The position numbers were made by a program, and so were the translations under genes. The notes beneath the pieces were generated by a model. The model was not told where the DNA came from. It saw only the letters and a program-made list of their open reading frames with translations, and did not search any database. Below, one piece after another: positions 1 through 64,000 of a DNA stretch of 64,000 nucleotides. How positions within the stretch are numbered: position 1 is the first letter of the stretch; each line of letters begins with the position of its first letter. The DNA comes from Mobula hypostoma (taxonomy: Eukaryota): positions 5,270,001-5,334,000 of the forward strand of contig NC_086097.1 in the NCBI RefSeq assembly GCF_963921235.1. The letters are read 5' to 3'.

Positions 1-790
1 ATCTGGGTTGAACACCATCTGACACTTCTCAGCCCAGTTTTGCATCCTATCAATGTCCCTCTGTAATCTCTGACAGACCTCCACACTATCCACAACACCC
101 CCAACCTTTGTGTCATCAGCAAACTTACTAACCCATCCCTCCACTTCCTCATCCAGATCATTCCTAAAATTCACAGAAAGTAGGGGTCCCAGAACAGATC
201 CCTGAGGCACATCACTGGTCACCGGCCTCCATGCAGAATATGACCCGTCTACAACCACTCTTTGCCTTCTGTGGGCAAGCCATTTCTGGATCCACAAAGC
301 AATGTCCCCTTGGATCCCATGACTCCTTACTTTCTCAATAAGCCTTGCATGGGGTACCTTATCAAATGCTTTGCTAAAATCCATATAGACTACATCTACG
401 GCTCTACCTTCATCAATGTGTTTAGTCACATCCTCAAAAAATTCAATCTTGCTTGTAAGGCATGACCTGCCTTTGACAAAGCCATGCTGATTATTCCAAG
501 TCATATTATGCCTCTCCAAATGTTCATAAATCCAGCCTCTCAGGACCTTCTCCATCAACTTACTGAAGTAAGACTCACTGGTCTGTAATTTCCTGGGCTA
601 TCCCTACTCCCTTTCTTGAATAAAGGAACAACATCTGCAACCTTCCATTCCTCTGTAACTTCTCATGTCCTCATTGATGATGCAAAGATCATTGTCAGGG
701 GCTCAGCATATCTCCTCCCTCGCTTCCCACATAGCCTGGGGTACATCTATTCCGGTCTTGGTAACTTATCCAACTTGATGCTTTCCAAAT
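1..790 (-). mobile_element. CR1-type LINE fragment (RT region), cut by window edge
   Basis: Plus strand carries the reverse complement of CR1 RT motifs (cagatccctgaggcac = VPQGSV; tcatcagcaaactt = KFADD; atcaaatgctttgctaaaatcc = DFSKAFD). Confidence 0.85.
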
Positions 791-1922
791 ATCTTCTTCC
801 AGATAGCTTTTTTATTTCCTTTAAGCCTGTTTTAGCACCTATTTTTCACCTTAAGTATGTTTCTGGGACTGTTACAGCTCATGATTTACAGTTCGGAGAT
901 CGTTAGAGTGATCCAGCGCTTTGTTGTCTCCAAGAAGATTCCAGGAAGCAAGCACGTACTTGGACAGCCTCGATGTGAAGAAATTTTGAGATAAGTCACG
1001 AGCCAGTGTTCGAATCTGACAATTAAAGCATCGAGGAAGAATGAGACATCAAGGTGAATGGGAAGGCGAGTGAGAGTGTCAGCACTGACGGCCTGTCTTT
1101 TGATTGCTGCCGGAGAAGGATTCCGTGAGTGGCCTGTCACTATGTGGCTCACTGTGGCCGGCAGATAGGCCTCTCTCCCTTGTGTGGCGTTGCTCTCTTT
1201 TGGTGATATTGTAGGGTGGTATCGTGGTTCTGCGTTTATAGATTAGACTATTGCATTTATGAATCATGGACTTCTTTCAGACTTATGGTTTTTATATTCT
1301 GTTTCTTTATCACCCGTTCCTTTTCCATTTTGTTGTGCGAGGGGAAGGTGTTTGGATGTTGACGTTCTGCAATGTTCTGTTAGCTTTTTTGTGTGGGGGC
1401 GAGGGCTTGGTTTTTGAGATTGGTGTTCCCATTCTATTTTGTGTGTGGGGAGGGGTATTTGGGGGGGTTGATGATCGGTATGCCTTTTTTTTGTATGTGG
1501 GAGGGTTGGCTTGACGTTTCTCTCTGAATGACTTTCTTTCTTTTCAAATCTTTTTATTAAATAAGTATACAAAAGGTAAGCCATATAGGCACTAATACAC
1601 TGTTAGAATATAATAAAATTATAGGAGATATTAAAACAGAAAAGAAATGATACAAACAATGTAATTTAAACATAAAATAATAAGGTAACATAATGGTATA
1701 CTAATTTATATATATATATATATATCAATAGAAAAAGGAACCCCCCCCCAAAAAAAACCACCGTGCAACTAAACTAAAAGCAAGGCAAAGCAATGGGCTA
1801 TCTTGGAAACAAGTAGAGTTAAAAGACTTAAAATCACGTCCTCAAACCCGACCTCCATTAAAAACAGTAGAAAAAAACAAGAAGGGAATATAAATATGGA
1901 GCAAAAAGGGGAAGAAAAAAAA

Positions 1923-4900
1923 TTACATTAAATGAAAATATTGAACAAAAGATCTCCAGGTCTGTTCAAATTTAAATGAGGAGTCATAAAGATTGCTTCT
2001 AATTTTCTCCAAATTCAAGCATAATATTGTCTGAGAAAACCAAAAAAAGGTAGTCGGAGCATTAAGCTCTTTCCAATGTTGTAAGATACATCTTTTCGCC
2101 ATTAAAGTAAGAAATGCAATCATTCTATGGGCTGAAGGAGACAGATTACTGGAAGTTTTAGGTAATCCAAAGATAGCAGTAATAGGGTGAGGAGAGATAT
2201 CTATATTCAATACCTTTGAGATAATAAAAATGTCTCTCCAAAAAGTTTCCAGAGTAGGACAAGACCAAAACATATGAGTTAGAGAGGCTATCTGCCCTGG
2301 ACATCTATCACAAAAAGGATTAATATGAGAATAAAAACAAGCTAATTTATCTTTGGACATAAGTGCTCTATGAACAACTTTAAATTGAATTAGGGAATGT
2401 TTAGCACAGATAGAGGAAGTATTGACTAATCGTAAAATCTGCCCCCAGTCATCCACGGAAATGATAAACCCCAATTCCTGTTCCCAATCTACCCTAATCT
2501 TATCAAATGGAGCTTTCCTAAGTTTCATAATAATATTATAAATCATAGCTGATGCACCTTTCTGACATGGATTAAGGTTAATTATAATATCTAAAATATA
2601 TGTAGGAGGAAGCATTGGAAAGGAAGAAAGTATAGTACTTAGGAAATTCCTAACTTGTAGATATCTAAAAAAATGTATTCTTGATAAATTATATTTATTA
2701 GATAATTGTTCAAAAGACATAAGGGAACCATCTAAAAATAAATCCCAAAACCGTGAAATACCCTTAGTCTTCCAAATTTGAAAAGCACGATCCGTGAAAG
2801 AGGTGGGAAAAATATGTTACCTAAAATAAGAATCGCTAGCCCAAATTGGTTAAGATCAAAAAATTTTCTGAATTGAAACCAAATACGTAAGGTATATTTA
2901 ACTATTGGGTTCGAGACCTGTTTGAGGCGTTTCAAATCAAAAGGAAGAGACAAACCTAAAATAGAGCCAAGGGTATAGCCCTGAACAGATTGTAGTTCCA
3001 ATACTACCCATTTAGGAATGGATAGTATATCCTGGTCAAGTAACCAAAATTTCATATGTTGAATATTAATTGCCCAATAATAGAATCTAAAGTTAGGTAA
3101 TGCTAAACCTCCATCTCTCTTAGCTTTCTGTAAATGTATTTTACCCAATCTCGGGTTTTTATTTTGCCAAATAAATGAAGAAATTTTTGAGTCAACTTTA
3201 TCAAAAAAGGATTTTGAAACAAAAATCGGTAATGCCTGAAATATATATAAAAATTTTGGCAAAAAAAACATCTTAACTGCATTAATACGACCAATCAAAA
3301 TTAAATATAATGGAAACCATTTAGATGAAAGTTGAGTAATATGGTCAATTAAGGGTAAAAAAAATTAATCTTAAATAAATCTTTGTGCTTACAAGTAACT
3401 TTAATCCCAAGATATGAAAAATAATTATTAATCAATTTAAACAGAAAGTTGTGATATAAGGGAAGTTGTTTATTAATCGGGAAAAGTTCACTTTTACTAA
3501 GATTTAATTTATAACCTGAAAAAAGACTAAATTGTGCTAATAACTCTAAAACAGCAGGGATGGATTCTTGAGGATTAGAAATATATAAAAGTAAGTCATC
3601 AGCATAGAGTGATATTTTATGGGACTTTAAGCCCCGAGTTATCCCAGTAATATTTGGAGATTCTTGAATGGCAATTGCAAGAGGTTCTAATGCAATATCA
3701 AATAATAAAGGACTAAGAGGACAGCCTTGTCGAGTACCTCGAAAAAGAGGGAAAAAAGGTGAGCTTAAAGAGTTAGTACGGACCGAGGTTACAGGAGAAT
3801 GATATAACAGTTTGATCCAGGATATAAATTTCAAGCTAAAATTAAACATTTCAAGCACTTTAAATGAGTAAGGCCATTCTACTCTATCAAAAGCTTTCTC
3901 AGCATCTAAAGAGAATTTTTAGGAAAATTTTGTGAGGGGGTATAAACAATATTTAACAGTGTACGTATGTTATAGAAAGAGTAACGACCTTTAATAAAAC
4001 CCGTTTGGTCTTCCGAATTAATAAAAGGAAGTACTTTTTCTAATCTGTTTGCTAATAATTTAGAAAAAATTTTAGAATCAACATTTAATAAAGATATTAG
4101 TCTATAAGATGCACATTGAGCAGGATCTTTATCCTTCTTTAATATTAGAGAGATTGACGCTCTATTGAAAGATTTGGGAAGTTTACTCAGTTTTAATGAA
4201 GCCTCGAAAACCCTACAGAACCACGGGATTAATGAAGATGCAAAACATTTATAAAATTCTGCGGTAAACCCATCAGGGCCAACAGTTTGCCAATTTTATC
4301 ACTGTGTACATAAAATTCACTTCTTGTTTTCCTTAATTGGTTTACAATCGAGGATGAAAGTAATAAACTGTGTTCCATTTGAAGTTCAGTTTTTTGTTTA
4401 TATAACTCCTCAGAGGGAGCTATAACATATTTCTTATCAATTTCCTTAATCTTGTCCACAATTACCAACTCCTCCTGCTTCAGCTTCTTCCCCAAAGCAG
4501 CAGAATATGAGATAATCTGACCACGAATATAAGCTTTAAAAGTATCCCAAAAAGAATGTTCACAGAAATATCCTCTGTATAGTTAATTGTAAAAAAAAGA
4601 TCAATCTGTTCATTCATAAAGTTAACAAAGTCCGAGTCCGAGAATGGCGAATTAAAACACCATTGTCTATTATTTTGTGTATTAGCCTGAATTTTAATAG
4701 GAAGCTTAAGTGGAGCATGATCTGAAATGGTTATAGAGTCATAATCACATTTAATCACTGAAAAAATAAGACGAGAGTCAATAAAGAAATAATCAATTCT
4801 TGAATAGGAATGGTGAACATGTGAAAAAAAGGAAAAATCTTTTTCCTGAGGATGCAAAAAACGCCAAATGTCCATCCACCCAGAATCAGAGAGGAATGAA

Positions 4901-5406
4901 TTAATCAAAGTTGCAGATTTATTAGGTAAGGACCGTAGAGGAGCCGAACGGTCCAAAGCTGGAGATAAACAGGTATTAAGATCTCCGCCCCAGATCAATG
5001 AAAACTCATTCAAATTCGGGAACTGATTGAATAATGATTTATAAAATTCCGGACAATCCATATTGGGAGCATAAACATTAACCAAAACTACCTTTTTATT
5101 AAATAGTAAACCACTAACCAGTAGAAATCTACCATTCGGATCAGAGATAATATCATGTTGTATAAAAGTAACTGAGGAGTCTATAAAAATAGAGACGCCT
5201 TGAATCTTAGCATTAGAGTTCGAATGAAACTGTTGATCCTTCCAGAATTTAAAAAAACATAGTCTATCCCCCCTCCGCACATGGGTCTTTTGTAAAAATA
5301 GAATTTGTGCTTTAAGTCTCCGGAACACTTTAAAAACTTTTTTCCTTTTAATAGGATGGTTAAGACCATTAGTATTCCAGGAGACAAAATTAATAATAGA
5401 CTCCAT
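1923..5406 (-). pseudogene. L1 ORF2p (APE endonuclease, RT, C-terminal Cys-rich domain), multiple frameshifts
   Basis: SWNTNGLN, GGDLNT, SRIDYFF, SDHAP (EN); GTRQGCPLSPLLF, LYADDLL (RT); CDRC...HMFWSC (zf-RVT). Confidence 0.95.
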
Positions 5407-6113
5407 AAACCCTAAAGTCAACCCGCAAAAAGGAGGATTGACGATAGGCTCGACCCACGAACCCGGAAAGGGAACAGAACAAGCAAGAGATACTGGGAAG
5501 GAGAACGCAACCAATACTTCAATAGTGTAAATAGCCGAAGAAGAAAAAAACTAAAACGTGAAGCCCCTCCCACCACCCCCCCACCCCATGACTCCAAGGC
5601 TAGATCTAAAACAGACCAGCCGGAAAGAAGCAAGCACTAAAACTACCCCCATGACTTCCGATAGACGCTCACTAAAAAAAAGTGTAAATATAAAAAAGAT
5701 CAGCAAATTATAAAACAGTAAAAGAATAAAAAAAGTAAATCAATTAAAACAAACACTTAATATAACAGAGTAAAAGCCAGAAAATATAAAAAAACTGCAA
5801 CAAACCCCAGACCCTATGAATAAACAAAAAAAAGAAATGAAATTATTAACATAAACTAGTTATAAAAACCTACAAAAAAGGTAAATTTAAAAACTACAAA
5901 ATTTAAGGCCTCAAAGGAAATAAATAGAATGACGCTGAGGACATAACCACCCAGAATCCCCTGGGAAAAAGAAAGGAATGATGCAGATAGAAAGAAAGTT
6001 TAGCAACCATATTAATGAAGCAAAAATAAACTTTTCTGCCCATATAAGGCAAAAAAAATTAAGGCCGACAGATTCACAACCTCCGATCAAACGGAGATAG
6101 TTAAAAATTATGA

Positions 6114-6958
6114 TTAAGATGTTGAAGGTGAAAATTGATCCAGATAGCTCTGGGCATCCGATGGAGATTCAAAAAAACGGAGGGCTCCATCCAACGTATG
6201 AATCCTTAGACGTGCTGGGTAAAGCAGCGCTGGTTTTAAATCCATCTTGCAGAGTTCCGACATCACAGATCTGTAACGAACCCGTTGATCCCGAATTGGT
6301 TTACTGAAATCCTCCACAAATCGGAAATTAAGATCCGAAAGATCAATGTAACCTTTAGATCGAACGAATCGAAACAGTTTCTCCTTGTCTTGAAAGTAAT
6401 GAAAACGCAAGATGACATGTCGAGGTTTATCTGACTTAGACGAGTATGATGGAACTCTGTGAACACAATCCAATAACGGTGGTTGGTCAAGAAATACAGT
6501 AGGAAATGCATCTTTTAAAAGTTGAGAAAAATACTTCATAGGGTTGTCAGATTCCATAGCTTCACGCACACCAATCATTCGAAGATTCTGCTGTCGCATT
6601 CTGGATTCTAAGTCAGAGTTTTAAAGGTCAGAAAGTCAAGTTTTTTCTTCATTATAGTAATTGTTTCTTCAATTTTCCCAATCTTGAGTTCATTTTGTTG
6701 CGTGGATTTTTGAAGATTAGATATAGCCGACTGATGTTCCGTAATAGATAATTGTATTTTATCGATTGAATCGGCAATTTTCTGGAAATTAGTTGAAATT
6801 TCCGAACGAATCAGTTCCGTAATAGAGGTTGAAATTTCCCTTTGAATTAGATCCAATATAGCTTTCAAAGTCACCGGTGGTTCAGTCGGAGGAAGATCGG
6901 TACCTTTCGGTCTAACCGGAGGTTTGCCGTCTTTCCCATTTTTTCCATTCTTAGACAT
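6114..6958 (-). pseudogene. L1 ORF1p (coiled coil + RRM/CTD, Transposase_22-like), frameshifted near 6600
   Basis: MSKNGKNGK...coiled coil; RQQNLRMIGVRE; HRV...KPRHVILRFHYFQDKE; EDFSK; LLYPARLRI. Confidence 0.9.
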
Positions 6959-7659
6959 AACAGACCTTAAAAACATCCGATTATCGAAGAGCCCAGTTTG
7001 TTTCAAAGTATTGTAAAAGTCGATGCCTTAATGGTTAGTTAAAATATAGCTGATCATAAGAAAAAAAACTCAGAAGTAATGGAGCGAGTCAAGAACACGA
7101 CTTCACTGCATGAGCTCTACTGGAAGTCCCCGAATGACTTTCATGTTCTTTCTTTGTTTTACAGCTATCTGGAGAATACAAATTTCAGATTATATGTATC
7201 TGTAGTTTGATAATAAATGAATCTTTGAACTTTTGAACGTTTTATGCATTGTGACTGACTTTGAGACTGGTGTGGATGCTAAGTAACCTCTTCCCTGATG
7301 GGAGTGGGACAAACAGCCTGTGAACAGGGTATGTGGGATCCTTCATGATATTACTGTCATCATAGGGATTGGGATGAAAGGAAAACATTGGTATTCTTCT
7401 CCAAAAACTGCTTTAACTTGTCTGGCTACATTGGGGCAAACTTTCCCCTCAAATGCCATCAATGTGCGTGAGGTGCATAGTGCTGAGTGCAATGCACCTC
7501 CAAAACCTTGGAAGATATTGCGCCTTAGAAGATGGCAACCCAGAGCAAGGACATGGCAGTTTGTACTTCCTGGCTAAGGTGATTCATTCTCTTCACTCTA
7601 GCTGGATGAGCTTTCGGATACCTGAGATGATTGCAGACCCCGTTGCTCAAGTTGACCAT

Positions 7660-7925
7660 TGAACAGGAAAGAATACAGCACACTGCAGGTCCTTTGGCCC
7701 ATGGTATTATGCCAACCTTTAAACCTACTCTAAGATCAATCTATCCCTTCTCTCCTACAGAACCTCCCATTTTCCTCACTTCCATGTGCCTATCTAAGCA
7801 TCTCTTAAATGTCCCGAATATATCTGCCACCACTGCTACCCTTGGCAACACATTCCATGCACCCACAACTAACTCTGACATCCCCCCTGTACTTTCCTCC
7901 AATCACCTCAGAATATGCTCCCTCT
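7660..7925 (-). mobile_element. CR1 3' end fragment
   Basis: Resembles other CR1 3' tails in the window (ggcaacacattccatgcacccac). Confidence 0.6.
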
Positions 7926-10420
7926 TATTACAAAGAGTTCAAGGATTGCAGGTGGGAAGACTCTAGCTGAGGATTGTTTGTTGATGAAATATATTTTTGC
8001 AATAAGAGATTATATAAGCAACATCTATCATGCTGCCCCAGAAGCCGAGCTGCCTTTGTGTGTGTGTATGTTATCTGCAGGAAGGGACAGGGCAGAATTT
8101 CCCAAAACATGTAGGAGGTACCCCTTTATGTTTAGCATTCAGTTTGTAGATCAAGTGTTACTGGAAAGACATGGATGATTTGAAATTATATGCTCCTTCT
8201 TCAGTAAAGCTAAAGCCATTAATACAAATAATAGAACTCCTTTCTAAAGATACAAACAGGAACTTTGGACTGGATAAATTCAGAACATTAAAGATAAAGA
8301 AAGGTGCAATAGAGCTAGGAGAATACAGAGCAGCAGGATACAATACAACCGATGGATGAATATGAAACATATTAGTATCTGAGATATCAACAGGCAAAGA
8401 AAATAGATCAGACTGTGAGAAAGAGGAATCTTTAAACAGAATTTACTTCAAAGCTCTGCCAAATAGAGCTCAGTGGTGAAAATGTAACAAGGGCAATAAA
8501 CACTTCTGCAATATACATATTAAAGTATTCTATTGGTATAACATCTTGGTCCAAAACCAATCTGGAAAATTTACAAAGAACAGCAAGAAATGAAACAAAT
8601 TTCAGAAAACATTATTGACACCACCTAGGAGAGAAGGGGAAGAAGAATAACAGACATTAAAAATCTATGCAAATGTTAGATAAACTTTTAAGGATATATC
8701 GTCATCAATGAAGACAGGACTCAGCACTCCATGCAAGCATATGCAATTCTGATAAGAATTACACACCACTGAACTTAAATGATAGCACAACCCAGAAAAA
8801 TGAAGAAATTATCACTGGAGAATTAGTTAACCAGTGGAAGAGCATGATCCTCAATGGAAGACATCCCTGCAATCTGAACAGACTAGATGTTGAGAATCAA
8901 GAGTTGGAGATTTCATCCCAGAAACAGAAGGATTCCTTGTAGCAATACAGAACCAAGTGATTAACACAAAAAATGATCAAAAGTACATAATAAAACACCT
9001 ACAAATTCAAGACGGTAAATGCAGAAAATGCCAAGTGAATCCAGAAACAATCTAACAGATTACAGGATCCTGCAGCAGTTTAACTCAGTCTGATTACTTA
9101 CACAGGCATAATCAAGTGGCAAACATCATTCACCAAAATATTGCTTTAAAGTACAAATTCATAAAAGAACCATTCCTTTCTATAAATACAAGCCTGATCC
9201 AGTGTTAGAGTCAGAATCCCACAAGTTATATTATGAACAATCTGTTATTACAGACATGACCGTCCATAATAACCATCTGGATATAATAATACAGGATAAA
9301 CAAACATGAACAACTTATTTGATAGATATAGCCATTCCAAACTCACAAAACATACAGAAATGAAACCTCTGCAGATCGCGTATCGTCCCAACCGCTCAAC
9401 AGATGACACCATCGCCACCACCCGCCACCTGGCCCTCACCCACCTGGACAAAAAAGATACGTACGTTCAAATGCTGTTCATAGATTTCAGTTCAGCATTC
9501 AACACAATCATTCCTCAGAAACTGATTGGAAAGCTGAGCCTACTGGGCCTGAACGCCTCCCTCTGCAATGGGATCCTAGACATCCTGACTGGGAGACCTC
9601 AGTCAGTCTGGATTGGAAGCAGCATCTCCAACACCATCACACTGAGCATGGGCCCCCCCCCCCCAGGGCTGTGTGCTCAGTCCACTGCTGTTCACTCTGC
9701 TGACCCATGACTGTTCTGCAACACACAGCTCGAACCACATCATCAAGTTCGCCGATGACATGACTGTGGTGGGTCTCATCAGCAAGAACGATGAGTCAGC
9801 ATACAGAGAGGAGGTGCAGCGACTAACGGACTGGTGCAGAGCCAACAACCTGTCTCTGAATGTGAACAAAACAAAAGAGATGGTTGTTGACTTCAAGAAA
9901 GCATGGTGCAACCACTCTCTGCTGAACATTGACGGCTCCTCCATTGAGATCATTAAGAGCATCAAATTTCTTGGTGTTCACCTGACAGAGATTGTCACCT
10001 GGTCTCTCAACACCAGCTCCATAGCCAAGGAAGCACAGCAGCGTCTCTACTTTCTGCGAAGGCTGAGAAAAGTCCATCTCCCTCCCCCCATCCTCACCAC
10101 ATTCTACAGAGGATGTATCGAGAGCATCCTGAGCAGCTGCATCACTGCCTGGTTCAGAAATTGCACCATCTCGGATCGCAAGACCCTGCAGTGGATAGTG
10201 AGGTCAGCTGAGAAGATCATTGGGGTCTCCCTTCTCGCCATTACAGACATTTACACCACACACTGCACCCACAAAGCTAACAATATTGTGAAGGACCCCT
10301 CTCACCCCTCATACAAACTCTTCTCCCTCCTGCCATCTGGCAAAAGGTACTGAAGCACTCAGGCTCTCATGACCAGACTGTGCAACAGGTTCTTTCTCCA
10401 AGCCATCAGACTCCTTAATA

Positions 10421-10487
10421 AACAACATACATCAAAGTTGCTGGTGAACGCAGCAGGCCAAGCAGCATCTATAGGAAGAGGCGCGGT
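10421..10487 (-). mobile_element. 67-bp Penelope-like terminal fragment inserted in Rex1
   Basis: Matches about 57320-57385; TSD CTTAATA at 10414-10420 and 10488-10494. Confidence 0.8.
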
Positions 10488-10604
10488 CTTAATACCCAGA
10501 GTCTAGACTGACATCTACATCATTTATTATTATATAGTAATCTGTCCTCTACTGTGCCTATTGTCTTGTTTATTAATTATTGTACTGCCCTGCACTGATT
10601 TGTG

Positions 10605-10725
10605 CACTTTATGTAGTCCTGTGTAGGTCTGTAGTCTAGTGTAGTTTTTGTGTTGTTTTACGTAGTCTAGTGTAGCCCTGTGCTGTCTCACATAGTCTAG
10701 TGTAATTTTGTGTTGTTTCATGTAG
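10605..10725 (+). repeat. Short tandem array (about 30-bp unit, gtagtctagtgtag...) in the Rex1 3' UTR
   Basis: Three imperfect copies of tagtctagtgta(g/a)...tgtg(t/c)tgt. Confidence 0.75.
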
Positions 10726-10939
10726 CACCAGGAGGAACATTGTTTCATTTTTATTGTGTACTGTACCAGCAGCTTATGGTCAAAATGACAATAAAAAGCA
10801 ACTTGACTAGACTTGAAATCAATAAAGGGAATACACCAGAAAAATGCTGAACTAAAAGAGGAAATTGAAAGATAATGGGACATGAACAAGGTATACATTG
10901 TCTCATCTTGAGCTGAAAAAACATAAATAATAACAATAA

Positions 10940-11535
10940 TGTCCTTATTGAGCATTTTTCATACAGACAATGTATTTCAAATTGCTTTACAATGGGCTAA
11001 AGTACAAACTTGTAAATAAAAGACAAAAAGATGTCAGTTAAAATTAACATTAAATCAATAGGTTTTGAGCTGGTGTTTAAAAGCGTCAGTTGAGTCCTCA
11101 TCCCTTATAGTTTTAGGTGTTGAGTTCCACAGTTTAGGAGCGTAGTTCTAAAAAGCTGACCTGCCAACTTTATTTTGAAGGAGATTGTTTAAATGTAAGA
11201 GACTGGTGGAAGAAGACCTGAGAGCTTGAGCAGGATTATAAAACAAAAGTGATTCTGTGATGCGCTCCAGTCCCAGACCATTGAGAGCTTTAAATCAAGT
11301 AAGAGAACTTTAAAATCAATTCTAAAAAATACAGGAAGCCGGAGTAGAGTAGTTAGGATGGGAGTGAAATTCTCCCTAATGTGGTTTTAGTTTCACAGTC
11401 TAGCAGCGGCAGTTTGAATGAGATGATGATTGTCGATCGATTGCTTCGGAAGGCCAGTAAAATGTGCATTGCAGTAATCTAGTCTATTCAAGATAAAGGT
11501 GTGAATAATATCACAACATTCGCAATAGGTATTCA
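10940..11535 (-). mobile_element. L2 LINE 3' fragment
   Basis: IIHTFILNRLDYCNAHFTGLP..LIQTAAARL is the typical L2 C-terminal motif. Confidence 0.85.
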
Positions 11536-11947
11536 GTATTTGAGACAATGGGAATTGACCGGATGGGTAACAAGCCGCTCTGACCTCGGGATCTTGGTGG
11601 GTCAGGTAGAACCCAGGTGTTGGCCAGTGCGTGGGACTGGAGTCCAGAATGCAAGGAAGCAACCTGCAGTGAATGCAGAAGGATTTCAGCGCTCTGAAGT
11701 TTTATGGAGAAGGCTTCACCTGGGAATGGTTGATTTGGTGACGTGGATTTCATGTTATGTCACCGTACAGTGGTGGAGAGCTTGGGTCAGAAGATGAAAG
11801 AATGTCAGAATTAGAATCACAATCAGATTTAATATCACTGACATATGTTGTGAAATACATTGTTTTGCAGCAGCTGTACAGTGCAATACATAATAATAAA
11901 AAACTATACATTACAATAGAAATATATATACACTGAACACACACATA

Positions 11948-12065
11948 CAGAACAGTTCAAAAGTCTCAGGCACATATATATAGCTAGGGTGCCTGAGACG
12001 TTTGCATAGTACCGTAGTTATTTTATGTTTTGCACTGTCCTGCTGCCGCAAAAAAAATGACATAT
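11948..12065. mobile_element. Partial copy of the hairpin-ended Tc1-type MITE
   Basis: caaaagtctcaggcac...tagctagggtgcctgagacgtttgc palindrome; homologous to the right end of 61249-61761. Confidence 0.7.
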
Positions 12066-14509
12066 CAGAATCAGAATCAGGTTTAATATCACCAGCATAT
12101 ATCATGAAATTTGCTGACGTAGCAGCAGCAGTACAATGCAATACATGCTAATATATAGAAACAAGAAGTTGGTATATATATATGTATCCCTGGGTATGGG
12201 TATAGCCCCATTGCCTTGTGGCAACCTCGGGAGAGACGAAGGCTACGGGAGTAAACCCAGACAGAAAATGCAGAGTGGAGCCCCTAAGATGATTAGATGT
12301 CACTCAATCATAATTTAGAATTTATTTAAAATCTTACATCCATCCCACCACGTAAGGGGGTAAAAATCTTTGCGTTATGACTCCGTTGCAATGTACAGAC
12401 ATGTGAATTTAAAAGTCTAATGGCTTGTAGGAAGAAGCTGTCCCGTAGCCTGTTGGTCCTGGCTTTAATGCTGCGGTGGTGTTTGCCAGATGGAAGCAGC
12501 TCAAACAGTTTATGGTTGGGGTGTCTGGTGTCCCCAGTGATCTTCCAGGCCTCCTTTCTGCATCTGTTGCTGTAAATGTCCTCAGTGGAGGGAAGTTCAC
12601 ATCCACAGATGTGCTGGGATGTCCGTACCAATCTCTGAAGAGCCCAGTGATCAAGGTTGGTGCAGTTCCCATACCAGGCAGTGATACAACCAGTCGGTAT
12701 GCTCTCAGTGGTGCCCGTAGAAGGTCTTGAGGGTTAGGGGGCCCATGCCAAACTTCTTCATTCATTTGAGGTAGAAGAGATGCTGTTGTGCTTTTTTTCT
12801 CTGCAAAGCTGGTGTTTACAGTCCAGGTGAGATCCTCAGTGATGTGTATACCAAGGAATTTGAAACTACTCACCCTCTCAACAGCAAACCCATTGATGTT
12901 GATTGGACTGGGCCTGTCTCCATTCCTCCTGTAGTCCACAATCAGCTCTTTTGTGTTTTGGAACATTGAGGGAGAGAATGTGTCAGCATGTAAACCTCTC
13001 CTCTGTAGGTTGTCTCATTACTGCTAGAAATAAGGCCAATCAAAGTTGTGTCATCTGTGAATTTGATCAGCAGATTGGATCTGTGTGTAAAGGGACAAGA
13101 GAAAGGGACTCAGGACACAACCCTAGGGGGCATCTGCCCTGGGGGGCAGAGGGACAGAAATGAGGGAGCCCATTCTTACCACCTGTTGGCGATCTGATAA
13201 GAAGTCTAGGATCCAGCTGCATGAGATGGGGAGCAAGTCAAGGTCTCTGAGCTTCCTGTCAACTCTGGAGGGAATTATGGTGCTGAATGCAGAATTTTAG
13301 TCGGGGAACAGCATTCTAACGTATTCACCCCTCTTCTCCAGGTGAGTGAGGATGATGAGTAGTGCTGTGGCTATGGTATCATCAGCAGACTGGTTCTATG
13401 AATAAGCAAGTTGTAGGGGTCCAGTGTGGATGGTAGCATGCTGCAGAAGTAGTCTTTAACCAGCTTCGCAAAACATTTGCTTATAATTGAGGTGAGTGTG
13501 ACAGGGCACCAATTGTTCAGGCATGCTACCTTGATTTTCTTAGCTACAGGGACATGATGGATGATTTGAAACAGGAGAGCACTACACATTGGGAGGGGGA
13601 AGAGATAAAGATGTCCATAAACACACCAGCCAGCTGTTCAGCATGCAATTTGAGGATGCACCCTGAGATGCCATCCAGCCCCGCTGCTTTGCAGCTGTAG
13701 ACATGTTGGAATGTGTTACATACCTCAGCCTCTGAGATGACCAAGGTGCAGGTCTTGTCAGTGGCTGTCCTCTGAGGTTCAGTCCTGTCAACCTCGAATC
13801 AAGTGTAAAAAACATCTAGCTCATCTGGGTGTGAGGCAGCAGTGGTGGCTGTACTGCTGCTTTTCCTCTTGAAAGCTGCAATGGTGTGCAGTCCTCATCA
13901 TATGCTGCATGTGTCACTGACTGGATTTTGTCCTTGTGTTGCCGTTTTGTCACCTTGATGGGTCTACACAAATCAGAGTGGCTTCTCTTGAGCTCCTGTT
14001 GGTCTCCCGAGGCGAAGGCTTTATCCCTTGAGCAGAGAGCAACACATGCTGGACTACTTACCCAAGGTTTCTAGTTTGGGTAGACCTGGACTGATTTTTG
14101 GGGAATAATGTGTTTAATGCACTTTTGAATGAAGGTTGTGATCACCTTTGTGTATTTATAAATGTTCTCAGCTCAAAATATTTCTCAGGTGATGCTATCA
14201 AAGCAGTCTTGTAACAGTGACTCTGATTGGTTGGATCAGCAGTGGATGGTTTTCACTATGGCCGCTTCCTGTTTCAATTTCTGCCTGTAGGTGGGCAGGA
14301 GCAAGATGGAGGAATGGTCAGACTTTCCATATGGAGGGTGGAGAAATGCTTTGTAGGTGTTGTGGAAGGGAGAGTAGCAATGGTCCAGTACGCTTCCTTC
14401 CCGCCGTGTGCTCACCTCAATGTGCTGCCAGAACTTCGGGTAAGTTCTGCTCTGTGATGCTTGGTTATCATTCCAGCAATGATGAAAGCAGCCTCTGGGG
14501 GTGTGGTTT

Positions 14510-15320
14510 AAAAAAACATAGAAACAGAGAAAATAGGTGCAGGAGTAGGCCCTTCGGCCCTTCGAGCCTGCACTGCCATTCGGTATGATCATGGCTGATC
14601 ATCCAACTCAGAACCCTGTTCTGTTGCAAGGACATGGCTGGGGATGAACCCAAGTGCAGGACACAGATGCTGAGGCAGAGTCATTAGACATAGCCCCTTC
14701 ACGAACGGGGAGTCAATATCCAGGAGACGAAGCGAAGCTTAGAACTAACAGTTCTCAGGAATAGGAAACAGGGTTTGCTCTCACGAGAGTCAACCAACAA
14801 ACTGGCGGCTTCTTGCTGTGGTTGCAGGGTTTTTATCTTGCTGTTTGATGGGAAGCAGGTGCGTGTAGTTAGTGGTACTTGGGAATGATTGGAATTTAAA
14901 TAAGGTGATTGAGGCCCAAATCTTGAGGCAAATGGCAAGGTGGGGGATTGCCAGGCGGAACCATGACATGTACCTGCTTTCTCTCCATACCCGCGATCCC
15001 TTTAGCCACAAGGGCCATATCTAACTCCCTCTTAAATATAGCCAATGAACTGACCTCAACTGTTTCCTGTGGCAGAGAATTCCACAGATTCACCACTCTC
15101 TGTGTGAAGAAGTTTTTCCTCATCTCGGTCCTAAAAGGCTTCCCCTTTATCCTTAAACTGTGACCCCTCGTTCTGGACTTCCCCAACATCAGGAACAATC
15201 TTCCTGCATCTAGCCTGTCCAATCCCTTTAGAATTTTATATGTTTCAATAAGATCCCTCCTCAATCTTCTAAATTCCAGCGAGTATAAGCCTAGTCGATC
15301 CAGTCTTTCTTCATATGAAA
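14510..15320 (-). mobile_element. CR1 3' fragment (young subfamily) inserted in Rex1
   Basis: SYEERLDRLGLYSLEFRRLRRDLIETYKI...FFTQRVVNLWNSLP; (tttctatg)-type tail; possible TSD GTTT at 14506-14509 and 15321-15324. Confidence 0.92.
14622..14968 (-). mobile_element. Solo LTR inserted in the CR1 3' UTR
   Basis: TGT...ACA termini; 5-bp TSD TGTTC/TGTAC (14617-14621, 14969-14973); the CR1 tail is continuous once it is removed (compare 55650-55700). Confidence 0.75.
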
Positions 15321-16249
15321 GTTTCGCGGTTATTGATGGTTTTGCAAAGTTCATTGAGAGCCAGCTTGGTATTGGACTGTGGTGGGATGTACACAGCTGC
15401 AATAATAACAGACGTGAATTCTCTGGACAGCCAGAAAGGTCGACATAGCAGCACAAGGAACTCCAGATCTGGAGAGCACAAGGCTTTGTGGGCGTGCGCA
15501 CTACCTGGGTCACACTAAGTGTTGTTCACCATGAAACATACTCCTCCACCTTTACATTTCCCGGAGAGATCTTTAGACCTGTCTGCTCGGAACACAGAGA
15601 ACCCAATGGGTTCGATGGCTTGGTCTGGCATTTCCTCTGCCAACCAGGTTTCAGTGAAGCATAAGCAGTGCTTTGTTTCCCATTGGTAGGATATTCTGGC
15701 TCTCAGCTCACATAACTTGTTGTCCACTGACTGTATGTTAGCCAGGAGTATGCTTGGGAGTGGCAGGCCGATGTGCATGCCGTCTTAACCTAACCAAGAG
15801 GCTGCCTCTTCTTCCTCACCTCTGGCAATGGTTCCTCGGCAGTACCGGTGTGGTGAATGAACCTCCCATGCTTTGTGCGAGCTAGGAGTCCCACTGGTAG
15901 AAAGCAAAACTTAATGATTAAATGCCATCTTTCCGATGTTCAAAAGAGTCGGTCAATCATACCTAATGTGACTTTCAACTTCTTGTAAAAGGAGTGCAGA
16001 AAGAAAGAGAGATAAACAGAAAATTACAATGCCAATTCGGAGTACACAACATGGCTGCTGTGCACGGCGCCATCTTGGCAGATTCAATGATCAGCCTTCT
16101 GGCAGCTCCTGCAGCCAATCTGGTGCCAAACACATTGCTTCACATTCCTTTGGACTACACCGGTGAGGCTGAGAGTGGGATCTTAATGACTGGGCATCCC
16201 AGGATCTCTTTACCTTCCACACAGGCTGACCAACAGCTCACATCCACTA

Positions 16250-16830
16250 TCCTTCGAGACAGATGCCATCATCATTATGTATGTATATTAAATAGTTAAA
16301 TTAAAAATAGTGCAAAAAACAGAAATAATAGAAAAGCGAGGTAGGGTTCGTGGGTTTAATGTCCATTTAGGAATCAGATGGCAGAGGAAAGGAAGCTGTT
16401 CCTGAATTGCTGGGTGTGTGCCCTCAGGCTTCTTCACCTCCTAGCTGATGGTAACAACGTGAAGTGGGCATGACCTGGGTTATCTGGGTCCTTAATGGAT
16501 GCCATCTTTCTGAGGCATTACTCCTTGAAGATTTCTTAGGTACTATGGAGACGAGTACCCAAGATAGAGCTGACTAATTTTGCAACTTTTCTGTAGCTTC
16601 TTTCAATCCCGTGCGTTGCATCTCCACCCCAAACCAGATAGTGATGCAACCTATCAGAATGGTCTGCACGTTACATCTCTAGAACTTTGAGAGTTTTTTA
16701 GTTGACAAACCAAATCTCCTCAAACTCCTAATGAAATATAACCGCTGTCCTGTCTTCTTTATAGCTGCATTGAAATATTGTGTCCAAGTTAGGTCCTCAG
16801 ATCTTTACACCCAGGAACTTGAAATTTCTT
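16250..16830 (-). mobile_element. Rex1-type 3' fragment, degenerate
   Basis: Reverse complement of FKFLGV..SEDLTW and QRLYF-like motifs. Confidence 0.7.
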
Positions 16831-18129
16831 ATTCTTTCCAGATGGTTCTGAGTTTGGAGCAGAGGGATAGGAAAATACTGTTAAAACTACCTTTGCTAAT
16901 GCGGACCAGTGCCAACCCTGACTCTTCTCCAAGTTATCATCAATTGGCAGTTGATGTGGCAATTGCTTATTTTTCTAGTCCATTAGTTAAATCGTTATAG
17001 GATCTTGATGATATCATCAATGCCCAGTTTTACCCTCTGAGTTCCCTAAGTTTCTCCTTCGTTTTCTGTGTGATGTGGAAAGATGAAGGGGCTGGTTCAT
17101 GTACCTCCAAAGGTGGGTGGCACCCTGTGATTTGCATAGGGTAAAACCGAATAGGGAGGGTCACTGTTGTCACGTACAGCCAAGATCAGGGAAAGAATGA
17201 AGATTTCTTTAAGGCAATTAAATCTCAAGTCATTACGATTGTCCAGGTTTCATCATATGACTGTGGACTGGGCTTTCAGAATGACAAAATAGTTCACTCT
17301 GTTCAAGGATGAAAGATTGGGAAATAAGTATCAGTGAGACCATAAGACATAGAATAGTACAGTGCAGGAACCAACCCTTCAGCCTACAATGTTGTGCTGA
17401 ACCAAATACATTAGTAACTAAACTAATCCCTCATACCTACACAATGTCCACTTCCCTCCACTTCCCTTTCATTCGTGTCCTTTATCTGCCTCTGCACCAA
17501 CTTCCCTTTTGGAGTTGAGCTGTTACACCAGCTGTATGCGCTGGTGTGAACTGTAGTCTCGAAGGTGCACAGCAGTTAGGGCGTGTCATGTATGGCCAAA
17601 TCAAGGCTGTGGGGCCTGTGTCCGAGAGCAGGGGATGTTGTGTATTTAATATTTCAATAATATTTGAGTAATCTCCTATATATATATATATAGGTTGATC
17701 AAGCATTCATGCTAATTTAAATAATTCATCAGGGGTTATATGCATAAATACGAGAAATGCATACATCATCACACTACCACATGATACATGCACATCCCAC
17801 TTAAAGTAAACACAAAGTTAGACCCATACTTTCAGATTCCCTTGTCTTCCTTTTCATTAGTTTAATGTTTTGAAGTTAGAAAACATTATATTGGCAGAGG
17901 TATTTTTAAAATGAACCTAAGATGGCTATCAACCTTTTGAAGCACAGGGAGATGTTCATGCTAAAAGAAGTTCAGCAAGGAACATAGAGTTAAAAAAAAG
18001 CCACGCTGCTTGTGACCGTCAGATGGGAAGACATGATTGAGTTAAAAAAGTCAGAAAATTGAAGATTTCAACGGTTCATAAAAAGTGAGTATCGGGTGAT
18101 AATAATCATAAAAAATCAGAAGGGTTGAT

Positions 18130-19340
18130 TACACAACAGGTAACTGTCTTATGTATACTGAGTTAATTTAACAATATTTTGATGAAAATGAAATAGCCAA
18201 TGAGAAATGAGTACCAATTTTGCTGAATGCATTAGGTCTAGAAGCATACAGTTTGCTTCAAAGTTCAACTGCTCCACCACACCAGCAGAAATGAGAATTG
18301 TTGATATTGTCAAGGTAACGTAGAAACATTTAGAATGAAAGTGATTGTCAATTGCAGAATATTTTAGGTTTCATAAGTGGAATTTGAAAAAAAGAGCAGT
18401 ACATTTCAGTGTAAATGGCTCCATTGAAGAGATTTTCTGAGCATTGTCAGTTCAGTCATGGGCTTATTGATACACTGAGAGATCATTCAGTTTGTGGAAT
18501 CTGGCAAGAAAGCATTCAAAAACAACTCCTAACTGAAGCGCCACTTACATTCAAGAGAGCAGTCAAACTTGCTGTTTCAATGGAAACCGCAGATAGAGAT
18601 TCAGTTGAGTTGCAGTCAGGAATGAAGGTGAGCGTCCACTAAATTGCAACAGAAGTTGGCCTGACCAAACAAGTTGTGTAACTGTTGTGGCAGGTGCTCA
18701 CATGCATCAGGCCGATGCAGATTTAAAGGTGAAACTTGCAAAAACTGCAACAAAGTAGAACACAAACAAAGAGCTTTTTGGGCAGACAAAAGTAAATTGA
18801 ATGTATAGGGAAGAGAAGAAGTTAAAAAGCCAAGTTGCAGTTTTCAAAAAGAGCACTAATCTGAACACTTCTGATGAAAAATCTGATAATAATGAAAGTA
18901 ACACAGGATTGTGTAGACTTGAGAATTATAGTGAAAACAAACAACAGACAAGCAATATAACTTCTGGTAGAAGTGAATGGCAATTAAATTGAAATGGAAA
19001 TAGACACTGGTTCAGCTGTTTCGGTCATTCCACAAAATGAGTCTGAATGGCATTTCAAAAATATTGAACTGAAGCCTGCAGATTTCCAACTCGGAACTTA
19101 TACTGGAGAAAAGATATCTCCTGTGGGAATGACATTCATAACAGTGAAATACAACAACCAAAAGCCACATTGTGCTTGTATGTGGTAAAAACAAGACAAC
19201 CAGCAATGTGGAGACATGATTGGCTGAGGCAACTACACCTGGATTGGAGATCCATCCACTATTTTCATGTCGCATCCCCTGCAATAAAGCCAATTGAAAG
19301 TGAATTTAAAAAAGTTCTGTATGATGCCACAACTGTCTAC
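18130..19340 (+). pseudogene. Gypsy gag-protease remnant
   Basis: QYFDENEIANEK.VPILLNALG; LKRFSEHCQF..LRDHSVCGI..IQKQLLTE..LTFKRAV; two degenerate CCHC knuckles at about 18671-18778; MEIDTGSAVSVI aspartic protease; RHDWLRQL. Confidence 0.9.
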
Positions 19341-19382
19341 ATGCTAAACATCATGAACTATTCCCCAGCAGAGGACAAACAG

Positions 19383-20142
19383 GTGTCGGTGTGGACCTCT
19401 GTGCCTCTGGTCGAAAAGTATATTGGATAACGGAAGGACAGAAGGGCAACGCTGCTCAGAGGAATCGTGAAAAGTGATGAAAACAGTAGTCCAACTACAA
19501 CAGTTTTTGTTGTCAACATGTCTGAGAAAGCTTCCGAAATATTAATCTTAGAACATAGAACATAAAAAATCTACAGCACATCGCATTCCTTTTGGCCCAC
19601 AATGTTGTACTGACCATGTAACCTACTCTAGAAACTGCCTAGGATTTCCCTACTGCATAGCCGTCTGATTTTCTAAGCTCCATGTACCTACCTAAGAGTC
19701 CCTTAAAAGACCTTATTGTATCCACCTCTACCACTGTCACTGGCAGTGCATTCCATGCACCTACCACTCTCAGTAATTCCTTGTGAAATATTGCTTGGTT
19801 TTAAGCTAGAAGAGAGTTCAAGGAGCTTCAGAAAAGTTGTGAGCATTCAGCTTTTGAGTTAAGGTTATTGTATAAACTTCAAATGGCAGACAAAAAAGCT
19901 GCTTGTAAAAGTAAATGCAAAGACCAAACCCCAGCTCAATGAAAGGAAGTCCAAAAAGAAAGGAATCAATGGAGATACGAAAACAGAATTTCTCAGAAGA
20001 TGGCATCGATGAGGAAAGCTCGAGAAGAGATCAGATCATAACGGGAGCGATAGGAGTATTAATAAGAGAATACTCCAGTGAACTAAATTCACCTTCCAAA
20101 GATCAAGATGCGCAAACTAGAAGAAAAGAAAGAGAAGAAAGG
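19383..20142 (+). pseudogene. RBM25: Processed (intronless) fragment of RNA-binding protein 25, RRM region, inside the Gypsy element; split by a CR1 insertion
   Basis: SDENSSPTTTVFVVNMSEKASEILI / LVKYCLVLS*KRVQGASEKL*AFSF / LRLLYKLQMADK, KLLVKVNAKTKPQLNERKSKKKG / DEESSRRDQIITGAIGVLIREYSSELNSPS match recalled vertebrate RBM25 (DENCGPTTTVFVGNISEKASDMLIRQLLAKCGLVLSWKRVQGASGKLQAFGF...KKLLVKVDAKTKAQLDEWK...RRDQMIKGAIEVLIREYSSELNAPS). Confidence 0.93.
19549..19772 (-). mobile_element. CR1 3' end inserted into the RBM25 fragment
   Basis: agaacatagaacata tail; ggcagtgcattccatgcacctaccactct; RBM25 homology resumes immediately after. Confidence 0.85.
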
Positions 20143-20330
20143 CATAGAGAGCTGTCAAAACCACGTTCTGCAGTCTCAGAGTCAACTCCTACAACCACCA
20201 CGAGGAGCGCCCAGAACCAGGGGTTGTTTTCACAGTCACAAGTCTCACCTGCCAAGCAGAGTGACACCCCTTGTCATGACAGTAGTTAGCCCACAGGAGT
20301 AAGAAAGTCTCCGCAATGATTAAATCTTTA
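20143..20330 (+). pseudogene. Gypsy pol C-terminal tail (post-integrase)
   Basis: Pro/Ser/Thr-rich stretch ending SS*PTGVRKSPQ*LNL, a decayed RRYPxRxRxPPxRL motif, just upstream of the 3' LTR. Confidence 0.7.
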
Positions 20331-20557
20331 CACCTGAATGGGACAATTTAAAAATACACTATGTTGTAGATATCTATATATAGTAGTTGTATTATATAGT
20401 AAAATGTGTGCACAGTTATATTGAGTTTGAGTTTATAGCACAGTACAGTGGAGTGTTGTGTATTTAATATTTTAAAAATATTTGAGTAATCGTACATATA
20501 TACTGTATTGGCTGATTAAGCATTATAGTTCATTTTAATAATTTATTACTGGCTATA

Positions 20558-21902
20558 CAGTATTCAGCCCCCACCCCCTTGGAGCTTTCATGTCTTATCG
20601 TCTTACAACATTGAATCACAGTGGATTCAATTTGGCTTTTTTGACACTGATCAACAGAAAAGGGACTCTTCCGTTTCAAAGTGAAAACAGATCTCTACAA
20701 AGTGAGCTCAATAAATTATAAATATATAACACAAAATAACTGATTGCATAAGTATTCGCCCCTTTAATATGACACACCAAATCCTCACTGGTGTGGCCAT
20801 CTGGTTTTAGAAGTCACATAATTAGTTAAAAGGAGATCTGTTTTTGGAGACCCATGTGCAGTCAACGTGTTTCAAATGACTGTAGTAAAAATACACCTCT
20901 ATCTGGAAGGTCCAACTGCTGGTGAGTCAGTATCCTGGCAAAAACGACACCATGGAGACAAAAGAACACTCCATGCAATTCCACGAAAAGATTGTTGAAA
21001 AGCACAAGTAAGGAGATGGATAGAAGAAAATTTCCAAGATACTGAATATTCCTTGGAGTATAGTTAAGTTGGCTGGAGTTTGCCAGAAGGCATGTGGGAG
21101 ACTCTGAGGTCAGCTGAAAGAAAGTTCTACAGTCTGATGAAACCAAAATTGAGCTTTTTGGCCATCAGACTAAACGCAATGTTTGGCATAAGCAAAACAC
21201 CTCACATCATCAAAAATACACCATCCCTACCGTGAAGCACGATGGTGCTGCATCATGTTGGGAGATACTTCCCTACAACAGGCCCTGGAAAGCTTGTGAA
21301 GGTAGATGGTAAAATGAATGCAACGAAATACAGGGAAATCCAGGAGGAATACCTGATGCAGTCTGCAAGAGAACCACAACTTGGGAGAAGATTTTTGTTT
21401 TCCAGCAAGACAATGACCCCAAGCATAAAGCCAAAGCTACAAAGTTAATGTCTTGGAGTGGCCAAGTCAGAATCCAGACCTCTATCCAATCGAGAATTTG
21501 TGGCTGGACCTGAAAAAGGCTGTTCACTCACGATCCCCATGCAATTTGGCAGAGCTTAAGCAGTTTTGTAAAGAAGAATGGGGAAATATTGAAGTGTCCA
21601 GATATGCAAAGCTGATAGAGACCTATCCACACAGACTCAAGGCTGTAATTGCTGCCAAAGGTTCATCTACCAAATACTGACTTGTAGGAAGTGAGTAATT
21701 ATGCAATCAATTATTTTGTGTTTAGTAATTACAATGAATTTACATCAATCCATAGAAATTTGTTTTCATTTTGACACAGAAGAGTCTTTTCTGTTGATCA
21801 GTGTCAAAAAAATCCAAATTAAATCCATTGTGATTCAATGTTGTAAAACAGTAAAACATGAAGATTTCTGTGGAGGAGGGTGAATACTTTCTATAGGCAC
21901 TA
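20558..21902 (+). mobile_element. Tc1-family DNA transposon, decayed, inserted in the Gypsy 3' LTR
   Basis: Long (about 200 bp) imperfect TIRs, TA on both flanks; SDETKIELFG, PTVKH, QQDNDPKHKAK, EWPSQNPDLYPIENLW (DD34E type). Confidence 0.93.
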
Positions 21903-22009
21903 TATGTATAAATAATTAATACTATGTGATACGTGTGCACCTCACTTAAAGTAAACATGGAATTAGACCTGCATTTTCAAACTCTCTTGTCTCCTTTTGA
22001 ATTAATTTG

Positions 22010-22438
22010 AATTAATTGGGTCTTTATTCTTTGCAGCGTAGAAGGTTGGGGGGGACTTGATAAAGGTATTTAAAATTATGAGGGGGATGGATAGAGTTGT
22101 CGTGGATAGGCTTTTTCCATTGAGAGTGGGGGAAATTCAAACAAGAGGACATGAGTTGAGAGTTAAAGGGCAAAAGTTTAGGGGTAACATGAGGGGGAAC
22201 TTTACTCAGAGAGTGGTAGCTGTGTGGAACGAGCTTCCAGCAGAAGTGGTAGAGACAGGTTCGATGTTGTCATTTAAAGTTAAATTGGATAGATATATGG
22301 ACAGGAAAGGAATGAAGGGTTATGGGCTGAGTGCAGGTCGGTGGGACTAGGTGAGAGTAAGAGTTCGGCATGGACTAGAAGGGCCAAGATGGCCTGTTTC
22401 CGTGCTGTAATTGTTAAATGGTTATATGGTTATTTGGT
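22010..22438 (+). mobile_element. CR1 3' fragment inserted in the Gypsy 3' LTR
   Basis: IKVFKIMRGMDRV..TRGHELRV..FTQRVVAVWNELP; (tatatggt)n tail. Confidence 0.9.
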
Positions 22439-23589
22439 TAATTCAATGTTTTGAAATTACAAAACATAACAGAGAACAAGCCAAAGTTTGGCCATTGAAG
22501 CAGACTTGTAGGCGATTAAAAGTGGCAGAACTGAGGTGAGGCAGATTCGAGGCAGCGTGGCCCATGCCTGAGAGTAAGGAACAAGCTGATGTTTAACAAA
22601 TTTAAGCAGCGGACCGAATTGTATGGGCGAAACAAAGTGGTGGTTTCCAGGCCAAGGGCATACCTAAATGGTAGGGCCCACATCCGAGAGCAAGGTATGA
22701 CCAGAGGTTTGGATAATTTCAGTGCCGAGTGAGATTGAAAAGGTCAGAGTGTCAGGGTCAGAGGCAAGGGGCAGAGCAGTTCAGCTCACTGCTCACGAGG
22801 TTTACTCATCTCTGCACTGCAGTGAGGTTGAGCTCTGCAACTAACGGGCTCCTGGATCATCAGCTTTTGGTTTCATGGCTGTGGACTCTCTTTTGTAAAC
22901 TTCAGTTCTAAGTATTACTTGCTTACTTTTATTGCTTACATGACTTGCTTTTCCCTGCATGGTTTGACCTTTTTTTAATGGGTTCTACTGAGTTTCTTTG
23001 TTTTGTGGCAATCTAAGGAGGCGAATCTCAAGGTTGTGTAAAGTATACACACTCTAGTAATAAATGTACTTTGAACAATTATAATGGACAGAAAGCTGCA
23101 GAAAGTGGTGGACTCAGGTCATGTGATTAAAGAGAGAGACAGAAATATTAAACAGAATTACAATTTCTAACACTAATTATCTTTTTGAAGGACTGAGATT
23201 CCACTTGTTATGTTATTTTTTTAAGGTCAGAGAGGTGGTTGGCACTTAATTATCACACTGTGGAAAACTCATTCGGAACTGTGGCTCTTTGCTTTCTCAC
23301 TCATTTCAATGCAGAACTATAGGCCAGTATTATACAGTCACAACATTATTTCCTGTCAGTGCTGTGTCTGTCTCCAAGATCTGGAACAGAACGTCCTGCT
23401 CAGAAGTGAAGTTCATCTGCCAGATACGTCCAGTTTTCCATTTGTATTGTGGCATAATTCTCATTAGTTTAATTTCATGTAGAAATGAGCACTGTTAATC
23501 CAACCACTATTCGTATTGCAAACTATATCACATTGTTAACTTTCATTAGTAATCCTAGAAGGTTGCATTTTCTATGTTGACACATAAAT

Positions 23590-24035
23590 GCACATAGGGC
23601 GTTTGTGATGTCCAGGGAGGGGTAACACCTGTGGTGAAGGGGTTTGACATGTCCTTCCTGGGGCATCTGCCACACCCTGGTACACCAATTCAACAGACAG
23701 ACTAAACTGGGTGAGGGTAGCTGGCGGCCTCATAACCCAGTGAGATGGGGACATACTTGTCCTAGCACGTGAAGTCAGCTCCGGTGGACTGGGCAGATGA
23801 GATCTCCAGTGAGATCCACTGGCCAGGAAGTTGGTACTGCAACGCTCCATGGAGAGCGAAGGACATGACAGGGCACAGAAGGTCACCCGCTGCAACCAAA
23901 GAAGACTGCAGTTTGTAATGCTCGCTTGTATCAGTGGACCTGGATTTCTGAGGTTGAGAGACTGGAACCACCCCAGTGTAACGGCTTTTCTATTTTAAAA
24001 ACTTTCCCGCATAGGCTTCCTGTCATCTTTGGGCA
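23590..24035 (+). mobile_element. RTE-related 5' UTR / SINE-like repeat
   Basis: gggaggggtaacacc...ggtgaagggg start and cctagcacgtgaagtcagctcc resemble recalled RTE 5' sequences. Confidence 0.45.
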
Positions 24036-24774
24036 ACCACCTCCACCAATTAAATTCTGTCTTGCAAAAAGGAAATTGTTCATTATTGTTAGAAATGATA
24101 TGGAAGATGTGTGGCTCCAGTGGTTAATGGCTGAATGAGTTGCTCTCTGATCTTGGCAATTTATTTGTGAGCGAATACGCGGCTTGCAAGAGAATTCCTA
24201 GAAGCATGGTTTTCCATGAAGAATCCTGTAAGCAAACACACAGATCACATTTATGAGCCGATGTGGGCAAAATTGCAGACTACAACGCAGAAAGTTTGTC
24301 ACGCAGCCAGTCAGCGATGAGATTTCCTCCACACATCACGACTGAGTTTCTGAAATGACGTCCAATGAGCTGATTGAAAAGTATATAAAGACTAAGCATT
24401 TGAAGGACACACTACATTCGACAGTGCACTGAAGATGTATTCTCGCTTGGTTATTATTGCTTTACAAATGGGGGTTGAGAAAGAAAATTAAACTCTTTTA
24501 CTTTTCCAGTCTCCATTACTGAGGAGTATCAAAGTGATGAATTATATGCTATCAGCATTTGTGAATCAGGTCAGTATACTTACTATCAAAGTCTATCTGC
24601 TACAATCATTTTATCTTTCAATTTTAACGTCTCTGAAAGTGCATCCTGCTTCAGTTTGTGTTTCAGGTAGAAAGTTTTCTTTTCTTACTTAAATGGCCCA
24701 CCAGGATTTGAGGATGATATTCTCCCGCTTTGATTCTGCGGGTTCTAAGGTGGCCTAAGGTTGCTGTAGCCATG

Positions 24775-25170
24775 AGTGGTAATGGGGATGAGCTCTCACT
24801 ACCTATTAAATGCTCCCATTCGCATGCATCTCAAATCTGACAACAAAGTCCAGCTCCTGGCCTTCACGTGTAGCAGAACCATTTCTACTGACAGGAGAAA
24901 GGGGCAAAGGCAGGTTACGGGTGCTTTAAAACCAGTCACTTCAGGCAGATGGGGTTCCTCAGCCGTGGTTGGCAGCTCATCTAGGAGAAGGAAAACTCTA
25001 ATCTCAAACCTCTGCTGCCCGCATGGAGAAGGGGAGCCTGTTGCATGTGTAACAGCTTGCTCTCTATAATGTACTGCCCTGCTTGCTTATTGGCTTGTGT
25101 ATCAACTTAGATAGCCAGGACGTAACTTCCATGGTTGACCCTGACCAACTGATGCCAAGAAAAAGGTGGC
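24775..25170 (+). mobile_element. RTE-related SINE-like repeat
   Basis: ggcagctcatctaggagaaggaaaactct...caaacctctgctgcc motif typical of RTE 5' regions (recalled). Confidence 0.5.
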
Positions 25171-25307
25171 CGATGAGTACTATATTTCCAAGAGCAGAAC
25201 CTATCACAGGTCAGATTAATGGTGCTTTGAAGGGGATGTGGTCTGGGAGGTGATGACGCTGTCTGCCAATTCCTTTGTTCTTCTACATGCAGAGCAACTG
25301 AGATTCT

Positions 25308-25980
25308 CATCAACGGCAGCACGCGCGGCCTCTCTGGTGAATGAATGATATCTGTAATCTGTCAAGTAGGGGACCGTGCACAATTCAGATTTGATGGAGA
25401 CGGATGTGAGAGTATGGAGGAACATCTGGAAAACTTCTGAAATGTCCACTTCGCTGCCGCTGCTACTGTGTGGTAACCGGAATCTCCGGAGCTGAAGGCC
25501 CCGAAATCCTCAGCTTTGCGTGTTTCAGCTGCCGGGATGAGGTCGAAGGTGCCCGGCAGAGGATGGCGCTCGGGAGGCTGTATTGGAGTGGCTGGTCGGA
25601 GGCTCGAAGTTTTTGGACGGACGAACTCAGTGTCAGCTGTGGTCAGCTGCTTCCAAGGCATCGGCAAGTTGATGGTGCCTGGAGGTTTATGGCAGGAAGT
25701 TTCTCCCTTTTGCTGCCTGCTATCGGGGACTCGGGAGTCGATCGACTCAGGGACTTTGAGACTATTTTTACCGTGCCCATGGTTTGTTCTTCATCAAATT
25801 ATGTATTGTTTTGCACTGCTGTAACTATATGTTATAATTATGTGGTTCGGTCAGTGTTAGTCTTTGGTTTGTTATGTTTTCTGTGATATCACTCCGGAGA
25901 AACATTGTATCATTTCTTAATGCATGTAAGCATTTCTAAATGACAATAAAAGAGGACTGAGTGTTCTCATAATCTAATCT
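25308..25980 (+). mobile_element. CpG-rich non-coding retroposon with a Rex1-like 3' tail
   Basis: Tail ccggagaaacattgtatcattt...aaatgacaataaaa resembles the Rex1 tail at 10728-10800; (taatc)n end. Confidence 0.6.
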
Positions 25981-26164
25981 CCAATGCTTCTTCTCCAGTT
26001 TCAACATTTAGGGACCAAGCATTCCTAAGAGTCAGTGGGAATTATGAGGAGCTTTGATAACACCCTCAAATCCTTTCTACTGTCCACTTTCCCTGCTCAC
26101 CATTCAGACCATCTACAAGGAGTGCTCCGTGTGGATGTACAATGGTGGAGAGGGCTTTACCTGT

Positions 26165-26650
26165 GGCAACACACACAAAATTCTGGAGGAACCCAACAGG
26201 CCAGGCTGCATCTGTGGAAAGAAATAAACTGTTGACATTTCAGGCTGAGAACCTTCATCAGGACTGGAAAAAAGATGAGAAGTTGGAGTGAGAAACTGGG
26301 GGAGGGGAAGAAGAAATACAAGGTGGCAGGTGAAACCAGGAGAGAGCAAGTGGGTGAAGTAAAGAGCTGGGAAGTTGATTAGTAGAAGAGATAAAGGGCA
26401 GGAGAAGGGGGAATCTGATAGGAGAAGGTAGAAGACTGAGGAAGAAAGGGAAAGGGGAGGAGCACCAGAGGGGGATGATGGGCAGGTAAGGAAAAAGGTG
26501 AGAGAGGGAAACAGGAATGGGGAACTGGGAAGAAGAAGAGTGGGAGGACATGACCAGAAGTTTGAGAAATCGATGTTCGTGCCCTTAAGTTAGAGGCTAC
26601 GCAGCTGGAAAAATGGGAAAAAGTTTCTCCTCTAACCTTAGTGTGTGGCC
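26165..26650 (-). mobile_element. Penelope-like element 3'/pLTR fragment with degenerate hammerhead motif
   Basis: Minus strand cagtcCTGATGAaggttctcagcctGAAAtgtc at 26229-26266; pyrimidine-rich tract; aacatcgatttctcaaacttc ORF end. Confidence 0.75.
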
Positions 26651-27445
26651 GCAGAGGGCTTTACCTAATATCGACTGAGCCACATCTATTACTTTTTGTA
26701 GGATTTTCCAGTTGAGGGCGTTGGTGTTTCCATACCAGCCTGTGATGCAGCCAGTCAATACACTGTCCACCACACATCTACAGAAGTTGGTTAAAGTTTT
26801 AGATGTCATGCCAAATCTTCACAAAATTCTAAGTTGAGGCACTGCCATGTTCCCTTCGTAACTGCACTTACATGCTGGGCACGGAACGGGTCGTTCCTCC
26901 TTGGTCCTGCTGATATTGAGTAAGGCTGCTGATGGAGAATGTGGAGATGTTTTGATTTGACAGAGTTCATTTTTGATGATCTATTTTGGGGAATTGTAGT
27001 TGGACATATGAATGATGCTGAATGCCCAAGAATCAGGATCAAGTTTAATATCATTGGGATATGCTGTGAAATTTGTCGTTTTGCATCAGCCATACAGTGC
27101 AATACATAATAAAAATACAATAAATTAGAAGTATATAGAAGGAAAGAAGTATTACAAAAAGGGAGGGGAACAATTAAGGTAATGTTCATGAGTTCACTGT
27201 CTATTAGAAATCTGATGGTAGATGGGTGTGTCTTCAGGCTCCCGTACCTCCTTCTTGGTGGCAACAATGAGAAGAGAACGTCTGCAAGGTGATGGGGATC
27301 GTTTATGAAGGATGCCGCCTTTTCTGAGGCATCGCCTTTTGAAGATGTCCTCGATGACGGGGAGGTAACTTCCATGATGGAGCTGGCTGAGTTTACAACT
27401 TTCTGCAGACTTTTCTGATCCTGTGCAGTAAACCCTCCATACCAG
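26650..27445 (-). mobile_element. Two tandem Rex1-type 3' fragments
   Basis: KTLTNFCRCVVDSVLTGCITGWYGN; KAASFINDPHH..LFSLLP..RRYGSLKT. Confidence 0.8.
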
Positions 27446-28039
27446 AGAAATGGCTGTATGTAATTAACACCTCAGAGAAGAAGATGATACTCTTTGTGAA
27501 TTTGCAGGATTCATGGAGAAATTACTATTTTTCTTCCTACTTAAGTGCAGAAACTGGTTATTTAAACTGTAGCAGCAGCAAGAACCACATTGACTGATTG
27601 TTCAAAGTATCTTTCACTCACACCTGCCTGCAAAATCTAGCACAAATCGTAGCATATGATAGAATAACTAACATCTGACTAAGTCGTCACAAGAATTGAT
27701 TGTTAAAGTATCTTTGGATAGGACAGATTAGAATCTGCCAACATGCCCCTTGAGCTTTCTTCAACCTCAGTCATGGTCGACCTGCATCCAATCGACCTGC
27801 CTTTGTTTCACATTCTCAGAAGTTAACGTCATTCTGGGGAATTTGTTTTTCTGAGCTGATTTTCATTTCAAAGAAGTTAACTGATGACTGGTGCAATCTC
27901 TGTTGTCAGTAAAGTAAGTGTTAGTAGAAAAGAGCCATCTGGGCCTGTCACTCAAGATCTCTGGACCATAAGACTATAAAATATTGGAGCAGGATTACAC
28001 TATCTGGCCTATCGTGTCTGCTGTAAACATCTTTGCAAA

Positions 28040-29780
28040 CACTTTCCACAAGACCATTAAAAGCGTCAGACACAGGAGCAGAATGAGTCAGTTTGTCCCT
28101 TGAGTCTGTTCCGCCATTTGATCATGGCTGATTTATTTTTCCACCAAAATCAATTCTCTTGCCTTCTCCCCATAACCTTTGACACCTTACTTCAAGAACG
28201 TAACAAATTCTGCTTTAAATATATCAAATGAATTGCCCTACACTGTCGCCTATGGCAATGAATTCAATAGATTCACTATCCTCTGGTTAAAGAAATTCCA
28301 CCTGATTTCTTACCTCAAGGGATGTCCTTCTATTCTGAGGTTGTGCCCTTTGATCTCATACTGTAAGAGACATCTTCTTCACATCCATTATATCTAAGTC
28401 TGTCAATATTCAGTAAGTTTCAAAGTAAGTTTCTCATTCATCTAAACTCTAGTGAGTGCAGGCCCAGAACCATCAAACATTCCTTTTACATTAACTGTTT
28501 AGTTTCCAGAATCATTCTCATAAACCTCCCCTGGACCCTCTCCAATGCCAGCACATCTGTCCTTAGGTATGGAGCACCAAACTGCTCACAATATTCCAAG
28601 TGTGGTCTGACCAACACCTTATAAAGCCTCAGTATTGCATCCTTTCTTTTATATTCTAGTCATCTCAAAATGAATGCTAACATTGCATTTGCCTTCCTTA
28701 CCACTGACTCATCGGCAAGTTAATCTTTAGGGGATCCTGAAAAAGACTCCCAAGACCCTTTGCACCTCCAATTTCTGAATTTGTTCCCTGATTAGAAATT
28801 TGTCTAAGCCTTTATTCCTTCTACCAAAGTGTATGATCATACACTTGCATTGCATTCCATCTGCCACTTTGCCCAATCCTCCTAAACTGTCCATGTCCTT
28901 CCATAGCCTCTCTGTGTCCTCAAAGCTACCTGCCCTCCACTTATTTTGCATCATCCACAAACTTGGCTACAAAGTAATCAATTCCGTCATCCATATCATT
29001 GTCATATAATGTGAGTAGTAGCTGACCCAACGTTGATTCCTGCGGAACACCACTAGTTACTGGCAAACATCAGAACCATACTGGTTGTGATTAGATCCTC
29101 TTTATTCCCACACTTTGCCTCCTGCCAGTCAGCCAAGCTTCTACGTATCTTCCCTGCAACATCTACCACCCCACCAGCCTCCGGGTCCAACATATTATTC
29201 TCCGTAACTTCCGCCACCTCCAACGGGATCCCACCACTAAGCACATCTTTCCCCCCCATCCCTCCCCACTGATCTCCCTCCTGGCACTTATCCATGTAAT
29301 GGTTGTGATTAGATCCTCTTTATTCCCACACTTTGCCTCCTGCCAGTCAGCCAAGCTTCTATGTATCTTCCCTGCAACATCTTGTGCTCTTATCTTGTTT
29401 AGCAACCACACCTTGTCAAAAATGCAAATAAGCAACATCCACTGACTCTCCTTTGTCCAAACTGCCTATTATTTCCTCAAAGAATCCCAACAGATTTGTC
29501 AGCAAAGATTTCTCCTTAAACAAACCATGCAGACTTTGGCATATTTGATTGTGTTCCTCCAACTACCTCAAAACGTCATTCTTAATAATGCACCCTAACA
29601 TCTTCCCAGCCACTGACGTCAACCCAATTTCCTGTCTGTTGCCTCCCTTCCTTCTTAAAGAGTGGAGTGACATTTCCAATTTTACCGTCCTCAGGAACCA
29701 TGTCAGAATCTGGAGATACTTGTAAAATCATTACTAATGCCTCCATGATCTATTCAGCCACCTCTTTCAGAACCCCAGAA
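28040..29780 (-). mobile_element. CR1 LINE, degenerate RT to 3' end
   Basis: KCMIIHFGRRNK, VQRVLGV, LVRPHLEYC, VPQEST motifs on the minus strand. Confidence 0.88.
29165..29299 (+). mobile_element. Internal Penelope-like ORF fragment flanked by an 83-bp direct duplication
   Basis: Encodes YHPTSLRVQHIILRNFRHLQRDPTTKHIFP and PTDLPPGTYPC; 29082-29164 is repeated at 29300-29382 with one mismatch. Confidence 0.8.
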
Positions 29781-30749
29781 AAGGCATATGAATAGAGTTG
29801 CTGAGTCACAGTTAAGTTTTATGCATTAACTAATTGAAAGATTTGGTAACAGAGTGTTGTAATGACTCAGGAATAATACTGTGGCACAGGTTACCTCCTT
29901 AAGCAAGAGTGGGTCGGAGGAATCCTCATCCTTTCCGCTGTGCAGTCAATGACCTTTTCTGATAAATATCTCTAAATGTTCAGACATTTCTGAGTCTCCC
30001 AGCCCTATAAGTGCAATATAAGGGCATTAAAGTGGAGCTACTGTATAAATCACAGTGGAGTGATTCCTAAAGTGCCTGCTAAGAATATTGCACTGGAATC
30101 AACAAAGTACCAATAACAATTATTCTTCGACTGCCCTGGTTATCACTTGTATTGTGTCAGTCAATATAACGGAACCACAAAGTGCCATCATTCCAGTGAG
30201 TTATAGCATGTCTTTAAGTCTCCTGTAATATTCCTGAAAATGTATGATTTTCACACATGCTTGAGGGACTCTTGAGAGTTACATGTACATAAATGCCTGA
30301 CTTGCTCCAGTATCTTATGGTTGTTTCTCCTGGGGTTCAAAAATCAACAATGAAATTAACTCATTTACATATGTTCTGGTATTTCATGTGCCTTCAATCT
30401 GTCTTCCACCTATAACCCTGCCTTTAAAGTATGCAGTGATCTGATAGTTGAGTGTATTAGATCAAGTGACGGTGGCCACATTTGACACTTGCCTTATTTT
30501 CCCAGCTGACAGAACACCAATAATCTCCAAAAATGAACAAAAGGAGACTAGGGAAAGATCACTGAACACATGAAATTTCTCATGACGAAGCAGCAGGGGT
30601 TTGGATGTAAAGCTCCCATTCGTGTTACCAGTTTCGTCTGTTCTTTCTCATAAAGGCTAATAGGCTTTCCCTTGCTTCAATGGAGGCCTGCAATAATGTA
30701 TAACCTGCTACCTTCACTTGCAATAAAAAGGGAGTTTAGAAGAGTGACG

Positions 30750-31030
30750 ACACGGTAGTATAGTGGTTAGCGCAACGTTTTGCAATGCAGGCTTTGAGGG
30801 TTCAATTCCTACTGCTGCCTGTAAGGAATTTGTACTTTCTCCCTGTGACCACGTGGGTCTCTCTGGGTGCTCCAGTTTCCTCCCACAGTCCAAGGACGGA
30901 CTGGTCGGCAGGTTAATTGGTTATTGTAAATTGTCCTGTGATTCGGCTAGGGTTAAATAGATGGGTTGCTGGGCAGTGTGGCTCATTGGGCCAGAAGGAC
31001 CTGTTATGCACTGTATCACAATTAATCAAT
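30750..31030 (+). mobile_element. HE1/V-SINE-type tRNA-derived SINE
   Basis: cacggtag..tagtggttagc A box, ggttcaattcc B box, gtttgtactttctccc..gggtgctccagtttcctcccacagtccaa V-domain. Confidence 0.8.
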
Positions 31031-31509
31031 TAATGAACTAATTTCCTATGATCATCTGTTATGAACTTCTTAGCTAAAGCAAAGCTGTAGAAATCCTTGA
31101 TTTACTCGCTGTATTTTTTTTCTTTCACTCTCTCTCTCTTTCTTTTTCTTTATTTTCCTTCTCTTTCACTGCTTCTTTCTCTTCTTTTTCTACAGTCCAA
31201 AGACACACCGACTAGTAGGTTAAGTGTAAGTTGTCCCACGATTAGGATAGGATTAAATTGCGGGGTTACTGAGTGGCATGGCTTGTGTGGTCGGAAGGAC
31301 CAGTTCCGTGCTGTATCTCAATAGACTAGCAAAAAGAATGAAGTAGGATATCATAGCATCCTACCAAATATGGGAAGTCTTAATGTTCAGGCAGTCTTTT
31401 CAGCAGCGGAAGAGTCCAGGAACAGAGGGCACATTCTCAGAATAGAAGAACACTTTATAGTATTCAGAACTCAGCATTAAATCGAACAGTTTTAGAGAAT
31501 TGGTAGAAT

Positions 31510-33875
31510 GTCTAAGCGATGGCTTTTTAGAACAGCTTGTTGTTCAGCCCACTAGAACTGAGTGCTGAATTAGGTGGTGTGCAATGATCCGGAGGTGATA
31601 AGAGAGCTTGAGGTTAAGGAACCCTTAGGAAACAGTGATCACAATATGATCGAGTTCACATTGAAATTTGAGAGGGAAAAAATAAAATCCAATGTATCAG
31701 TATTTCCATGGAATAAAGGAAATTACAATGGCATGAAATGGGAACTGGCCGAAGTTGACTGGAAAGGGACGATTGCAGGAAGGACAGCAGAGCAGCAATG
31801 GCTGTAAGTTCTGTGAAAAATGAGGGAAGTGCAAGACAGATATATTCCAAATAAGAAGAAATTTTCAAAGGGAAGAAGGACATTACCGTGGCTGACAAGT
31901 GAAGTCAGAGCCAAAGTAAAAGCAAAACAGAGGATATACAAGAATGCCAGAGATACTGGGAAGATAGAGGATTGGGGAGCTTTTAAAAACTTGCAGAAGG
32001 AAACTAGGGTCATTTGGAAGGAAAAGATGAATTATGAGAGGAAGCTGGTGACTAATAACAAAGAATTTACTAAAAGCTTTTTTAAGTATATAAAGGGTAA
32101 AAGAGAGTCGAGGGTAGATGTAGGGCTAATAGAAAATGACGCTGGAGATATTGTAATGAGAAATGCAGAGATGGCAGAGGAACTGAATGCTTATTTTGCA
32201 TCAGTCTTCACAATGGAAGACATCTGCAGTATACCGGACATTCAAGAGTGTCAGGAAAGTGAAGTTTGTGCAGTGAAAATTACGACTGAGAAGGTGCTCA
32301 GGAAGCTTAATGGTCTGAGGGTGGATAAATCTCCTGGACATGATGGACTGCGCACTTGGGTTCCGAAGGAAGTAGCTGGAGAGATTGCGGAGGCATTAAT
32401 GATGATCTTTCAAGAATCGATAGATTCTGGCATTGTACTGGATGACTGGAAAATTGTAAATGTTACTCCGCCATTTAAGAAGGTGTGAGGCAGCAGAAAG
32501 GAAACTATAGACCTGTTAGCCTGACATTGGTGGTGGGAAGTTGTTGGAATTGATTGTTAGGGATGAGATTATGGAGTACCTGGAGGCACATGACAAGATA
32601 GGCCAAAGCCAGCATGGTTTCCTGAAAGGAAAATCCTGCCTGACTAACCTACTGCAATTTTTTGAGGAAATTAAAGGCAGGGTAGACAAAGGAGATGTAG
32701 TAGATGTGATGTACTTGGATTTTCAGAAGGCCTTTGATAAGGTGCCGCACATGAGGCTGCTTAGCAAGATAAGAGCTCCCAGAATTACAGGGAAGTTATT
32801 AGCGTGGGTGGAGCATTGGCTGGTCAGCAGAAAACAGAGAGTGGGAATAAAGGGATCCTAATCTGGCTGGCTGCTGGTTACTGGTGGAGTTCCACAGGGG
32901 TCGGTGTTGGGACTGCTGCTTTTTATGATGTATGCCAATGATTTGGACTATGGTATTAATGGATTTGTGGCTAAATTTGTCAATAGGGTGTTGAAGAAAC
33001 AGAGAGTCTGCAGAAAGACTTAAATAGTATAGGGCAATGGGCAAAGAAGTGGCAAATGAAATACAATGTTGGAAAGTGTATGGTCGTGGACTTTGGTGGA
33101 AGAAATAAATGGGCAGACTATTATTTAGATGGGGAGAGAATTCAAAATGCAGAGGTGCAAAGGGACTTGGGGGTCCTTGTGCAAGATACTTTAAAGGTTA
33201 ACCTCCAGGTTGAGTCGGTGGTGAAGAAGGCAGATGCAATGTTGACATTCATTTCTAGAGGTATAGAATATAAGAACAGGGATGTGATGTTGAGGCTCTA
33301 TAAGGCACTCGTGAGACCACACTTGGAGTATTGTGTTCAGTTTTGGGCTCCATATTTTTAGAAAGGATATACTGAAATAGGAGAAGATTCATGAGAATCA
33401 TTCCAGAAATGAAAGGGTTACTGTATGAGGAATGTCTGGCAGCTTTTGGGCTGTATTCCCTGGAGTTCAGGAGAATGAAGGGGGATCTCATAGAAACATT
33501 CCGAATGTTAAAAGGCCTGAACAGATCAGATATGGCAAAGTTATTTCCCATGGTAGGGGATTCTAGGACAAGCGGGTACAACTTCAGGATTGAAGGACGT
33601 CCATTTAGAACTGAGATGCGGAGAAATTACTTTAGTCAGAGGGTAGTAAATCTGTGGAACTTGTTGCCACGGGCGGCTGTGGAGGCCAAGTCATTGGGTG
33701 TATTTAAGGCAGAGATAGATATGTACTTGATTAGCCAGGGCATCAAAGGGTATGGGGTGAAAGCAGGGGAGTGGGGATGACTGGAAGAATTGGGTCAATC
33801 CATGACTGAATGGCAGAGCAGACACAATGGGCCAAATGGCCTACTTCTGCTCCTATCTTGTGGTCTTATGGTCTT
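31510..33875 (+). mobile_element. CR1 LINE, 5'-truncated ORF2 (EN end, RT, 3' UTR)
   Basis: LGNSDHNMIEF; KSPGHDG; DWKIVNVTP; SQHGFLKGKSCLTNL; YLDFQKAFDKVPH; LVRPHLEYCVQFW; (tatggtct)n tail. Confidence 0.95.
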
Positions 33876-34249
33876 GTAATCAAGCATTCTGTTTCTGTTT
33901 TTCATGTTTTAATTTGTCACGTCTCTATTACATTTGACCATGTTCTTCTGCTCATATTTCCATCGCTTTCAGATAAAGCAAGAGTTCCCAACTGATTTCA
34001 TGCCATGGACCAATACTATTAAGCCAGGGGTCTGCGTACCCTAGGCTGGGAAGCCCCGATCTAGAACTTTGTCATCTCCTTCAGCTGAAACATCATCAGT
34101 TGTGTCACTCAATGGTCTCTAGACCTTCCCGTTACCTCTCCCTGCAACTTTGAAAATCTTTTCTTAGTTCTGATGAAATGCCATTATTGTCAAACATTAG
34201 CTCTATTTCTCTAACATGTTTTCATATCAATAGTTACTTCTCTGGGTGG

Positions 34250-34615
34250 TGGGGTGGAGATATATCTCTACCAAGGGAGGTATAAGGTGCACCTTCCCTC
34301 CACTAGCCTGCAGGTCACCCTTGGCCAAGGTGTAGCATCTGCTTAGCCCCCCAACCAGTGTCACGTGAAGCCATGGGAGCAAGTGGTGGATGGTCGTACG
34401 AGCAGCTGGTGCATATCACAATTCCTGGTTATGGGATCACTGACACCCGGCAGACAATCTCTGAAGAGTATTGATAATGGCTGTGGTCACCCGTCTTGTA
34501 AAGACACTGCTCAGAAGAGGGCAATGGCAAACCATTTCCATAGAAAAATTTACCATGAACAAACATGGTCAAGCAAAGACCATGATCACCTGTGTTATAT
34601 GACACAGCACATATT
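34250..34615 (+). mobile_element. RTE/BovB-related SINE, copy 1
   Basis: gcaatggcaaacca motif; homologous to 42135-42520. Confidence 0.7.
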
Positions 34616-34705
34616 TCATGGCTTAATTAGGACATAGTTATACCAACAAATGGTAGAAGTGTGTGTCTTAAACATATTTCTAGTGGGCGGTCTATTAATC
34701 ATATG

Positions 34706-35264
34706 TGTAACCCTCAGGCTCGACCAGCACGTGTTCGTCTTGGGAAAAACAACTTCTAGCCCCACCAAACTGAGAAATCTTGTTTGTGTGGATAGTGCGT
34801 GACATGTTGCCCAGTTACAAATCTGCACTGCAAAATATCAGACAGTACACCATATGCAATTAAATGATTGAACTTTATAAATCTTAATTTGAATATAGGG
34901 TTAGTAAAGAAAATTAAAAGAAAAAGGGGCCATTTTAAGGAAAAAGTCAACAGTGCACATTGGAGCTCACTGATACAGCCATTCATCAGCCATCGACCTC
35001 CTCTGAGCATCTCCGACCTTCGGATCCTCGCTCCCAGTCCACTCCATCTGGTGGTGTACCAGCTCTCTCTACACGCGTCTTCCTTCTTTTTCTCTCGCCG
35101 ACAAAAGACTGCAAAAATCTCTCTTCCAGACTCACAAGAAAGAACAACATTTTTCTCTTTGGATAGCCCCCATGTTCCAAAGCCCCATTATCTCTAGTCA
35201 TAGCCCAAACATTGCTGCTACGGAGAAACTATTACATTACAGTGTAACATTACAGTGTGTTACA
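34706..35264 (-). mobile_element. Solo LTR
   Basis: TGTAAC...GTTACA inverted termini; near TSD TATG/TATA. Confidence 0.7.
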
Positions 35265-35289
35265 TATAAAATACTGCAAGTCCAGTTCA

Positions 35290-35800
35290 TTGATTCATGG
35301 GTGAGACCAACGGTATGGGAGCTGCGTTGTCTCGGTTATTATACAAACCAGGTCCTCAGGCCAAGGCATCACCCCTACATCCACGCAGGTGAGGAGACAC
35401 CGGAGATGGTGTGCGAGAGAATAGAGGTACAGCGGGTAACCTGGAGTCCGTGCTGGGTTAGGGACCCAGCCCCTCCTGTCAGTGTTGTCTCCAGTGTTCA
35501 CTCCCTGGAAGAAAAGCTGGATTGTGTTTGTCTGTGACTACACTAATGTGTGATGAGCAACTGCTGTGGACTTGATGTTGTAGGAATGGGGATCCAGGGC
35601 AACATCCCATGCACCATCAATCTTCAGGCCAGGCCGCTCTGTGCTAATATTATTTTTTTGTGACTCTATGTGCTATCTTAACTATATCCACTGTGCGTGA
35701 TCGTATGTGCTGTACTTTGCAATTTCGCCCCGGAGAAATACTGTATACATGGGTAAGGTTAGCTATATACATGGGTCAGGTTGAATGGCTAACTTGAATA
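35290..35800 (+). mobile_element. Internally deleted Rex1-like derivative
   Basis: PPVSVVSSVHSLEEKLDCVCL (EN start) followed shortly by a ccccggagaaa..aacttgaa tail. Confidence 0.5.
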
Positions 35801-35854
35801 GTTAACCAATCAATCCCCCCAATGGTGCAGATAAGGAAGGTATAAGTTTTTTTT

Positions 35855-36142
35855 TAGGTATCCGTTAGTCTCATGAGACTATGGATTTGCGCCTTGGAAG
35901 GTTTCCAGGGCGCAGGCCTGGGCAAGGTTGTATGGAAGACCCATGCTGCAGGTTTCCCCTCTACATGCCACCGATGTTGTCCAAGGGAAGGGCATTAGGA
36001 CCCATACAGCTTGGCACCAGTGTCGTCGCAGAGCAATGTGTGGTTAAGTGCCTTGCTCAAGGACACACACGCTGCCTCAGCCAAGGCTCGAACTAGCAAC
36101 CTTCAGATCACTAGACAAACACCTTAACCACTTGGCCAGGTG
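35855..36142 (-). mobile_element. tRNA-headed CORE-type SINE with RTE-like tail
   Basis: Minus strand ggccaagtggttaagg (A box), gttcgagcc (B box), tgtgtccttgagcaaggcacttaacc (CORE-like). Confidence 0.75.
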
Positions 36143-36224
36143 CCAACACAAGGAAGGTATAAGTTTCCCATTATACATCAAAGGAGTTGAGAAGCGATCA
36201 AAGAAATTTGTGGTCACGCTGACC

Positions 36225-36710
36225 ATTAGGTAATGGGTTCAGAGCAGGTTCACAAGAATGAATTAAGGAATGAAAGGGTTAATGTATGAAGAGCATTTGA
36301 TGGCTCTGAGCTGGTACTCACTGCAGTTTAGAAGAATGGGGGGTGGGGTGGAATCTCACTGAAACCTATTGAATATAAAAAGGTCTATGTAGAGTGGATG
36401 TGGAAAGGATACGACCCACAGTGGAGAAGTCCAGCACCAGAAGACACAGTCTCAGACTAGGGACACATCCATTTAGAATGGAGTTGAGGAGAAATTTCTT
36501 TCGCCAGAGAGTGGTGAATCTGTGGAAATAATTGCCACTGATGGTTGTGGAGGACAAATTATAGGGTATACGTAAAGCAGAGGTTGATAGGTTCTAGATT
36601 AATCAGTGTGTCAAAGGTTATGGGGAGAAGGCAGGAGAATGGGGTTGAGAGGGATAATAATTCAGCCATGACTGAACGGCGGAACAGACTTGATGTCTTA
36701 TGGTGTTATG
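36225..36710 (+). mobile_element. CR1 3' fragment
   Basis: ccatttagaatggagttgaggagaaatttc...agagtggtgaatctgtggaa. Confidence 0.85.
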
Positions 36711-37072
36711 GAATAATCAGAGTTAGAATCAGAATCAGTGACTTATGGCAGGAAATCTGTTGTTGTGGCAGCAGTGCAGTGCAATACATAAAAATTAACA
36801 TGTTACAAAATTAAATAGTTTAATATATGAATAATTTGGTAGTGTCCATAGGTTTGTAGATAATTATGAAACCTAATGGCAGAGGGGAAGGAATCTGTCC
36901 TGAAATTATTGAGTGTGGCTCTCCAGGCTCCTCCCTGATGGCACTAATGGAAAGAGGGCATGTCTCAGAGGGTAAGAGTTTAACATCAGCATCATGCATC
37001 AATTGAAGAATGGAGTTGTCAAGAGACAATTACTAATGATTCAAGTGAGTGCTGTGATTTTTGGCAAAAGGA

Positions 37073-37978
37073 GTTGTACTTTCAGCAATATGTGAGTAAT
37101 AAGCTGCTATGCAGGTTGAGTCTGTGGTTAAGAAGGCATACAGTGTGTTGGCCTTCATCAACCGTGGGATTGAGTTTAAGAGCCGAGAGGTAACATTGCA
37201 GCTGTATAGGATCCTGGTCTGACCCCACTTGGAGTACTGTGCTCAATTCTGGCTGCTTCACTACAGGAAGACGTAGAAACCATAGAAAGGGTGCAGAGGA
37301 GATTTTCAAGGATGTTGCCTGGATTGGGGAGCATGCCTTATGAGAATAGGTTGAGTGAATTCGGCCTTTTCTCCTTGGAGCGACAGAGGATGAGAGATGA
37401 CCTGAAAGAGGTGTATAAGATGATGAAAGGCTTTGATTGTGTGGATAGTCACAGGCTTTTCCCCAGGGCTGAAATGGCTAGCACGAGAGGGCATAGTTTT
37501 AAGGTGCTTGGAAGTAGATACAAAGGAGAAATCAGGGGTAAGTTTTTTACGCAGAGAGTGGTGAATGCATGGAATGGGCTGCCGACGGTGGTGGTGGAGA
37601 CGGAAGTTATAAGGTCTTTTAAGAAATTCCTGCATAGGTACATGGAGCTTGGAAAAATAGAAGGCGGGAGGTAAGCCTAGGTAATACTAAGGTAAGGACA
37701 TGTTCGGCACAGCTTTCTGGGCTGAGGGTCCTGTATTGTGCTGTAGGTTTTCTGTGTCTCTATGTTAATATTGTAAATATAGTGTTTGATTAAACATTAT
37801 TAGCTGTTTATAAAATTGATTATGAGTTATATGTAAAAGTACATAAATGGCATACGTCATTATGTCACAATGTCACATGTGAGAACCTCACATGAAGTAA
37901 AAATGAAACGAAGACATTATTCCCAGCTGCATGTTGTTATTTCAGTTAGATTTACATTATGGGGTTACAGAGCATACA
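37073..37978 (+). mobile_element. Diverged solo LTR related to the Gypsy LTR at 17636, split by CR1
   Basis: gagtaat...tttgattaaacatt...catacgtcat...cctcac...aagtaaa...gttacagagcataca parallels 17636-17890. Confidence 0.55.
37100..37765 (+). mobile_element. CR1 3' fragment
   Basis: QRRFSRMLPGL..YENRL..TRGHSFKV..FFTQRVVNAWNGLP. Confidence 0.9.
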
Positions 37979-38264
37979 GGGGTGTAATGGTGGTGTGTGA
38001 TGGGGGAAAGACAATTGATGTGAAGGTGATGCAGTGCAATGGGGAAAGACACAATTGTCAGCATTGATAGTTCTGATCAGTTTTACCATTGCAGTTTGGA
38101 AGCACGTTAGCAATAATGTGGCTAAAAAATGTGGTACTCTGGTAGTATAGCAGTTAGTGCAATGCTACTACTGCTTGTGGCATTGGGGTTCAGAGTTCAA
38201 TATCTGACACCATCTGTAATGAGTTTGTATGTCCTTCACATGAGCGCATGGGTTTCCTCTAAGT

Positions 38265-40731
38265 CAGGGGTAGGCAAGCTACGGCCCACGAGCCACATCT
38301 GGCCCACGAAGGTATTTTGACCGGCCCATGAGCAAATATTGAGATACTCTGCTCATCCAGCCCGCGAGCGATTTTTCCTTATTCTGAGTGTTTCACACGA
38401 CCACACTGATGGACATGCATAGCGTCTTGTTACACTGGGCCCAGGTTCCGTTTTGTTCCAAACCAAACACTGGTATATAGAAATGACGGGAAGGCAGACT
38501 ACCTTATTAATATGTATTAGATACTCTCCGTGCCGCGCAGGTTTTCAGATGGGATCGTTCAAATTTGTAAACAGAAACAGCGTCACGATGTTTTAACAAG
38601 AAATCCACACTAAATATCCAGATAGTTACATGTGCTACCATACTTGTTAAATAACTTGTCTTTCGAAATAAAATTGAAGAAAAAAATTCCAATGGCAATG
38701 GCCAGGAAGTAGACACTGAGTGCTGACATTACGAGACCTGCCATAGTAGAAATTTTAACATGTTTACTGGGCAAGCAAGGGAAGATGAAGTTGAGCGAAT
38801 GAAGGCTAGTTTCAGAAAATAAACGTCATTTTTTGCCAAGGAAAGCATTGAAAATGAAGGAAATAACCCGTACCAGCTACGAAATCTTGAAATGTATTGC
38901 AGAAAAGATGAAGCCTTTTACAGATGGAGAGTTTGTGAAAGAATGTTTACTGGCAGTGGTGGATATTGTTTGTCCTGAAAAGAAATCTTTATTTGCATCT
39001 GTCAGCCTGTCAGCAAGAACAATCACACGGCGAGTTGAAGAAATGTCAGCAGATGTTAAAAGTTATTTAAGGGATGCCTGCAACGAACTGCAATTTTTTT
39101 CAATTGTGTTTGATTGGAGCACAGACTTGAGAGACACTGCTCAACTTGCAGTGATTGTGCGAGGAGTGACCTTAACTTTTCAAATTTTTGAGGAGTTTAT
39201 TCAATTAAATCCTATGAAGGACATAGTTACTGGAGCAGACATTTTTGAAGCTTTGTTGAAGATGATGTCAGAAATGAAACTTAATGTGTCGAAGCTAATT
39301 GGCATCACAACTGATGGGCACCAGCAATGGTGGGACAGAAAAAAGGCATCATCGCATTGCTGCAAGGACAATTGGAAAACCTTGGAATCGCACAGAAACT
39401 GGTTAAAATTCATTGCATTATCCATCAAGAGGCATTATGTGCCAAGTCTTTGAAATTAAGGGATGTTATGGACATTGTTGTGAAGGCAGTGAATCTGATC
39501 CTATCTCGTGGATTGAATCATGGCCGGTTTCAGCAGTTTTTGTTCGATACAGAGGCAGAATATGGGGACCTGACTTATTTCTGCAATGTACGCTGGCTTA
39601 GCTGAGGGTCGATGCTGGAAAGAGTATTTGTATTGCATGAAGAGTTGGCAATATTCCTTGAAAGCAAAAATGAGGATGCTTCACATTTTCGTGATCCTGA
39701 TTGGCTTGCAACTTTGGCATTTCTTGTGGACATTACAGCACATTTAAATAACTTGAATTTACAACTTCAAGGAAAAAAAATCAGCTGATACATGAGATGT
39801 ATGGTCATATTGTGGCTTTTGAAAGAAAGCTGCAATTGTGGGAGTATCAGCTTCAAAAAGGAAATTTTGCACATTTTCCCACTTTTCAAATGTACAAGAT
39901 CCAGGCATTTTTGTGGATATGGTCTAAGAATTGAGAAAAGAGTTTTCATCTCATTTTGCTGGTTTTCACTTGCATGCAAATGAGTTCAAGCTGTTTGCTA
40001 GTCCATTTGATGTGGAAGTGGACACTGCATCAGAAATTTTCAAATGGAATTGATTGAGATGCAGTGTGATGACATATTGAGATCGAAATTTTATTCTGAA
40101 GATATGTCAGTGCTTGATTTCTATAGAAAATATATTCATCCAAGTGGGAAGTATCCTAACTTAGTGGACCATGCAAAAAAGATGGCATCATTGTTTGGCA
40201 GCATTTATCTGTGTGAGCAATTATTTTCAAAAATGAAGCACATCAAGAACCATTTGCGAACAAGACTGACTGATGCCCATCTGGATAATGTCTTGCTCTT
40301 GCCATCAACAAGTCTGACACCCAATATTGAGAAGCTTTCAAGCAACAAACAACACCAAGTTTCACGTTGATTATCGACTGTTTGCATTAAAATTTTCTTT
40401 TTTATTATTCTTAATTTACCATCATTCAATGCATCATGTTCATACGTTTTATGTTTAAAGATTCTTTGTGTCCTTTTAATAGATTCAAAAGATGCCTTGA
40501 TTGAAATAAATTGCATCTAAACTGAGTTCTTTGATTACTAATTGGCATCCTTGGTTAAGCACAAATGATTTTCTAGCATGTTTTATTCATTAATTTGAGA
40601 CAAAACATAACTAGATGTATTTAAATGGATAATTCCCATATTTCAAGTTTTTTTATGGCATTTATCTAGCCCACTGTCCGCTCATTAATACGCGATCTGG
40701 CCCACAGAGGCAAAAAGGTTGCCAACCCCTG
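38265..40731 (+). mobile_element. hAT transposon, Buster/Charlie (GTF2IRD2-like) group, complete ends
   Basis: TIRs CAGGGGTAGGCAA / TTGCCAACCCCTG; diverged 8-bp TSD CTCTAAGT/CTCTGGGC; subterminal ggccca repeats. Confidence 0.93.
38690..40370 (+). pseudogene. hAT transposase, frameshifted
   Basis: KPFTDGEFVKECL; SLSARTITRRV; DWSTDLRDTAQL; TTDG; HCIIHQEALC; VRWLS; FGSIYLCEQLFSKMK...RTRLTD (hATC dimerisation domain). Confidence 0.93.
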
Positions 40732-41589
40732 CTCTGGGCGCTCTGGTTTCCTCCCACATTTCAGAGATGTACCGGCTGGTTGGTTAATTGGTCATTGTAA
40801 ATTGTCCTGTGATTTGTCTAGGGTTTGATTGATGGGTTGCTGGGCAATGCAGATCATTGTCCCAGAAGGGCCTGTTTCACGCTGTATCGCTAAGATAAAA
40901 TAAAATAAAAATAAATCTTCTTACTTAATCAACTCCAGTGGATCATTGAATTCTTTTCTGCATTGTAGCCATGGACAAGACAATCACACATTCACCAATT
41001 TCCTTCCACTGTCTACTTGATCTGTGTGAGTTTCCTTTCCTCCCACAGTCCAAAGACGCGCAGTTAGGTCAGTGAGGTGAGTAATGGTGGAATGGTGGAG
41101 TGAGGTGTTGGTGCCAGAAATGTAGCAACACTTACTGGCTGCCCAGCATAACCCTTGATGATTTGATGTGATGCAAGCAATGTTTTTCACTGTATGCTTT
41201 TATGTATATTTGACAAACAAAGCTAATCTTTCCATTTTTAAAGTTCTTTTTTTGCCTTTGTTTCTATTTTTCTCTTTATTTCCTTGTAGGTCCCGATGCC
41301 TTCCATTTAATTTCAATATCAACTGACCTTCCAAAATCACTTCTTCAAACCCCTCCAGTGATTTCACTTGCATGTAGCCGAGGTAGTCAGACATGTGTTT
41401 CTTACTGCCAATGCCAAAAATAACCATCAGGGTATTTTGGTCCTCTGCTGGATCCATTTTCAGTCACCATCTGATTGTTGACAACAGGGCATGGTTGCAT
41501 GCAATACCATTCATCTCAATGTTCATGTCTCTGTCCTAAATGCAAAGACTTTTTGTCCGTCTTTACCGGCCACTGGCAGATCCAAGACA

Positions 41590-42110
41590 GGGCCAATTAC
41601 AAAGAAGGCACCAGAGCAGCAGTATTTCATTAGAAGTTTGAGGAGATTTGGAATATCACTAAAGACCCTCACAAATGTCAGAGATATGCCATGGAGAGTA
41701 TTCTAACTAGTTGCATCACCATCTGGTTTGGAGGGGCCTCTGCACAGGATCAGAAAATGCCGCAGGAAGTTGTAAGCTGAGCCAGCTCCAGGATAGGCGT
41801 TAGGATCCTCAGCACTGAGGACACCATTAAAAGGCAATGCCTCAGAAAGGCAATCCCCATCCGTAGGGACCCCCACCACCCAGGATACGACCTCTTCTCA
41901 TTGCTCTCATTAAGGAGGTGGTCCAGGAGCCTGAAGACACACACTCAATGTTTTAGAATCAGCTTCTTCCCTTCCGCCATCAGATTTCTGAATGGACATA
42001 AACCTATGGACAGATAAATTACAATAATATTTTTTCTTATTGTAATTTATAGTTTTTTTATGATTTATGGCAATGTACTACTGCTGTAAAATAACAAATT
42101 TCACAACATA
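41590..42110 (+). mobile_element. Rex1-type 3' fragment
   Basis: KKAPEQQYFIRSLRRFG..KTLTN; gacccccaccacccagga; cagcttcttccc. Confidence 0.8.
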
Positions 42111-42134
42111 CCTGTATGCCCTTGGGGTCATTGG

Positions 42135-42520
42135 ATGGAGATATGCTTTTACCAAAGGAGGTGTAATGTTCTCCTTCCCTCCGCTAGCCTGCAGGTTACC
42201 CTTGGGCAAGGTGTAGCGCTTGGTTAGCCCCTGATCGGGGTCATTTGAAGCCATGAGAGCAGGTGGTGGATGGTCGTATGAGTAGCCGGTGCATATCACA
42301 AGTCCTGGTTATGCGACCACTGATGCCAGGCAGACAATCTTTGAGTTGTATCGATAATGGCTGAACTCACCTGTCTTGTAAAGACACTGCCCAGAAGAAG
42401 GCAATGGCAAACCACTTCTGTAGAAAAATTTGCCAAGAACAATCATGGTCATAGATAGACAAGGAAGACCGTGACTACCCAGGCACTATGAGATGGTACA
42501 TAGTGATGACGATGATGTGA
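42135..42520 (+). mobile_element. RTE/BovB-related SINE, copy 2
   Basis: gaagaaggcaatggcaaaccacttctg; (gat)n tail; homologous to 34250-34615. Confidence 0.75.
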
Positions 42521-42584
42521 TATTAAACCTGATTCTGATTCTCCTTATGATCTAAGCCATGCTCCAGATAACATTAGGTTGGTA

Positions 42585-42860
42585 GTGACACACAAGACAC
42601 AGGAGGAACTCAATGGGTCAGGCAATATCTATGGAACAAAATGGACCTTTTGCATTTTAGGCTGAGACTTCCATGTGGACTGAAAGTCAGAGGATAGAGA
42701 GTCAGTATAAAAATGTAGAGGCCAAGGGGGTGTCAAAGGGCGATAGATGATGGATCGAGTAACAGAGTAAGGTGGACATGGAATAAAGTGGTGGTAGGGC
42801 AGATGGGAATAGTGGGGGGAGGAGAACATGTGGACAGAGAATGTGAGTGATGCGGGCACT
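42585..42860 (-). mobile_element. Degenerate Penelope-like terminal fragment
   Basis: ggaggaactcaatgggtcaggcaatatctatgga...gctgagacttcc resembles 26165-26270. Confidence 0.55.
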
Positions 42861-42949
42861 GGAGGGGTAAGAAACAGTGACGGGGCTGATGGCAGTGTAG
42901 GAAGGCTCCAGTATCTTTAGTCTCTTGTGTCTATACTTGTTGTTTGCTC

Positions 42950-43820
42950 TCAGTTGGAGCAGCAGCATTGTGACGGGTTTTTCCGGCCCACAAACACACA
43001 CTGCCCCATTACACCCTTGTGAGCAATTATCCAAGTAACCCATACAGCTTTGGAATGTGGGAGGGATCTGCAGCACCCGGAGAAGAGACACGCAGTCACA
43101 GGGAGAACGTACAAACTCCTTACACGCAGCGGCAGGAATTGAACCCATGTTGCTCTGTGGGAAAGCTCTTGGTAAATGTACACATGCGCATTTTTACTCT
43201 CACTCACACTCTCTCTCACACACACATACACACACACACATTGCCTTGTCATTCTGCTGTCGTTGTACTGAGAGTGGGCACATACGCGCCCCCCTCCACC
43301 CCAACACTGGTATATTCTTATAAAGGGTTGGCTTTATGGTCCCTTTCCTTTCCCGCCATGCACAGTGAAATATTCCATTTCTTTAGCAAGGAGATGTGCA
43401 TATGTTGTTGATATACTGTATCTAAGGAAGATACTTCCGTTTGTTTGGTAGTATGATTGTAGCTATATTTGTGGGGTGCATCATTCTGATTCATGTGTAG
43501 TTTTATTTTAACTTTATGGGTAATTAAAAATGATATGTGTCTGGTACCTGAAAAAAAAACTGGGCGGTTTGCTCTCAGTTGGAGAGAGAGATCGAGCTGT
43601 CAGGAGTTCATTCAGGACATAGTTTCGAGCTATAATTGTGTTTTCTGACAGATATCCCTTTGTAAATATTGGCTGTGTTCTTTACGCTGATTTTTCTAAG
43701 TTGTTATTTGGACATTCCAAATAAACATTCACGTGCTAAAGTGCTAAGGGACTCCAGCCATACTTACTTCAGTCAAAATCCATGCATTGTAATAGTCGCT
43801 AGTGCATTATGCTAACTGCT
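42950..43820 (-). mobile_element. HE1-type SINE interrupted by an about 630-bp LTR-like insert (about 43156-43783)
   Basis: cagggagaacgtacaaactccttacac..ggaattgaaccc, then resumes gcattgtaatag..gctaactgct; insert begins TGTGG. Confidence 0.6.
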
Positions 43821-43859
43821 TAGAGTGACAAATGTCTCTGCTACTCTCAAATACTTAAG

Positions 43860-44110
43860 GTGGCATGGTAGCGTAGGCTTTACAATATCTGCAACCCAGG
43901 GTCAATTTCCACAGCTACCTTTAAGGAGTTTGTATGTTCTCTCTTTGGCCGTATGGGTTTCCTCCCACGGTCCAAGATATACCAATTACTAGGTCAACTG
44001 GTCATTGTAAGTTATACTGTGATTAGGCCAAGGTTAAATCAGTGCTTGCTGGGCGGCACAGCTCAAAGAGCTGGAAGGGCTATTTCATGCTGTATCTCGA
44101 TAAATAAACA
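43860..44110 (+). mobile_element. HE1-type SINE
   Basis: ggagtttgtatgttctct..gggtttcctcccacggtccaa..ctgtatctcgataaataaa. Confidence 0.75.
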
Positions 44111-44749
44111 TAGAAGCGTCATTCCTGGTTTTCCCATTTGAAAGATTTGCTTCTTAGAGATGTGAGATCTCTGATCTGGCTGCGGTGTTCCTAATTTTTT
44201 CCCCAAGGTACTCAAGAATAAGATATTGTATATAAAGCAACCACTAACACTGTCAACGACCTGCAGGTATTCCTTCAAAACACCAGAGTTACTCGTAAGA
44301 GAGTCTTATGTTACAGATATAATTAGCAAAATCATTTTAGTTTCCATGTTTAATTCTGAGGTACATAGATGTGAGACAGATTTTAAACTCTGATTAATGC
44401 CCCAGTTATTACTTATGCAGATGCTAATCTGTTCATTATTCATCTGATAGGATAATTTTAACTCTCATTATTCACTTCTACACAGCAGATTCAAGCCCTG
44501 CTTAGAGAAACTAAATTCTAAACATCTCCTTATGATTCAGTGACATAGCTTACCTTTGGTGGTGTCAAGAGAAAGATAGTATTGACTACAGTACCAATAA
44601 AATATGGGAGACAATATTAATCACAGCTTGCTGCTGCAGTTGTCGTGCAGAAAATGTTGTTGGAAGTGGACATATCCAGACATGGATAATTCCATGTTGG
44701 TTGTCTTTAAAAATGACATGACTTTGTGCTGTACATCTTGCTGAAGCAT

Positions 44750-45245
44750 TTACTCAGTGGCATCTTCAGTAGATACCTCGTGTAACTAATAAAGAGACCA
44801 CAGTGTGTATGTTCGTGGTCTTCTGCTGCTGTAACTCATCCATTTCAAGGTTCGATGTGTTGTGCATTCAGAGGTGCGCTTCTGCACACCACTGTTGTAA
44901 CGCATGGTTATTTGAGTTACTGTCACCTTCCTGTCAGCTTGAACCAGTCCAACCATTCTCCTCTGACCTCTCACCCTCAGAAATGCTGCACACTCGACGT
45001 CTCTTTGTTCTTTTGCACTATTCTCTGTAAACACTAAGACTGTTGTGCATGAAAATCCCAAGAGATCAGCTGTTTCTGAGATACTCAAACCACCCCATCT
45101 GGCACCAACAATCATTTGACAGTCAAAGTCACAAAGTCTTCCCCCATTCTGATGTTTGGATTGAACAACAACTAAGCCTCTTGACCAGGTCTACATATTC
45201 TTATGCACTGAGTTGCTGCCACATGATTAGCTGTTTAGATAAGCA
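44750..45245. mobile_element. Non-autonomous Tc1-derived element
   Basis: Minus strand IVGARWGGLSISETADLLGFS Tc1 HTH remnant; second copy at 48445-51095. Confidence 0.75.
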
Positions 45246-45899
45246 GCCACTATTTGTATTGTTAGGTGTCAGATGAAGGGCTACTCACCAACGCACTGTT
45301 GCATTAAATACAAGTACTTGTATGAAGAAGCTCAATCTTCATCAAATTTTAATGACTGTATTAACAAATAGAGGAAGAGGTATTTGGTTTTATAGTTTAG
45401 ATATTCAAACTGTTAAATTTTACCTCAGAATTGGACTGATTTTTGGTGCTGAGAAGCCATATTTTCATCAGTGTTATAATTGAAGCTATTTATCAGAATG
45501 AGCAATCACATTTGATTGGGCTTTGGTATGTTCTTGGCAAGCATTCTGTCTCACAAATGTCTGTGCAATTTATGGGCATGCAATTTGAAGTGATGAATAT
45601 AACTACCTCAGTGTTCATCAGTTATTATTTCTCAAAGACCATGATAAATAATGGTGTAGCAATCTGATTTTAATTAAAAATGAAATTTGATGAAGACTGC
45701 ATTTAGGTAAAATGTAGGTAAAGTGGTTCACAGCACTGAAGGCTAAATGCAAAAATCACTGAATATTTAGACTATTTGCAATTATTTCTGAAACCGGGTG
45801 GTCCAGAGGCAAATATGGGGGAGTTTTTAAGATGAAGAGGAGGAGCTTCCTTAGCAAGAGAGTTTTGAATCTGGAATTCCTTGCCAAGGAGAACTGGTT

Positions 45900-46580
45900 A
45901 ATAGAAACATAGAAACATAGAAAATAGGTGCAGGAGTAGGCCATTCGGCCCTTCGAGCCTGCACCGCCATTTATTATGATCATGGCTGATCATCCAACTC
46001 AGAACCCAGCCTTCCCTCCATACCCCGTGACCCCTGTAGCCACAAGGGCCATATCTAACTTCCTTTTAAACATAGCTAATGAACTGGCCTCAACAGTTTG
46101 CTGTGGCAGAGAATTCCACAGATTCACCACTCTCTGTGTGAAGAAGTTTTTCCTAACCTCGGTCCTAAAAGGCTTCCCCTCTATCCTCAAACTGTGACCC
46201 CTCGTTCTAGACCTCCCCAACATCGGGAACAATCTTCCCGCATCTAGCCTGTCCAATCCCTTTAGGATCTTATACGTTTCAATCAGATCCCCCCTCAATC
46301 TTCTAAATTCCAACGAGTACAAGCCCAGTTCATCCAGTCTTTCTTCATATGAAAGACCTGCCATCCCAGGAATCAATCTGGTGAACCTTCTTTGTACTCC
46401 CTCTATGGCAAAGATGTCTTTCCTCAGATTAGGGGACCAAAACTGCACACAATACTCCAGGTGTGGTCTCACCAAGGCCTTGTACAACTGCAGTAGTACC
46501 TCCCTGCTCCTGTACTCGAATCCTCTCGCTATAAATGCCAGCATACCGTTCGCCTTTTTCACCGCCTGCTGTACCTGCTG
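45900..46580 (-). mobile_element. CR1 3' fragment, young, open ORF end
   Basis: Uninterrupted 187-aa ORF KKANGMLAFIARG...WNSLPQ; (tttctatg)n tail. Confidence 0.95.
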
Positions 46581-48150
46581 TAATGTTGTGTACTTGGAAT
46601 TTCAGAAGGCCTTTGACAAGAGGAATAAAGGGAGCCTTTTCTGATTGGCTGTGGGTGACTAGTGGTGTTTCATAGGCATCTGTGTTGGAACCGATTCTTT
46701 TTATGTTATTTGTTAATAATTTAGATGATGGAATTGATGGCTTTGTAGCAAGGTTTGCAGATAATATAAAGTTAGGTGGAGGAGTAGGTGGTTTTGAGGA
46801 AGTAGAGAGGCTACAGAGGGACTTAGACAGATCAGTAGAATGGACAAAGAGGTGCCGGATGTAATACAGTGTCGGGAAGTGTAAGGTCATACACTTTAGT
46901 AGAAGAAATAAAAGCAGAGACTATTTTCTAAATGGAGAGAAAATACAAAAATCTGACGTGCAAAGCGACTTGGGAGTCCTCGCACAGGATTCCATAAAGG
47001 TTAATTTGCAGGTTGGGTTGGTAGTGAGGAAGGAAAATGCGACATCAGCATTCATTTCGTGAGGACTAGAGTATAAAAGCAAAGATGTGATATTGAGGCC
47101 TTATAAAGCACTGATGAGACCTCACTTGGAGTATTGAGCAATTTTGGGCCCCTTATCTAAGAAAGTGTGTGCTGACATTGAAAAGCTTTCAAAGGAGGTT
47201 TATGAAAATGATTCCAGCATTAAAAGGCTTGTCATATAAAGAACGTTTGATAGCTCTGGGATTCTACTCACCAGAATTCAGCAGAATGAGGGGTGACCTC
47301 ATTGAAACCTTTCGAATGTTGAAAGGCCTCGATAGAGTGAATGTGGAGAGGATGTTTCCAATGGTGGGAGAGTGTAAGACTAGAGGACATAGATAGATAG
47401 ATAGATATACTTTATTGATTCCGAGGGAAATTGGGTTTCATTACAGCTGCACCAACCAAGAATAGAGCATAAATATAGCAATACAAAAACCACAAACAAT
47501 CAAACAACAATATGCAAATTATGCCAGATGGAAATAAGTCCAGGACCAGCCTATTGGTTCAGGGTGTCTGACCCTCCACGGGAGGGGCTTCAAAGTTCGA
47601 TGGCCACAGACAGGAACAACCTCCCATGACGCCCAGTGTTGTATCTCGGTGGAATATGGCCAAAGACCAACAGTAAAAAGTTCAATATCCGGTCTACAAA
47701 CACGTTCCTCGATCGTAATATGACCAGGATTGCACCATCTGTTGTTAACCAGAACAGCAAGCCCCCAATATCTTTTCGCTTACCGCTCTCAGTGCACCTC
47801 CTGTCAGCCCAAATGGTCTGGAAGCCCTCCATGGAAAAATTTTGGTCGGGTATGACACAGCCTCAGAATAGAGGGACATCCTTTTAGAATAGAGATGAGG
47901 AGGAAATTCTTTAGCCTGCGAGTGGTGAACTTGTGGAATTCATTGCCACAGGCAGCTGTGGAGGTCAAGTCAATGGGAATATTTGAGACAGAGGTTGATA
48001 TGTTCTTGATTAGTCAGGACATGTCAGAATACAAGGAGAAGGCAGGAGATTGGGGCTGAGAGGGGAAAATGGTTTAGCCATGGTGGAATGGTGGAGCAGA
48101 CTCGATGGGTTGAATGGCCTAATTCTGCTCCTATATCTTATGGTCCAATG
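46580..48150 (+). mobile_element. Older CR1 RT to 3' fragment, split at about 47390-47851
   Basis: VYLEFQKAFDK; ARFADNIKL; RMRGDLIETF; the TRGH|SLRI frame resumes after the insert. Confidence 0.9.
47390..47851 (-). mobile_element. Rex1-derived short element: endonuclease piece fused to 3' tail
   Basis: MEGFQTIWADRRCTESGKRK..LAVLVNNRWC..PDIELF EN motifs; then aataaagtata(tcta)n tail. Confidence 0.75.
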
Positions 48151-48673
48151 GAAATATCAGCAGAATGACACTTCCAGCATTAACGAAGATTATTAATCAG
48201 CATCTTATTCAAACAAACTTATGCCTAGAAATTAACTTGCTCAATGTCAAATGCATGAGTGCTTTAAACATTTATTTAATTTTCTTTGATAGATGAAGTT
48301 ATTCTGTGTAATACATAAATAATGTCTGTGTTAAGATTGCTGATGATGTAACTCATAGTCCTGTTTCACAACACATGTATTATTGAGTTGTGTTTGTGAT
48401 TCTTAACATTCAATATTTTTTCTAGAATATGGTTTCTCATCTACACTTAGTAGCTACTTTATACGAACCTCCTGTACCTAATAAAGTGGCCACGGACTGT
48501 GTCCTTTGTCTTCTTCTGCTGTAGCCCATCCACTTTGTGGCTTGACATGCTGTGCACTCAGAGATGCTCCTCTACACACCGCTGTCGTACCGCGTGGTTA
48601 TCTGAGTTCCTGTCACGTTGTCAGCTTGAACGATTCTCCTCTGACTGCTCTCATTAACAAGGAGTTTTCGCCC

Positions 48674-49493
48674 TGTGACAACAGACCAAATTATCAGAAG
48701 ATTGATGCCGATAAGAGGACAATGGGGGAACATTCAAAATGCTAATAAGAGAGAGACGAGAGAGATTACCGAAAGGAGACACAGTTCCGAGTATTGTCAG
48801 AGACCGGTTGCTTTGAACCTGAACTGTTTGAAGTTTGATGGACAGGCGATACCCCAGCAGAGGGATAAAAAGGGACAGGTTCGCTAAGACACGACACACC
48901 ACCACACGACACCACGAGGTAACGAGACCCTGGAAGCGGTGTGCCCTTACAAGTTGGTGGGAGTTTTGGAGGTCTGGTCGCGGACCAGCCATAGACGCAC
49001 AGGGTGGAAAGATACGGTCGGGCGGGAACCCGGTGTGTGTGTCCGCCCTTGCCTGGGTGCCGGGTTCACCGCAGAAGAACGATCGCATCTGGAACGGAGG
49101 GGTCACAGTCAGTGACCTCAGAAGACATTACAAAGGGCTCGCCCGAAAGCTAACTGTGAGGAATATCGAAGGTCTGTTTGGAATCCGATTTGCATATTCA
49201 TTCGCTCTCTCTCCCTCCCCAATGGCAAAACAGCGATTACTGCGAACTGAACTCTGTGTCACTTGAGACTGATCATTTTACCCCTAGACTGCGATAGAGC
49301 TTGATTGATCCTATTATCCTAGTTCTGTGTACATGTGTGTTTATTCATTGCTAACCTGTTGCATTTATATCCTTACTATTAGAGTACTGTGTTACTTATT
49401 ACTTTAATAAAACTTTCTTAGTTCCAGTAATCCAGACCCAACTAAGTGGTCCATTTCTGCTGGTTTGGCAACCCAGTTACGGGGTACGTAACA
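48674..49493 (+). mobile_element. Solo LTR (820 bp)
   Basis: TGTGAC...GTAACA; exact 4-bp TSD GCCC (48670-48673, 49494-49497); AATAAA near the 3' end. Confidence 0.92.
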
Positions 49494-49670
49494 GCCCACA
49501 AAGCTGTCAATCACTGGGGTTCTTTTTTTTTGATTTTTGCACTATTCTTTTGTAAACTGTAAAGTGTTGTGTCTGAAAATCCCAGGAGATCAGTAGTTTC
49601 TGAGATACTCAAACCACCCTATCTGGCACCAACAATCATTCCATGGTCAAAGTCACTCAGATCACATTTC

Positions 49671-51065
49671 AATAGTTCCACTTAATGTCAGAGAAATTTG
49701 CAATATTCAGTCTGAAATTCTTTTTCTTCACAGACATCCACGCAAACAGAAGAGCGCCCCGAAGTATGAGTGACAGTTAAACCCCAAAGCCCCCCATACT
49801 GCCCCTCCCATGCACAAGGAGCTGAAAACCAATGACCCTCCCCCAACCCCACCCACTTCTGTATAAAGCATCAGCACCCTCCACCCACCAAGCAAGCAAT
49901 AGCAGGGTTCCCACTGAGACCATGATCATTAGTAGAACAAACACAAATTGTTCACCCGACAATTCAACATGGCATTCTTCTGGGGTGCATCACAACTTGG
50001 TATGGAAGTTGTCCTGTCCAAGACCGGAAGAAGCTGCAGAAGATCGTGAACACAGCCCAGCACACCACAAAAAATAATCTTCCATCCTTGGACTCACTTT
50101 ACACCGCACGCTGTCGGAGCAGTGCTGCCAGAATAATCAAGGACATGACCCACCCAGCCAACATACTTTTTGTCCCTCTCCCCTCTGGGAGAGAGCTCAG
50201 GTGCTTGAAGACTCATACGGCCAGATTTGGGAACAGCTTCTTTCCAACTGTGATAAGACTGCTGAACGGATCCTGACCCGGATCTGGGCTGTATCCTCCA
50301 AATATCCGGACCTGCCTCTCGGTTTTTTTGCACTACCTTACTTTCCCTTTTCTATTTTCTATTTATGATTTATAATTTAAATTTTTAATATTTACTATTG
50401 ATTTGTACTCCAGGGAGCACGAAGAGCAGAATCAAATATCACTGTGATGATTGTACGTTCTAGTATCAATTGTTTGGTGACAATAAAGTATAAAGTGTAA
50501 ACATGGTACAGGCTCTCCCTCTCCCCAATAAAGGGGAAAAGAGGTTACCCCTTTCACAGCAAGAGGGGAGATGTAACAAAGCAGCTCACAGATCTACGGT
50601 GTTAAAAGTCTATCACACTGCTATTTTATCTGAATTCTGTGACCCAAGAATTGGCAACAATCTCTCACCCGCCAACGTGAGAGAGAGAAAGAAAGAGGGA
50701 GCACAACTCACCAAGTACAGAGCCTCTGATGGCCGATCCAATGTTCCGATCTCTCCCATGATGCCTCAGTCAGTGGCACCAATTTAAAATCAGCCCATCC
50801 ACAAGGCCGTGAAACCTAGGAACACTGAAGGTGCATTCATCTTCAAGGCCGCGTTCTTGGGATATCAAAAAGTAGTCGGCCATAAGCCCTCAGGAATAGG
50901 TCCCACCACCCCAAATAACCAAAATTTGAGTCTAACTCCAGGTTAGAGTCTTCAATAGAACACCACCCCGCTGAAAAGGAAAAGAAGAGACATTAAAGGT
51001 ATAAATTCAACTGTTTTTGTAGATGTTGCAATTTAGCACCAGCATGACTTCACCTCTGCCAACGT
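49671..51065 (-). mobile_element. Non-autonomous SINE-like element hosting a Rex1 fragment
   Basis: Left end is the reverse complement of a gaatttcagactg..tctctgacattaa tail (compare 52340-52440). Confidence 0.5.
49973..50499 (+). mobile_element. Rex1-type 3' fragment with TSD
   Basis: GCITTWYG..RKKLQKIV..HPANILFVPLPSGR..RFGNSFFP; TSD AACATGG at 49966-49972 and 50500-50506. Confidence 0.88.
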
Positions 51066-51097
51066 CTTGTCCATTCTGATATTTGGTCTGAACATAA

Positions 51098-51205
51098 CAG
51101 TGCCGATAAAAAGTATTCATTCCACCCCCCCATGGAAGTTTTCATGCTTTATTATGTTACAATATTGAATCACAGTGGATTTTATTTGACTTTTAACATT
51201 GTAAA
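51098..51205 (+). mobile_element. Isolated left TIR of the Tc1 family seen at 20558-21902
   Basis: cagtgccgataaaaagtattca..ggaagttttcatg..ttgaatcacagtggattt. Confidence 0.8.
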
Positions 51206-51340
51206 TCAATGAGTTGATTGTTATATCTCCTCTCTCGCTGTGAAACGAGCACCTCTTTTTCCCTTATTAGGGAGAGAGGGAGCCTGTGGTATGACGAATT
51301 ACAGGGTGAACGAGTAGTCTTTGGGGTACTGCATCTCTGT

Positions 51341-52173
51341 TCTTACGTACTCCATAACTGGGTTGCCAAACCAGCAGAAATGGACCACTTAGTTGGAGTC
51401 TGGTTTAACAGAAACTAATAAAGTTTTATTAAAGAAATAAGTAACACAGTACTCTAATCATAAGGATATAAATGCAACAGGTTAGCAATGATAAAACACA
51501 CTTGTACACAGAACTAGGGTAATAGGAATCAATCAAGCTCTACCGCAGTCTAGGGGTAAAATGATCAGTCTTAAGTGACGCAGAGTTCAGTTCAGCTTAG
51601 TACAGTTTGCAGTAATCGCTGTTGTGCCGTTGGAGAGAGAGAGAGAATGCAAATTTTGATTCAAACAGACCTTTGATGTTCTTCGCAGTTAGCTTTCGGG
51701 CGAACCCTTTTATGTCTTCTGTTGTCACCGACTGTGACCCCTCCATTCTGGATACGACCGTCCTTCCGCAGTGAACCAGGCACCCAGGCAAGGGCGGACA
51801 CACATACCAGTTTCCCGTCGATCGTACCTTTTCACCCTGTGTGTCTATGGTCGGTTCCCGTGATCAGACCTCCAAACTCCCACCAACTTATGGGGGAACA
51901 CCGCTCTTCCAGGGTCTCGTTATCTCGTGAACTCGTGGTTTGTGTCGTGCCTTAGCGAACCTGTTCTTTTTATCCCCCTGCTGGGGTATCGCCTGTCCAT
52001 CAAACTTCAAACAGTTCAGATTCAAAGCAACCGGTCTGTTAATATTCTGAAATGTGTTTCTTTCTTGTTAATCTCTCTCTTCTCTCTTATTAGCATTTTG
52101 AATGTTTCTCCATTGTCTCACTTATCTCTCTCTCATTAGCATCAATCTTCTGATAACTTGGTTTTTCGTCACA
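51341..52173 (-). mobile_element. Solo LTR, same family as 48674-49493, opposite orientation
   Basis: Reverse-complement homology along its full length; exact TSD CTGT (51337-51340, 52174-52177). Confidence 0.92.
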
Positions 52174-52439
52174 CTGTCTTTAATGATGCTTTTTTGCGTG
52201 CTCGGTGCAGGGTGCTGATGTTTTTTGGCTGGTGGAGGTGGCAATGGAGTTGTTGCCTTGCTGCTGCTTGTGTGTGGGAGGAAGAGTTAGGGGCTTTGGG
52301 GCTTTAATGTTTTAACTGTCATTCATTCTTTAGGGTACTTCTCTGTTTTCATGGATGTCTGCGAAGAAAAAGAATTTCAGGATGCATATTGTATACGTTT
52401 CTCTGATATTAAATGTACCTTTGAAACCTATTGAAAGTG

Positions 52440-53520
52440 AGTCCATTGGTTGTGGGAACATTTCAGCGATGGGGCAAGTGAAGTTGAGTGAGATGAATCC
52501 CCTTTGGTTGAAGAGCCTGATGATTGAGAGGGACTAACATTTCCTGAACCTGGTGGTGCAAGTCCTGGGGCTCTTGTACCTTTTTCCTGATGGAAGCAGT
52601 GAAAAGAGAGTTATGTCCTGGGTGGTGGGTGTCCCTGATGATAGATGCTGATTTCCTGCGACAACACTCTGTGTAGATGTGCCAAATGATGGGGAGGGCT
52701 TTACCCGTGATGGTCAGGGCCATATCCACTACTTTTTGTAGGATTTTCCATTCAAGAACATTGGTGTTTCCACACCAGGCTGTGATGCAACCAGTCAATA
52801 GACTCTCCACTACACATCTATAGAAATTTGTCAAAGTTTTAGATGGCACGCTCAACCTCCACAAACACCCAAGGAAGTAGAGGTGCTGTATGCTTTCTTC
52901 ATAATTACACTTACATGCTGGGCCCAGGACAGGTCCTTCGAAATAATAACATCCAGGGATCTAAAGTCGCAAATTCTCTCCATCTCTGATCCTCCAGTAA
53001 GGTCTGGTTCATGGACCTCTGATTTCCTTCACCTGAAGTCTATAATCAGCTCCTTACTCTTGCTGTCATTGAGTGAGTGAGAGGGTATTATTATGGCACC
53101 ACTCAGCCAGATTCTTAATCTCCTATGCTTTGATTCATCACCACTTTTGATTCTGTTTGACAGTGGTGTCACCAGCAAACTTGAATATGTCATTGAAGCT
53201 GTGATCAGCCTTATAGTCCTAAGTGTAAAGTGAGTCGAGCAAGAGATTAAACACGTAGCTTTGTGCTGCCCCACTGCTGATGGAGATTGGGACAGAGATG
53301 TTGCCAATCCAAACCGACTGGGGTCCGCAAGTGAGGAAATCAAGGATCCAATTGCACAAGCAGATACTGAAGCCAACGGCTCGAAACTTATCGATTGCTT
53401 TTGAGGAGATGGTATTATTGAATGCCAAGCTGCAGTTGATAAATATCATCCTGATATATGTGGATTTGCTGTCTAGATTCCAGGGTTGAGTGAAGAGGCA
53501 ATGAGGTGGCACCTGCTGTG
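52440..53520 (-). mobile_element. Rex1/Babar fragment
   Basis: YIRMIFINCSLAFN; CNWILDFLTCGPQSV; SKELIIDFR; KTLTNFYRCVVESLLTGCITAW. Confidence 0.88.
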
Positions 53521-53924
53521 GATGGTAGGCAAGTTCAAGTGGATCTGTGAGTGGTATCAGGTGATTGTCAGCAGGGGTTTCTTTTAAAATCTTAAAAAGC
53601 CACTTTCTGACAGGGGTTCAGATGACCCAAGAGCAGAGGGCCAGTCGCAGGCATGGAGTGAACAGTTCACTGGCTTTTAATAAGATCTGCAGAGAACAAA
53701 AGAAAATAATGAACACTAGTCCAACAGGGCCGCTAACTAAAAACTTCCAGACGAACTAAAAACTAACTCAGTCACTGCGGCTTGAGAGCAATATCCTAAT
53801 ACAAAATTAACACCACTGCTTTAACAGCGTCTATCTAGATCATTGACCTTCTTTCCTGAATGTGGACTAAGGGAAGCGTGAAGTATTGTCATTGCCGTGT
53901 TTTGATCAGGACTGAAAGAAAATC

Positions 53925-54810
53925 AAATTGGATTGAATTGACATACATGAGGAGTAAAAATCTCTACATTACATCTCCGTCTAAATGTGCAATGTTCAGT
54001 CATAGTAACTTATAATAATTTATAATAAATAGAACATCAATGTAACATAGAAATACACTCAAATCAGCATGAGTTCGTCAGTCTGATGGCCTGGTGGAAG
54101 AAGCTGTCCCAGAGACTGTTGGTCCTGGCTTTTATGTAGTGGTACAGTTTCCCAGATGGCAGCAGCTGGAATAGATTGTGGTGGGGTGACTCAGGTCCAC
54201 AATGATCCTTTGGGCCCTTTTTTCACACCTGTCTTTGTAAATGTCCTGAATCATGGGAAGCTCACAACTACAGATGCGCTGGGCTGTCCGCACCACTCTC
54301 TGCAGAGTCCTGCGATTAAGGGAAGTACAGTTCCCATACCAGGCAATGATGCAGCCAGTCAAGATGCTTTCAATTATACCCCTGTAGAAAGCTCTTAGGA
54401 CTTGGGGGCTCATAGCAAACTTCTTCAACTGTTTGAGGTGAAAGAGGCGCTGTTGTGCCTTTTTCACCACACAGCTGGTGTATACAGACCACGTGAGGTT
54501 CTCAGTGATGTGGATATGAAGGAACTTAAAGCTGTTTACCCTGTCAACCCCAGATCCATTAATGTCCATCTCCATTCCTCCTGTAATCCACAATCAGTTC
54601 CTTTGTTTTTGCAACATTGAGGGAGAGGTTGTTTTCTTGATATCACTGTGTCCTTGTAGGCCACCTCGTTATTGTTGGAGATTAGGCCAATCAATGTCGT
54701 GCCATCAGCAAATTTAATTAGCAGATTGGAGCTGTGGGTGGCGACACAGTCATGGGTATACAGGGGGTAAAGGAGGGGATTTAGTACAGAGCCCTGAGGG
54801 GATCCAGAGG
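53925..54810 (-). mobile_element. Rex1/Babar 3' fragment
   Basis: KFADGTT; FKFLHIHITENLTW; KKAQQRLFHL; IESILTGCIIAWYGN. Confidence 0.9.
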
Positions 54811-55529
54811 CTGATCATCTTCACCCACTAACTCCACCACAACTTTATTATTTCCTGTCAGTCACCTTATGTGCAGCCCAACATCACTTTATGGACATAC
54901 AGTCAATCTATATATGTAAGAAATCTTATGTTTTATATTTATTGTGTGTTTTTATTATTATTATCTGTTCTTTATCTTTTGTTGTTTTTTTTTGTGCTGC
55001 ATCACATCTGGAGTAACAATTATTTAATTCTCTTTACACTCGTGTACAGGAGATAACATTAAACAATCTTGAATTTTGAATCTGATGAACCTCTTCTTAA
55101 CCCTCTCCAAAACCTCGTGTCCTTCCTTAATGTAACAACCCAAATGCACACAGTCGTCTGAATGTGGTCGAACCAAAACTTTTATGCAACTGACTTCCTG
55201 ACTTTTGTACTCAACACCCAAATGTTCGATCCATATCCCTCTATACCTTTCTAATCTAAGCACCAGTCCAAAAGCCTTTCAGATATTGTAATTGTACTTA
55301 ATTAGGCAGATTGTTCCTGATATTACCACTTTGCAGTAAAGATACACCAGAAACATCCTGGTGAATCTCTTCTGCTCTTTCTTTATTACTATCACACCCT
55401 TCTTTATTGTGGCAAAAAAAATGCTCACAATACTCTTCAGTGTAACCAATATTAATCTGGTATTTGTATCCATTTAGATAAACTTTAGAACAATAGTTTA
55501 TTTCATTGATGCTTTGCAGCATCCATCAT

Positions 55530-56430
55530 CAGGAACTGCCACCAACCAGGACATGCTGTCACGTCACTGCTGCCATCAGAAAACATAGAAAATAGGTGCA
55601 GGAGTAGGCCATTCGGCCCTTCGAGCCTGCACTGCCATTCAGTATGATCATGGCTGATCATCCAACTCAGAACCCTGCACCAGCCTTCCCTCCATACCCC
55701 CCGATCCCTTTAGCCACAAGAGCCATATCTAACTCCCTCTTAGATATAGCCAATGAACTGGCCTCAACTGTTTCCTGTGGCAGAGAATTCCACAGATTCA
55801 CCACTCTCTGTGTGAAGAAGTTTTTCCTAATCTCGGTCCTAAAAGGCTTCCCCTTTATCCTCAAACTGTGACCCCTCGTTCTGGACTTCCCCAACATCAG
55901 GAACAATCTTCCTGCATCTAGCCTGTCCAATCCCTTTAGGATTTTATACGTTTCAATCAGATCCCCCCTCAATCTTCTAAATTCCAATGAGTATAAGCCT
56001 AGTTCATCCAGTCTTTCATCATATGAAAGTCCAGCCATCCCAGGAATCAATCTGGTGAACAGAGGAGCCTCTGGTCTCACACTACCAAAGCAATCGTCAT
56101 CAGGCTCTTGAACCAGTGGGGATAACTCCACTTAACTTCACTTGACCCATCACTAAACTGTTCCCATCACCTATGGACTCAATCTTAAGGACTCTTCACC
56201 TTATATTCTCGATATTTAATGCGTATTTACAGTATCAATCACTTTTTTTGTATTTGCACAGTTTTATTATCTTTTGCACATTTTTGTCTGCGCTATTGGG
56301 TGCATACTTTCAATTATTCTATTATAGTTCTTAGATTTATTGAGTATACCCGCAAGAAAACAAATATCAGGGTTATATCTGGTTGACATAGAGATACTTT
56401 GATAATAAATTTACTTTGAACTTTGAACCT
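55530..56430 (+). mobile_element. Rex1-type 3' tail split by CR1
   Basis: ctgctgccatcag|...|aggagcct; ends ataataaatttactttgaactttgaac. Confidence 0.7.
55579..56060 (-). mobile_element. CR1 3' fragment (young subfamily)
   Basis: Nearly identical to 14510-15320 and 45900-46390. Confidence 0.93.
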
Positions 56431-56559
56431 TAGGATCTGGGTGTAAACTGACTTCCACATCTATCAGCAAATCACCATTGCCTACCAAGACAGCTTGGAT
56501 GTGCCTTAGATTGTCCCAAAGCCATACTAGAAACAAAATCAATTATTGCTTGCTTACGG

Positions 56560-56945
56560 TTGCAGAAGATGGTAATCTCAGCCAGCTCCATGGTGGACAC
56601 TTGTCTCTGCAGCATCTTCAAAAGGCGATGCCTCAGAAAGGTGACATCCATCACTAAGCACTCCTGTCACTCAGGACATGTCCTCTTGTTACTACTATCA
56701 AGCAGGAGATCCAGGAGTATGAAGACACACACTCAATGTTTCATCACAGCTTCTTCCCCTCCGTCACCAGATTTCTGAATGGACAATGAACCCATCTACA
56801 CTACATCTTCGTTTTTTGCTCCCTTTTTGCACAACCATTTAATTAATTTATGTCTCTAATTATTTGTAGTTTTTTAAAAATACTGCCGCAAAACAACAAA
56901 TCTCACACCCTATGCCAATGATATTAAACCTGAAACTGAATCTGA
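56560..56945 (+). mobile_element. Rex1-type 3' fragment
   Basis: FKRRCLRKVTSITK..HSGH; atattaaacctgaaactga tail. Confidence 0.7.
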
Positions 56946-57283
56946 TCCCACAAAGTGTCTGTGACGCTAAGCCACAAAATCTATTTCTGAAAAATGTTTA
57001 AAATCTTTCTTAATAAATTGCAGATACTTTGCACACCAGACCCACTTTAAAAGAATGAAAACTACGCTACTCTTTGTATCTATATGTAGAAGAACATGAA
57101 CAGAATTGTATGGGTTAATTTATTACTAATGAGCAGATGGAATAAGATCCATGTACATTTAATTCAACATTCATATTTGACTCTAATCTATCATCCTTCT
57201 TGCCCTCTCCTGTGTGTATTGTTCTCTGATCTATTGAGAGAAAAATGGAAGGATATGGACATTGAGTAGGCAGAAGAGATTAC

Positions 57284-57484
57284 GCAAACACGAGGAATTC
57301 TGCAGATGCTGGAAATTCAAGCAACGCACATCAAAGTTGCTGGTGGAACGCAGCAGGCCAGGCAGCATCTCTAGGAAGAGGTACAGTTGCATTTCAGGCA
57401 ACGACGAAGGGTCTCGGCCCGAAACGTTGACTGTACCTCTTCCTAGAGATGCTGCCTAGCCTGCTGCGTTCACCAGCAACTTTG
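57284..57484. mobile_element. Penelope-like inverted pLTR (hairpin) insertion with hammerhead remnant
   Basis: Inverted repeat 57332-57387 / 57430-57484; TSD AGAAGAGATTAC at 57272-57283 and 57485-57496; gacgaagggtctcggcccgaaacgt. Confidence 0.85.
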
Positions 57485-58387
57485 AGAAGAGATTACAGTG
57501 GTTTTGTTGACTATTTGATTGGTTCGCAACAACATTGCAGACCAAAGGGTCTGTTCCTGTTTCTGTATGGTTCTACATTCTACAATCTATGCTCGAGAAA
57601 TCCCTTTGATTTTGGATCTCTCTTATTCGTTGTACTACAGAGGTTGAAATCTCTCTTCAGCACCTTGCCTTTCTTGCTCTGGGCCTAAGATATGAAGGAT
57701 GGATGTAATAGCATTATAGGATTCTCAGAGCTAATTACTAGGCTCCAAACCTTGTCTTTAATGATGAGGGCAAGCAGAATAATAATATATTTATTGATAT
57801 CTATCACTCTTTGATTATCTTTTATTGGGGTTGCTATCATGCAAGGCGGCTTGTAGTTTCACGATTCCGTGGCAGAAAATTCAGCATTGCCGTGTGCTGT
57901 ACCTTTAGTTCATATTCGAGATTCAGGATTGTTTAGTCCCATTTCCAGAACACAAATGTAAAGGAGAATGAAATAATTGTTACTCCAGGTCTGATCCCAT
58001 GCAAAAAAACACAATAATTAAAAAAAATATAAATACATAAGGTAGCTTATGTACATAGATAGATTGTCCAAGAAGTGAGACTAGGCACAGGAGTATCTGT
58101 ACATAAGGTGACTCTACAGGAAATGATAAAGTAGTGGTGGTTTGGGGTGGGTTACTGGGTGGAGGTGTTGATCAGTCTTGCTGCTTGGGGAAAGTAACTA
58201 TTATTGAGTCTGGTGGATCAGGTGTGAACGCTACGAAGCCTCTGTGGAGATATAGCCAATCAATAACCTATTTGGTGAGATATTTTTCCTTATTATGCTT
58301 CATTCTGTTGCAGTGTCAATGGAGTGGAATAACCAGTCAAAGTTTTGGCCAATGATACTTTATATAGTGTAACAGAAGATGGGAACA

Positions 58388-58748
58388 ACTGTGGTCTGAG
58401 AGTGGGAAGGGCTCAGGGAGAAGGGAATCATGGTTGGGAAAAGGACGAGGGAGAGGGAGGGGAGGGGGAAGCACCTGAGAAACTCCATAATGATCAATAA
58501 ACCAATTGTTTGGGATCAAATGACGTTGCCTGATGTCTCAGTGTTGGGTGTGTCTGCACCAATGGCACCCTCCACTCCTTCTCTGCCACCTGTCCCACCC
58601 CACTCCCAGTGCACTCCACCCTCACCATTCCCAACATCTTTTGCTGCTGCTAGATTTACAAACTCGCCGTCTGCTCCACGTTGACAAATACAGTGTGCGA
58701 AAAGTCCTTGGCACGCAAGCTATAAATCTGTGCCTAAGACAGTACTGT
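58388..58748 (-). mobile_element. Partial reverse copy of the composite MITE at 61249-61761
   Basis: Core homology (gagagtgggaaggg..tgatcaataaaccaattgttt..gtctgcacc..gttgacaa) plus terminal hairpin. Confidence 0.75.
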
Positions 58749-59929
58749 AACTTGCTGACTTATAACAAAGCTTATCCTTATTCTTAGATTCTAGGATTCT
58801 TACTTATGGTTCTTATTAAATCTCCTTAGTTTTTATGATATATCACCTGATCTTTAATTTTACCAATGCATGACTGGACTTAGTATTCATCTATTATTAA
58901 AAAGAATGGAAAAAAATCTATTATAAGCACCTTGAAATTGATGTATTTTAAGCATATGACCCAGAATGAAATACACTAACAAGGATTTACAAATTTACAT
59001 AAGTAGTCTCTCTGAATAAAATGAGAGTGGTTAAAGAAGGGTTTTATTTTCTCAGTCTGGAGGATAGACATGAAAATGTTTACTTCTAAATAGAACCATA
59101 ATTCACTTTAGGTTAATACTGTACAACATGAAGGCCATAATCCAATTGTGGGGTCTATAACTGGATTATTTATGTGAATCTTAGTGTAAATTTGAATTAT
59201 TCAGAAGATCTGGTCTGTTTGTAATCCCGGTAGAATGTATTTGCAAGATTTTCTTTTTTTATTCACTTGAGTTAGTCCTCAGTGCGGTCGACTGGCAATG
59301 GAGAAGTGGACAATTTAGGAGCATCTGCCAAATAAGTAACTATATTCAGTCTTATGGTGACTAATAGGGTCATTTTAGCTTGGAGTAATTTTTATTTCCA
59401 CTCTAGTCAATAGAAATATAGAGTGGAAGAGTTGCATAATGGACATCTGATTCACCACTACCCATTTCATACCACTATCTAAAGTAAACACATACATATT
59501 ACATTTCATATGGGAGTTTAAACTGACAAATTGCAATTTCGCTTATGGCCTTTGATCCTGTGTGTTTCAAGTTCAAGTTTATTGTCATCTGATTGTACAT
59601 CTATAACTAAATATAACAATGTTCCTTCAGACCACAGTGTGTCACACAGTACATATGTCACACAAAATTAGGCCTTTCGTTCCTTGGGGCCGACAATGGA
59701 TGTTGTTAGAGAAGAGCAGTCAGTCGATAATAGAAGGCCTGTATTATAACAGGTAGGGACATGTTTGGCACAACTTTGTGGGCCGAAGGGCCTGTATTGT
59801 GCTGTAGGTTTTCTATGTTTCTATGATATGCAAGCAGTTCACACGGCAGGGTAGTACGATATGGAGAGCGAGCTGTTGCCCATGTCGCAGGCTCCCCCTC
59901 TCCGCTCAGCTGATGAATCCAAAGGAACA

Positions 59930-60355
59930 TCTCCTGCCTTTTCTCTGTGATGTTTCAAACCCTTACTAATCAAGAGCCTATAAAATTCAACGTTAGGTAT
60001 ACTCAGTGTCTTGGCTTCCACAGCTATCAGTAGCAATGAATTCTATAGATTCACCACTCCTGTTCCAAATGGACATCCCTCTATTTTGAAATGGTGCCCC
60101 TTGGTCCTAGACTCCCCCACTATAGGGAACATCCTCTCAACATCCACTCTATTGAGGCAGTTCAACATTCGATAGGTTTCAATGAGATCCCCCTCATTCT
60201 TCTAAACTCCATTGAGTACAGGTTCGGAACCATCAAATGCTCCTCATATGTTAATCCTTTCACTCCCTGAATCAGTCTCGTGAAATTCCTCTGGACCTTC
60301 TCCACTGGCAGTACATCTTTTCTGCTCACAATACTCCAGATACAGTCTGATCAAC
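59930..60355 (-). mobile_element. CR1 3' fragment
   Basis: gaattctatagattcaccactc; gtttcaatgagatcccc; ctcacaatactccag. Confidence 0.85.
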
Positions 60356-60356
60356 G

Positions 60357-60480
60357 CCAGTCAATGTTTTGGGCTGAGGCCCGTCATCAGGCCCTGACTG
60401 TTGACTGTTAATTCCCCTCCATAGATGCTGGCGTCTGACGTGCTGAGTTCCTCCAGCATTGTGTGTTGCTCAGAATCTCC
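60357..60480. mobile_element. Degenerate Penelope-like terminal fragment
   Basis: Minus strand ctgatgacgggcctcagcccaaaacattgactg; plus strand gatgctg..tgctgagttcctccagcatt. Confidence 0.65.
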
Positions 60481-60714
60481 AAAGCACGATCTCCCATTTC
60501 TTATTTTGATGAAATTTCAATTTCAGGGTTAACAGTGTATTTGAGGATGAAAGCGAAGCAGAATAGAAAGTTACAGTCAAGTTAAGAACAGGGCAGAAAA
60601 GCTAAGCCATCGGACAATTAATGATCTCGGAGATTTGGAGAAAGCTGAGGATACAACCTACGAGTAGAAGAAATGTAGGGAAACTGGAATACCAATACCC
60701 TTGAATGGATAATG

Positions 60715-61790
60715 TGATAAAAAGTAGTGGAAGCATCCCGGTCCAGCACAGGAGGGACCATATTCCTTCCCACCATTAAGGGCACCTAAATGCAGTGCTC
60801 TCACAGGAAAGCAGCATCCAGCATCCGCGATCCCCACCACTGAGTTCATGCTGTCTTCTCGCTGTTGCCAACAAGAAGGTACGGGCGCTTCGAGACTCAC
60901 ATTGCAAAGTTCAGGAACAGTTATTACCCCTCAACAGTCAGACTCTTGAACCAGAGAGGATAACTTCACTCTATTTCACTCACTCTATCATTGAGCTGTT
61001 CCCATAACCCATGGACTCACTTTCAAAGGCTATTTACCTCATTTTCTTGATATTCATTGCTTATTTTATGATAATGATTATTTTTTATTATTCTTTCTTT
61101 TTGTATTTGTACTCTTCATTGTCTTTTGCATATTGGTTGTTTGTCCATCCTGTTGGGGGCGGTCTTTCATTGATTCTATTGTGCTTCTTGTATTTACTAT
61201 GAATACCTGCAAGAAAATGAATCTCTGGGTTATATATGGTGACATATACAGTACTCTACAAAAGTCTTAGGTACACACATATAGCTAGGGTGCCTAAGAC
61301 TTTTGTACAGTACTCTACTTGTCAACATGGAGTGGAAAGCAAATTTGTAACTCTGGTAGGAACAAAGGATGTTGGGACTGGTAAAGGTGGAGTGTGGGAT
61401 AGGTGGCAGAGAAGGAGTGGGGTGGTACGGGTGCAGACGCACTCAGTCCCTGAGACACCAGGTAAGGTCATTTGATTGCAAACAACTGGTTTACTGATCA
61501 TTACAGAATTTCACTCTGGTGCTTCCTGCTCCTCCACTCATTTTCCTAACCAAGATTCCCCTCTCCCTGCCCCCTTCCCACTCTCAGTCCACAATAGAGA
61601 CCCATATCAGAATTTGGTTTACCATCACTCACATATGTCATGAAATTTGTTGTTTTTTGTGGCAGCAGTACAGTGCAACACATAAAATTACTACAGTACT
61701 GTGCAAAAGTCTTAGGCAATTTAGCTGTAAATATGTGCCTAAAACTTTTCACACAATACTGTATATACTTTGAACTTTGAACTTTGAATG
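60715..61790 (+). mobile_element. Rex1-type 3' fragment with a MITE inserted in its tail
   Basis: aaagcagcatcca..gttcaggaacagttattacccc; (tttgaac)n tail after the MITE. Confidence 0.75.
61249..61761. mobile_element. Composite Tc1-type MITE with a palindromic mini-element at each end
   Basis: TA flanks; hairpins 61249-61315 and 61694-61761 (CAGTACTGTGCAAAAGTCTTAGGCA...TGCCTAAGACTTTTG). Confidence 0.8.
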
Positions 61791-62159
61791 AGCAAGATTT
61801 TAAAGTCAAGGTGAATCCTATTGATAAATGAGGAAGAAGTTCAATTTTATACACGTGGATCAGGGAGAAATAAGCTACGTTATACTGAATAAAGCAGAGT
61901 TCAGTGGGGTTAACATGGTTGGAAATAGAATATGACAATTTAGCACAGAGCTATGTGATTCCAGCATTGAACAAGCTTATTTCTTCTGCAATAAGTGTGT
62001 TAGCTCTGGGTAGAGCAATCAGATTAAATACTGAATTACTGTCTTCTCACATTTTCTCATTTCCTCTACCTTAAGTATTTATCAATTTTCTTTTCTTTAA
62101 GAATGCCAAAAGAACAAATCTCATGTATTTTCTGCGTAGCTTAATTTTTTTTTTCAGTT

Positions 62160-62420
62160 AGAGATACAGCGTTCACTGATCAGCACTGCCCAGCAACCCA
62201 CCTGTTAACCCTAGCCTAATTACAGGATAATTTACAAAGACAAAGTAACCTATTAACCAGTACATCTTTGGACTGTGGGAGGAAAGTGGAGCACGCAGAC
62301 GAAACCCACATGCACACGAGATCAATGTAGAAACTTTCTTGTAGAGGACACCAGAACTGAACTCTGACACCCCGAGTGGTAATAGCATGGTGGTAACTGC
62401 TACACGACTGTGGTGCCCTA
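62160..62420 (-). mobile_element. HE1-type SINE
   Basis: ctttggactgtgggaggaaa..ggagcac..gaaacccac; gctacacgactgtggtgccc. Confidence 0.75.
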
Positions 62421-62924
62421 TATGCTCAGATGTTCCAGCAAGCATCCATGTATAATTGTTTTCCTTAATGCAACATTGTAATAATAAAAACTCGTTATTT
62501 TTCTCTTTACTGGGAATTTATAGATGTTTTGTAAACTGAACATAACAGATACCATTAATACACTGTTATTTCCCAACTATTTCTCTGGCCATTTCTAATG
62601 GGATGTGAGCTCAATTAATAACGTAACCACTGTGTAATGGATAGGACACTTTGTCCATGCTTTTTCCTTCTTCCTTTCCTGTCTTCACTTATTCATTGAT
62701 GCTGCCTGATCTTCAGATTTCCTGCAGCATTGTTCTGGTGCAGGGCCCTGTATCTGTCTGTTGTCTGTCTGTAATGTGCATCCTCACTCTGGATTAAGGT
62801 AAGTCGTTGCACGGGTTTGAGCAGTGGTTAGTGGACAGCGAGCAGTGTTGGGTGGTGATAGAAATAAATGAATATAGGATCCTGTGAGGATTGGTAGGTG
62901 TACCTTCATCTTACCCTTCCTGAT

Positions 62925-63790
62925 CAGCACAATCAGCTCTTTCATCTTACTGATGTTGAGTGCAAGATTGTTGCTGTTGACACCACTCCACTAGTTGGCA
63001 TATCTTGCTCCTGTACACCCCCTCGTCTCCAACTGAGATTCTACCAACAATGGTTGAATCATCAGCAAATTTGAGGATAGTATTTGAGCTAAGCCTAGCC
63101 ACACAGTCATGAGTATAGAGAGAGTACAGCAGTGGGCTAAGCACGCACCCCTGAGGTGCGCCAGTGTTGATCGTCAGCGAGGAGGAGATATTATTACCAA
63201 TCTGCACACATTGTGGTCTTCCAGTTAGGAAGTCGAAGATGCAATTGCAGAGGGAGGTGCAGAGGCCCAGGTTCTGTAACTTACCAATCAGGATTGTGGG
63301 AATGATGGTGTTAAATGCTGAGCTATAGTTGATGAACAGCATCCTGATATAGGTGTTTGTGTTGTCCAGGTGGTTTAAGACCTTGTGAAGAGCCATTGAG
63401 ATTGCGTCTGCTGTTGACCTATTGTGGCGATAGGCAAATTGCAGTGGGTCCAGGTCCTTGCTGAGGCAGGAGTTCAGTCTAGTCATAACCAACCTCTCAA
63501 AGCATTTCATCACTGTCCATATGAGTGCTACCAGGCGATAGTCATTAAGCTAGCTCACATTATTCTTCTCAGGCACTGGTATAATTGTTGCCTTTTTGAA
63601 GCAAGTGGGCACTTCTGCCTGTAGCAGTGAGAGGTTGAAAATGTCCTTGAATTCTCCCGCCAGCTAGTTAGCACAAGTTTTCAGAGCCTTACCAGGTACT
63701 CCATCGGGACCTTCCACCTTGCGAGGGTTCACCTTCTTTAAACACAGCCTAGCATTGGCCTCTGAGACAGAGAACACAGGGTCACCAGGT
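62925..63790 (-). mobile_element. Rex1/Babar RT fragment
   Basis: [57 protein letters not shown]. Confidence 0.93.
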
Positions 63791-64000
63791 TTATTTTCAA
63801 GTTGTTGCTACACCACTGTTTTTAGCATCCTGTGTTTGTCTAGAGATGGTTTTGTCCTCTATGCAGAATATGTTCAGATCTATTTAAGAAATATTTTGCT
63901 ACATGCAAATTGTAGAGTATAACTCTGACAAGACATAATCAAAGGAATAAAAAGCAGATTGGATTTCTGAAAGGTATGAAATCTTTGGAAGATAGGAAGG

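Follow-up and report, generated by a model that had tools for sequence, protein, structure and literature searches.

The window, a stretch of 64,000 nucleotides of Mobula hypostoma DNA, contains at 17636-22471 an old LTR element, now a decayed and dead copy, with a fragment of RBM25 coding sequence in its interior. Public contigs of four runs (X1, X5, X15 and X17) were aligned to the locus at 80% likeness. In total 46,359 X1 contigs were placed on it, and about 97,800 pieces overall, 32 of which are listed individually.

The LTR element and its later inserts

All parts of the element are on the plus strand, and it is bounded by TG and CA (TG at 17636 and 20454, CA at 22470-22471). The 5' LTR (17636-17890) ends in TA instead. 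The 3' LTR lies in three pieces, at 20454-20557 (81.8% identical over 110 letters), 21904 to about 22012 (73.1% over 108 letters) and 22433-22471 (82.9% over 35 letters), the last ending in CA. Between the 5' LTR and these pieces 198 of 253 aligned letters were identical (78.3%, K2P 0.26), and dating by LTR divergence thus makes the insertion old. Upstream of 17636 the sequence in 757 X1 contigs was unrelated and diverse (agreement 0.34). This sets the start of the LTR and indicates many insertion sites. The candidate target-site duplication, GGGGA at 17631-17635 and GAGAA at 22472-22476, agrees in three of five letters and is weak when taken alone; decay of about 13% per LTR could account for both mismatches, which are G/A.

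Directly after the 5' LTR, a site starting with TTGG (17891-17905) was read from the sequence as PBS-like and presumably resembles the complement of the 3' end of initiator tRNA-Met; no tRNA gene was found in the window. A gag remnant with broken frames follows at 18200-18810, placed by motif and position, with two CCHC-type zinc knuckles in 18665-18805. The protease remnant (18923-19340) has DTGS in the piece 18988-19185, after which the frame changes and the protease continues in the frame of 19068-19427. Pfam gave nothing significant on the short broken gag and protease pieces, the only hit being zf-CCHC_4 (E 0.76), but the ten best named Atlas clusters for the DTGS piece were all from the retropepsin clan, with a score of 0.94 and 181 shared features. 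By motifs and Atlas clusters the element thus has both a gag CCHC knuckle and a D[TS]G retropepsin, the structural signs of an LTR element. We take the motif pattern to be Gypsy-like; the Gypsy (Ty3/Gypsy) label is a provisional one, unproven in an element that has no RT for classification.

None of the 73 stop-free pieces of at least 35 amino acids on both strands of 17636-22471 matched an RT, RNase H or integrase. Their sole family match was DDE_3 in a nested Tc1-like insert, with an E of 4.9e-4 that fell below the cut-off. Three protein searches likewise recovered no RT, integrase or autonomous partner. From the end of the protease to the 3' LTR there are only about 900 bp of non-insert DNA. 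The last coding part is a tail at 20148-20289 (stop at 20287-20289), over which the X1 depth rises to 26525. It had no match in the library of 1.84 billion proteins, and we infer that it is the C-terminal tail of pol. The non-coding stretch ahead of the 3' LTR (20290-20453) has no clear polypurine tract before 20454, and its part 20354-20449 is missing from other copies: six X1 and two X5 contigs join 20353 to 20450, and 20353 is joined directly to the LTR start at 17636 in two X1, four X5 and one X17 contigs.

The element is broken up by three later transposon inserts, two LINE fragments and one Tc1-like transposon. The 3' fragment of a CR1-like LINE (19549-19771, minus strand, antisense to the element) splits the RBM25-derived stretch. 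It has 68-69% matches in the window at 7654-7870 (plus) and 37554-37766 (minus), the second of which overlies a LINE C-terminal ORF, and its depth in X1 is 266,000-461,000. Contigs of all four runs skip this insert (19533 to 19780, 19534 to 19786), and three X5 contigs have other letters between the two sides of the insert site. The Tc1-like DNA transposon (20558-21903, plus strand) has inverted ends of about 225 bp (20535-20757 against 21919-21693, 77%) and DDE_3 at 21429-21677. The second LINE 3' fragment (22013-22432, plus strand) carries an ORF (22042-22347) resembling LINE C-termini elsewhere in the window; about 15 LTR letters are duplicated around it, as both 21998-22012 and 22433-22447 align with 17852-17866. 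The window has many LINEs. The sequence-only reading that preceded this work had already recognized the two LTRs, the retained gag and the CR1 insert, all of which were found again; its anatomy needed correction in the 3' LTR, which also holds the Tc1-like insert and the second LINE.

The RBM25-derived stretch and its junctions

The stretch between the protease and the 3' tail is derived from RBM25. Its first part (19398-19548, plus strand) corresponds to residues 19-65 of P0034 and covers the pre-RRM region and the start of the RRM. The second (19772-20147, plus strand) corresponds to residues 69 to about 205, with the remaining RRM, the downstream helix and a K/E-rich exon end. Similarity to the N-terminal part of vertebrate RBM25 proteins runs collinearly through seven pieces in three frames; against P0034 residues 19-206, identity is 95 of 155 aligned residues. 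P0034 carries Pfam RRM_1 (E 4.2e-10). In the library of 1.84 billion proteins 40 of 42 matches were RBM25-like, and one of them, P0042, is named 'RNA-binding protein 25' by UniRef; these matches cover query residues 10-96 and none of them the tail. The stretch carries stops and at least three frame breaks, and about 11-12 residues, CEYKEPESTLR(A), have been lost at about 19860. RBM25 had been named in the sequence-only reading as the source of the segment, lying in place of RT, RNase H and integrase and damaged by stops, frameshifts and a short deletion, and all of this was borne out. The start of the segment, which had been put at 19383, is confirmed from 19398 on only: upstream of 19398 similarity to RBM25 was not demonstrable, as 86 of 500 shuffles reached the observed score.

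The 5' junction is located only to a zone (19340-19397, plus strand), since no similarity above shuffles was seen upstream of 19398. Across this zone the summed X1 depth falls from 16870 (19219-19325) to 3609 (19326-19432), and in one X5 contig 19264 and 19395 are separated by 30 letters of other sequence. At the 3' junction 37 X17 contigs fit from 20148 on and have other sequence ahead of it. The consensus of these loose ends before 20148 is purine-rich and shares an 11-letter purine run with the window at 20131-20141 (agreement 0.59). Microsimilarity at the 3' join is therefore possible, as judged from a 0.59-agreement consensus of another species. Both junctions lie inside open stretches of element frames (ORFs 19068-19427 and 19915-20286), and neither has filler that is neither element nor RBM25.

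The exon structure was taken from other vertebrates and not from the host RBM25 gene, and one exon-exon junction was tested. In 33 of the 40 RBM25-like matches the exon '...LDEE...KKE[ED]' forms a genomic ORF by itself, with V at its end (GT donor) and, in most cases, Q or K just before its start (AG acceptor), and four of the 40 continue past KKE[ED] with xDIN. The window is continuous over the upstream boundary of this exon, between '...KKKGING' and 'DTKTEF...', with no intron. The RBM25 stretch thus crosses at least one conserved exon-exon junction, and it is neither confined to one exon nor interrupted by an intron where this could be tested. At its other end, similarity to RBM25 is lost at about 20140-20147, no more than about 7 nt from the exon end defined by the 33 matches.

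In the sequence of the locus neither poly(A) nor a flanking duplication was found at the RBM25 stretch. Full-length RBM25 is longer than 800 amino acids; the fragment stops near codon 205 and lacks the 3' three quarters of the mRNA. An independent L1-type processed pseudogene, which the sequence-only reading had set against its own proposal, does not fit these findings.

Copies in other contigs and species

At four places inside the RBM25 part (19513, 19929, 19937 and 20054) another letter was found in 95, 111, 98 and 115 distinct X1 contigs, respectively. The X5 counts at the same places were 109, 108, 102 and 114, and those of X17 were 21-38. The summed X1 depth of the pure RBM25 bins was 3609-11783, as compared to about 11-12 for exact-match contigs of the locus; summed depth is not a copy number, and any copy number given here is rough and unproven. 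At 80% likeness some of the contigs could also come from host RBM25 or from other RBM25 retrocopies.

The RBM25 part is joined to the same element parts elsewhere. Among the matches listed, X15 record 16 (19966-20262, 47 differences) comes from another copy and spans the 3' junction, and the protease continues into 19386-19390 in X15 record 14 and in X17 records 23 and 24. Two further joins in X5 contigs, 19264 to 19395 and 20075 to 20230, place RBM25 and element parts in one contig. An orthologous copy in a second species is represented, among the matches listed, by X5 records 25, 27, 28 and 32, which differ from the window at 35 of 1171 letters (about 97% identical); record 25 spans the junction of flank and LTR. 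The documented bridging copies are few, at least those among the matches listed.

The RBM25-like part is thus multi-copy, in the second species (X5) and in a third species' run as well, and it is present under at least three species labels. The junction architecture is common to several copies. Copies of the family seem to number in the hundreds. This agrees with the earlier suggestion of a non-autonomous family spreading an RRM cassette, to be sought in related species.

Origin of the chimera and comparison with known systems

We consider it likely that the chimera arose as an LTR-mediated retrocopy, by template switching of reverse transcriptase, and then spread as a non-autonomous LTR family in which the RBM25 piece was most likely a passenger. 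Inside a virus-like particle, the reverse transcriptase of an LTR element would have left the element RNA that it was copying for a co-packaged spliced RBM25 mRNA and later returned to the element RNA. In this way about 560 nt of RBM25 coding sequence (about residues 19-205, with the pre-RRM region, the RRM and the following helix) would have taken the place of RT, RNase H and integrase. With both LTRs, the primer-binding region, gag, protease and the 3' tail still present, the chimera could have been transcribed, packaged, reverse-transcribed and integrated in trans by autonomous relatives. It would then have multiplied to apparent hundreds of copies, and the copy in the window was later struck by the two LINE fragments and the Tc1-like transposon and decayed. 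Template switching, mobilization in trans and passenger status are all inferred. The retrocopy itself replaces internal ORF sequence and sits between both LTRs of one element. The sequence-only reading had favored the same origin, and neither the best match, nor the exon span, nor the search for poly(A) and a duplication turned against it.

The end of the RBM25 similarity about 7 nt from an exon end counts against a random template switch, which predicts no such proximity. Splice-assisted transduction, as in the model for oncogene capture, is unlikely but would account for it (by rough reckoning the chance of such an end is less than one in ten). In this model an element would have been located in the RBM25 intron that follows the '...KKEE' exon, and a host read-through transcript would have been spliced from the donor of that exon into the 3' part of the element; the 5' junction would then come from one non-homologous template switch with ordinary element RNA. 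Such 3' transduction is mentioned as an alternative route, citing Swain and Coffin 1992, in the available text of Tan et al. 2016 (PMC5131818). However, the X17 consensus before 20148 is purine-rich instead of a polypyrimidine tract with AG, and would be a poor acceptor, and the possible 11-letter microsimilarity with K/E codons would account for the coincidence with the exon end without splicing.

The fusion might also have been made at the DNA level, by ectopic recombination or end-joining between an element with an internal deletion and an RBM25 processed pseudogene that already existed, or by recombination between two elements flanking a pseudogene. Both versions are very unlikely. The imperfect target-site duplication (three of five letters) and the strong divergence of the LTRs (K2P 0.26), which is possible in recombinant elements, speak for them, whereas neither junction has filler and both joins keep open frames. 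The recurrence of the architecture in other copies and species, moreover, points to a chimera that was mobile as a unit.

Instead of a passenger, the RRM-helix piece could have been kept in frame for a function that helped the family, e.g. in a Gag-protease-RRM fusion able to bind RNA or to interfere with RBM25 of the host. In the window copy the two junctions keep the frame, the form with RBM25 accounts for much of the depth of the family (3609-11783, against 4096-38271 in the gag bins 18149-18790), and most other copies differ from the window at several RBM25 places, so the defects are partly private. At the frame break near 19470, however, just 181 of 1063 depth units came from contigs without a letter (15 X1 contigs), which means that most copies share the break, and there was no intact chimeric ORF among the 1.84 billion representatives. 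We regard retention for a function as highly improbable. We give very little credence also to the idea that the cassette, in frame behind gag and protease, gave the family its success, through RNA binding or packaging or by blunting host splicing control, or that the copies, apparently hundreds, feed small RNAs acting on the host RBM25 gene. LINE-mediated retrocopies start at the 3' end of the mRNA. It is exceedingly improbable that a LINE retroposed RBM25 mRNA into an element already without pol, with later spread or duplication of the product. The window is rich in LINEs, and fragments of two of them were inserted into this element, but the RBM25 fragment covers only about residues 19-205, with no mRNA 3' end, poly(A), LINE-type tail or flanking duplication, and both junctions lie within open element frames (19068-19427 and 19915-20286).

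A captured fragment of a splicing factor, if indeed carried to some hundreds of copies and shared by related vertebrate species, would show that such chimeras can become successful non-autonomous families. The family scatters RRM-coding pieces, which can confuse gene prediction and RBM25 orthology calls, and it offers raw material for exon shuffling and a dated marker family for the lineage. In the literature searched, no paper described an RBM25-bearing retrotransposon by title or listing. Gene capture by LTR elements is already known, but the RBM25 element seems to have been multiplied to an unusual extent.

Acutely transforming retroviruses carry host exons in place of replication genes and, being defective, need a helper. 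The RBM25 element differs from these in being fixed in the germ line and in having captured a fragment of a splicing factor, for which no effect on the host is evident. ETn/MusD, LARD and TRIM are non-autonomous LTR elements that have kept LTRs and cis signals, have lost the enzymes and can outnumber their helper. MaLR is mobilized in trans by MERVL, according to the available text of PMC5131818. The interiors of all these non-autonomous elements are not recognizable host coding sequence, whereas that of the RBM25 element is.

In metazoans, LTR-mediated retrocopies are described, in the parts of Tan et al. 2016 (Genome Res 26:1663, PMC5131818) that are available, as partial intron-free host mRNA between both LTRs and without poly(A). 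As non-autonomous elements these loci are capable of a further round of retroposition, and microsimilarity occurs at their junctions. The architecture is the same as here, with internal ORFs partly replaced. Secondary retroposition of this type is also seen here, with 95-115 distinct contigs per place and RBM25 and element parts joined, copy number being rough. In that text, capture of host mRNA is documented in animals mostly as young loci, with one or few copies or insertion sites (PMC5131818), whereas the element here is old (K2P 0.26), appears to have reached some hundreds of copies and is shared by several species. Maize Bs1, in the account available, resembles the RBM25 element in being an LTR element that still transposed with exonic pieces of host genes inside; this plant element has three parental genes and one to five copies, whereas here there is one gene, in a vertebrate, and far more copies. 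In crocodilian ERVs with KIT-ligand and nectin3 mRNAs the capture predates a species split and the elements replicated afterwards, and some copies have small deletions in the captured part, like the RBM25 element (Chong et al. 2014, PMC4299795, available text). Nine and six copies of these ERVs are described, with complete ORFs and signs of purifying selection, whereas the RBM25 element carries a fragment with broken frames, has no env and reached many more copies.

Identity of the RBM25-like stretch and what remains of the element

The ORF at 19915-20286 was searched exhaustively against 1.84 billion representative proteins and gave 42 matches at E ≤1e-3 (best E 5.6e-12), which, two unrelated proteins excepted, covered query residues 10-96. 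Judged from their sequences, 40 of the 42 were RBM25-like, and those that were named were vertebrate in every case. Among these library proteins, P0042 carries the UniRef name 'RNA-binding protein 25' and P0036 'RRM domain-containing protein', while P0034 (257 aa) gave the sole Pfam match among four longer proteins scanned (RRM_1 at residues 51-119, E 4.2e-10). By tblastn and frame-aware alignment, seven pieces of the window, in collinear order but spread over three frames, were matched to residues 19-206 of P0034; identity was 95 of the 155 residues aligned. An Atlas search with the RBM25 piece gave no usable match. The stretch contains stops, its frame is broken in three places or more (near 19473, 19893 and 19978-19990), and the residues CEYKEPESTLR(A) are lost at about 19860. 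The sequence-only reading, which had proposed an RBM25 fragment with stops, frameshifts and a short deletion, was thus borne out in both identity and decay.

Two placements were rejected. The first frame-aware alignment had put 'KEPESTLRA' on 19832-19858, which was spurious, as tblastn places 19780-19860 on the RRM instead. An extension of the similarity upstream to about 19340 was dropped after 86 of 500 shuffles scored as high or higher; since the sequence upstream of 19398 did no better than shuffles, the 5' junction lies within 19340-19398. The stretch is interrupted by a 223 bp LINE 3' end in antisense (19549-19771), which recurs twice elsewhere in the window and has a contig depth in the hundreds of thousands.

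The gag region was recognized by two CCHC-type knuckles within 18665-18805, in translations with broken frames, and the protease by a DTGS piece within 18988-19185 that continues in the frame of the ORF at 19068-19427. The ten best named Atlas clusters for the protease piece were all of the retropepsin clan (0.94, 181 shared features); Pfam gave no significant match for the short broken gag and protease pieces. Reverse transcriptase, RNase H and integrase were found in none of 73 stop-free pieces of at least 35 aa on both strands of the element, and the non-insert DNA from the protease end to the 3' LTR comes to only about 900 bp, which is too small for them. Word-indexed protein searches with the RBM25/tail ORF, the protease-junction ORF and the protease core returned no relatives, which is weak evidence, and a PDB sequence search with three pieces gave nothing or chance matches at E ≥0.07. 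The sole Rfam match over 16000-24000 (19.9 bits, to a lncRNA model with a gathering score of 90) was taken as chance, and no tRNA was found by a tRNA scan.

The 5' LTR (17636-17890) forms a direct repeat with a 3' LTR in three pieces (20454-20557, 21904 to about 22012, and 22433-22471), with 198 of 253 aligned letters identical (78.3%, K2P 0.26). Both the LTR pair and the loss of the three pol enzymes had been read from the sequence earlier, and both stand; the Gypsy label given along with them is tentative. The 3' LTR was split by two later inserts, a Tc1-like transposon with inverted ends of about 225 bp (20558-21903; DDE_3 match at E 4.9e-4, short of the Pfam cut-off) and a LINE 3' fragment (about 22013-22432). 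With TG...CA taken as the LTR ends, the flanking pentamers GGGGA and GAGAA agree at three of five letters, plausibly a weakly matching target duplication. A unit of about 29 nt ends the left flank (17609-17637) and recurs on the downstream side of the right flank at 22555-22583 and 22671-22699, the downstream copies lying 116 nt apart with 62-76% identity; the element is therefore embedded in another repeated sequence. Depth in the flank bins was 265, against about 11.5 for a single copy.

The window is eukaryotic DNA rich in transposable elements. A LINE on the minus strand at 1923-7027 has endonuclease/reverse transcriptase-like ORFs of 356, 129, 189, 210 and 297 aa, with two upstream ORFs (168 and 139 aa) also open, and is much less decayed than the RBM25 element. 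At least five copies of one LINE C-terminal ORF (14896-15525, 33376-33780, 37210-37674, 45999-46601 and 55667-56131) share the motif 'LYSLEFRR...GDLIE', and the same kind of 3' fragment lies twice in the RBM25 element, antisense at 19549-19771 and sense at about 22013-22432. An open stretch of 216 aa at 38803-39453 on the plus strand shows a putative resemblance to the central part of a transposase-derived protein of hAT/ZBED type.

Splicing and the joins

Most of the RBM25-like matches (33 of 40) were short genomic ORFs with one exon only, and they were used to define that exon. Their homology runs from just after Q or K (AG acceptor), 10-16 residues before 'LDEE', to 'KKE[ED]' followed by V (GT donor); 4 of the 40 matches continue with 'xDIN' of the next exon, and the longer ones have '...KKxxxNG' contiguous upstream. 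In the window the upstream exon passes into the 'LDEE' exon uninterrupted, so at least that junction was spliced. The proposed origin from a spliced mRNA accordingly stands for this one exon-exon junction, crossed without an intron.

Both joins lie within open stretches of the window copy, 19068-19427 and 19915-20286. At the 3' join, 37 contigs of X17, a public sequencing run, fit from 20148 onward with other sequence before it (consensus agreement 0.59). A purine run of 11 letters is common to their consensus, which comes from another species, and to window 20131-20141, the K/E codons ending the RBM25 exon. Template switching guided by microsimilarity is expected to leave a shared run at the join, as set out in Tan et al. 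2016 (PMC5131818), and the purine run may be such a trace. The RBM25 similarity stops about 7 nt or less from the conserved exon end (window 20131-20148), as splice-assisted capture of the exon could also bring about; microsimilarity-guided switching could account for this position as well as for the shared run. A LINE-mediated processed pseudogene is not supported, since the fragment ends at about residue 205 of a protein that at full length exceeds 800 residues, and the A-tail and flanking duplication that were looked for around it are both absent.

Other copies and age

Contigs of four public sequencing runs were aligned to 17400-20600 at 80% likeness: two of DNA (X1 from organism A, X5 from organism B) and two guessed to be of RNA (X15 from organism A, X17 from organism F). 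In total 46,359 contigs were placed for X1 and 41,877 for X5. Within the RBM25 part, distinct contigs with a letter differing from the window numbered 95, 109 and 21 for X1, X5 and X17 at 19513, 111, 108 and 34 at 19929, 98, 102 and 27 at 19937, and 115, 114 and 38 at 20054. Such numbers are more than a single-copy gene plus the window locus could yield. Summed depth, which is not copy number, was 3609-11783 in the pure RBM25 bins of X1, as compared to 11-12 for four exact-match contigs of the window locus, and 17547-36950 in X5, as compared to 32-65 for near-identical contigs. At face value, the RBM25-bearing copies would number in the hundreds. Depth was several-fold higher in the protease bins (49326-75373) and the tail, the element's own 3' coding part (26525), than in the RBM25 bins, which is consistent with the RBM25-bearing form being part of a larger family.

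Linking copies were sampled from 32 of about 97,800 aligned pieces. Among the matches listed, X15 record 16 crosses the 3' join in another copy (19966-20262, 47 differences), X15 record 14, like X17 records 23 and 24, extends from the protease as far as 19386-19390, and X5 contigs join 19264 to 19395 and 20075 to 20230 with short other sequence between. With 95-115 variant X1 contigs per RBM25 place and at least several copies sharing the element flanks, the suggestion of a multi-copy family was upheld. For X1, 757 contigs fit from 17636 onward with mutually unlike sequences before it (agreement 0.34), which fixes the LTR start and indicates many insertion sites.

Two parts of the window copy were unevenly represented. 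In contigs of other copies a 96-nt AT-rich stretch directly before the 3' LTR (20354-20449) is missing: position 20353 is followed by 20450 in 6 X1 and 2 X5 contigs, and by the LTR start in further contigs. Either the stretch is private to the lineage of the window copy or the others have deleted it. The leader past the 5' LTR (17935-18041) had an X1 summed depth of 322, far below the adjoining LTR and gag, and several contigs jump 17887-18072 or 17895-18124; it seems restricted to a small subfamily.

Contigs of all four runs skipped the LINE insert (19533 to 19780, 19534 to 19786), and three X5 contigs had different short sequences at its site, one translating to RBM25-like residues, so the LINE inserted later than the capture. 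Over 1171 letters, X5 records 25, 27, 28 and 32 showed 35 differences from the window (3.0%); one of these contigs extends across the junction of left flank and LTR and one takes in the LINE insert start, which indicates the same insertion in organism B with the LINE already aboard. This divergence is about one ninth of the distance between the two LTRs (0.26), and the insertion is thus much older than the split of organisms A and B.

Probable passenger sequence and comparison with known captures

At the frame break near 19470, 15 X1 contigs lack a letter, and these contribute only 181 of the 1063 units of depth. As few contigs lack the letter, most copies share the frame break, and this argues for the RBM25 piece being a passenger. 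No intact chimeric ORF was found among the 1.84 billion representatives.

The window element has the same architecture as the products of LTR-mediated retroposition in flies, mosquito, zebrafish, chicken and mammals, and likewise as the plant element Bs1, as described in PMC5131818. The LTR-mediated retrocopy proposed from the sequence is supported as the probable reading. Among vertebrate ERVs, PMC4299795 describes crocodilian ones that took up KIT-ligand, in 9 copies, and nectin3, in 6. Among the papers listed by literature searches, none, judged by title or listing, describes an RBM25-bearing retrotransposon. The capture of RBM25 is a known type of event, and the window element differs from the known captures in its parental gene and in the apparent scale and age of its amplification.

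Follow-up and report, generated by a model that had tools for sequence, protein, structure and literature searches.

A pol-deleted Ty3/Gypsy-type LTR retrotransposon family that carries a spliced fragment of its host's own RBM25

The window (the whole 64-kb stretch of DNA analysed here) holds, at 17636-22471, a degraded and dead copy of a Ty3/Gypsy-type LTR retrotransposon with RBM25 sequence in its interior. To judge from sequence comparison, this cargo is a spliced fragment of the host's own RBM25, matched exon by exon and with all introns missing. The family is an instance of LTR-mediated gene transduction, a known phenomenon, and represents a new and unusually prolific case of it. It very probably descends from one capture of spliced RBM25 mRNA, is non-autonomous, amplified in a single burst, and has decayed neutrally since.

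Structure and Class of the Element

The order within 17636-22471 is LTR, gag, protease, RBM25 sequence, pol C-terminal tail, and LTR, as follows:

17636..17890, plus strand: 5' LTR, 255 bp, TG...CA, a direct repeat with 20454-22471
17891..18093, plus strand: leader with a putative primer-binding-site-like block directly after the LTR, homologous to the equivalent region of other copies
18094..18930, plus strand: gag remnant with several stops and two CCHC-type knuckles at about 18665-18775
18931..19324, plus strand: protease remnant (D-T-G at 19003-19011), then the linker that ordinarily precedes RT
19325..19334, plus strand: 5' junction zone, 10 nt that exactly match the final 10 nt of host RBM25 exon X
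19335..19382, plus strand: RBM25 exon i, alternative, 48 nt (blastn 19335-19384 to host C1:99832633-99832586)
19383..19548, plus strand: RBM25 exon ii, start of the RRM (blastn 19381-19547 to host 99829162-99829005, 80% identity)
19549..19770, minus strand: nested common repeat, presumably a CR1-like LINE 3' end, which interrupts exon ii
19785..19842, plus strand: RBM25 exon iii (blastn 19785-19839 to host 99827252-99827198, 87% identity)
19843..19974, plus strand: RBM25 exon iv (blastn 19859-19974 to host 99824368-99824254, 88% identity), with a deletion of about 36 nt (CEYKEPESTLRA)
19975..20141, plus strand: RBM25 exon v into a purine-rich remnant of exon viii (blastn 19974-20141 to host 99819430-99819259)
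20142..20453, plus strand: pol C-terminal tail continuing the RBM25 frame, followed by untranslated sequence and a decayed polypurine tract
20454..22471, plus strand: 3' LTR, TG...CA, split by two nested insertions into 20454-20557, 21904-22008, and 22433-22471
20558..21903, plus strand: nested Tc1/mariner-like DNA transposon remnant within the 3' LTR
22009..22432, plus strand: second nested CR1-like repeat, which breaks the LTR alignment

A sequence-only reading of the window had placed a Gypsy element at 17636..22471, and these outer coordinates proved exact when the LTR ends were compared with those of other copies. The end of the 5' LTR (...AAAACATAACA-type) was set by comparison with the LTR ends of L011, L018, L019, and L020. 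The three blocks of the 3' LTR (20454-20557, 21904-22008, and 22433-22471) are 79, 71, and 83% identical to the 5' LTR, respectively. Of the 11 LTR starts listed, 9 have a purine-rich block ahead of the LTR. The sequences that flank the window element, GGGGA and GAGAA, match at 3 of 5 positions, so that any target-site duplication is no longer recognizable.

The same reading had claimed that both LTRs and gag were kept while RT, RNase H, and integrase were absent, and both halves of this claim are borne out by the TG...CA direct repeat and by alignment to P0269, a 1319-aa gag-pol relative. P0269 aligns in the 64-kb window only at 18112-19340, through its residues 7-420, which comprise gag, protease, and linker. 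Its residues 421-1319, corresponding to RT, RNase H, and integrase, gave no alignment at E<=1e-3 (tblastn) anywhere in the window, and these domains are likewise absent from 21 of 21 other copies fetched. For gag, residues 7-235 of P0269 and 7-254 of P0193 align onto 18112-18850 (tblastn), and the gag frame of L020 shares 58% identity with P0269 over 154 aa (blastp E 1e-52); a zf-CCHC_5 match in L002 (E 0.0018) falls below the Pfam cut-off. For the protease and linker, residues 281-421 of P0193 and 288-420 of P0269 align, the window protease being 57% identical to P0193 over 77 aa, and RVP scores just under the Pfam cut-off on L017 (E 0.001, 19.8 bits). In L017, the tail matches the C-terminal end of P0193 (E 1e-8).

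Because the element lacks an RT of its own, it is assigned to Gypsy through the homology of its gag, protease, and tail. The reference polyproteins used for this assignment have the order RT, RNase H, integrase; in the relative P0234, for instance, Pfam places RVT_1 at 218-357, RT_RNaseH at 447-554, and rve at 693-784. The order protease-RT-RNase H-integrase is thus seen only in relatives and is missing from the copies, which indicates a pol-deleted derivative. Non-autonomous LTR retrotransposons of the TR-GAG type keep gag, the LTRs, and the PBS/PPT, lack RT and integrase, and occur in many copies. The present family appears to fit this type, with its LTRs, retained gag, missing RT and integrase, and many copies, and differs from it in additionally retaining protease and carrying host exons.

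With regard to the nested insertions, the sequence-only reading had called a CR1 insert within the cargo. A common repeat is indeed inserted at 19549-19770, and none of the 39 sister copies scored has it, their alignments skipping query positions 209-437; a C-terminal motif suggests that it is CR1-like. Similar copies of this repeat are present in L005, L042, and host RBM25 introns, and the same C-terminal motif is carried by a 102-aa frame (22042-22350) in the second CR1-like repeat (22009-22432), on which Pfam gave no match. The Tc1/mariner-like remnant has inverted terminal repeats (20587-20642 and 21807-21862) that are 88% complementary, and a DDE_3 match (E 4.9e-4) below the cut-off.

The RBM25 Cargo

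The source that the sequence-only reading had named is upheld by database searches, in which the best match is RBM25 of many vertebrates (E 1.3e-26). The 194-aa open frame of L002, which runs from protease into the cargo, matches RBM25 of many vertebrates, with 172 proteins at E<=0.001, and a 147-aa frame of L012 contains a full RRM_1 domain (31.5 bits versus a cut-off of 20.7). The host RBM25 gene, with introns, lies at about 99.81-99.84 Mb of contig C1. Its introns are about 1.1-6 kb, and a further 9.3 kb separate canonical exon X from exon ii, a gap that contains the alternative exons Y and i. Long copies of the element have a cargo of about 1.07 kb drawn from nine RBM25 exons, and L011, L015, and L021 each match the host exons, taken in spliced form, without a break over about 1,060 nt. 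With many exons spanned and all introns gone, the proposed origin in a spliced mRNA holds as well.

The cargo was earlier thought to start at 19383; host-derived sequence begins at 19325/19335 instead, with the end of exon X and the 48-nt exon i. In the host, exon i has an AG acceptor and a GT donor, and it is linked to exons upstream in contigs from runs X1, X2, and X5. It is missing from the RBM25 proteins of other species. The joints X-Y and Y-i are seen in these contigs, and the direct X-i joint, the element's form, is not among the joints listed. The last 14 nt or so of exon ii resume at about 19771-19784, past the nested insert.

The window copy is a short form, in which the cargo stops after exon v, and exons vi-vii and part of viii are deleted. 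It has the predicted stops and frameshifts, with 3 stops in the host frame, and the short deletion called by the sequence-only reading, of about 12 codons, is private to it, the stretch being kept in L012 and L018. The cargo of the founder or long form takes in the RRM in full and the greater part of the Glu/Arg-rich region. On comparison of the long copies with the spliced host exons, the C-terminal PWI domain and anything past the first 32 nt or so of exon viii are absent; the host PWI exons lie at C1:99.79-99.80 Mb. Since it has the RRM only and no PWI, the cargo is a fragment and not an RBM25 paralogue.

Junctions and Mode of Capture

The cargo is flanked by the protease linker on its 5' side and by the pol tail on its 3' side, both of which are internal sequence of one LTR element. 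The 5' junction lies about 10 nt before the end of exon X, inside the exon, and is identical in the 7 copies compared, while the 3' junction lies about 31-33 nt inside coding exon viii and is shared by 7 long copies and the window copy. Such identity in every copy examined points to a single capture. Both junctions are in frame with gag-pol, so that the founder would have read gag, protease, the RBM25 fragment, and the pol tail as one frame. Open frames still cross the junctions in L002 (194 aa), L017 (287 aa), L011 (154 aa), and the window copy (124 aa; 19915-20289, from RBM25 into the pol tail). No poly(A) was found at the cargo junctions, and no duplication flanks the cargo.

These features bear on whether an RBM25 processed pseudogene made by a LINE landed in a pol-less element, or whether DNA-level recombination took place between an element and a retrocopy close by. 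LINE-type repeats are plentiful here, and two are nested in the window copy, but the cargo lacks poly(A) and flanking duplication, is truncated inside coding exons at both ends, and is joined in frame with gag-pol twice; moreover, the same two junctions recur in all examined copies, as a unit amplified along with the LTRs. This explanation is highly improbable and close to refuted. In particular, the lack of poly(A) together with the shared within-exon junctions all but rules out a separate L1-type pseudogene in a deleted element, in favor of the LTR-mediated retrocopy that the sequence-only reading had preferred.

The anatomy of the junctions makes template switching the most likely route of capture. 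In the founder, a stretch that begins with RT and stops shortly before the end of integrase would have been swapped in one event for about 1.07 kb of spliced RBM25 mRNA, consisting of the last 10 nt of exon X, the 48-nt exon i, six more exons in full, and some 32 nt of a ninth. Reverse transcriptase could have brought about this exchange by switching template twice, first to an RBM25 mRNA packaged alongside the element's own RNA and then back again. A two-switch route is also the one proposed for LTR-mediated retrocopies and retroviral transduction. The 10-nt stretch identical to the host adjoins the 5' junction and is a candidate microsimilarity. The chimera retained the LTRs, leader, polypurine tract, gag, and protease, and presumably relied on an autonomous relative for RT and integrase in trans. 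The full elements fetched from the genome include no close partner of this kind, the nearest sharing 39-53% of gag residues and having no DNA-level similarity.

Alternatively, capture may have followed the style of retroviral oncogenes. A progenitor in or upstream of RBM25 would have been fused to its exons by DNA deletion, or by read-through and splicing, and the chimeric spliced transcript would have been packaged before a single template switch restored the 3' end. The 5' junction is just 10 nt from an exon end, the cargo has a non-canonical alternative exon truly used in host transcripts, and the 3' junction is a non-homologous join within an exon, as this model expects. On the other hand, blastn found no family remnant in those introns of RBM25 that surround exons X to ii, and the sole LTR-like match lies about 36 kb upstream of the start-codon exon in opposite orientation. 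A purely splicing-based version fails, as host homology extends 10 nt beyond the exon i acceptor into exon X and the 5' junction is therefore not at a splice site. The version with a DNA-level fusion to exon X is still a candidate, and the oncogene-style route as a whole is unlikely.

Family Size, Age, and Decay

The sequence-only reading had also suggested a non-autonomous family that spread an RRM cassette, and this is what the other copies indicate: 21 of 21 fetched copies have the layout of the window element, and all 39 of the other places scored extend across the protease-RBM25 junction. Three DNA queries returned 3,157, 5,136, and 2,467 candidates, which are first-look counts, and every one of the 40-54 places scored per search was a family copy. 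On these counts and scored places, the family looks to have spread to thousands of copies in the genome. With an RBM25 protein query, all 54 best matches were family copies, and the gene itself was not among them.

Distances (JC) by codon position, over 615 nt of 22 copies, were as follows:

Copy to copy: position 1, 0.223; position 2, 0.212; position 3, 0.209
Copy to host: position 1, 0.134; position 2, 0.116; position 3, 0.209
Stem: position 1, 0.022; position 2, 0.010; position 3, 0.105
Net, short form versus long form: position 1, 0.002; position 2, 0.003; position 3, 0.004

Copy-to-copy divergence is even over the three codon positions (JC about 0.21), the copy-to-host excess is concentrated at third positions, and the short and long forms are inseparable by distance. 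Together, these patterns fit one burst soon after capture, followed by neutral decay. The phylogeny of the copies is star-like, and all 22 copies examined have stops. As a cross-check on age, the distance between the LTRs of one element is about 0.28 (JC) in the window copy and about 0.20 (p) in L016. It is thus proposed that amplification, of the long form and of in-frame deletion forms such as that of the window, would have taken place in one burst shortly after capture, and that the copies would have decayed neutrally afterward, which fits a burst about 0.107 substitutions per site ago.

A further question is whether the RBM25 piece was more than a passenger, in that packaging or expression was raised, and the burst driven, by a fusion of the RRM with gag-protease or by the RBM25 RNA sequence itself. 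A full RRM was captured, the burst came closely after capture, and both junctions as well as the short-form deletion preserve the frame, which has a chance of about 1/27 if these three joins are independent 1-in-3 draws. However, the copies show no codon-position bias, their star-like phylogeny leaves no master-lineage branch on which selection could be read, forms without the Glu/Arg-rich part spread too, stops occur in every copy examined, and an open frame might merely avoid mRNA decay. An active role is improbable, and neutral decay after a single burst is the preferred reading.

Relation to Known Systems

Acutely transforming retroviruses encode gag-onc fusions, in which spliced cellular sequence replaces replication genes in frame with gag, and they need a helper. 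The present family resembles them in that spliced cellular sequence read in frame with gag replaces replication genes, and probably in its dependence on a helper. Unlike them, it shows no sign of infectious virus, env gene, or transforming function, and it spread in the germline as a transposon family. Bs1 of maize is a low-copy element without an RT of its own, whereas the present element has very many copies. According to a review (PMC13317346), Bs1 is an LTR retroelement with pieces of three host genes fused in a hybrid reading frame. The present element likewise has a transduced host-gene fragment in a hybrid frame, but, unlike this plant element, draws on one host gene and nine exons.

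In the LTR-mediated retrocopies described from animals (Tan et al., 2016, Genome Res, PMC5131818), an intron-free mRNA fragment lies between discontinuous LTR-retrotransposon sequences, with no poly(A) and no L1-type duplication reported, and with fusion points that would fit template switching guided by microsimilarity. According to the authors, loci of this kind can behave as non-autonomous LTR elements (Tan et al., 2016). The RBM25 cargo is similarly intron-free, lies inside LTR-element sequence, and lacks poly(A) and L1-type duplication; unlike the retrocopies as described there, the present chimera has apparently thousands of copies, kept gag and protease, and has its cargo in frame with them. 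Crocodilian ERVs captured KIT-ligand (CrocERV29) and nectin3 (CrocERV31), and are reported to have 9 and 6 copies, respectively, with complete ORFs under purifying selection (Chong et al., 2014, PMC4299795). These too are vertebrate retroelements with captured host mRNA, and in CrocERV31 nectin3 replaces env. The present family, in contrast, is Gypsy-type, carries a fragment in place of RT, RNase H, and integrase, and has far more copies and no detectable selection. Finally, the Drosophila element TART-A carries a fragment of nxf2, which reportedly contributes to the targeting of the host gene by small RNAs (Ellison et al., 2020, PMC7785250). In both cases a piece of a host RNA-processing gene resides in a retrotransposon and many genomic copies share host mRNA sequence, although TART is a non-LTR element (Ellison et al., 2020).

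Implications

Most known cases in which LTR retroelements took up host mRNA are single loci or number few copies. In the present family, a single captured piece of a core splicing factor, with its RRM complete, has apparently multiplied to thousands of copies within one vertebrate genome. For annotation, so many intron-free RBM25-like pieces can mislead gene prediction, retrocopy counts, and the mapping of RBM25 reads. For dating, the family serves as a dated marker, with its one burst at about 0.107 substitutions per site.

It is conceivable, if doubtful, that the captured RBM25 RNA-binding module caused the success of the family. In one scenario, a gag-protease-RRM fusion would have bound and packaged its own RNA, and the pol-less element would have out-competed its helper. 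In another, thousands of RBM25-like copies would have directed host small-RNA silencing at RBM25 mRNA, linking transposon control to a core splicing factor. If either is true, the family would be a natural example of how an RNA-binding domain stolen from the host can add to the fitness of a transposon. More broadly, it offers a system for asking whether such a stolen domain, or sequence identity with a host mRNA, alters the fate of a non-autonomous element.

Structure and Coding Content of the Window Element

Both LTRs of the window copy were delimited by a repeat search and by comparison with other copies of the family; two nested insertions interrupt the 3' LTR.

Features of the window copy
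17636-17890, forward strand: 5' LTR, 255 bp, TG...CA ends
20454-22471, forward strand: 3' LTR, TG...CA ends, split by the two nested insertions
20558-21903, forward strand: Tc1/mariner-like remnant nested in the 3' LTR; inverted ends of 56 nt, 88% complementary; weak DDE_3 match
about 22009-22432: second nested repeat in the 3' LTR

The transposase (DDE) of the Tc1/mariner-like remnant is broken. The flanks of the window copy read GGGGA and GAGAA, which match at 3 of 5 positions and give no clear target-site duplication. A motif of about 29 nt lies directly 5' of the 5' LTR (17609-17637) and recurs twice 3' of the 3' LTR (22555-22583 and 22671-22699), the two downstream copies being 116 nt apart. 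The landing site may thus be a short tandem or dispersed repeat of this motif, which may also blur the target-site duplication.

When a 1319-aa gag-pol relative (P0269) was aligned across the whole 64-kb window, its sole match was at 18112-19340, corresponding to residues 7-420, that is, gag, protease and the linker that ordinarily precedes reverse transcriptase (RT). Residues 421-1319 aligned nowhere in the window at E ≤ 1e-3, confirming the sequence-only reading that the element lacks RT, RNase H and integrase. The window copy's own frames returned nothing useful against Pfam because the copy is too degraded, and better-preserved sister copies were used instead. The cargo is followed by the pol C-terminal tail, which in the sister copy L017 aligns to the C-terminus of a teleost gag-pol fragment (P0193, E 1e-8) and closes with the same short C-terminal motif as P0193, P0269 and another Gypsy-type polyprotein, P0234.

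Identity of the Cargo

In the sister copy L002, a 194-aa open frame passes from the protease directly into the cargo and matches the RBM25 of many vertebrates (best E 1.3e-26; 172 proteins at E ≤ 0.001 among 728 candidates), which bears out the earlier identification of the cargo as RBM25. A complete RRM_1 domain is present in a 147-aa frame of L012 (31.5 bits against a cut-off of 20.7). A search of the same genome found sister copies without the repeat nested at about 19549-19770 of the window copy. No protease-RBM25 fusion protein was found elsewhere among the best 150 of 530 matches in a library of 1.84 billion proteins, which is weak evidence since dead transposon copies are seldom predicted as proteins.

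The host RBM25 gene was located on the minus strand of contig C1 with the C-terminal piece of a stored RBM25 protein. A search with the PWI model led to two other loci (on C76 and C2), which were rejected as they do not match RBM25. Within 100 kb around the gene, tblastn and blastn gave the exon positions, and the AG/GT splice signals of the exons were checked.

Host RBM25 exons (contig C1, all minus strand) and their counterparts in the window copy
Exon X, last 10 nt only; ends 99838439; window copy 19325-19334
Exon i (alternative), 48 nt; 99832633-99832586; window copy 19335-19382
Exon ii, 171 nt; 99829160-99828990; window copy 19383-19548, resuming at about 19771-19784
Exon iii, 58 nt; 99827251-99827194; window copy 19785-19842
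Exon iv, 161 nt; 99824415-99824255; window copy 19843-19974, with a deletion
Exon v, 177 nt; 99819430-99819254; window copy 19975-20141
Exon vi, 84 nt; 99813200-99813117; absent from the window copy (short form)
Exon vii, 335 nt; 99810685-99810351; absent from the window copy (short form)
Exon viii, first ~32 nt; from 99809257; purine-rich remnant only in the window copy

In each of three long copies (L011, L015 and L021), one continuous alignment of about 1,060 nt covers the host exons joined in order. Every intron has therefore been lost, and the proposal that the cargo derives from a spliced mRNA held at its exon-exon junctions.

An LTR-like match to the family lies on the same contig at C1:99876630-99876893 (67-81% identity where the two align). 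It is oriented opposite to RBM25, about 36 kb upstream of the exon with the start codon, and probably represents either a solo LTR or an unrelated copy.

Alternative Exons and Cargo Junctions

Host RBM25 has two small in-frame alternative exons, Y (30 nt, L032:7476-7505 on the fetched host stretch, C1:99837476-505) and i (48 nt, L032:2586-2633, C1:99832586-633). Both lie between two exons, one coding ...GIMTPATT and the other VLVPTSVP..., and both keep the reading frame. Contigs of the sequencing runs X1 and X2 (organism A) and X5 (organism B) contain joints of i to Y, of Y to X, and of X to an exon further upstream, and contig joints across the RBM25 introns have GT..AG-type ends. Since such joints are what spliced RNA gives (the kind of run is not on record), exon i is a real alternative exon. 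The X-to-i joint carried by the element is absent from the joints displayed, beyond which there are 140 more. Runs X5 and X13 come from related species, in which the RBM25 intron differs by roughly 1-3%. The residues encoded by Y and i are missing at this position in two other RBM25 proteins (P0023, from gar, and P0122).

An apparent 5' junction exactly at the acceptor of exon i had suggested splice-mediated capture, by way of an element-RBM25 read-through transcript. This explanation was dropped, as the element carries, directly before exon i, the terminal 10 nt of canonical host exon X; host sequence therefore crosses the X-to-i splice, and the 5' break falls within exon X, about 10 nt from its end. 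The 3' junction lies about 31-33 nt inside exon viii and is identical in seven long copies and in the short form of the window. No poly(A) tract and no flanking duplication accompanies either cargo junction. The two junctions are in frame, with open frames crossing the 5' join in L002 and L017 and the 3' join in L011 and L017; the deletion join of the short form is also in frame, being crossed by an open frame of the window copy (19915-20289).

An Amplified Family

All 21 of the other copies fetched (L002-L022) have the same order of parts and lack RT, RNase H and integrase. A 312-nt query over the protease-RBM25 junction returned 3,157 first-look candidates in the genome (unverified), and the junction was spanned at 39 of 39 other scored places, with 78-82% identity. 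The suspicion that the RBM25 cassette had spread as part of an amplified family was thus upheld. A gag query returned 5,136 first-look candidates and an exon iv-v query 2,467, both unverified; from such unverified counts, the family is estimated at thousands of copies. With the whole RBM25 protein as query, every one of the 54 scored places was a contiguous, intron-free family copy, and none was the gene.

The purine-rich, Glu/Arg-coding part of the cargo occurs in several deletion forms among the copies. The short form of the window, in which exon v is joined to the cargo end, has itself been amplified, as this join is crossed at all 39 other places scored in the search that found the sister copies.

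In L018 (G000:C96:22421498-22425115), the protease end and RBM25 segment occur twice in tandem, a partial unit followed by a full one, an arrangement suggestive of internal duplication or of recombination between two copies. Beside another copy, a 150-codon open frame (L007:2466-2915) is made up of a unit of about 11 codons (DDRRMEVYVRG-like) repeated in tandem; it has no relation to the element.

Age and Selection

Twenty-two copies were individually aligned to host exons i-v (615 nt), without a consensus.

JC distances at codon positions 1, 2 and 3
Copy to copy: 0.223, 0.212, 0.209
Copy to host: 0.134, 0.116, 0.209
Shared stem (copy-host minus half of copy-copy): 0.022, 0.010, 0.105
Net, short against long form: 0.002, 0.003, 0.004

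Copy-to-copy distances are equal at the three codon positions, consistent with neutral decay along a star-shaped tree. The shared stem falls almost wholly at third positions, where its size matches that of one terminal branch (0.107), and it is explained by drift of the constrained host gene since capture; the burst therefore came soon after capture. Copies picked by DNA similarity and by protein similarity gave the same distance figures, and LTR pairs inside single elements have diverged as much as unrelated copies. The burst would be roughly 40-110 million years old if substitutions accumulated at an assumed rate of 1-2.5e-9 per site per year. The cargo frame has at least one stop in all 22 copies, among which no codon-position signal of selection on the cargo was found, nor any branch separating short from long forms.

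Classification and Relation to Known Captures

The gag, protease and tail of the family show homology to polyproteins in which RT, RNase H and integrase follow the Gypsy order. With P0234 and P0269 as queries, numerous full Gypsy elements were recovered from the same genome. No close autonomous partner was present among the ten compared, which had no DNA similarity to the family and shared only 39-53% of gag residues; judged by sequence, the full elements found would be distant relatives only. Because the enzymes are missing and the copy number is high, we infer that the family was mobilized in trans.

By title and the start of the abstract, the papers found on RBM25 with LTR retrotransposons held nothing on such a capture, and broader searches gave analogues only. 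LTR-mediated retrocopies in animals (PMC5131818) belong to the same mechanism class, and the family also matches crocodilian retroviral captures (PMC4299795) and maize Bs1 (reviewed in PMC13317346). It differs in its scale of amplification, its retention of gag and protease, and its in-frame RRM cargo. The cargo may have contributed to the success of the element, though the chance of this is small.

Follow-up and report, generated by a model that had tools for sequence, protein, structure and literature searches.

A window of 64,000 nt from the genome of Mobula hypostoma (NC_086097.1) contains a fragment of the host gene RBM25 inside a Gypsy retrotransposon, which raises the question of whether the reading frame linking the two parts drove the success of the chimera or arose by chance. 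A preliminary description of the locus proposed that the reading frame is preserved across both Gypsy–RBM25 junctions, and that the ancestral element may have encoded one polyprotein with a host RRM. The chimera itself is real: it is a decayed Gypsy element in which the RT–RNaseH–integrase region has been replaced by a spliced RBM25 cDNA.

The element is bounded by two LTRs on the forward strand. The 5′ LTR occupies positions 17636–17886, with an approximate 3′ end, and starts with the same 12-mer as is found at position 20454, where the 3′ LTR begins. Comparison with the 5′ LTR divides the 3′ LTR into a first part (20454–20555; 90/110 identity) and a second part (21905–22012; 79/108 identity), so that the LTRs differ at 49 of 218 aligned sites (22.5%). 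No target-site duplication is readable because the end of the 3′ LTR has been lost. The two parts are separated by a DNA transposon (20556–21904, no strand assigned) with TA flanks and inverted ends that are 77% alike over about 230 bases, which we take to be Tc1-like from its ORF fragments. The present copy is a dead element. A purine-rich run at 17625–17635, directly before the 5′ LTR, resembles a polypurine tract and could equally be a chance occurrence or the remnant of an upstream element.

Comparison by tblastn with the Gypsy proteins P0008 and P0007 identified a decayed gag, an aspartyl protease, and the linker preceding RT at 18415–19325 (forward strand), including a zinc knuckle (18677–18823) and the protease proper (18931–19161). 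The region contains several stops and frame changes, and its Pfam gag-asp_proteas match is weak (E = 0.001, below the cut-off); the putative gag start probably lies farther upstream of 18415. Gypsy relatives align over 18677–19340, covering the zinc knuckle, the protease, and the pre-RT linker. RT, RNaseH, and integrase gave no match across the whole window, and P0007, which bears all three, aligns only at 19027–19340. The RBM25 piece therefore sits in place of an internal part of the ORF, between discontinuous Gypsy flanks, with the Gypsy match ending before RT. On its other side, between the right junction and the 3′ LTR, a heavily multi-copy segment without RBM25 match (20143–20337, forward strand) is the putative C-terminal tail of the Gypsy polyprotein, for which no database relative covering the tail was retrieved. 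Its stops at 20287, 20317, and 20335 lie in one frame, and the next frame first stops at 20300.

The best match for the captured piece was an RBM25-like protein of the shark Heptranchias perlo, first among 256 hits, which by itself points to a cartilaginous fish as host. The piece starts with a shark-type RBM25 alternative exon (19335–19382, forward strand, predicted boundaries) that matches the N-terminus of H. perlo isoforms X1 and X2 and of the unnamed protein P0133. More specifically, the residues encoded by the 14 codons at 19341–19382 match the N-terminal exon of isoform X2 (XP_067833825.1), and the motif of this exon is present in 3 of 147 database proteins. This match rules out three other assignments of 19341–19382: a spacer of unknown origin, the end of an intron, and a piece captured from a second gene. 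An old splice isoform of RBM25 is in this way preserved as a fossil in the captured segment; among the matches, its alternative exon is seen only in a shark gene model and in one unnamed protein. In the captured mRNA, this exon is joined in the X2 manner, and the four residues that X1 has in addition are absent.

The next RBM25 exon, which includes the start of the RRM, occupies 19383–19547 (forward strand; exon limits from the fish loci L001 and L002) and carries a stop at 19428, eight extra bases at 19440–19447, and one extra base at about 19470–19472. It is followed by a later insertion inside the RRM, the 3′ end of a LINE-like element on the reverse strand (19548–19785), of which similar copies are found elsewhere in the window; the LINE label is given by resemblance, a Pfam search having returned no match. 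Other copies of the family are without this insert (joints 19547>19786). Frameshift-aware alignment to P0132 and P0133 revealed three further exons with intron-free joins at 19780–20141 (forward strand), with stops at about 19807 and at 19840, a loss of about 32 bases near 19855, and frame changes at 19892, 19989, and about 20122–20128. Exons that lie apart in the two fish loci, with introns between them, are contiguous here or are bridged in other copies, which indicates that a spliced RBM25 mRNA was captured. The piece holds the whole RRM (Pfam RRM_1, residues 52–120 of P0132) in sense orientation; in a Pfam search of the decayed RRM pieces of this copy, the domain was not recognized. A metagenome scan yielded only two ordinary fish-like RBM25 loci.

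With the parts defined, the left junction can be placed at 19326–19340 (forward strand): the alignment of Gypsy relatives reaches 19340, and that of RBM25 P0133 starts at 19326. The two alignments run in one frame with no gap and overlap, at the protein level, in an Ala-Thr-x-Val similarity. The preliminary description had located this junction at the VSVW step, about 50 bases too far downstream; the stretch between the two positions is the shark RBM25 alternative exon. The frame itself is as proposed. Gag, protease, and RT occupy one frame in the relatives P0007 and P0008, and the host domain is in frame with the gag–protease region. The left junction alone decides whether the RRM is fused to Gag–protease, and the founder probably encoded a Gag–protease–RRM polyprotein, made passively. 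To this extent the proposed ancestral polyprotein is retained; nothing indicates selection on the fusion.

Among the 32 contig pieces listed (with 92,782 further pieces beyond these), four bridge the left junction: the locus itself, a contig of organism B that differs by 4% and is a probable orthologue, and two diverged copies (14% and 18%). The net length of one diverged copy is fully accounted for by the known break at 19161; in each of the other two non-self contigs, a single extra letter is left unexplained. The organism B contig (run X5, contig 31, 19208–19574) also spans the 8-base lesion and enters the LINE-like insert, and both features are thus probably older than the divergence of organisms A and B.

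Two stop-free stretches, 19068–19430 and 19915–20289, exist as originally described, and the peptides quoted from them and the purine run at 20119–20142 are present in the sequence. It is important to note that both stretches conceal compensating frameshifts. The reading into PTTTVF, originally given as having no frame change, passes through the eight extra bases and the one extra base noted above, which put 19440–19472 off frame and cancel in sum. The second stretch is stop-free as stated but proves to be a mosaic, its first 25 codons being off the RBM25 frame, and in our reading about 20203–20227 also looks off frame relative to other copies.

The right junction is located in an A/G run (20119–20142, forward strand). 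Upstream of it, the RBM25 residues follow the frame of the long ORF, and the Gypsy tail is read in that same frame. However, an exact match to the conserved RBM25 word KEKK lies in the neighboring frame rather than in that of the tail, and the run is two bases short of shark RBM25, most of the RBM25 proteins counted keeping a fixed 16-residue spacing. RBM25 and the tail thus read the run, suggested earlier as a site of microhomology, in different frames; the claim of two in-frame joins holds for the left junction and is unproven for the right one, and the notion that the template switch preserved both frames is not supported. Most simply, the switch would have been out of phase and then hidden by a loss of bases from the A/G run, in which case the in-frame appearance may be a by-product of slippage. 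Likelihood ratios, which depend on our own rough indel rates, favor such a shift by 15–67 with a tail-like background but give 0.35–0.7 with a purine-rich background, slightly favoring no shift. P0133 aligns through the junction without a shift, which also counts against it. Among 12 of 36 indel rows listed, none falls in 20113–20145, which hints that other copies share the length of the run; the one non-self contig among the 32 listed that crosses the junction is 15% different and one letter longer overall. The alternative frame is open to 20300, and the tail frame stops at 20287–20335; the phase of the right junction therefore alters only a short C-terminal tail.

How often a junction would fall in frame by chance was estimated from words of 5–7 letters common to the Gypsy and RBM25 coding pieces. 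Such words are in the same phase 25–35% of the time, which makes one in three per junction, the chance originally assumed, the appropriate null. By this measure, the one secure in-frame junction does not exceed expectation, and the frame at the left junction is a 1-in-3 event. There is no excess of same-phase words, which rules out an in-phase bias of microhomology as the cause of the frame. A further shift may lie within the RBM25 part, where an extra letter at 19989 accounts for 147/163 of the depth in an RNA-type run and for 0/184, 0/982, and 0/194 in DNA runs, a weak hint of a family-wide frameshift. The frame through both junctions is broken in this copy, and a continuous one in the founder is somewhat less likely than not. 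Run X22 was designated as RNA by guess, and its junction contigs, being 14–15% different from this copy, were not used as evidence of expression.

Other copies of the chimera exist, so the uniqueness that the preliminary description had named as a ground for refutation does not apply. In DNA runs from three organisms (A, B, and D), 74–117 distinct diverged contigs per site were detected in every run at 19351, 20057, and 20112, all within the RBM25 part, which rules out a single copy; these contigs skip the insert at 19548–19785. The summed contig depth inside that part is 200–1100 times that of the contig of the locus itself, a value that means only that there are many copies and is not a copy number. 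Diverged contigs bridge both the left junction (two, 14–18%) and the right junction (one, 15%), consistent with secondary spread as a non-autonomous unit. Most other copies lack the stops seen here at 19428, 19840, and 20287, as would be expected with or without selection.

The present copy retains 129 of 183 residues identical to shark RBM25 and has three stops, whereas intact proteins share 83–93%. A neutral null at 10–14% divergence predicts an identity of 0.67–0.74 and about two stops. The RBM25 part of this copy has thus decayed neutrally, with no sign of selection on the captured domain here; the neutral decay of one dead copy is uninformative about the founder. No protein joining both parts was present among nine full-library matches or 147 database proteins, collections that may be poor in this lineage. 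P0004 appeared to hold both parts owing to alignment run-on alone, and P0003 was disregarded as a low-complexity match. Homologue searches with two junction peptides as single sequences gave 99 and 109 candidates, none of them significant; a PDB search returned nothing useful, and viral and prokaryote collections, scanned by pattern and by protein, yielded no copy of the element.

Based on these data, we modestly favor a model in which the chimera arose by template switching and spread in trans, the left frame being due to chance and the in-frame look of the right junction to shortening, with no driving role for the frame. In a Gypsy particle that had also packaged spliced RBM25 mRNA, RT would have left the element RNA for this second template within an A/G-rich word near an exon end, copied back through the RRM, and returned to the element at the short Ala-Thr-x-Val similarity just past the protease. 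The product would have kept both LTRs and gag–protease, lost RT–RNaseH–integrase, and multiplied in trans as a non-autonomous family from an unselected founder. Alternatively, the left junction could be a splice, with an element residing in an RBM25 intron and a cryptic donor after the protease joined to the alternative exon, the 3′ end being restored by one later switch. Splicing into a host exon followed by a later switch is the classical route of oncogene capture. In its favor, the predicted exon start at 19335 falls between the limits of the junction, and splicing in phase 0 would account for the frame. Yet the three residues before 19335 equal those of P0133 (ATTV, 4/4, versus 2–3/4 in distant Gypsy relatives), suggesting that the capture extended into the end of the exon before it, and we assign this route a very slight probability.

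The frame could also have been more extensive than the favored model implies. The founder may have had one open frame from gag to the stop of the element, by chance and with an unselected product; this would require an in-phase switch on the right, or a shortening of the run that came about during switching. The in-frame left junction, the absence of the three stops from most copies, the lack of indels in the right-hand run among the rows listed, and the likelihood with a purine background are in line with such a founder, but the likelihood with a tail background, the extra letter at 19989, and the longer length of the sole other right-junction contig among those listed are not, and we consider it rather unlikely. 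Finally, the fusion could have been selected, either because the captured RRM helped to package or stabilize the element RNA or because an unbroken frame protected that RNA, which would explain the expansion. The capture of a whole RRM in sense and in frame with gag–protease and the abundance of the family in three organisms agree with this idea, as does the purifying selection described for host genes captured by crocodilian ERVs (PMC4299795). However, non-autonomous elements can proliferate without coding (PMC5131818). Moreover, no fusion protein appeared among the proteins surveyed, one in-frame junction is readily obtained by chance, and the stop position is nearly equal in either tail frame; selection on the RRM or on the frame is thus highly improbable.

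In the gag-onc fusions of acutely transforming retroviruses, Gag is joined in frame with a host domain in defective, helper-dependent genomes. The chimera resembles these in all three respects but differs in being a Gypsy element without env, in having captured a splicing-factor RRM, and in that no selected phenotype is seen.

The structure is one of LTR-mediated retroposition, an already known mechanism that has been described in animals (Tan et al. 2016, PMC5131818). As in those cases, a sense, intron-free mRNA fragment replaces an internal part of the ORF between discontinuous halves of the element, and the chimera can be retroposed again. In contrast, the cases of PMC5131818 are young and have few insertion sites, whereas the family described here is old, as gauged by its LTR divergence, and very abundant. 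The in-frame figure of "14 of 17" in that work is measured against the parent gene rather than gag. Maize Bs1 and human HERV-K/FAM8A1 likewise hold host exons inside an LTR element (via PMC5131818). Bs1 copies have common switch points and a mixture of in-frame and out-of-frame captured parts, but the 1–5 copies of Bs1 draw on three parent genes, compared to one parent gene and far more copies here (via PMC5131818). The capture of KIT-ligand and nectin3 by crocodilian ERVs (PMC4299795) similarly involved host mRNA that multiplied in a vertebrate germ line before a species split. Those captures comprise intact, separately selected ORFs in 6–9 copies, unlike the RBM25 piece, which is fused behind the protease and replaces pol, with no intact copy seen. 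A search of the open-access literature found no paper on RBM25 with a Gypsy retrotransposon or on RBM25 retrocopies, and RBM25 is absent from the main text of bioRxiv 10.64898/2026.06.26.734816, whose supplementary tables may list it.

The frame adds little to this known capture mechanism, since only the left junction bears on the RRM fusion. More generally, the many copies are independent time capsules in which past selection on a captured host domain, to the benefit of the element, could be tested directly, as is rarely possible in vertebrates, and they preserve the old RBM25 isoform with its shark-type alternative exon. Were the selected fusion true, the element would be a retrotransposon that had appropriated a splicing-factor domain from its host and become widespread in genomes of the cartilaginous-fish type.

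Other repeats were observed in the window. Two pieces of the ends of the decayed Tc1-like transposon also match 51099–51194. Several long inverted-repeat arms, 79–95% complementary and about 2–3 kb apart, at 48777–49428 and 51408–52061 probably represent another DNA transposon or a foldback element. A direct repeat of 86 bases (29079–29164 and 29297–29382, 218 bases apart) is 98% identical and much younger than the other repeats of the window.
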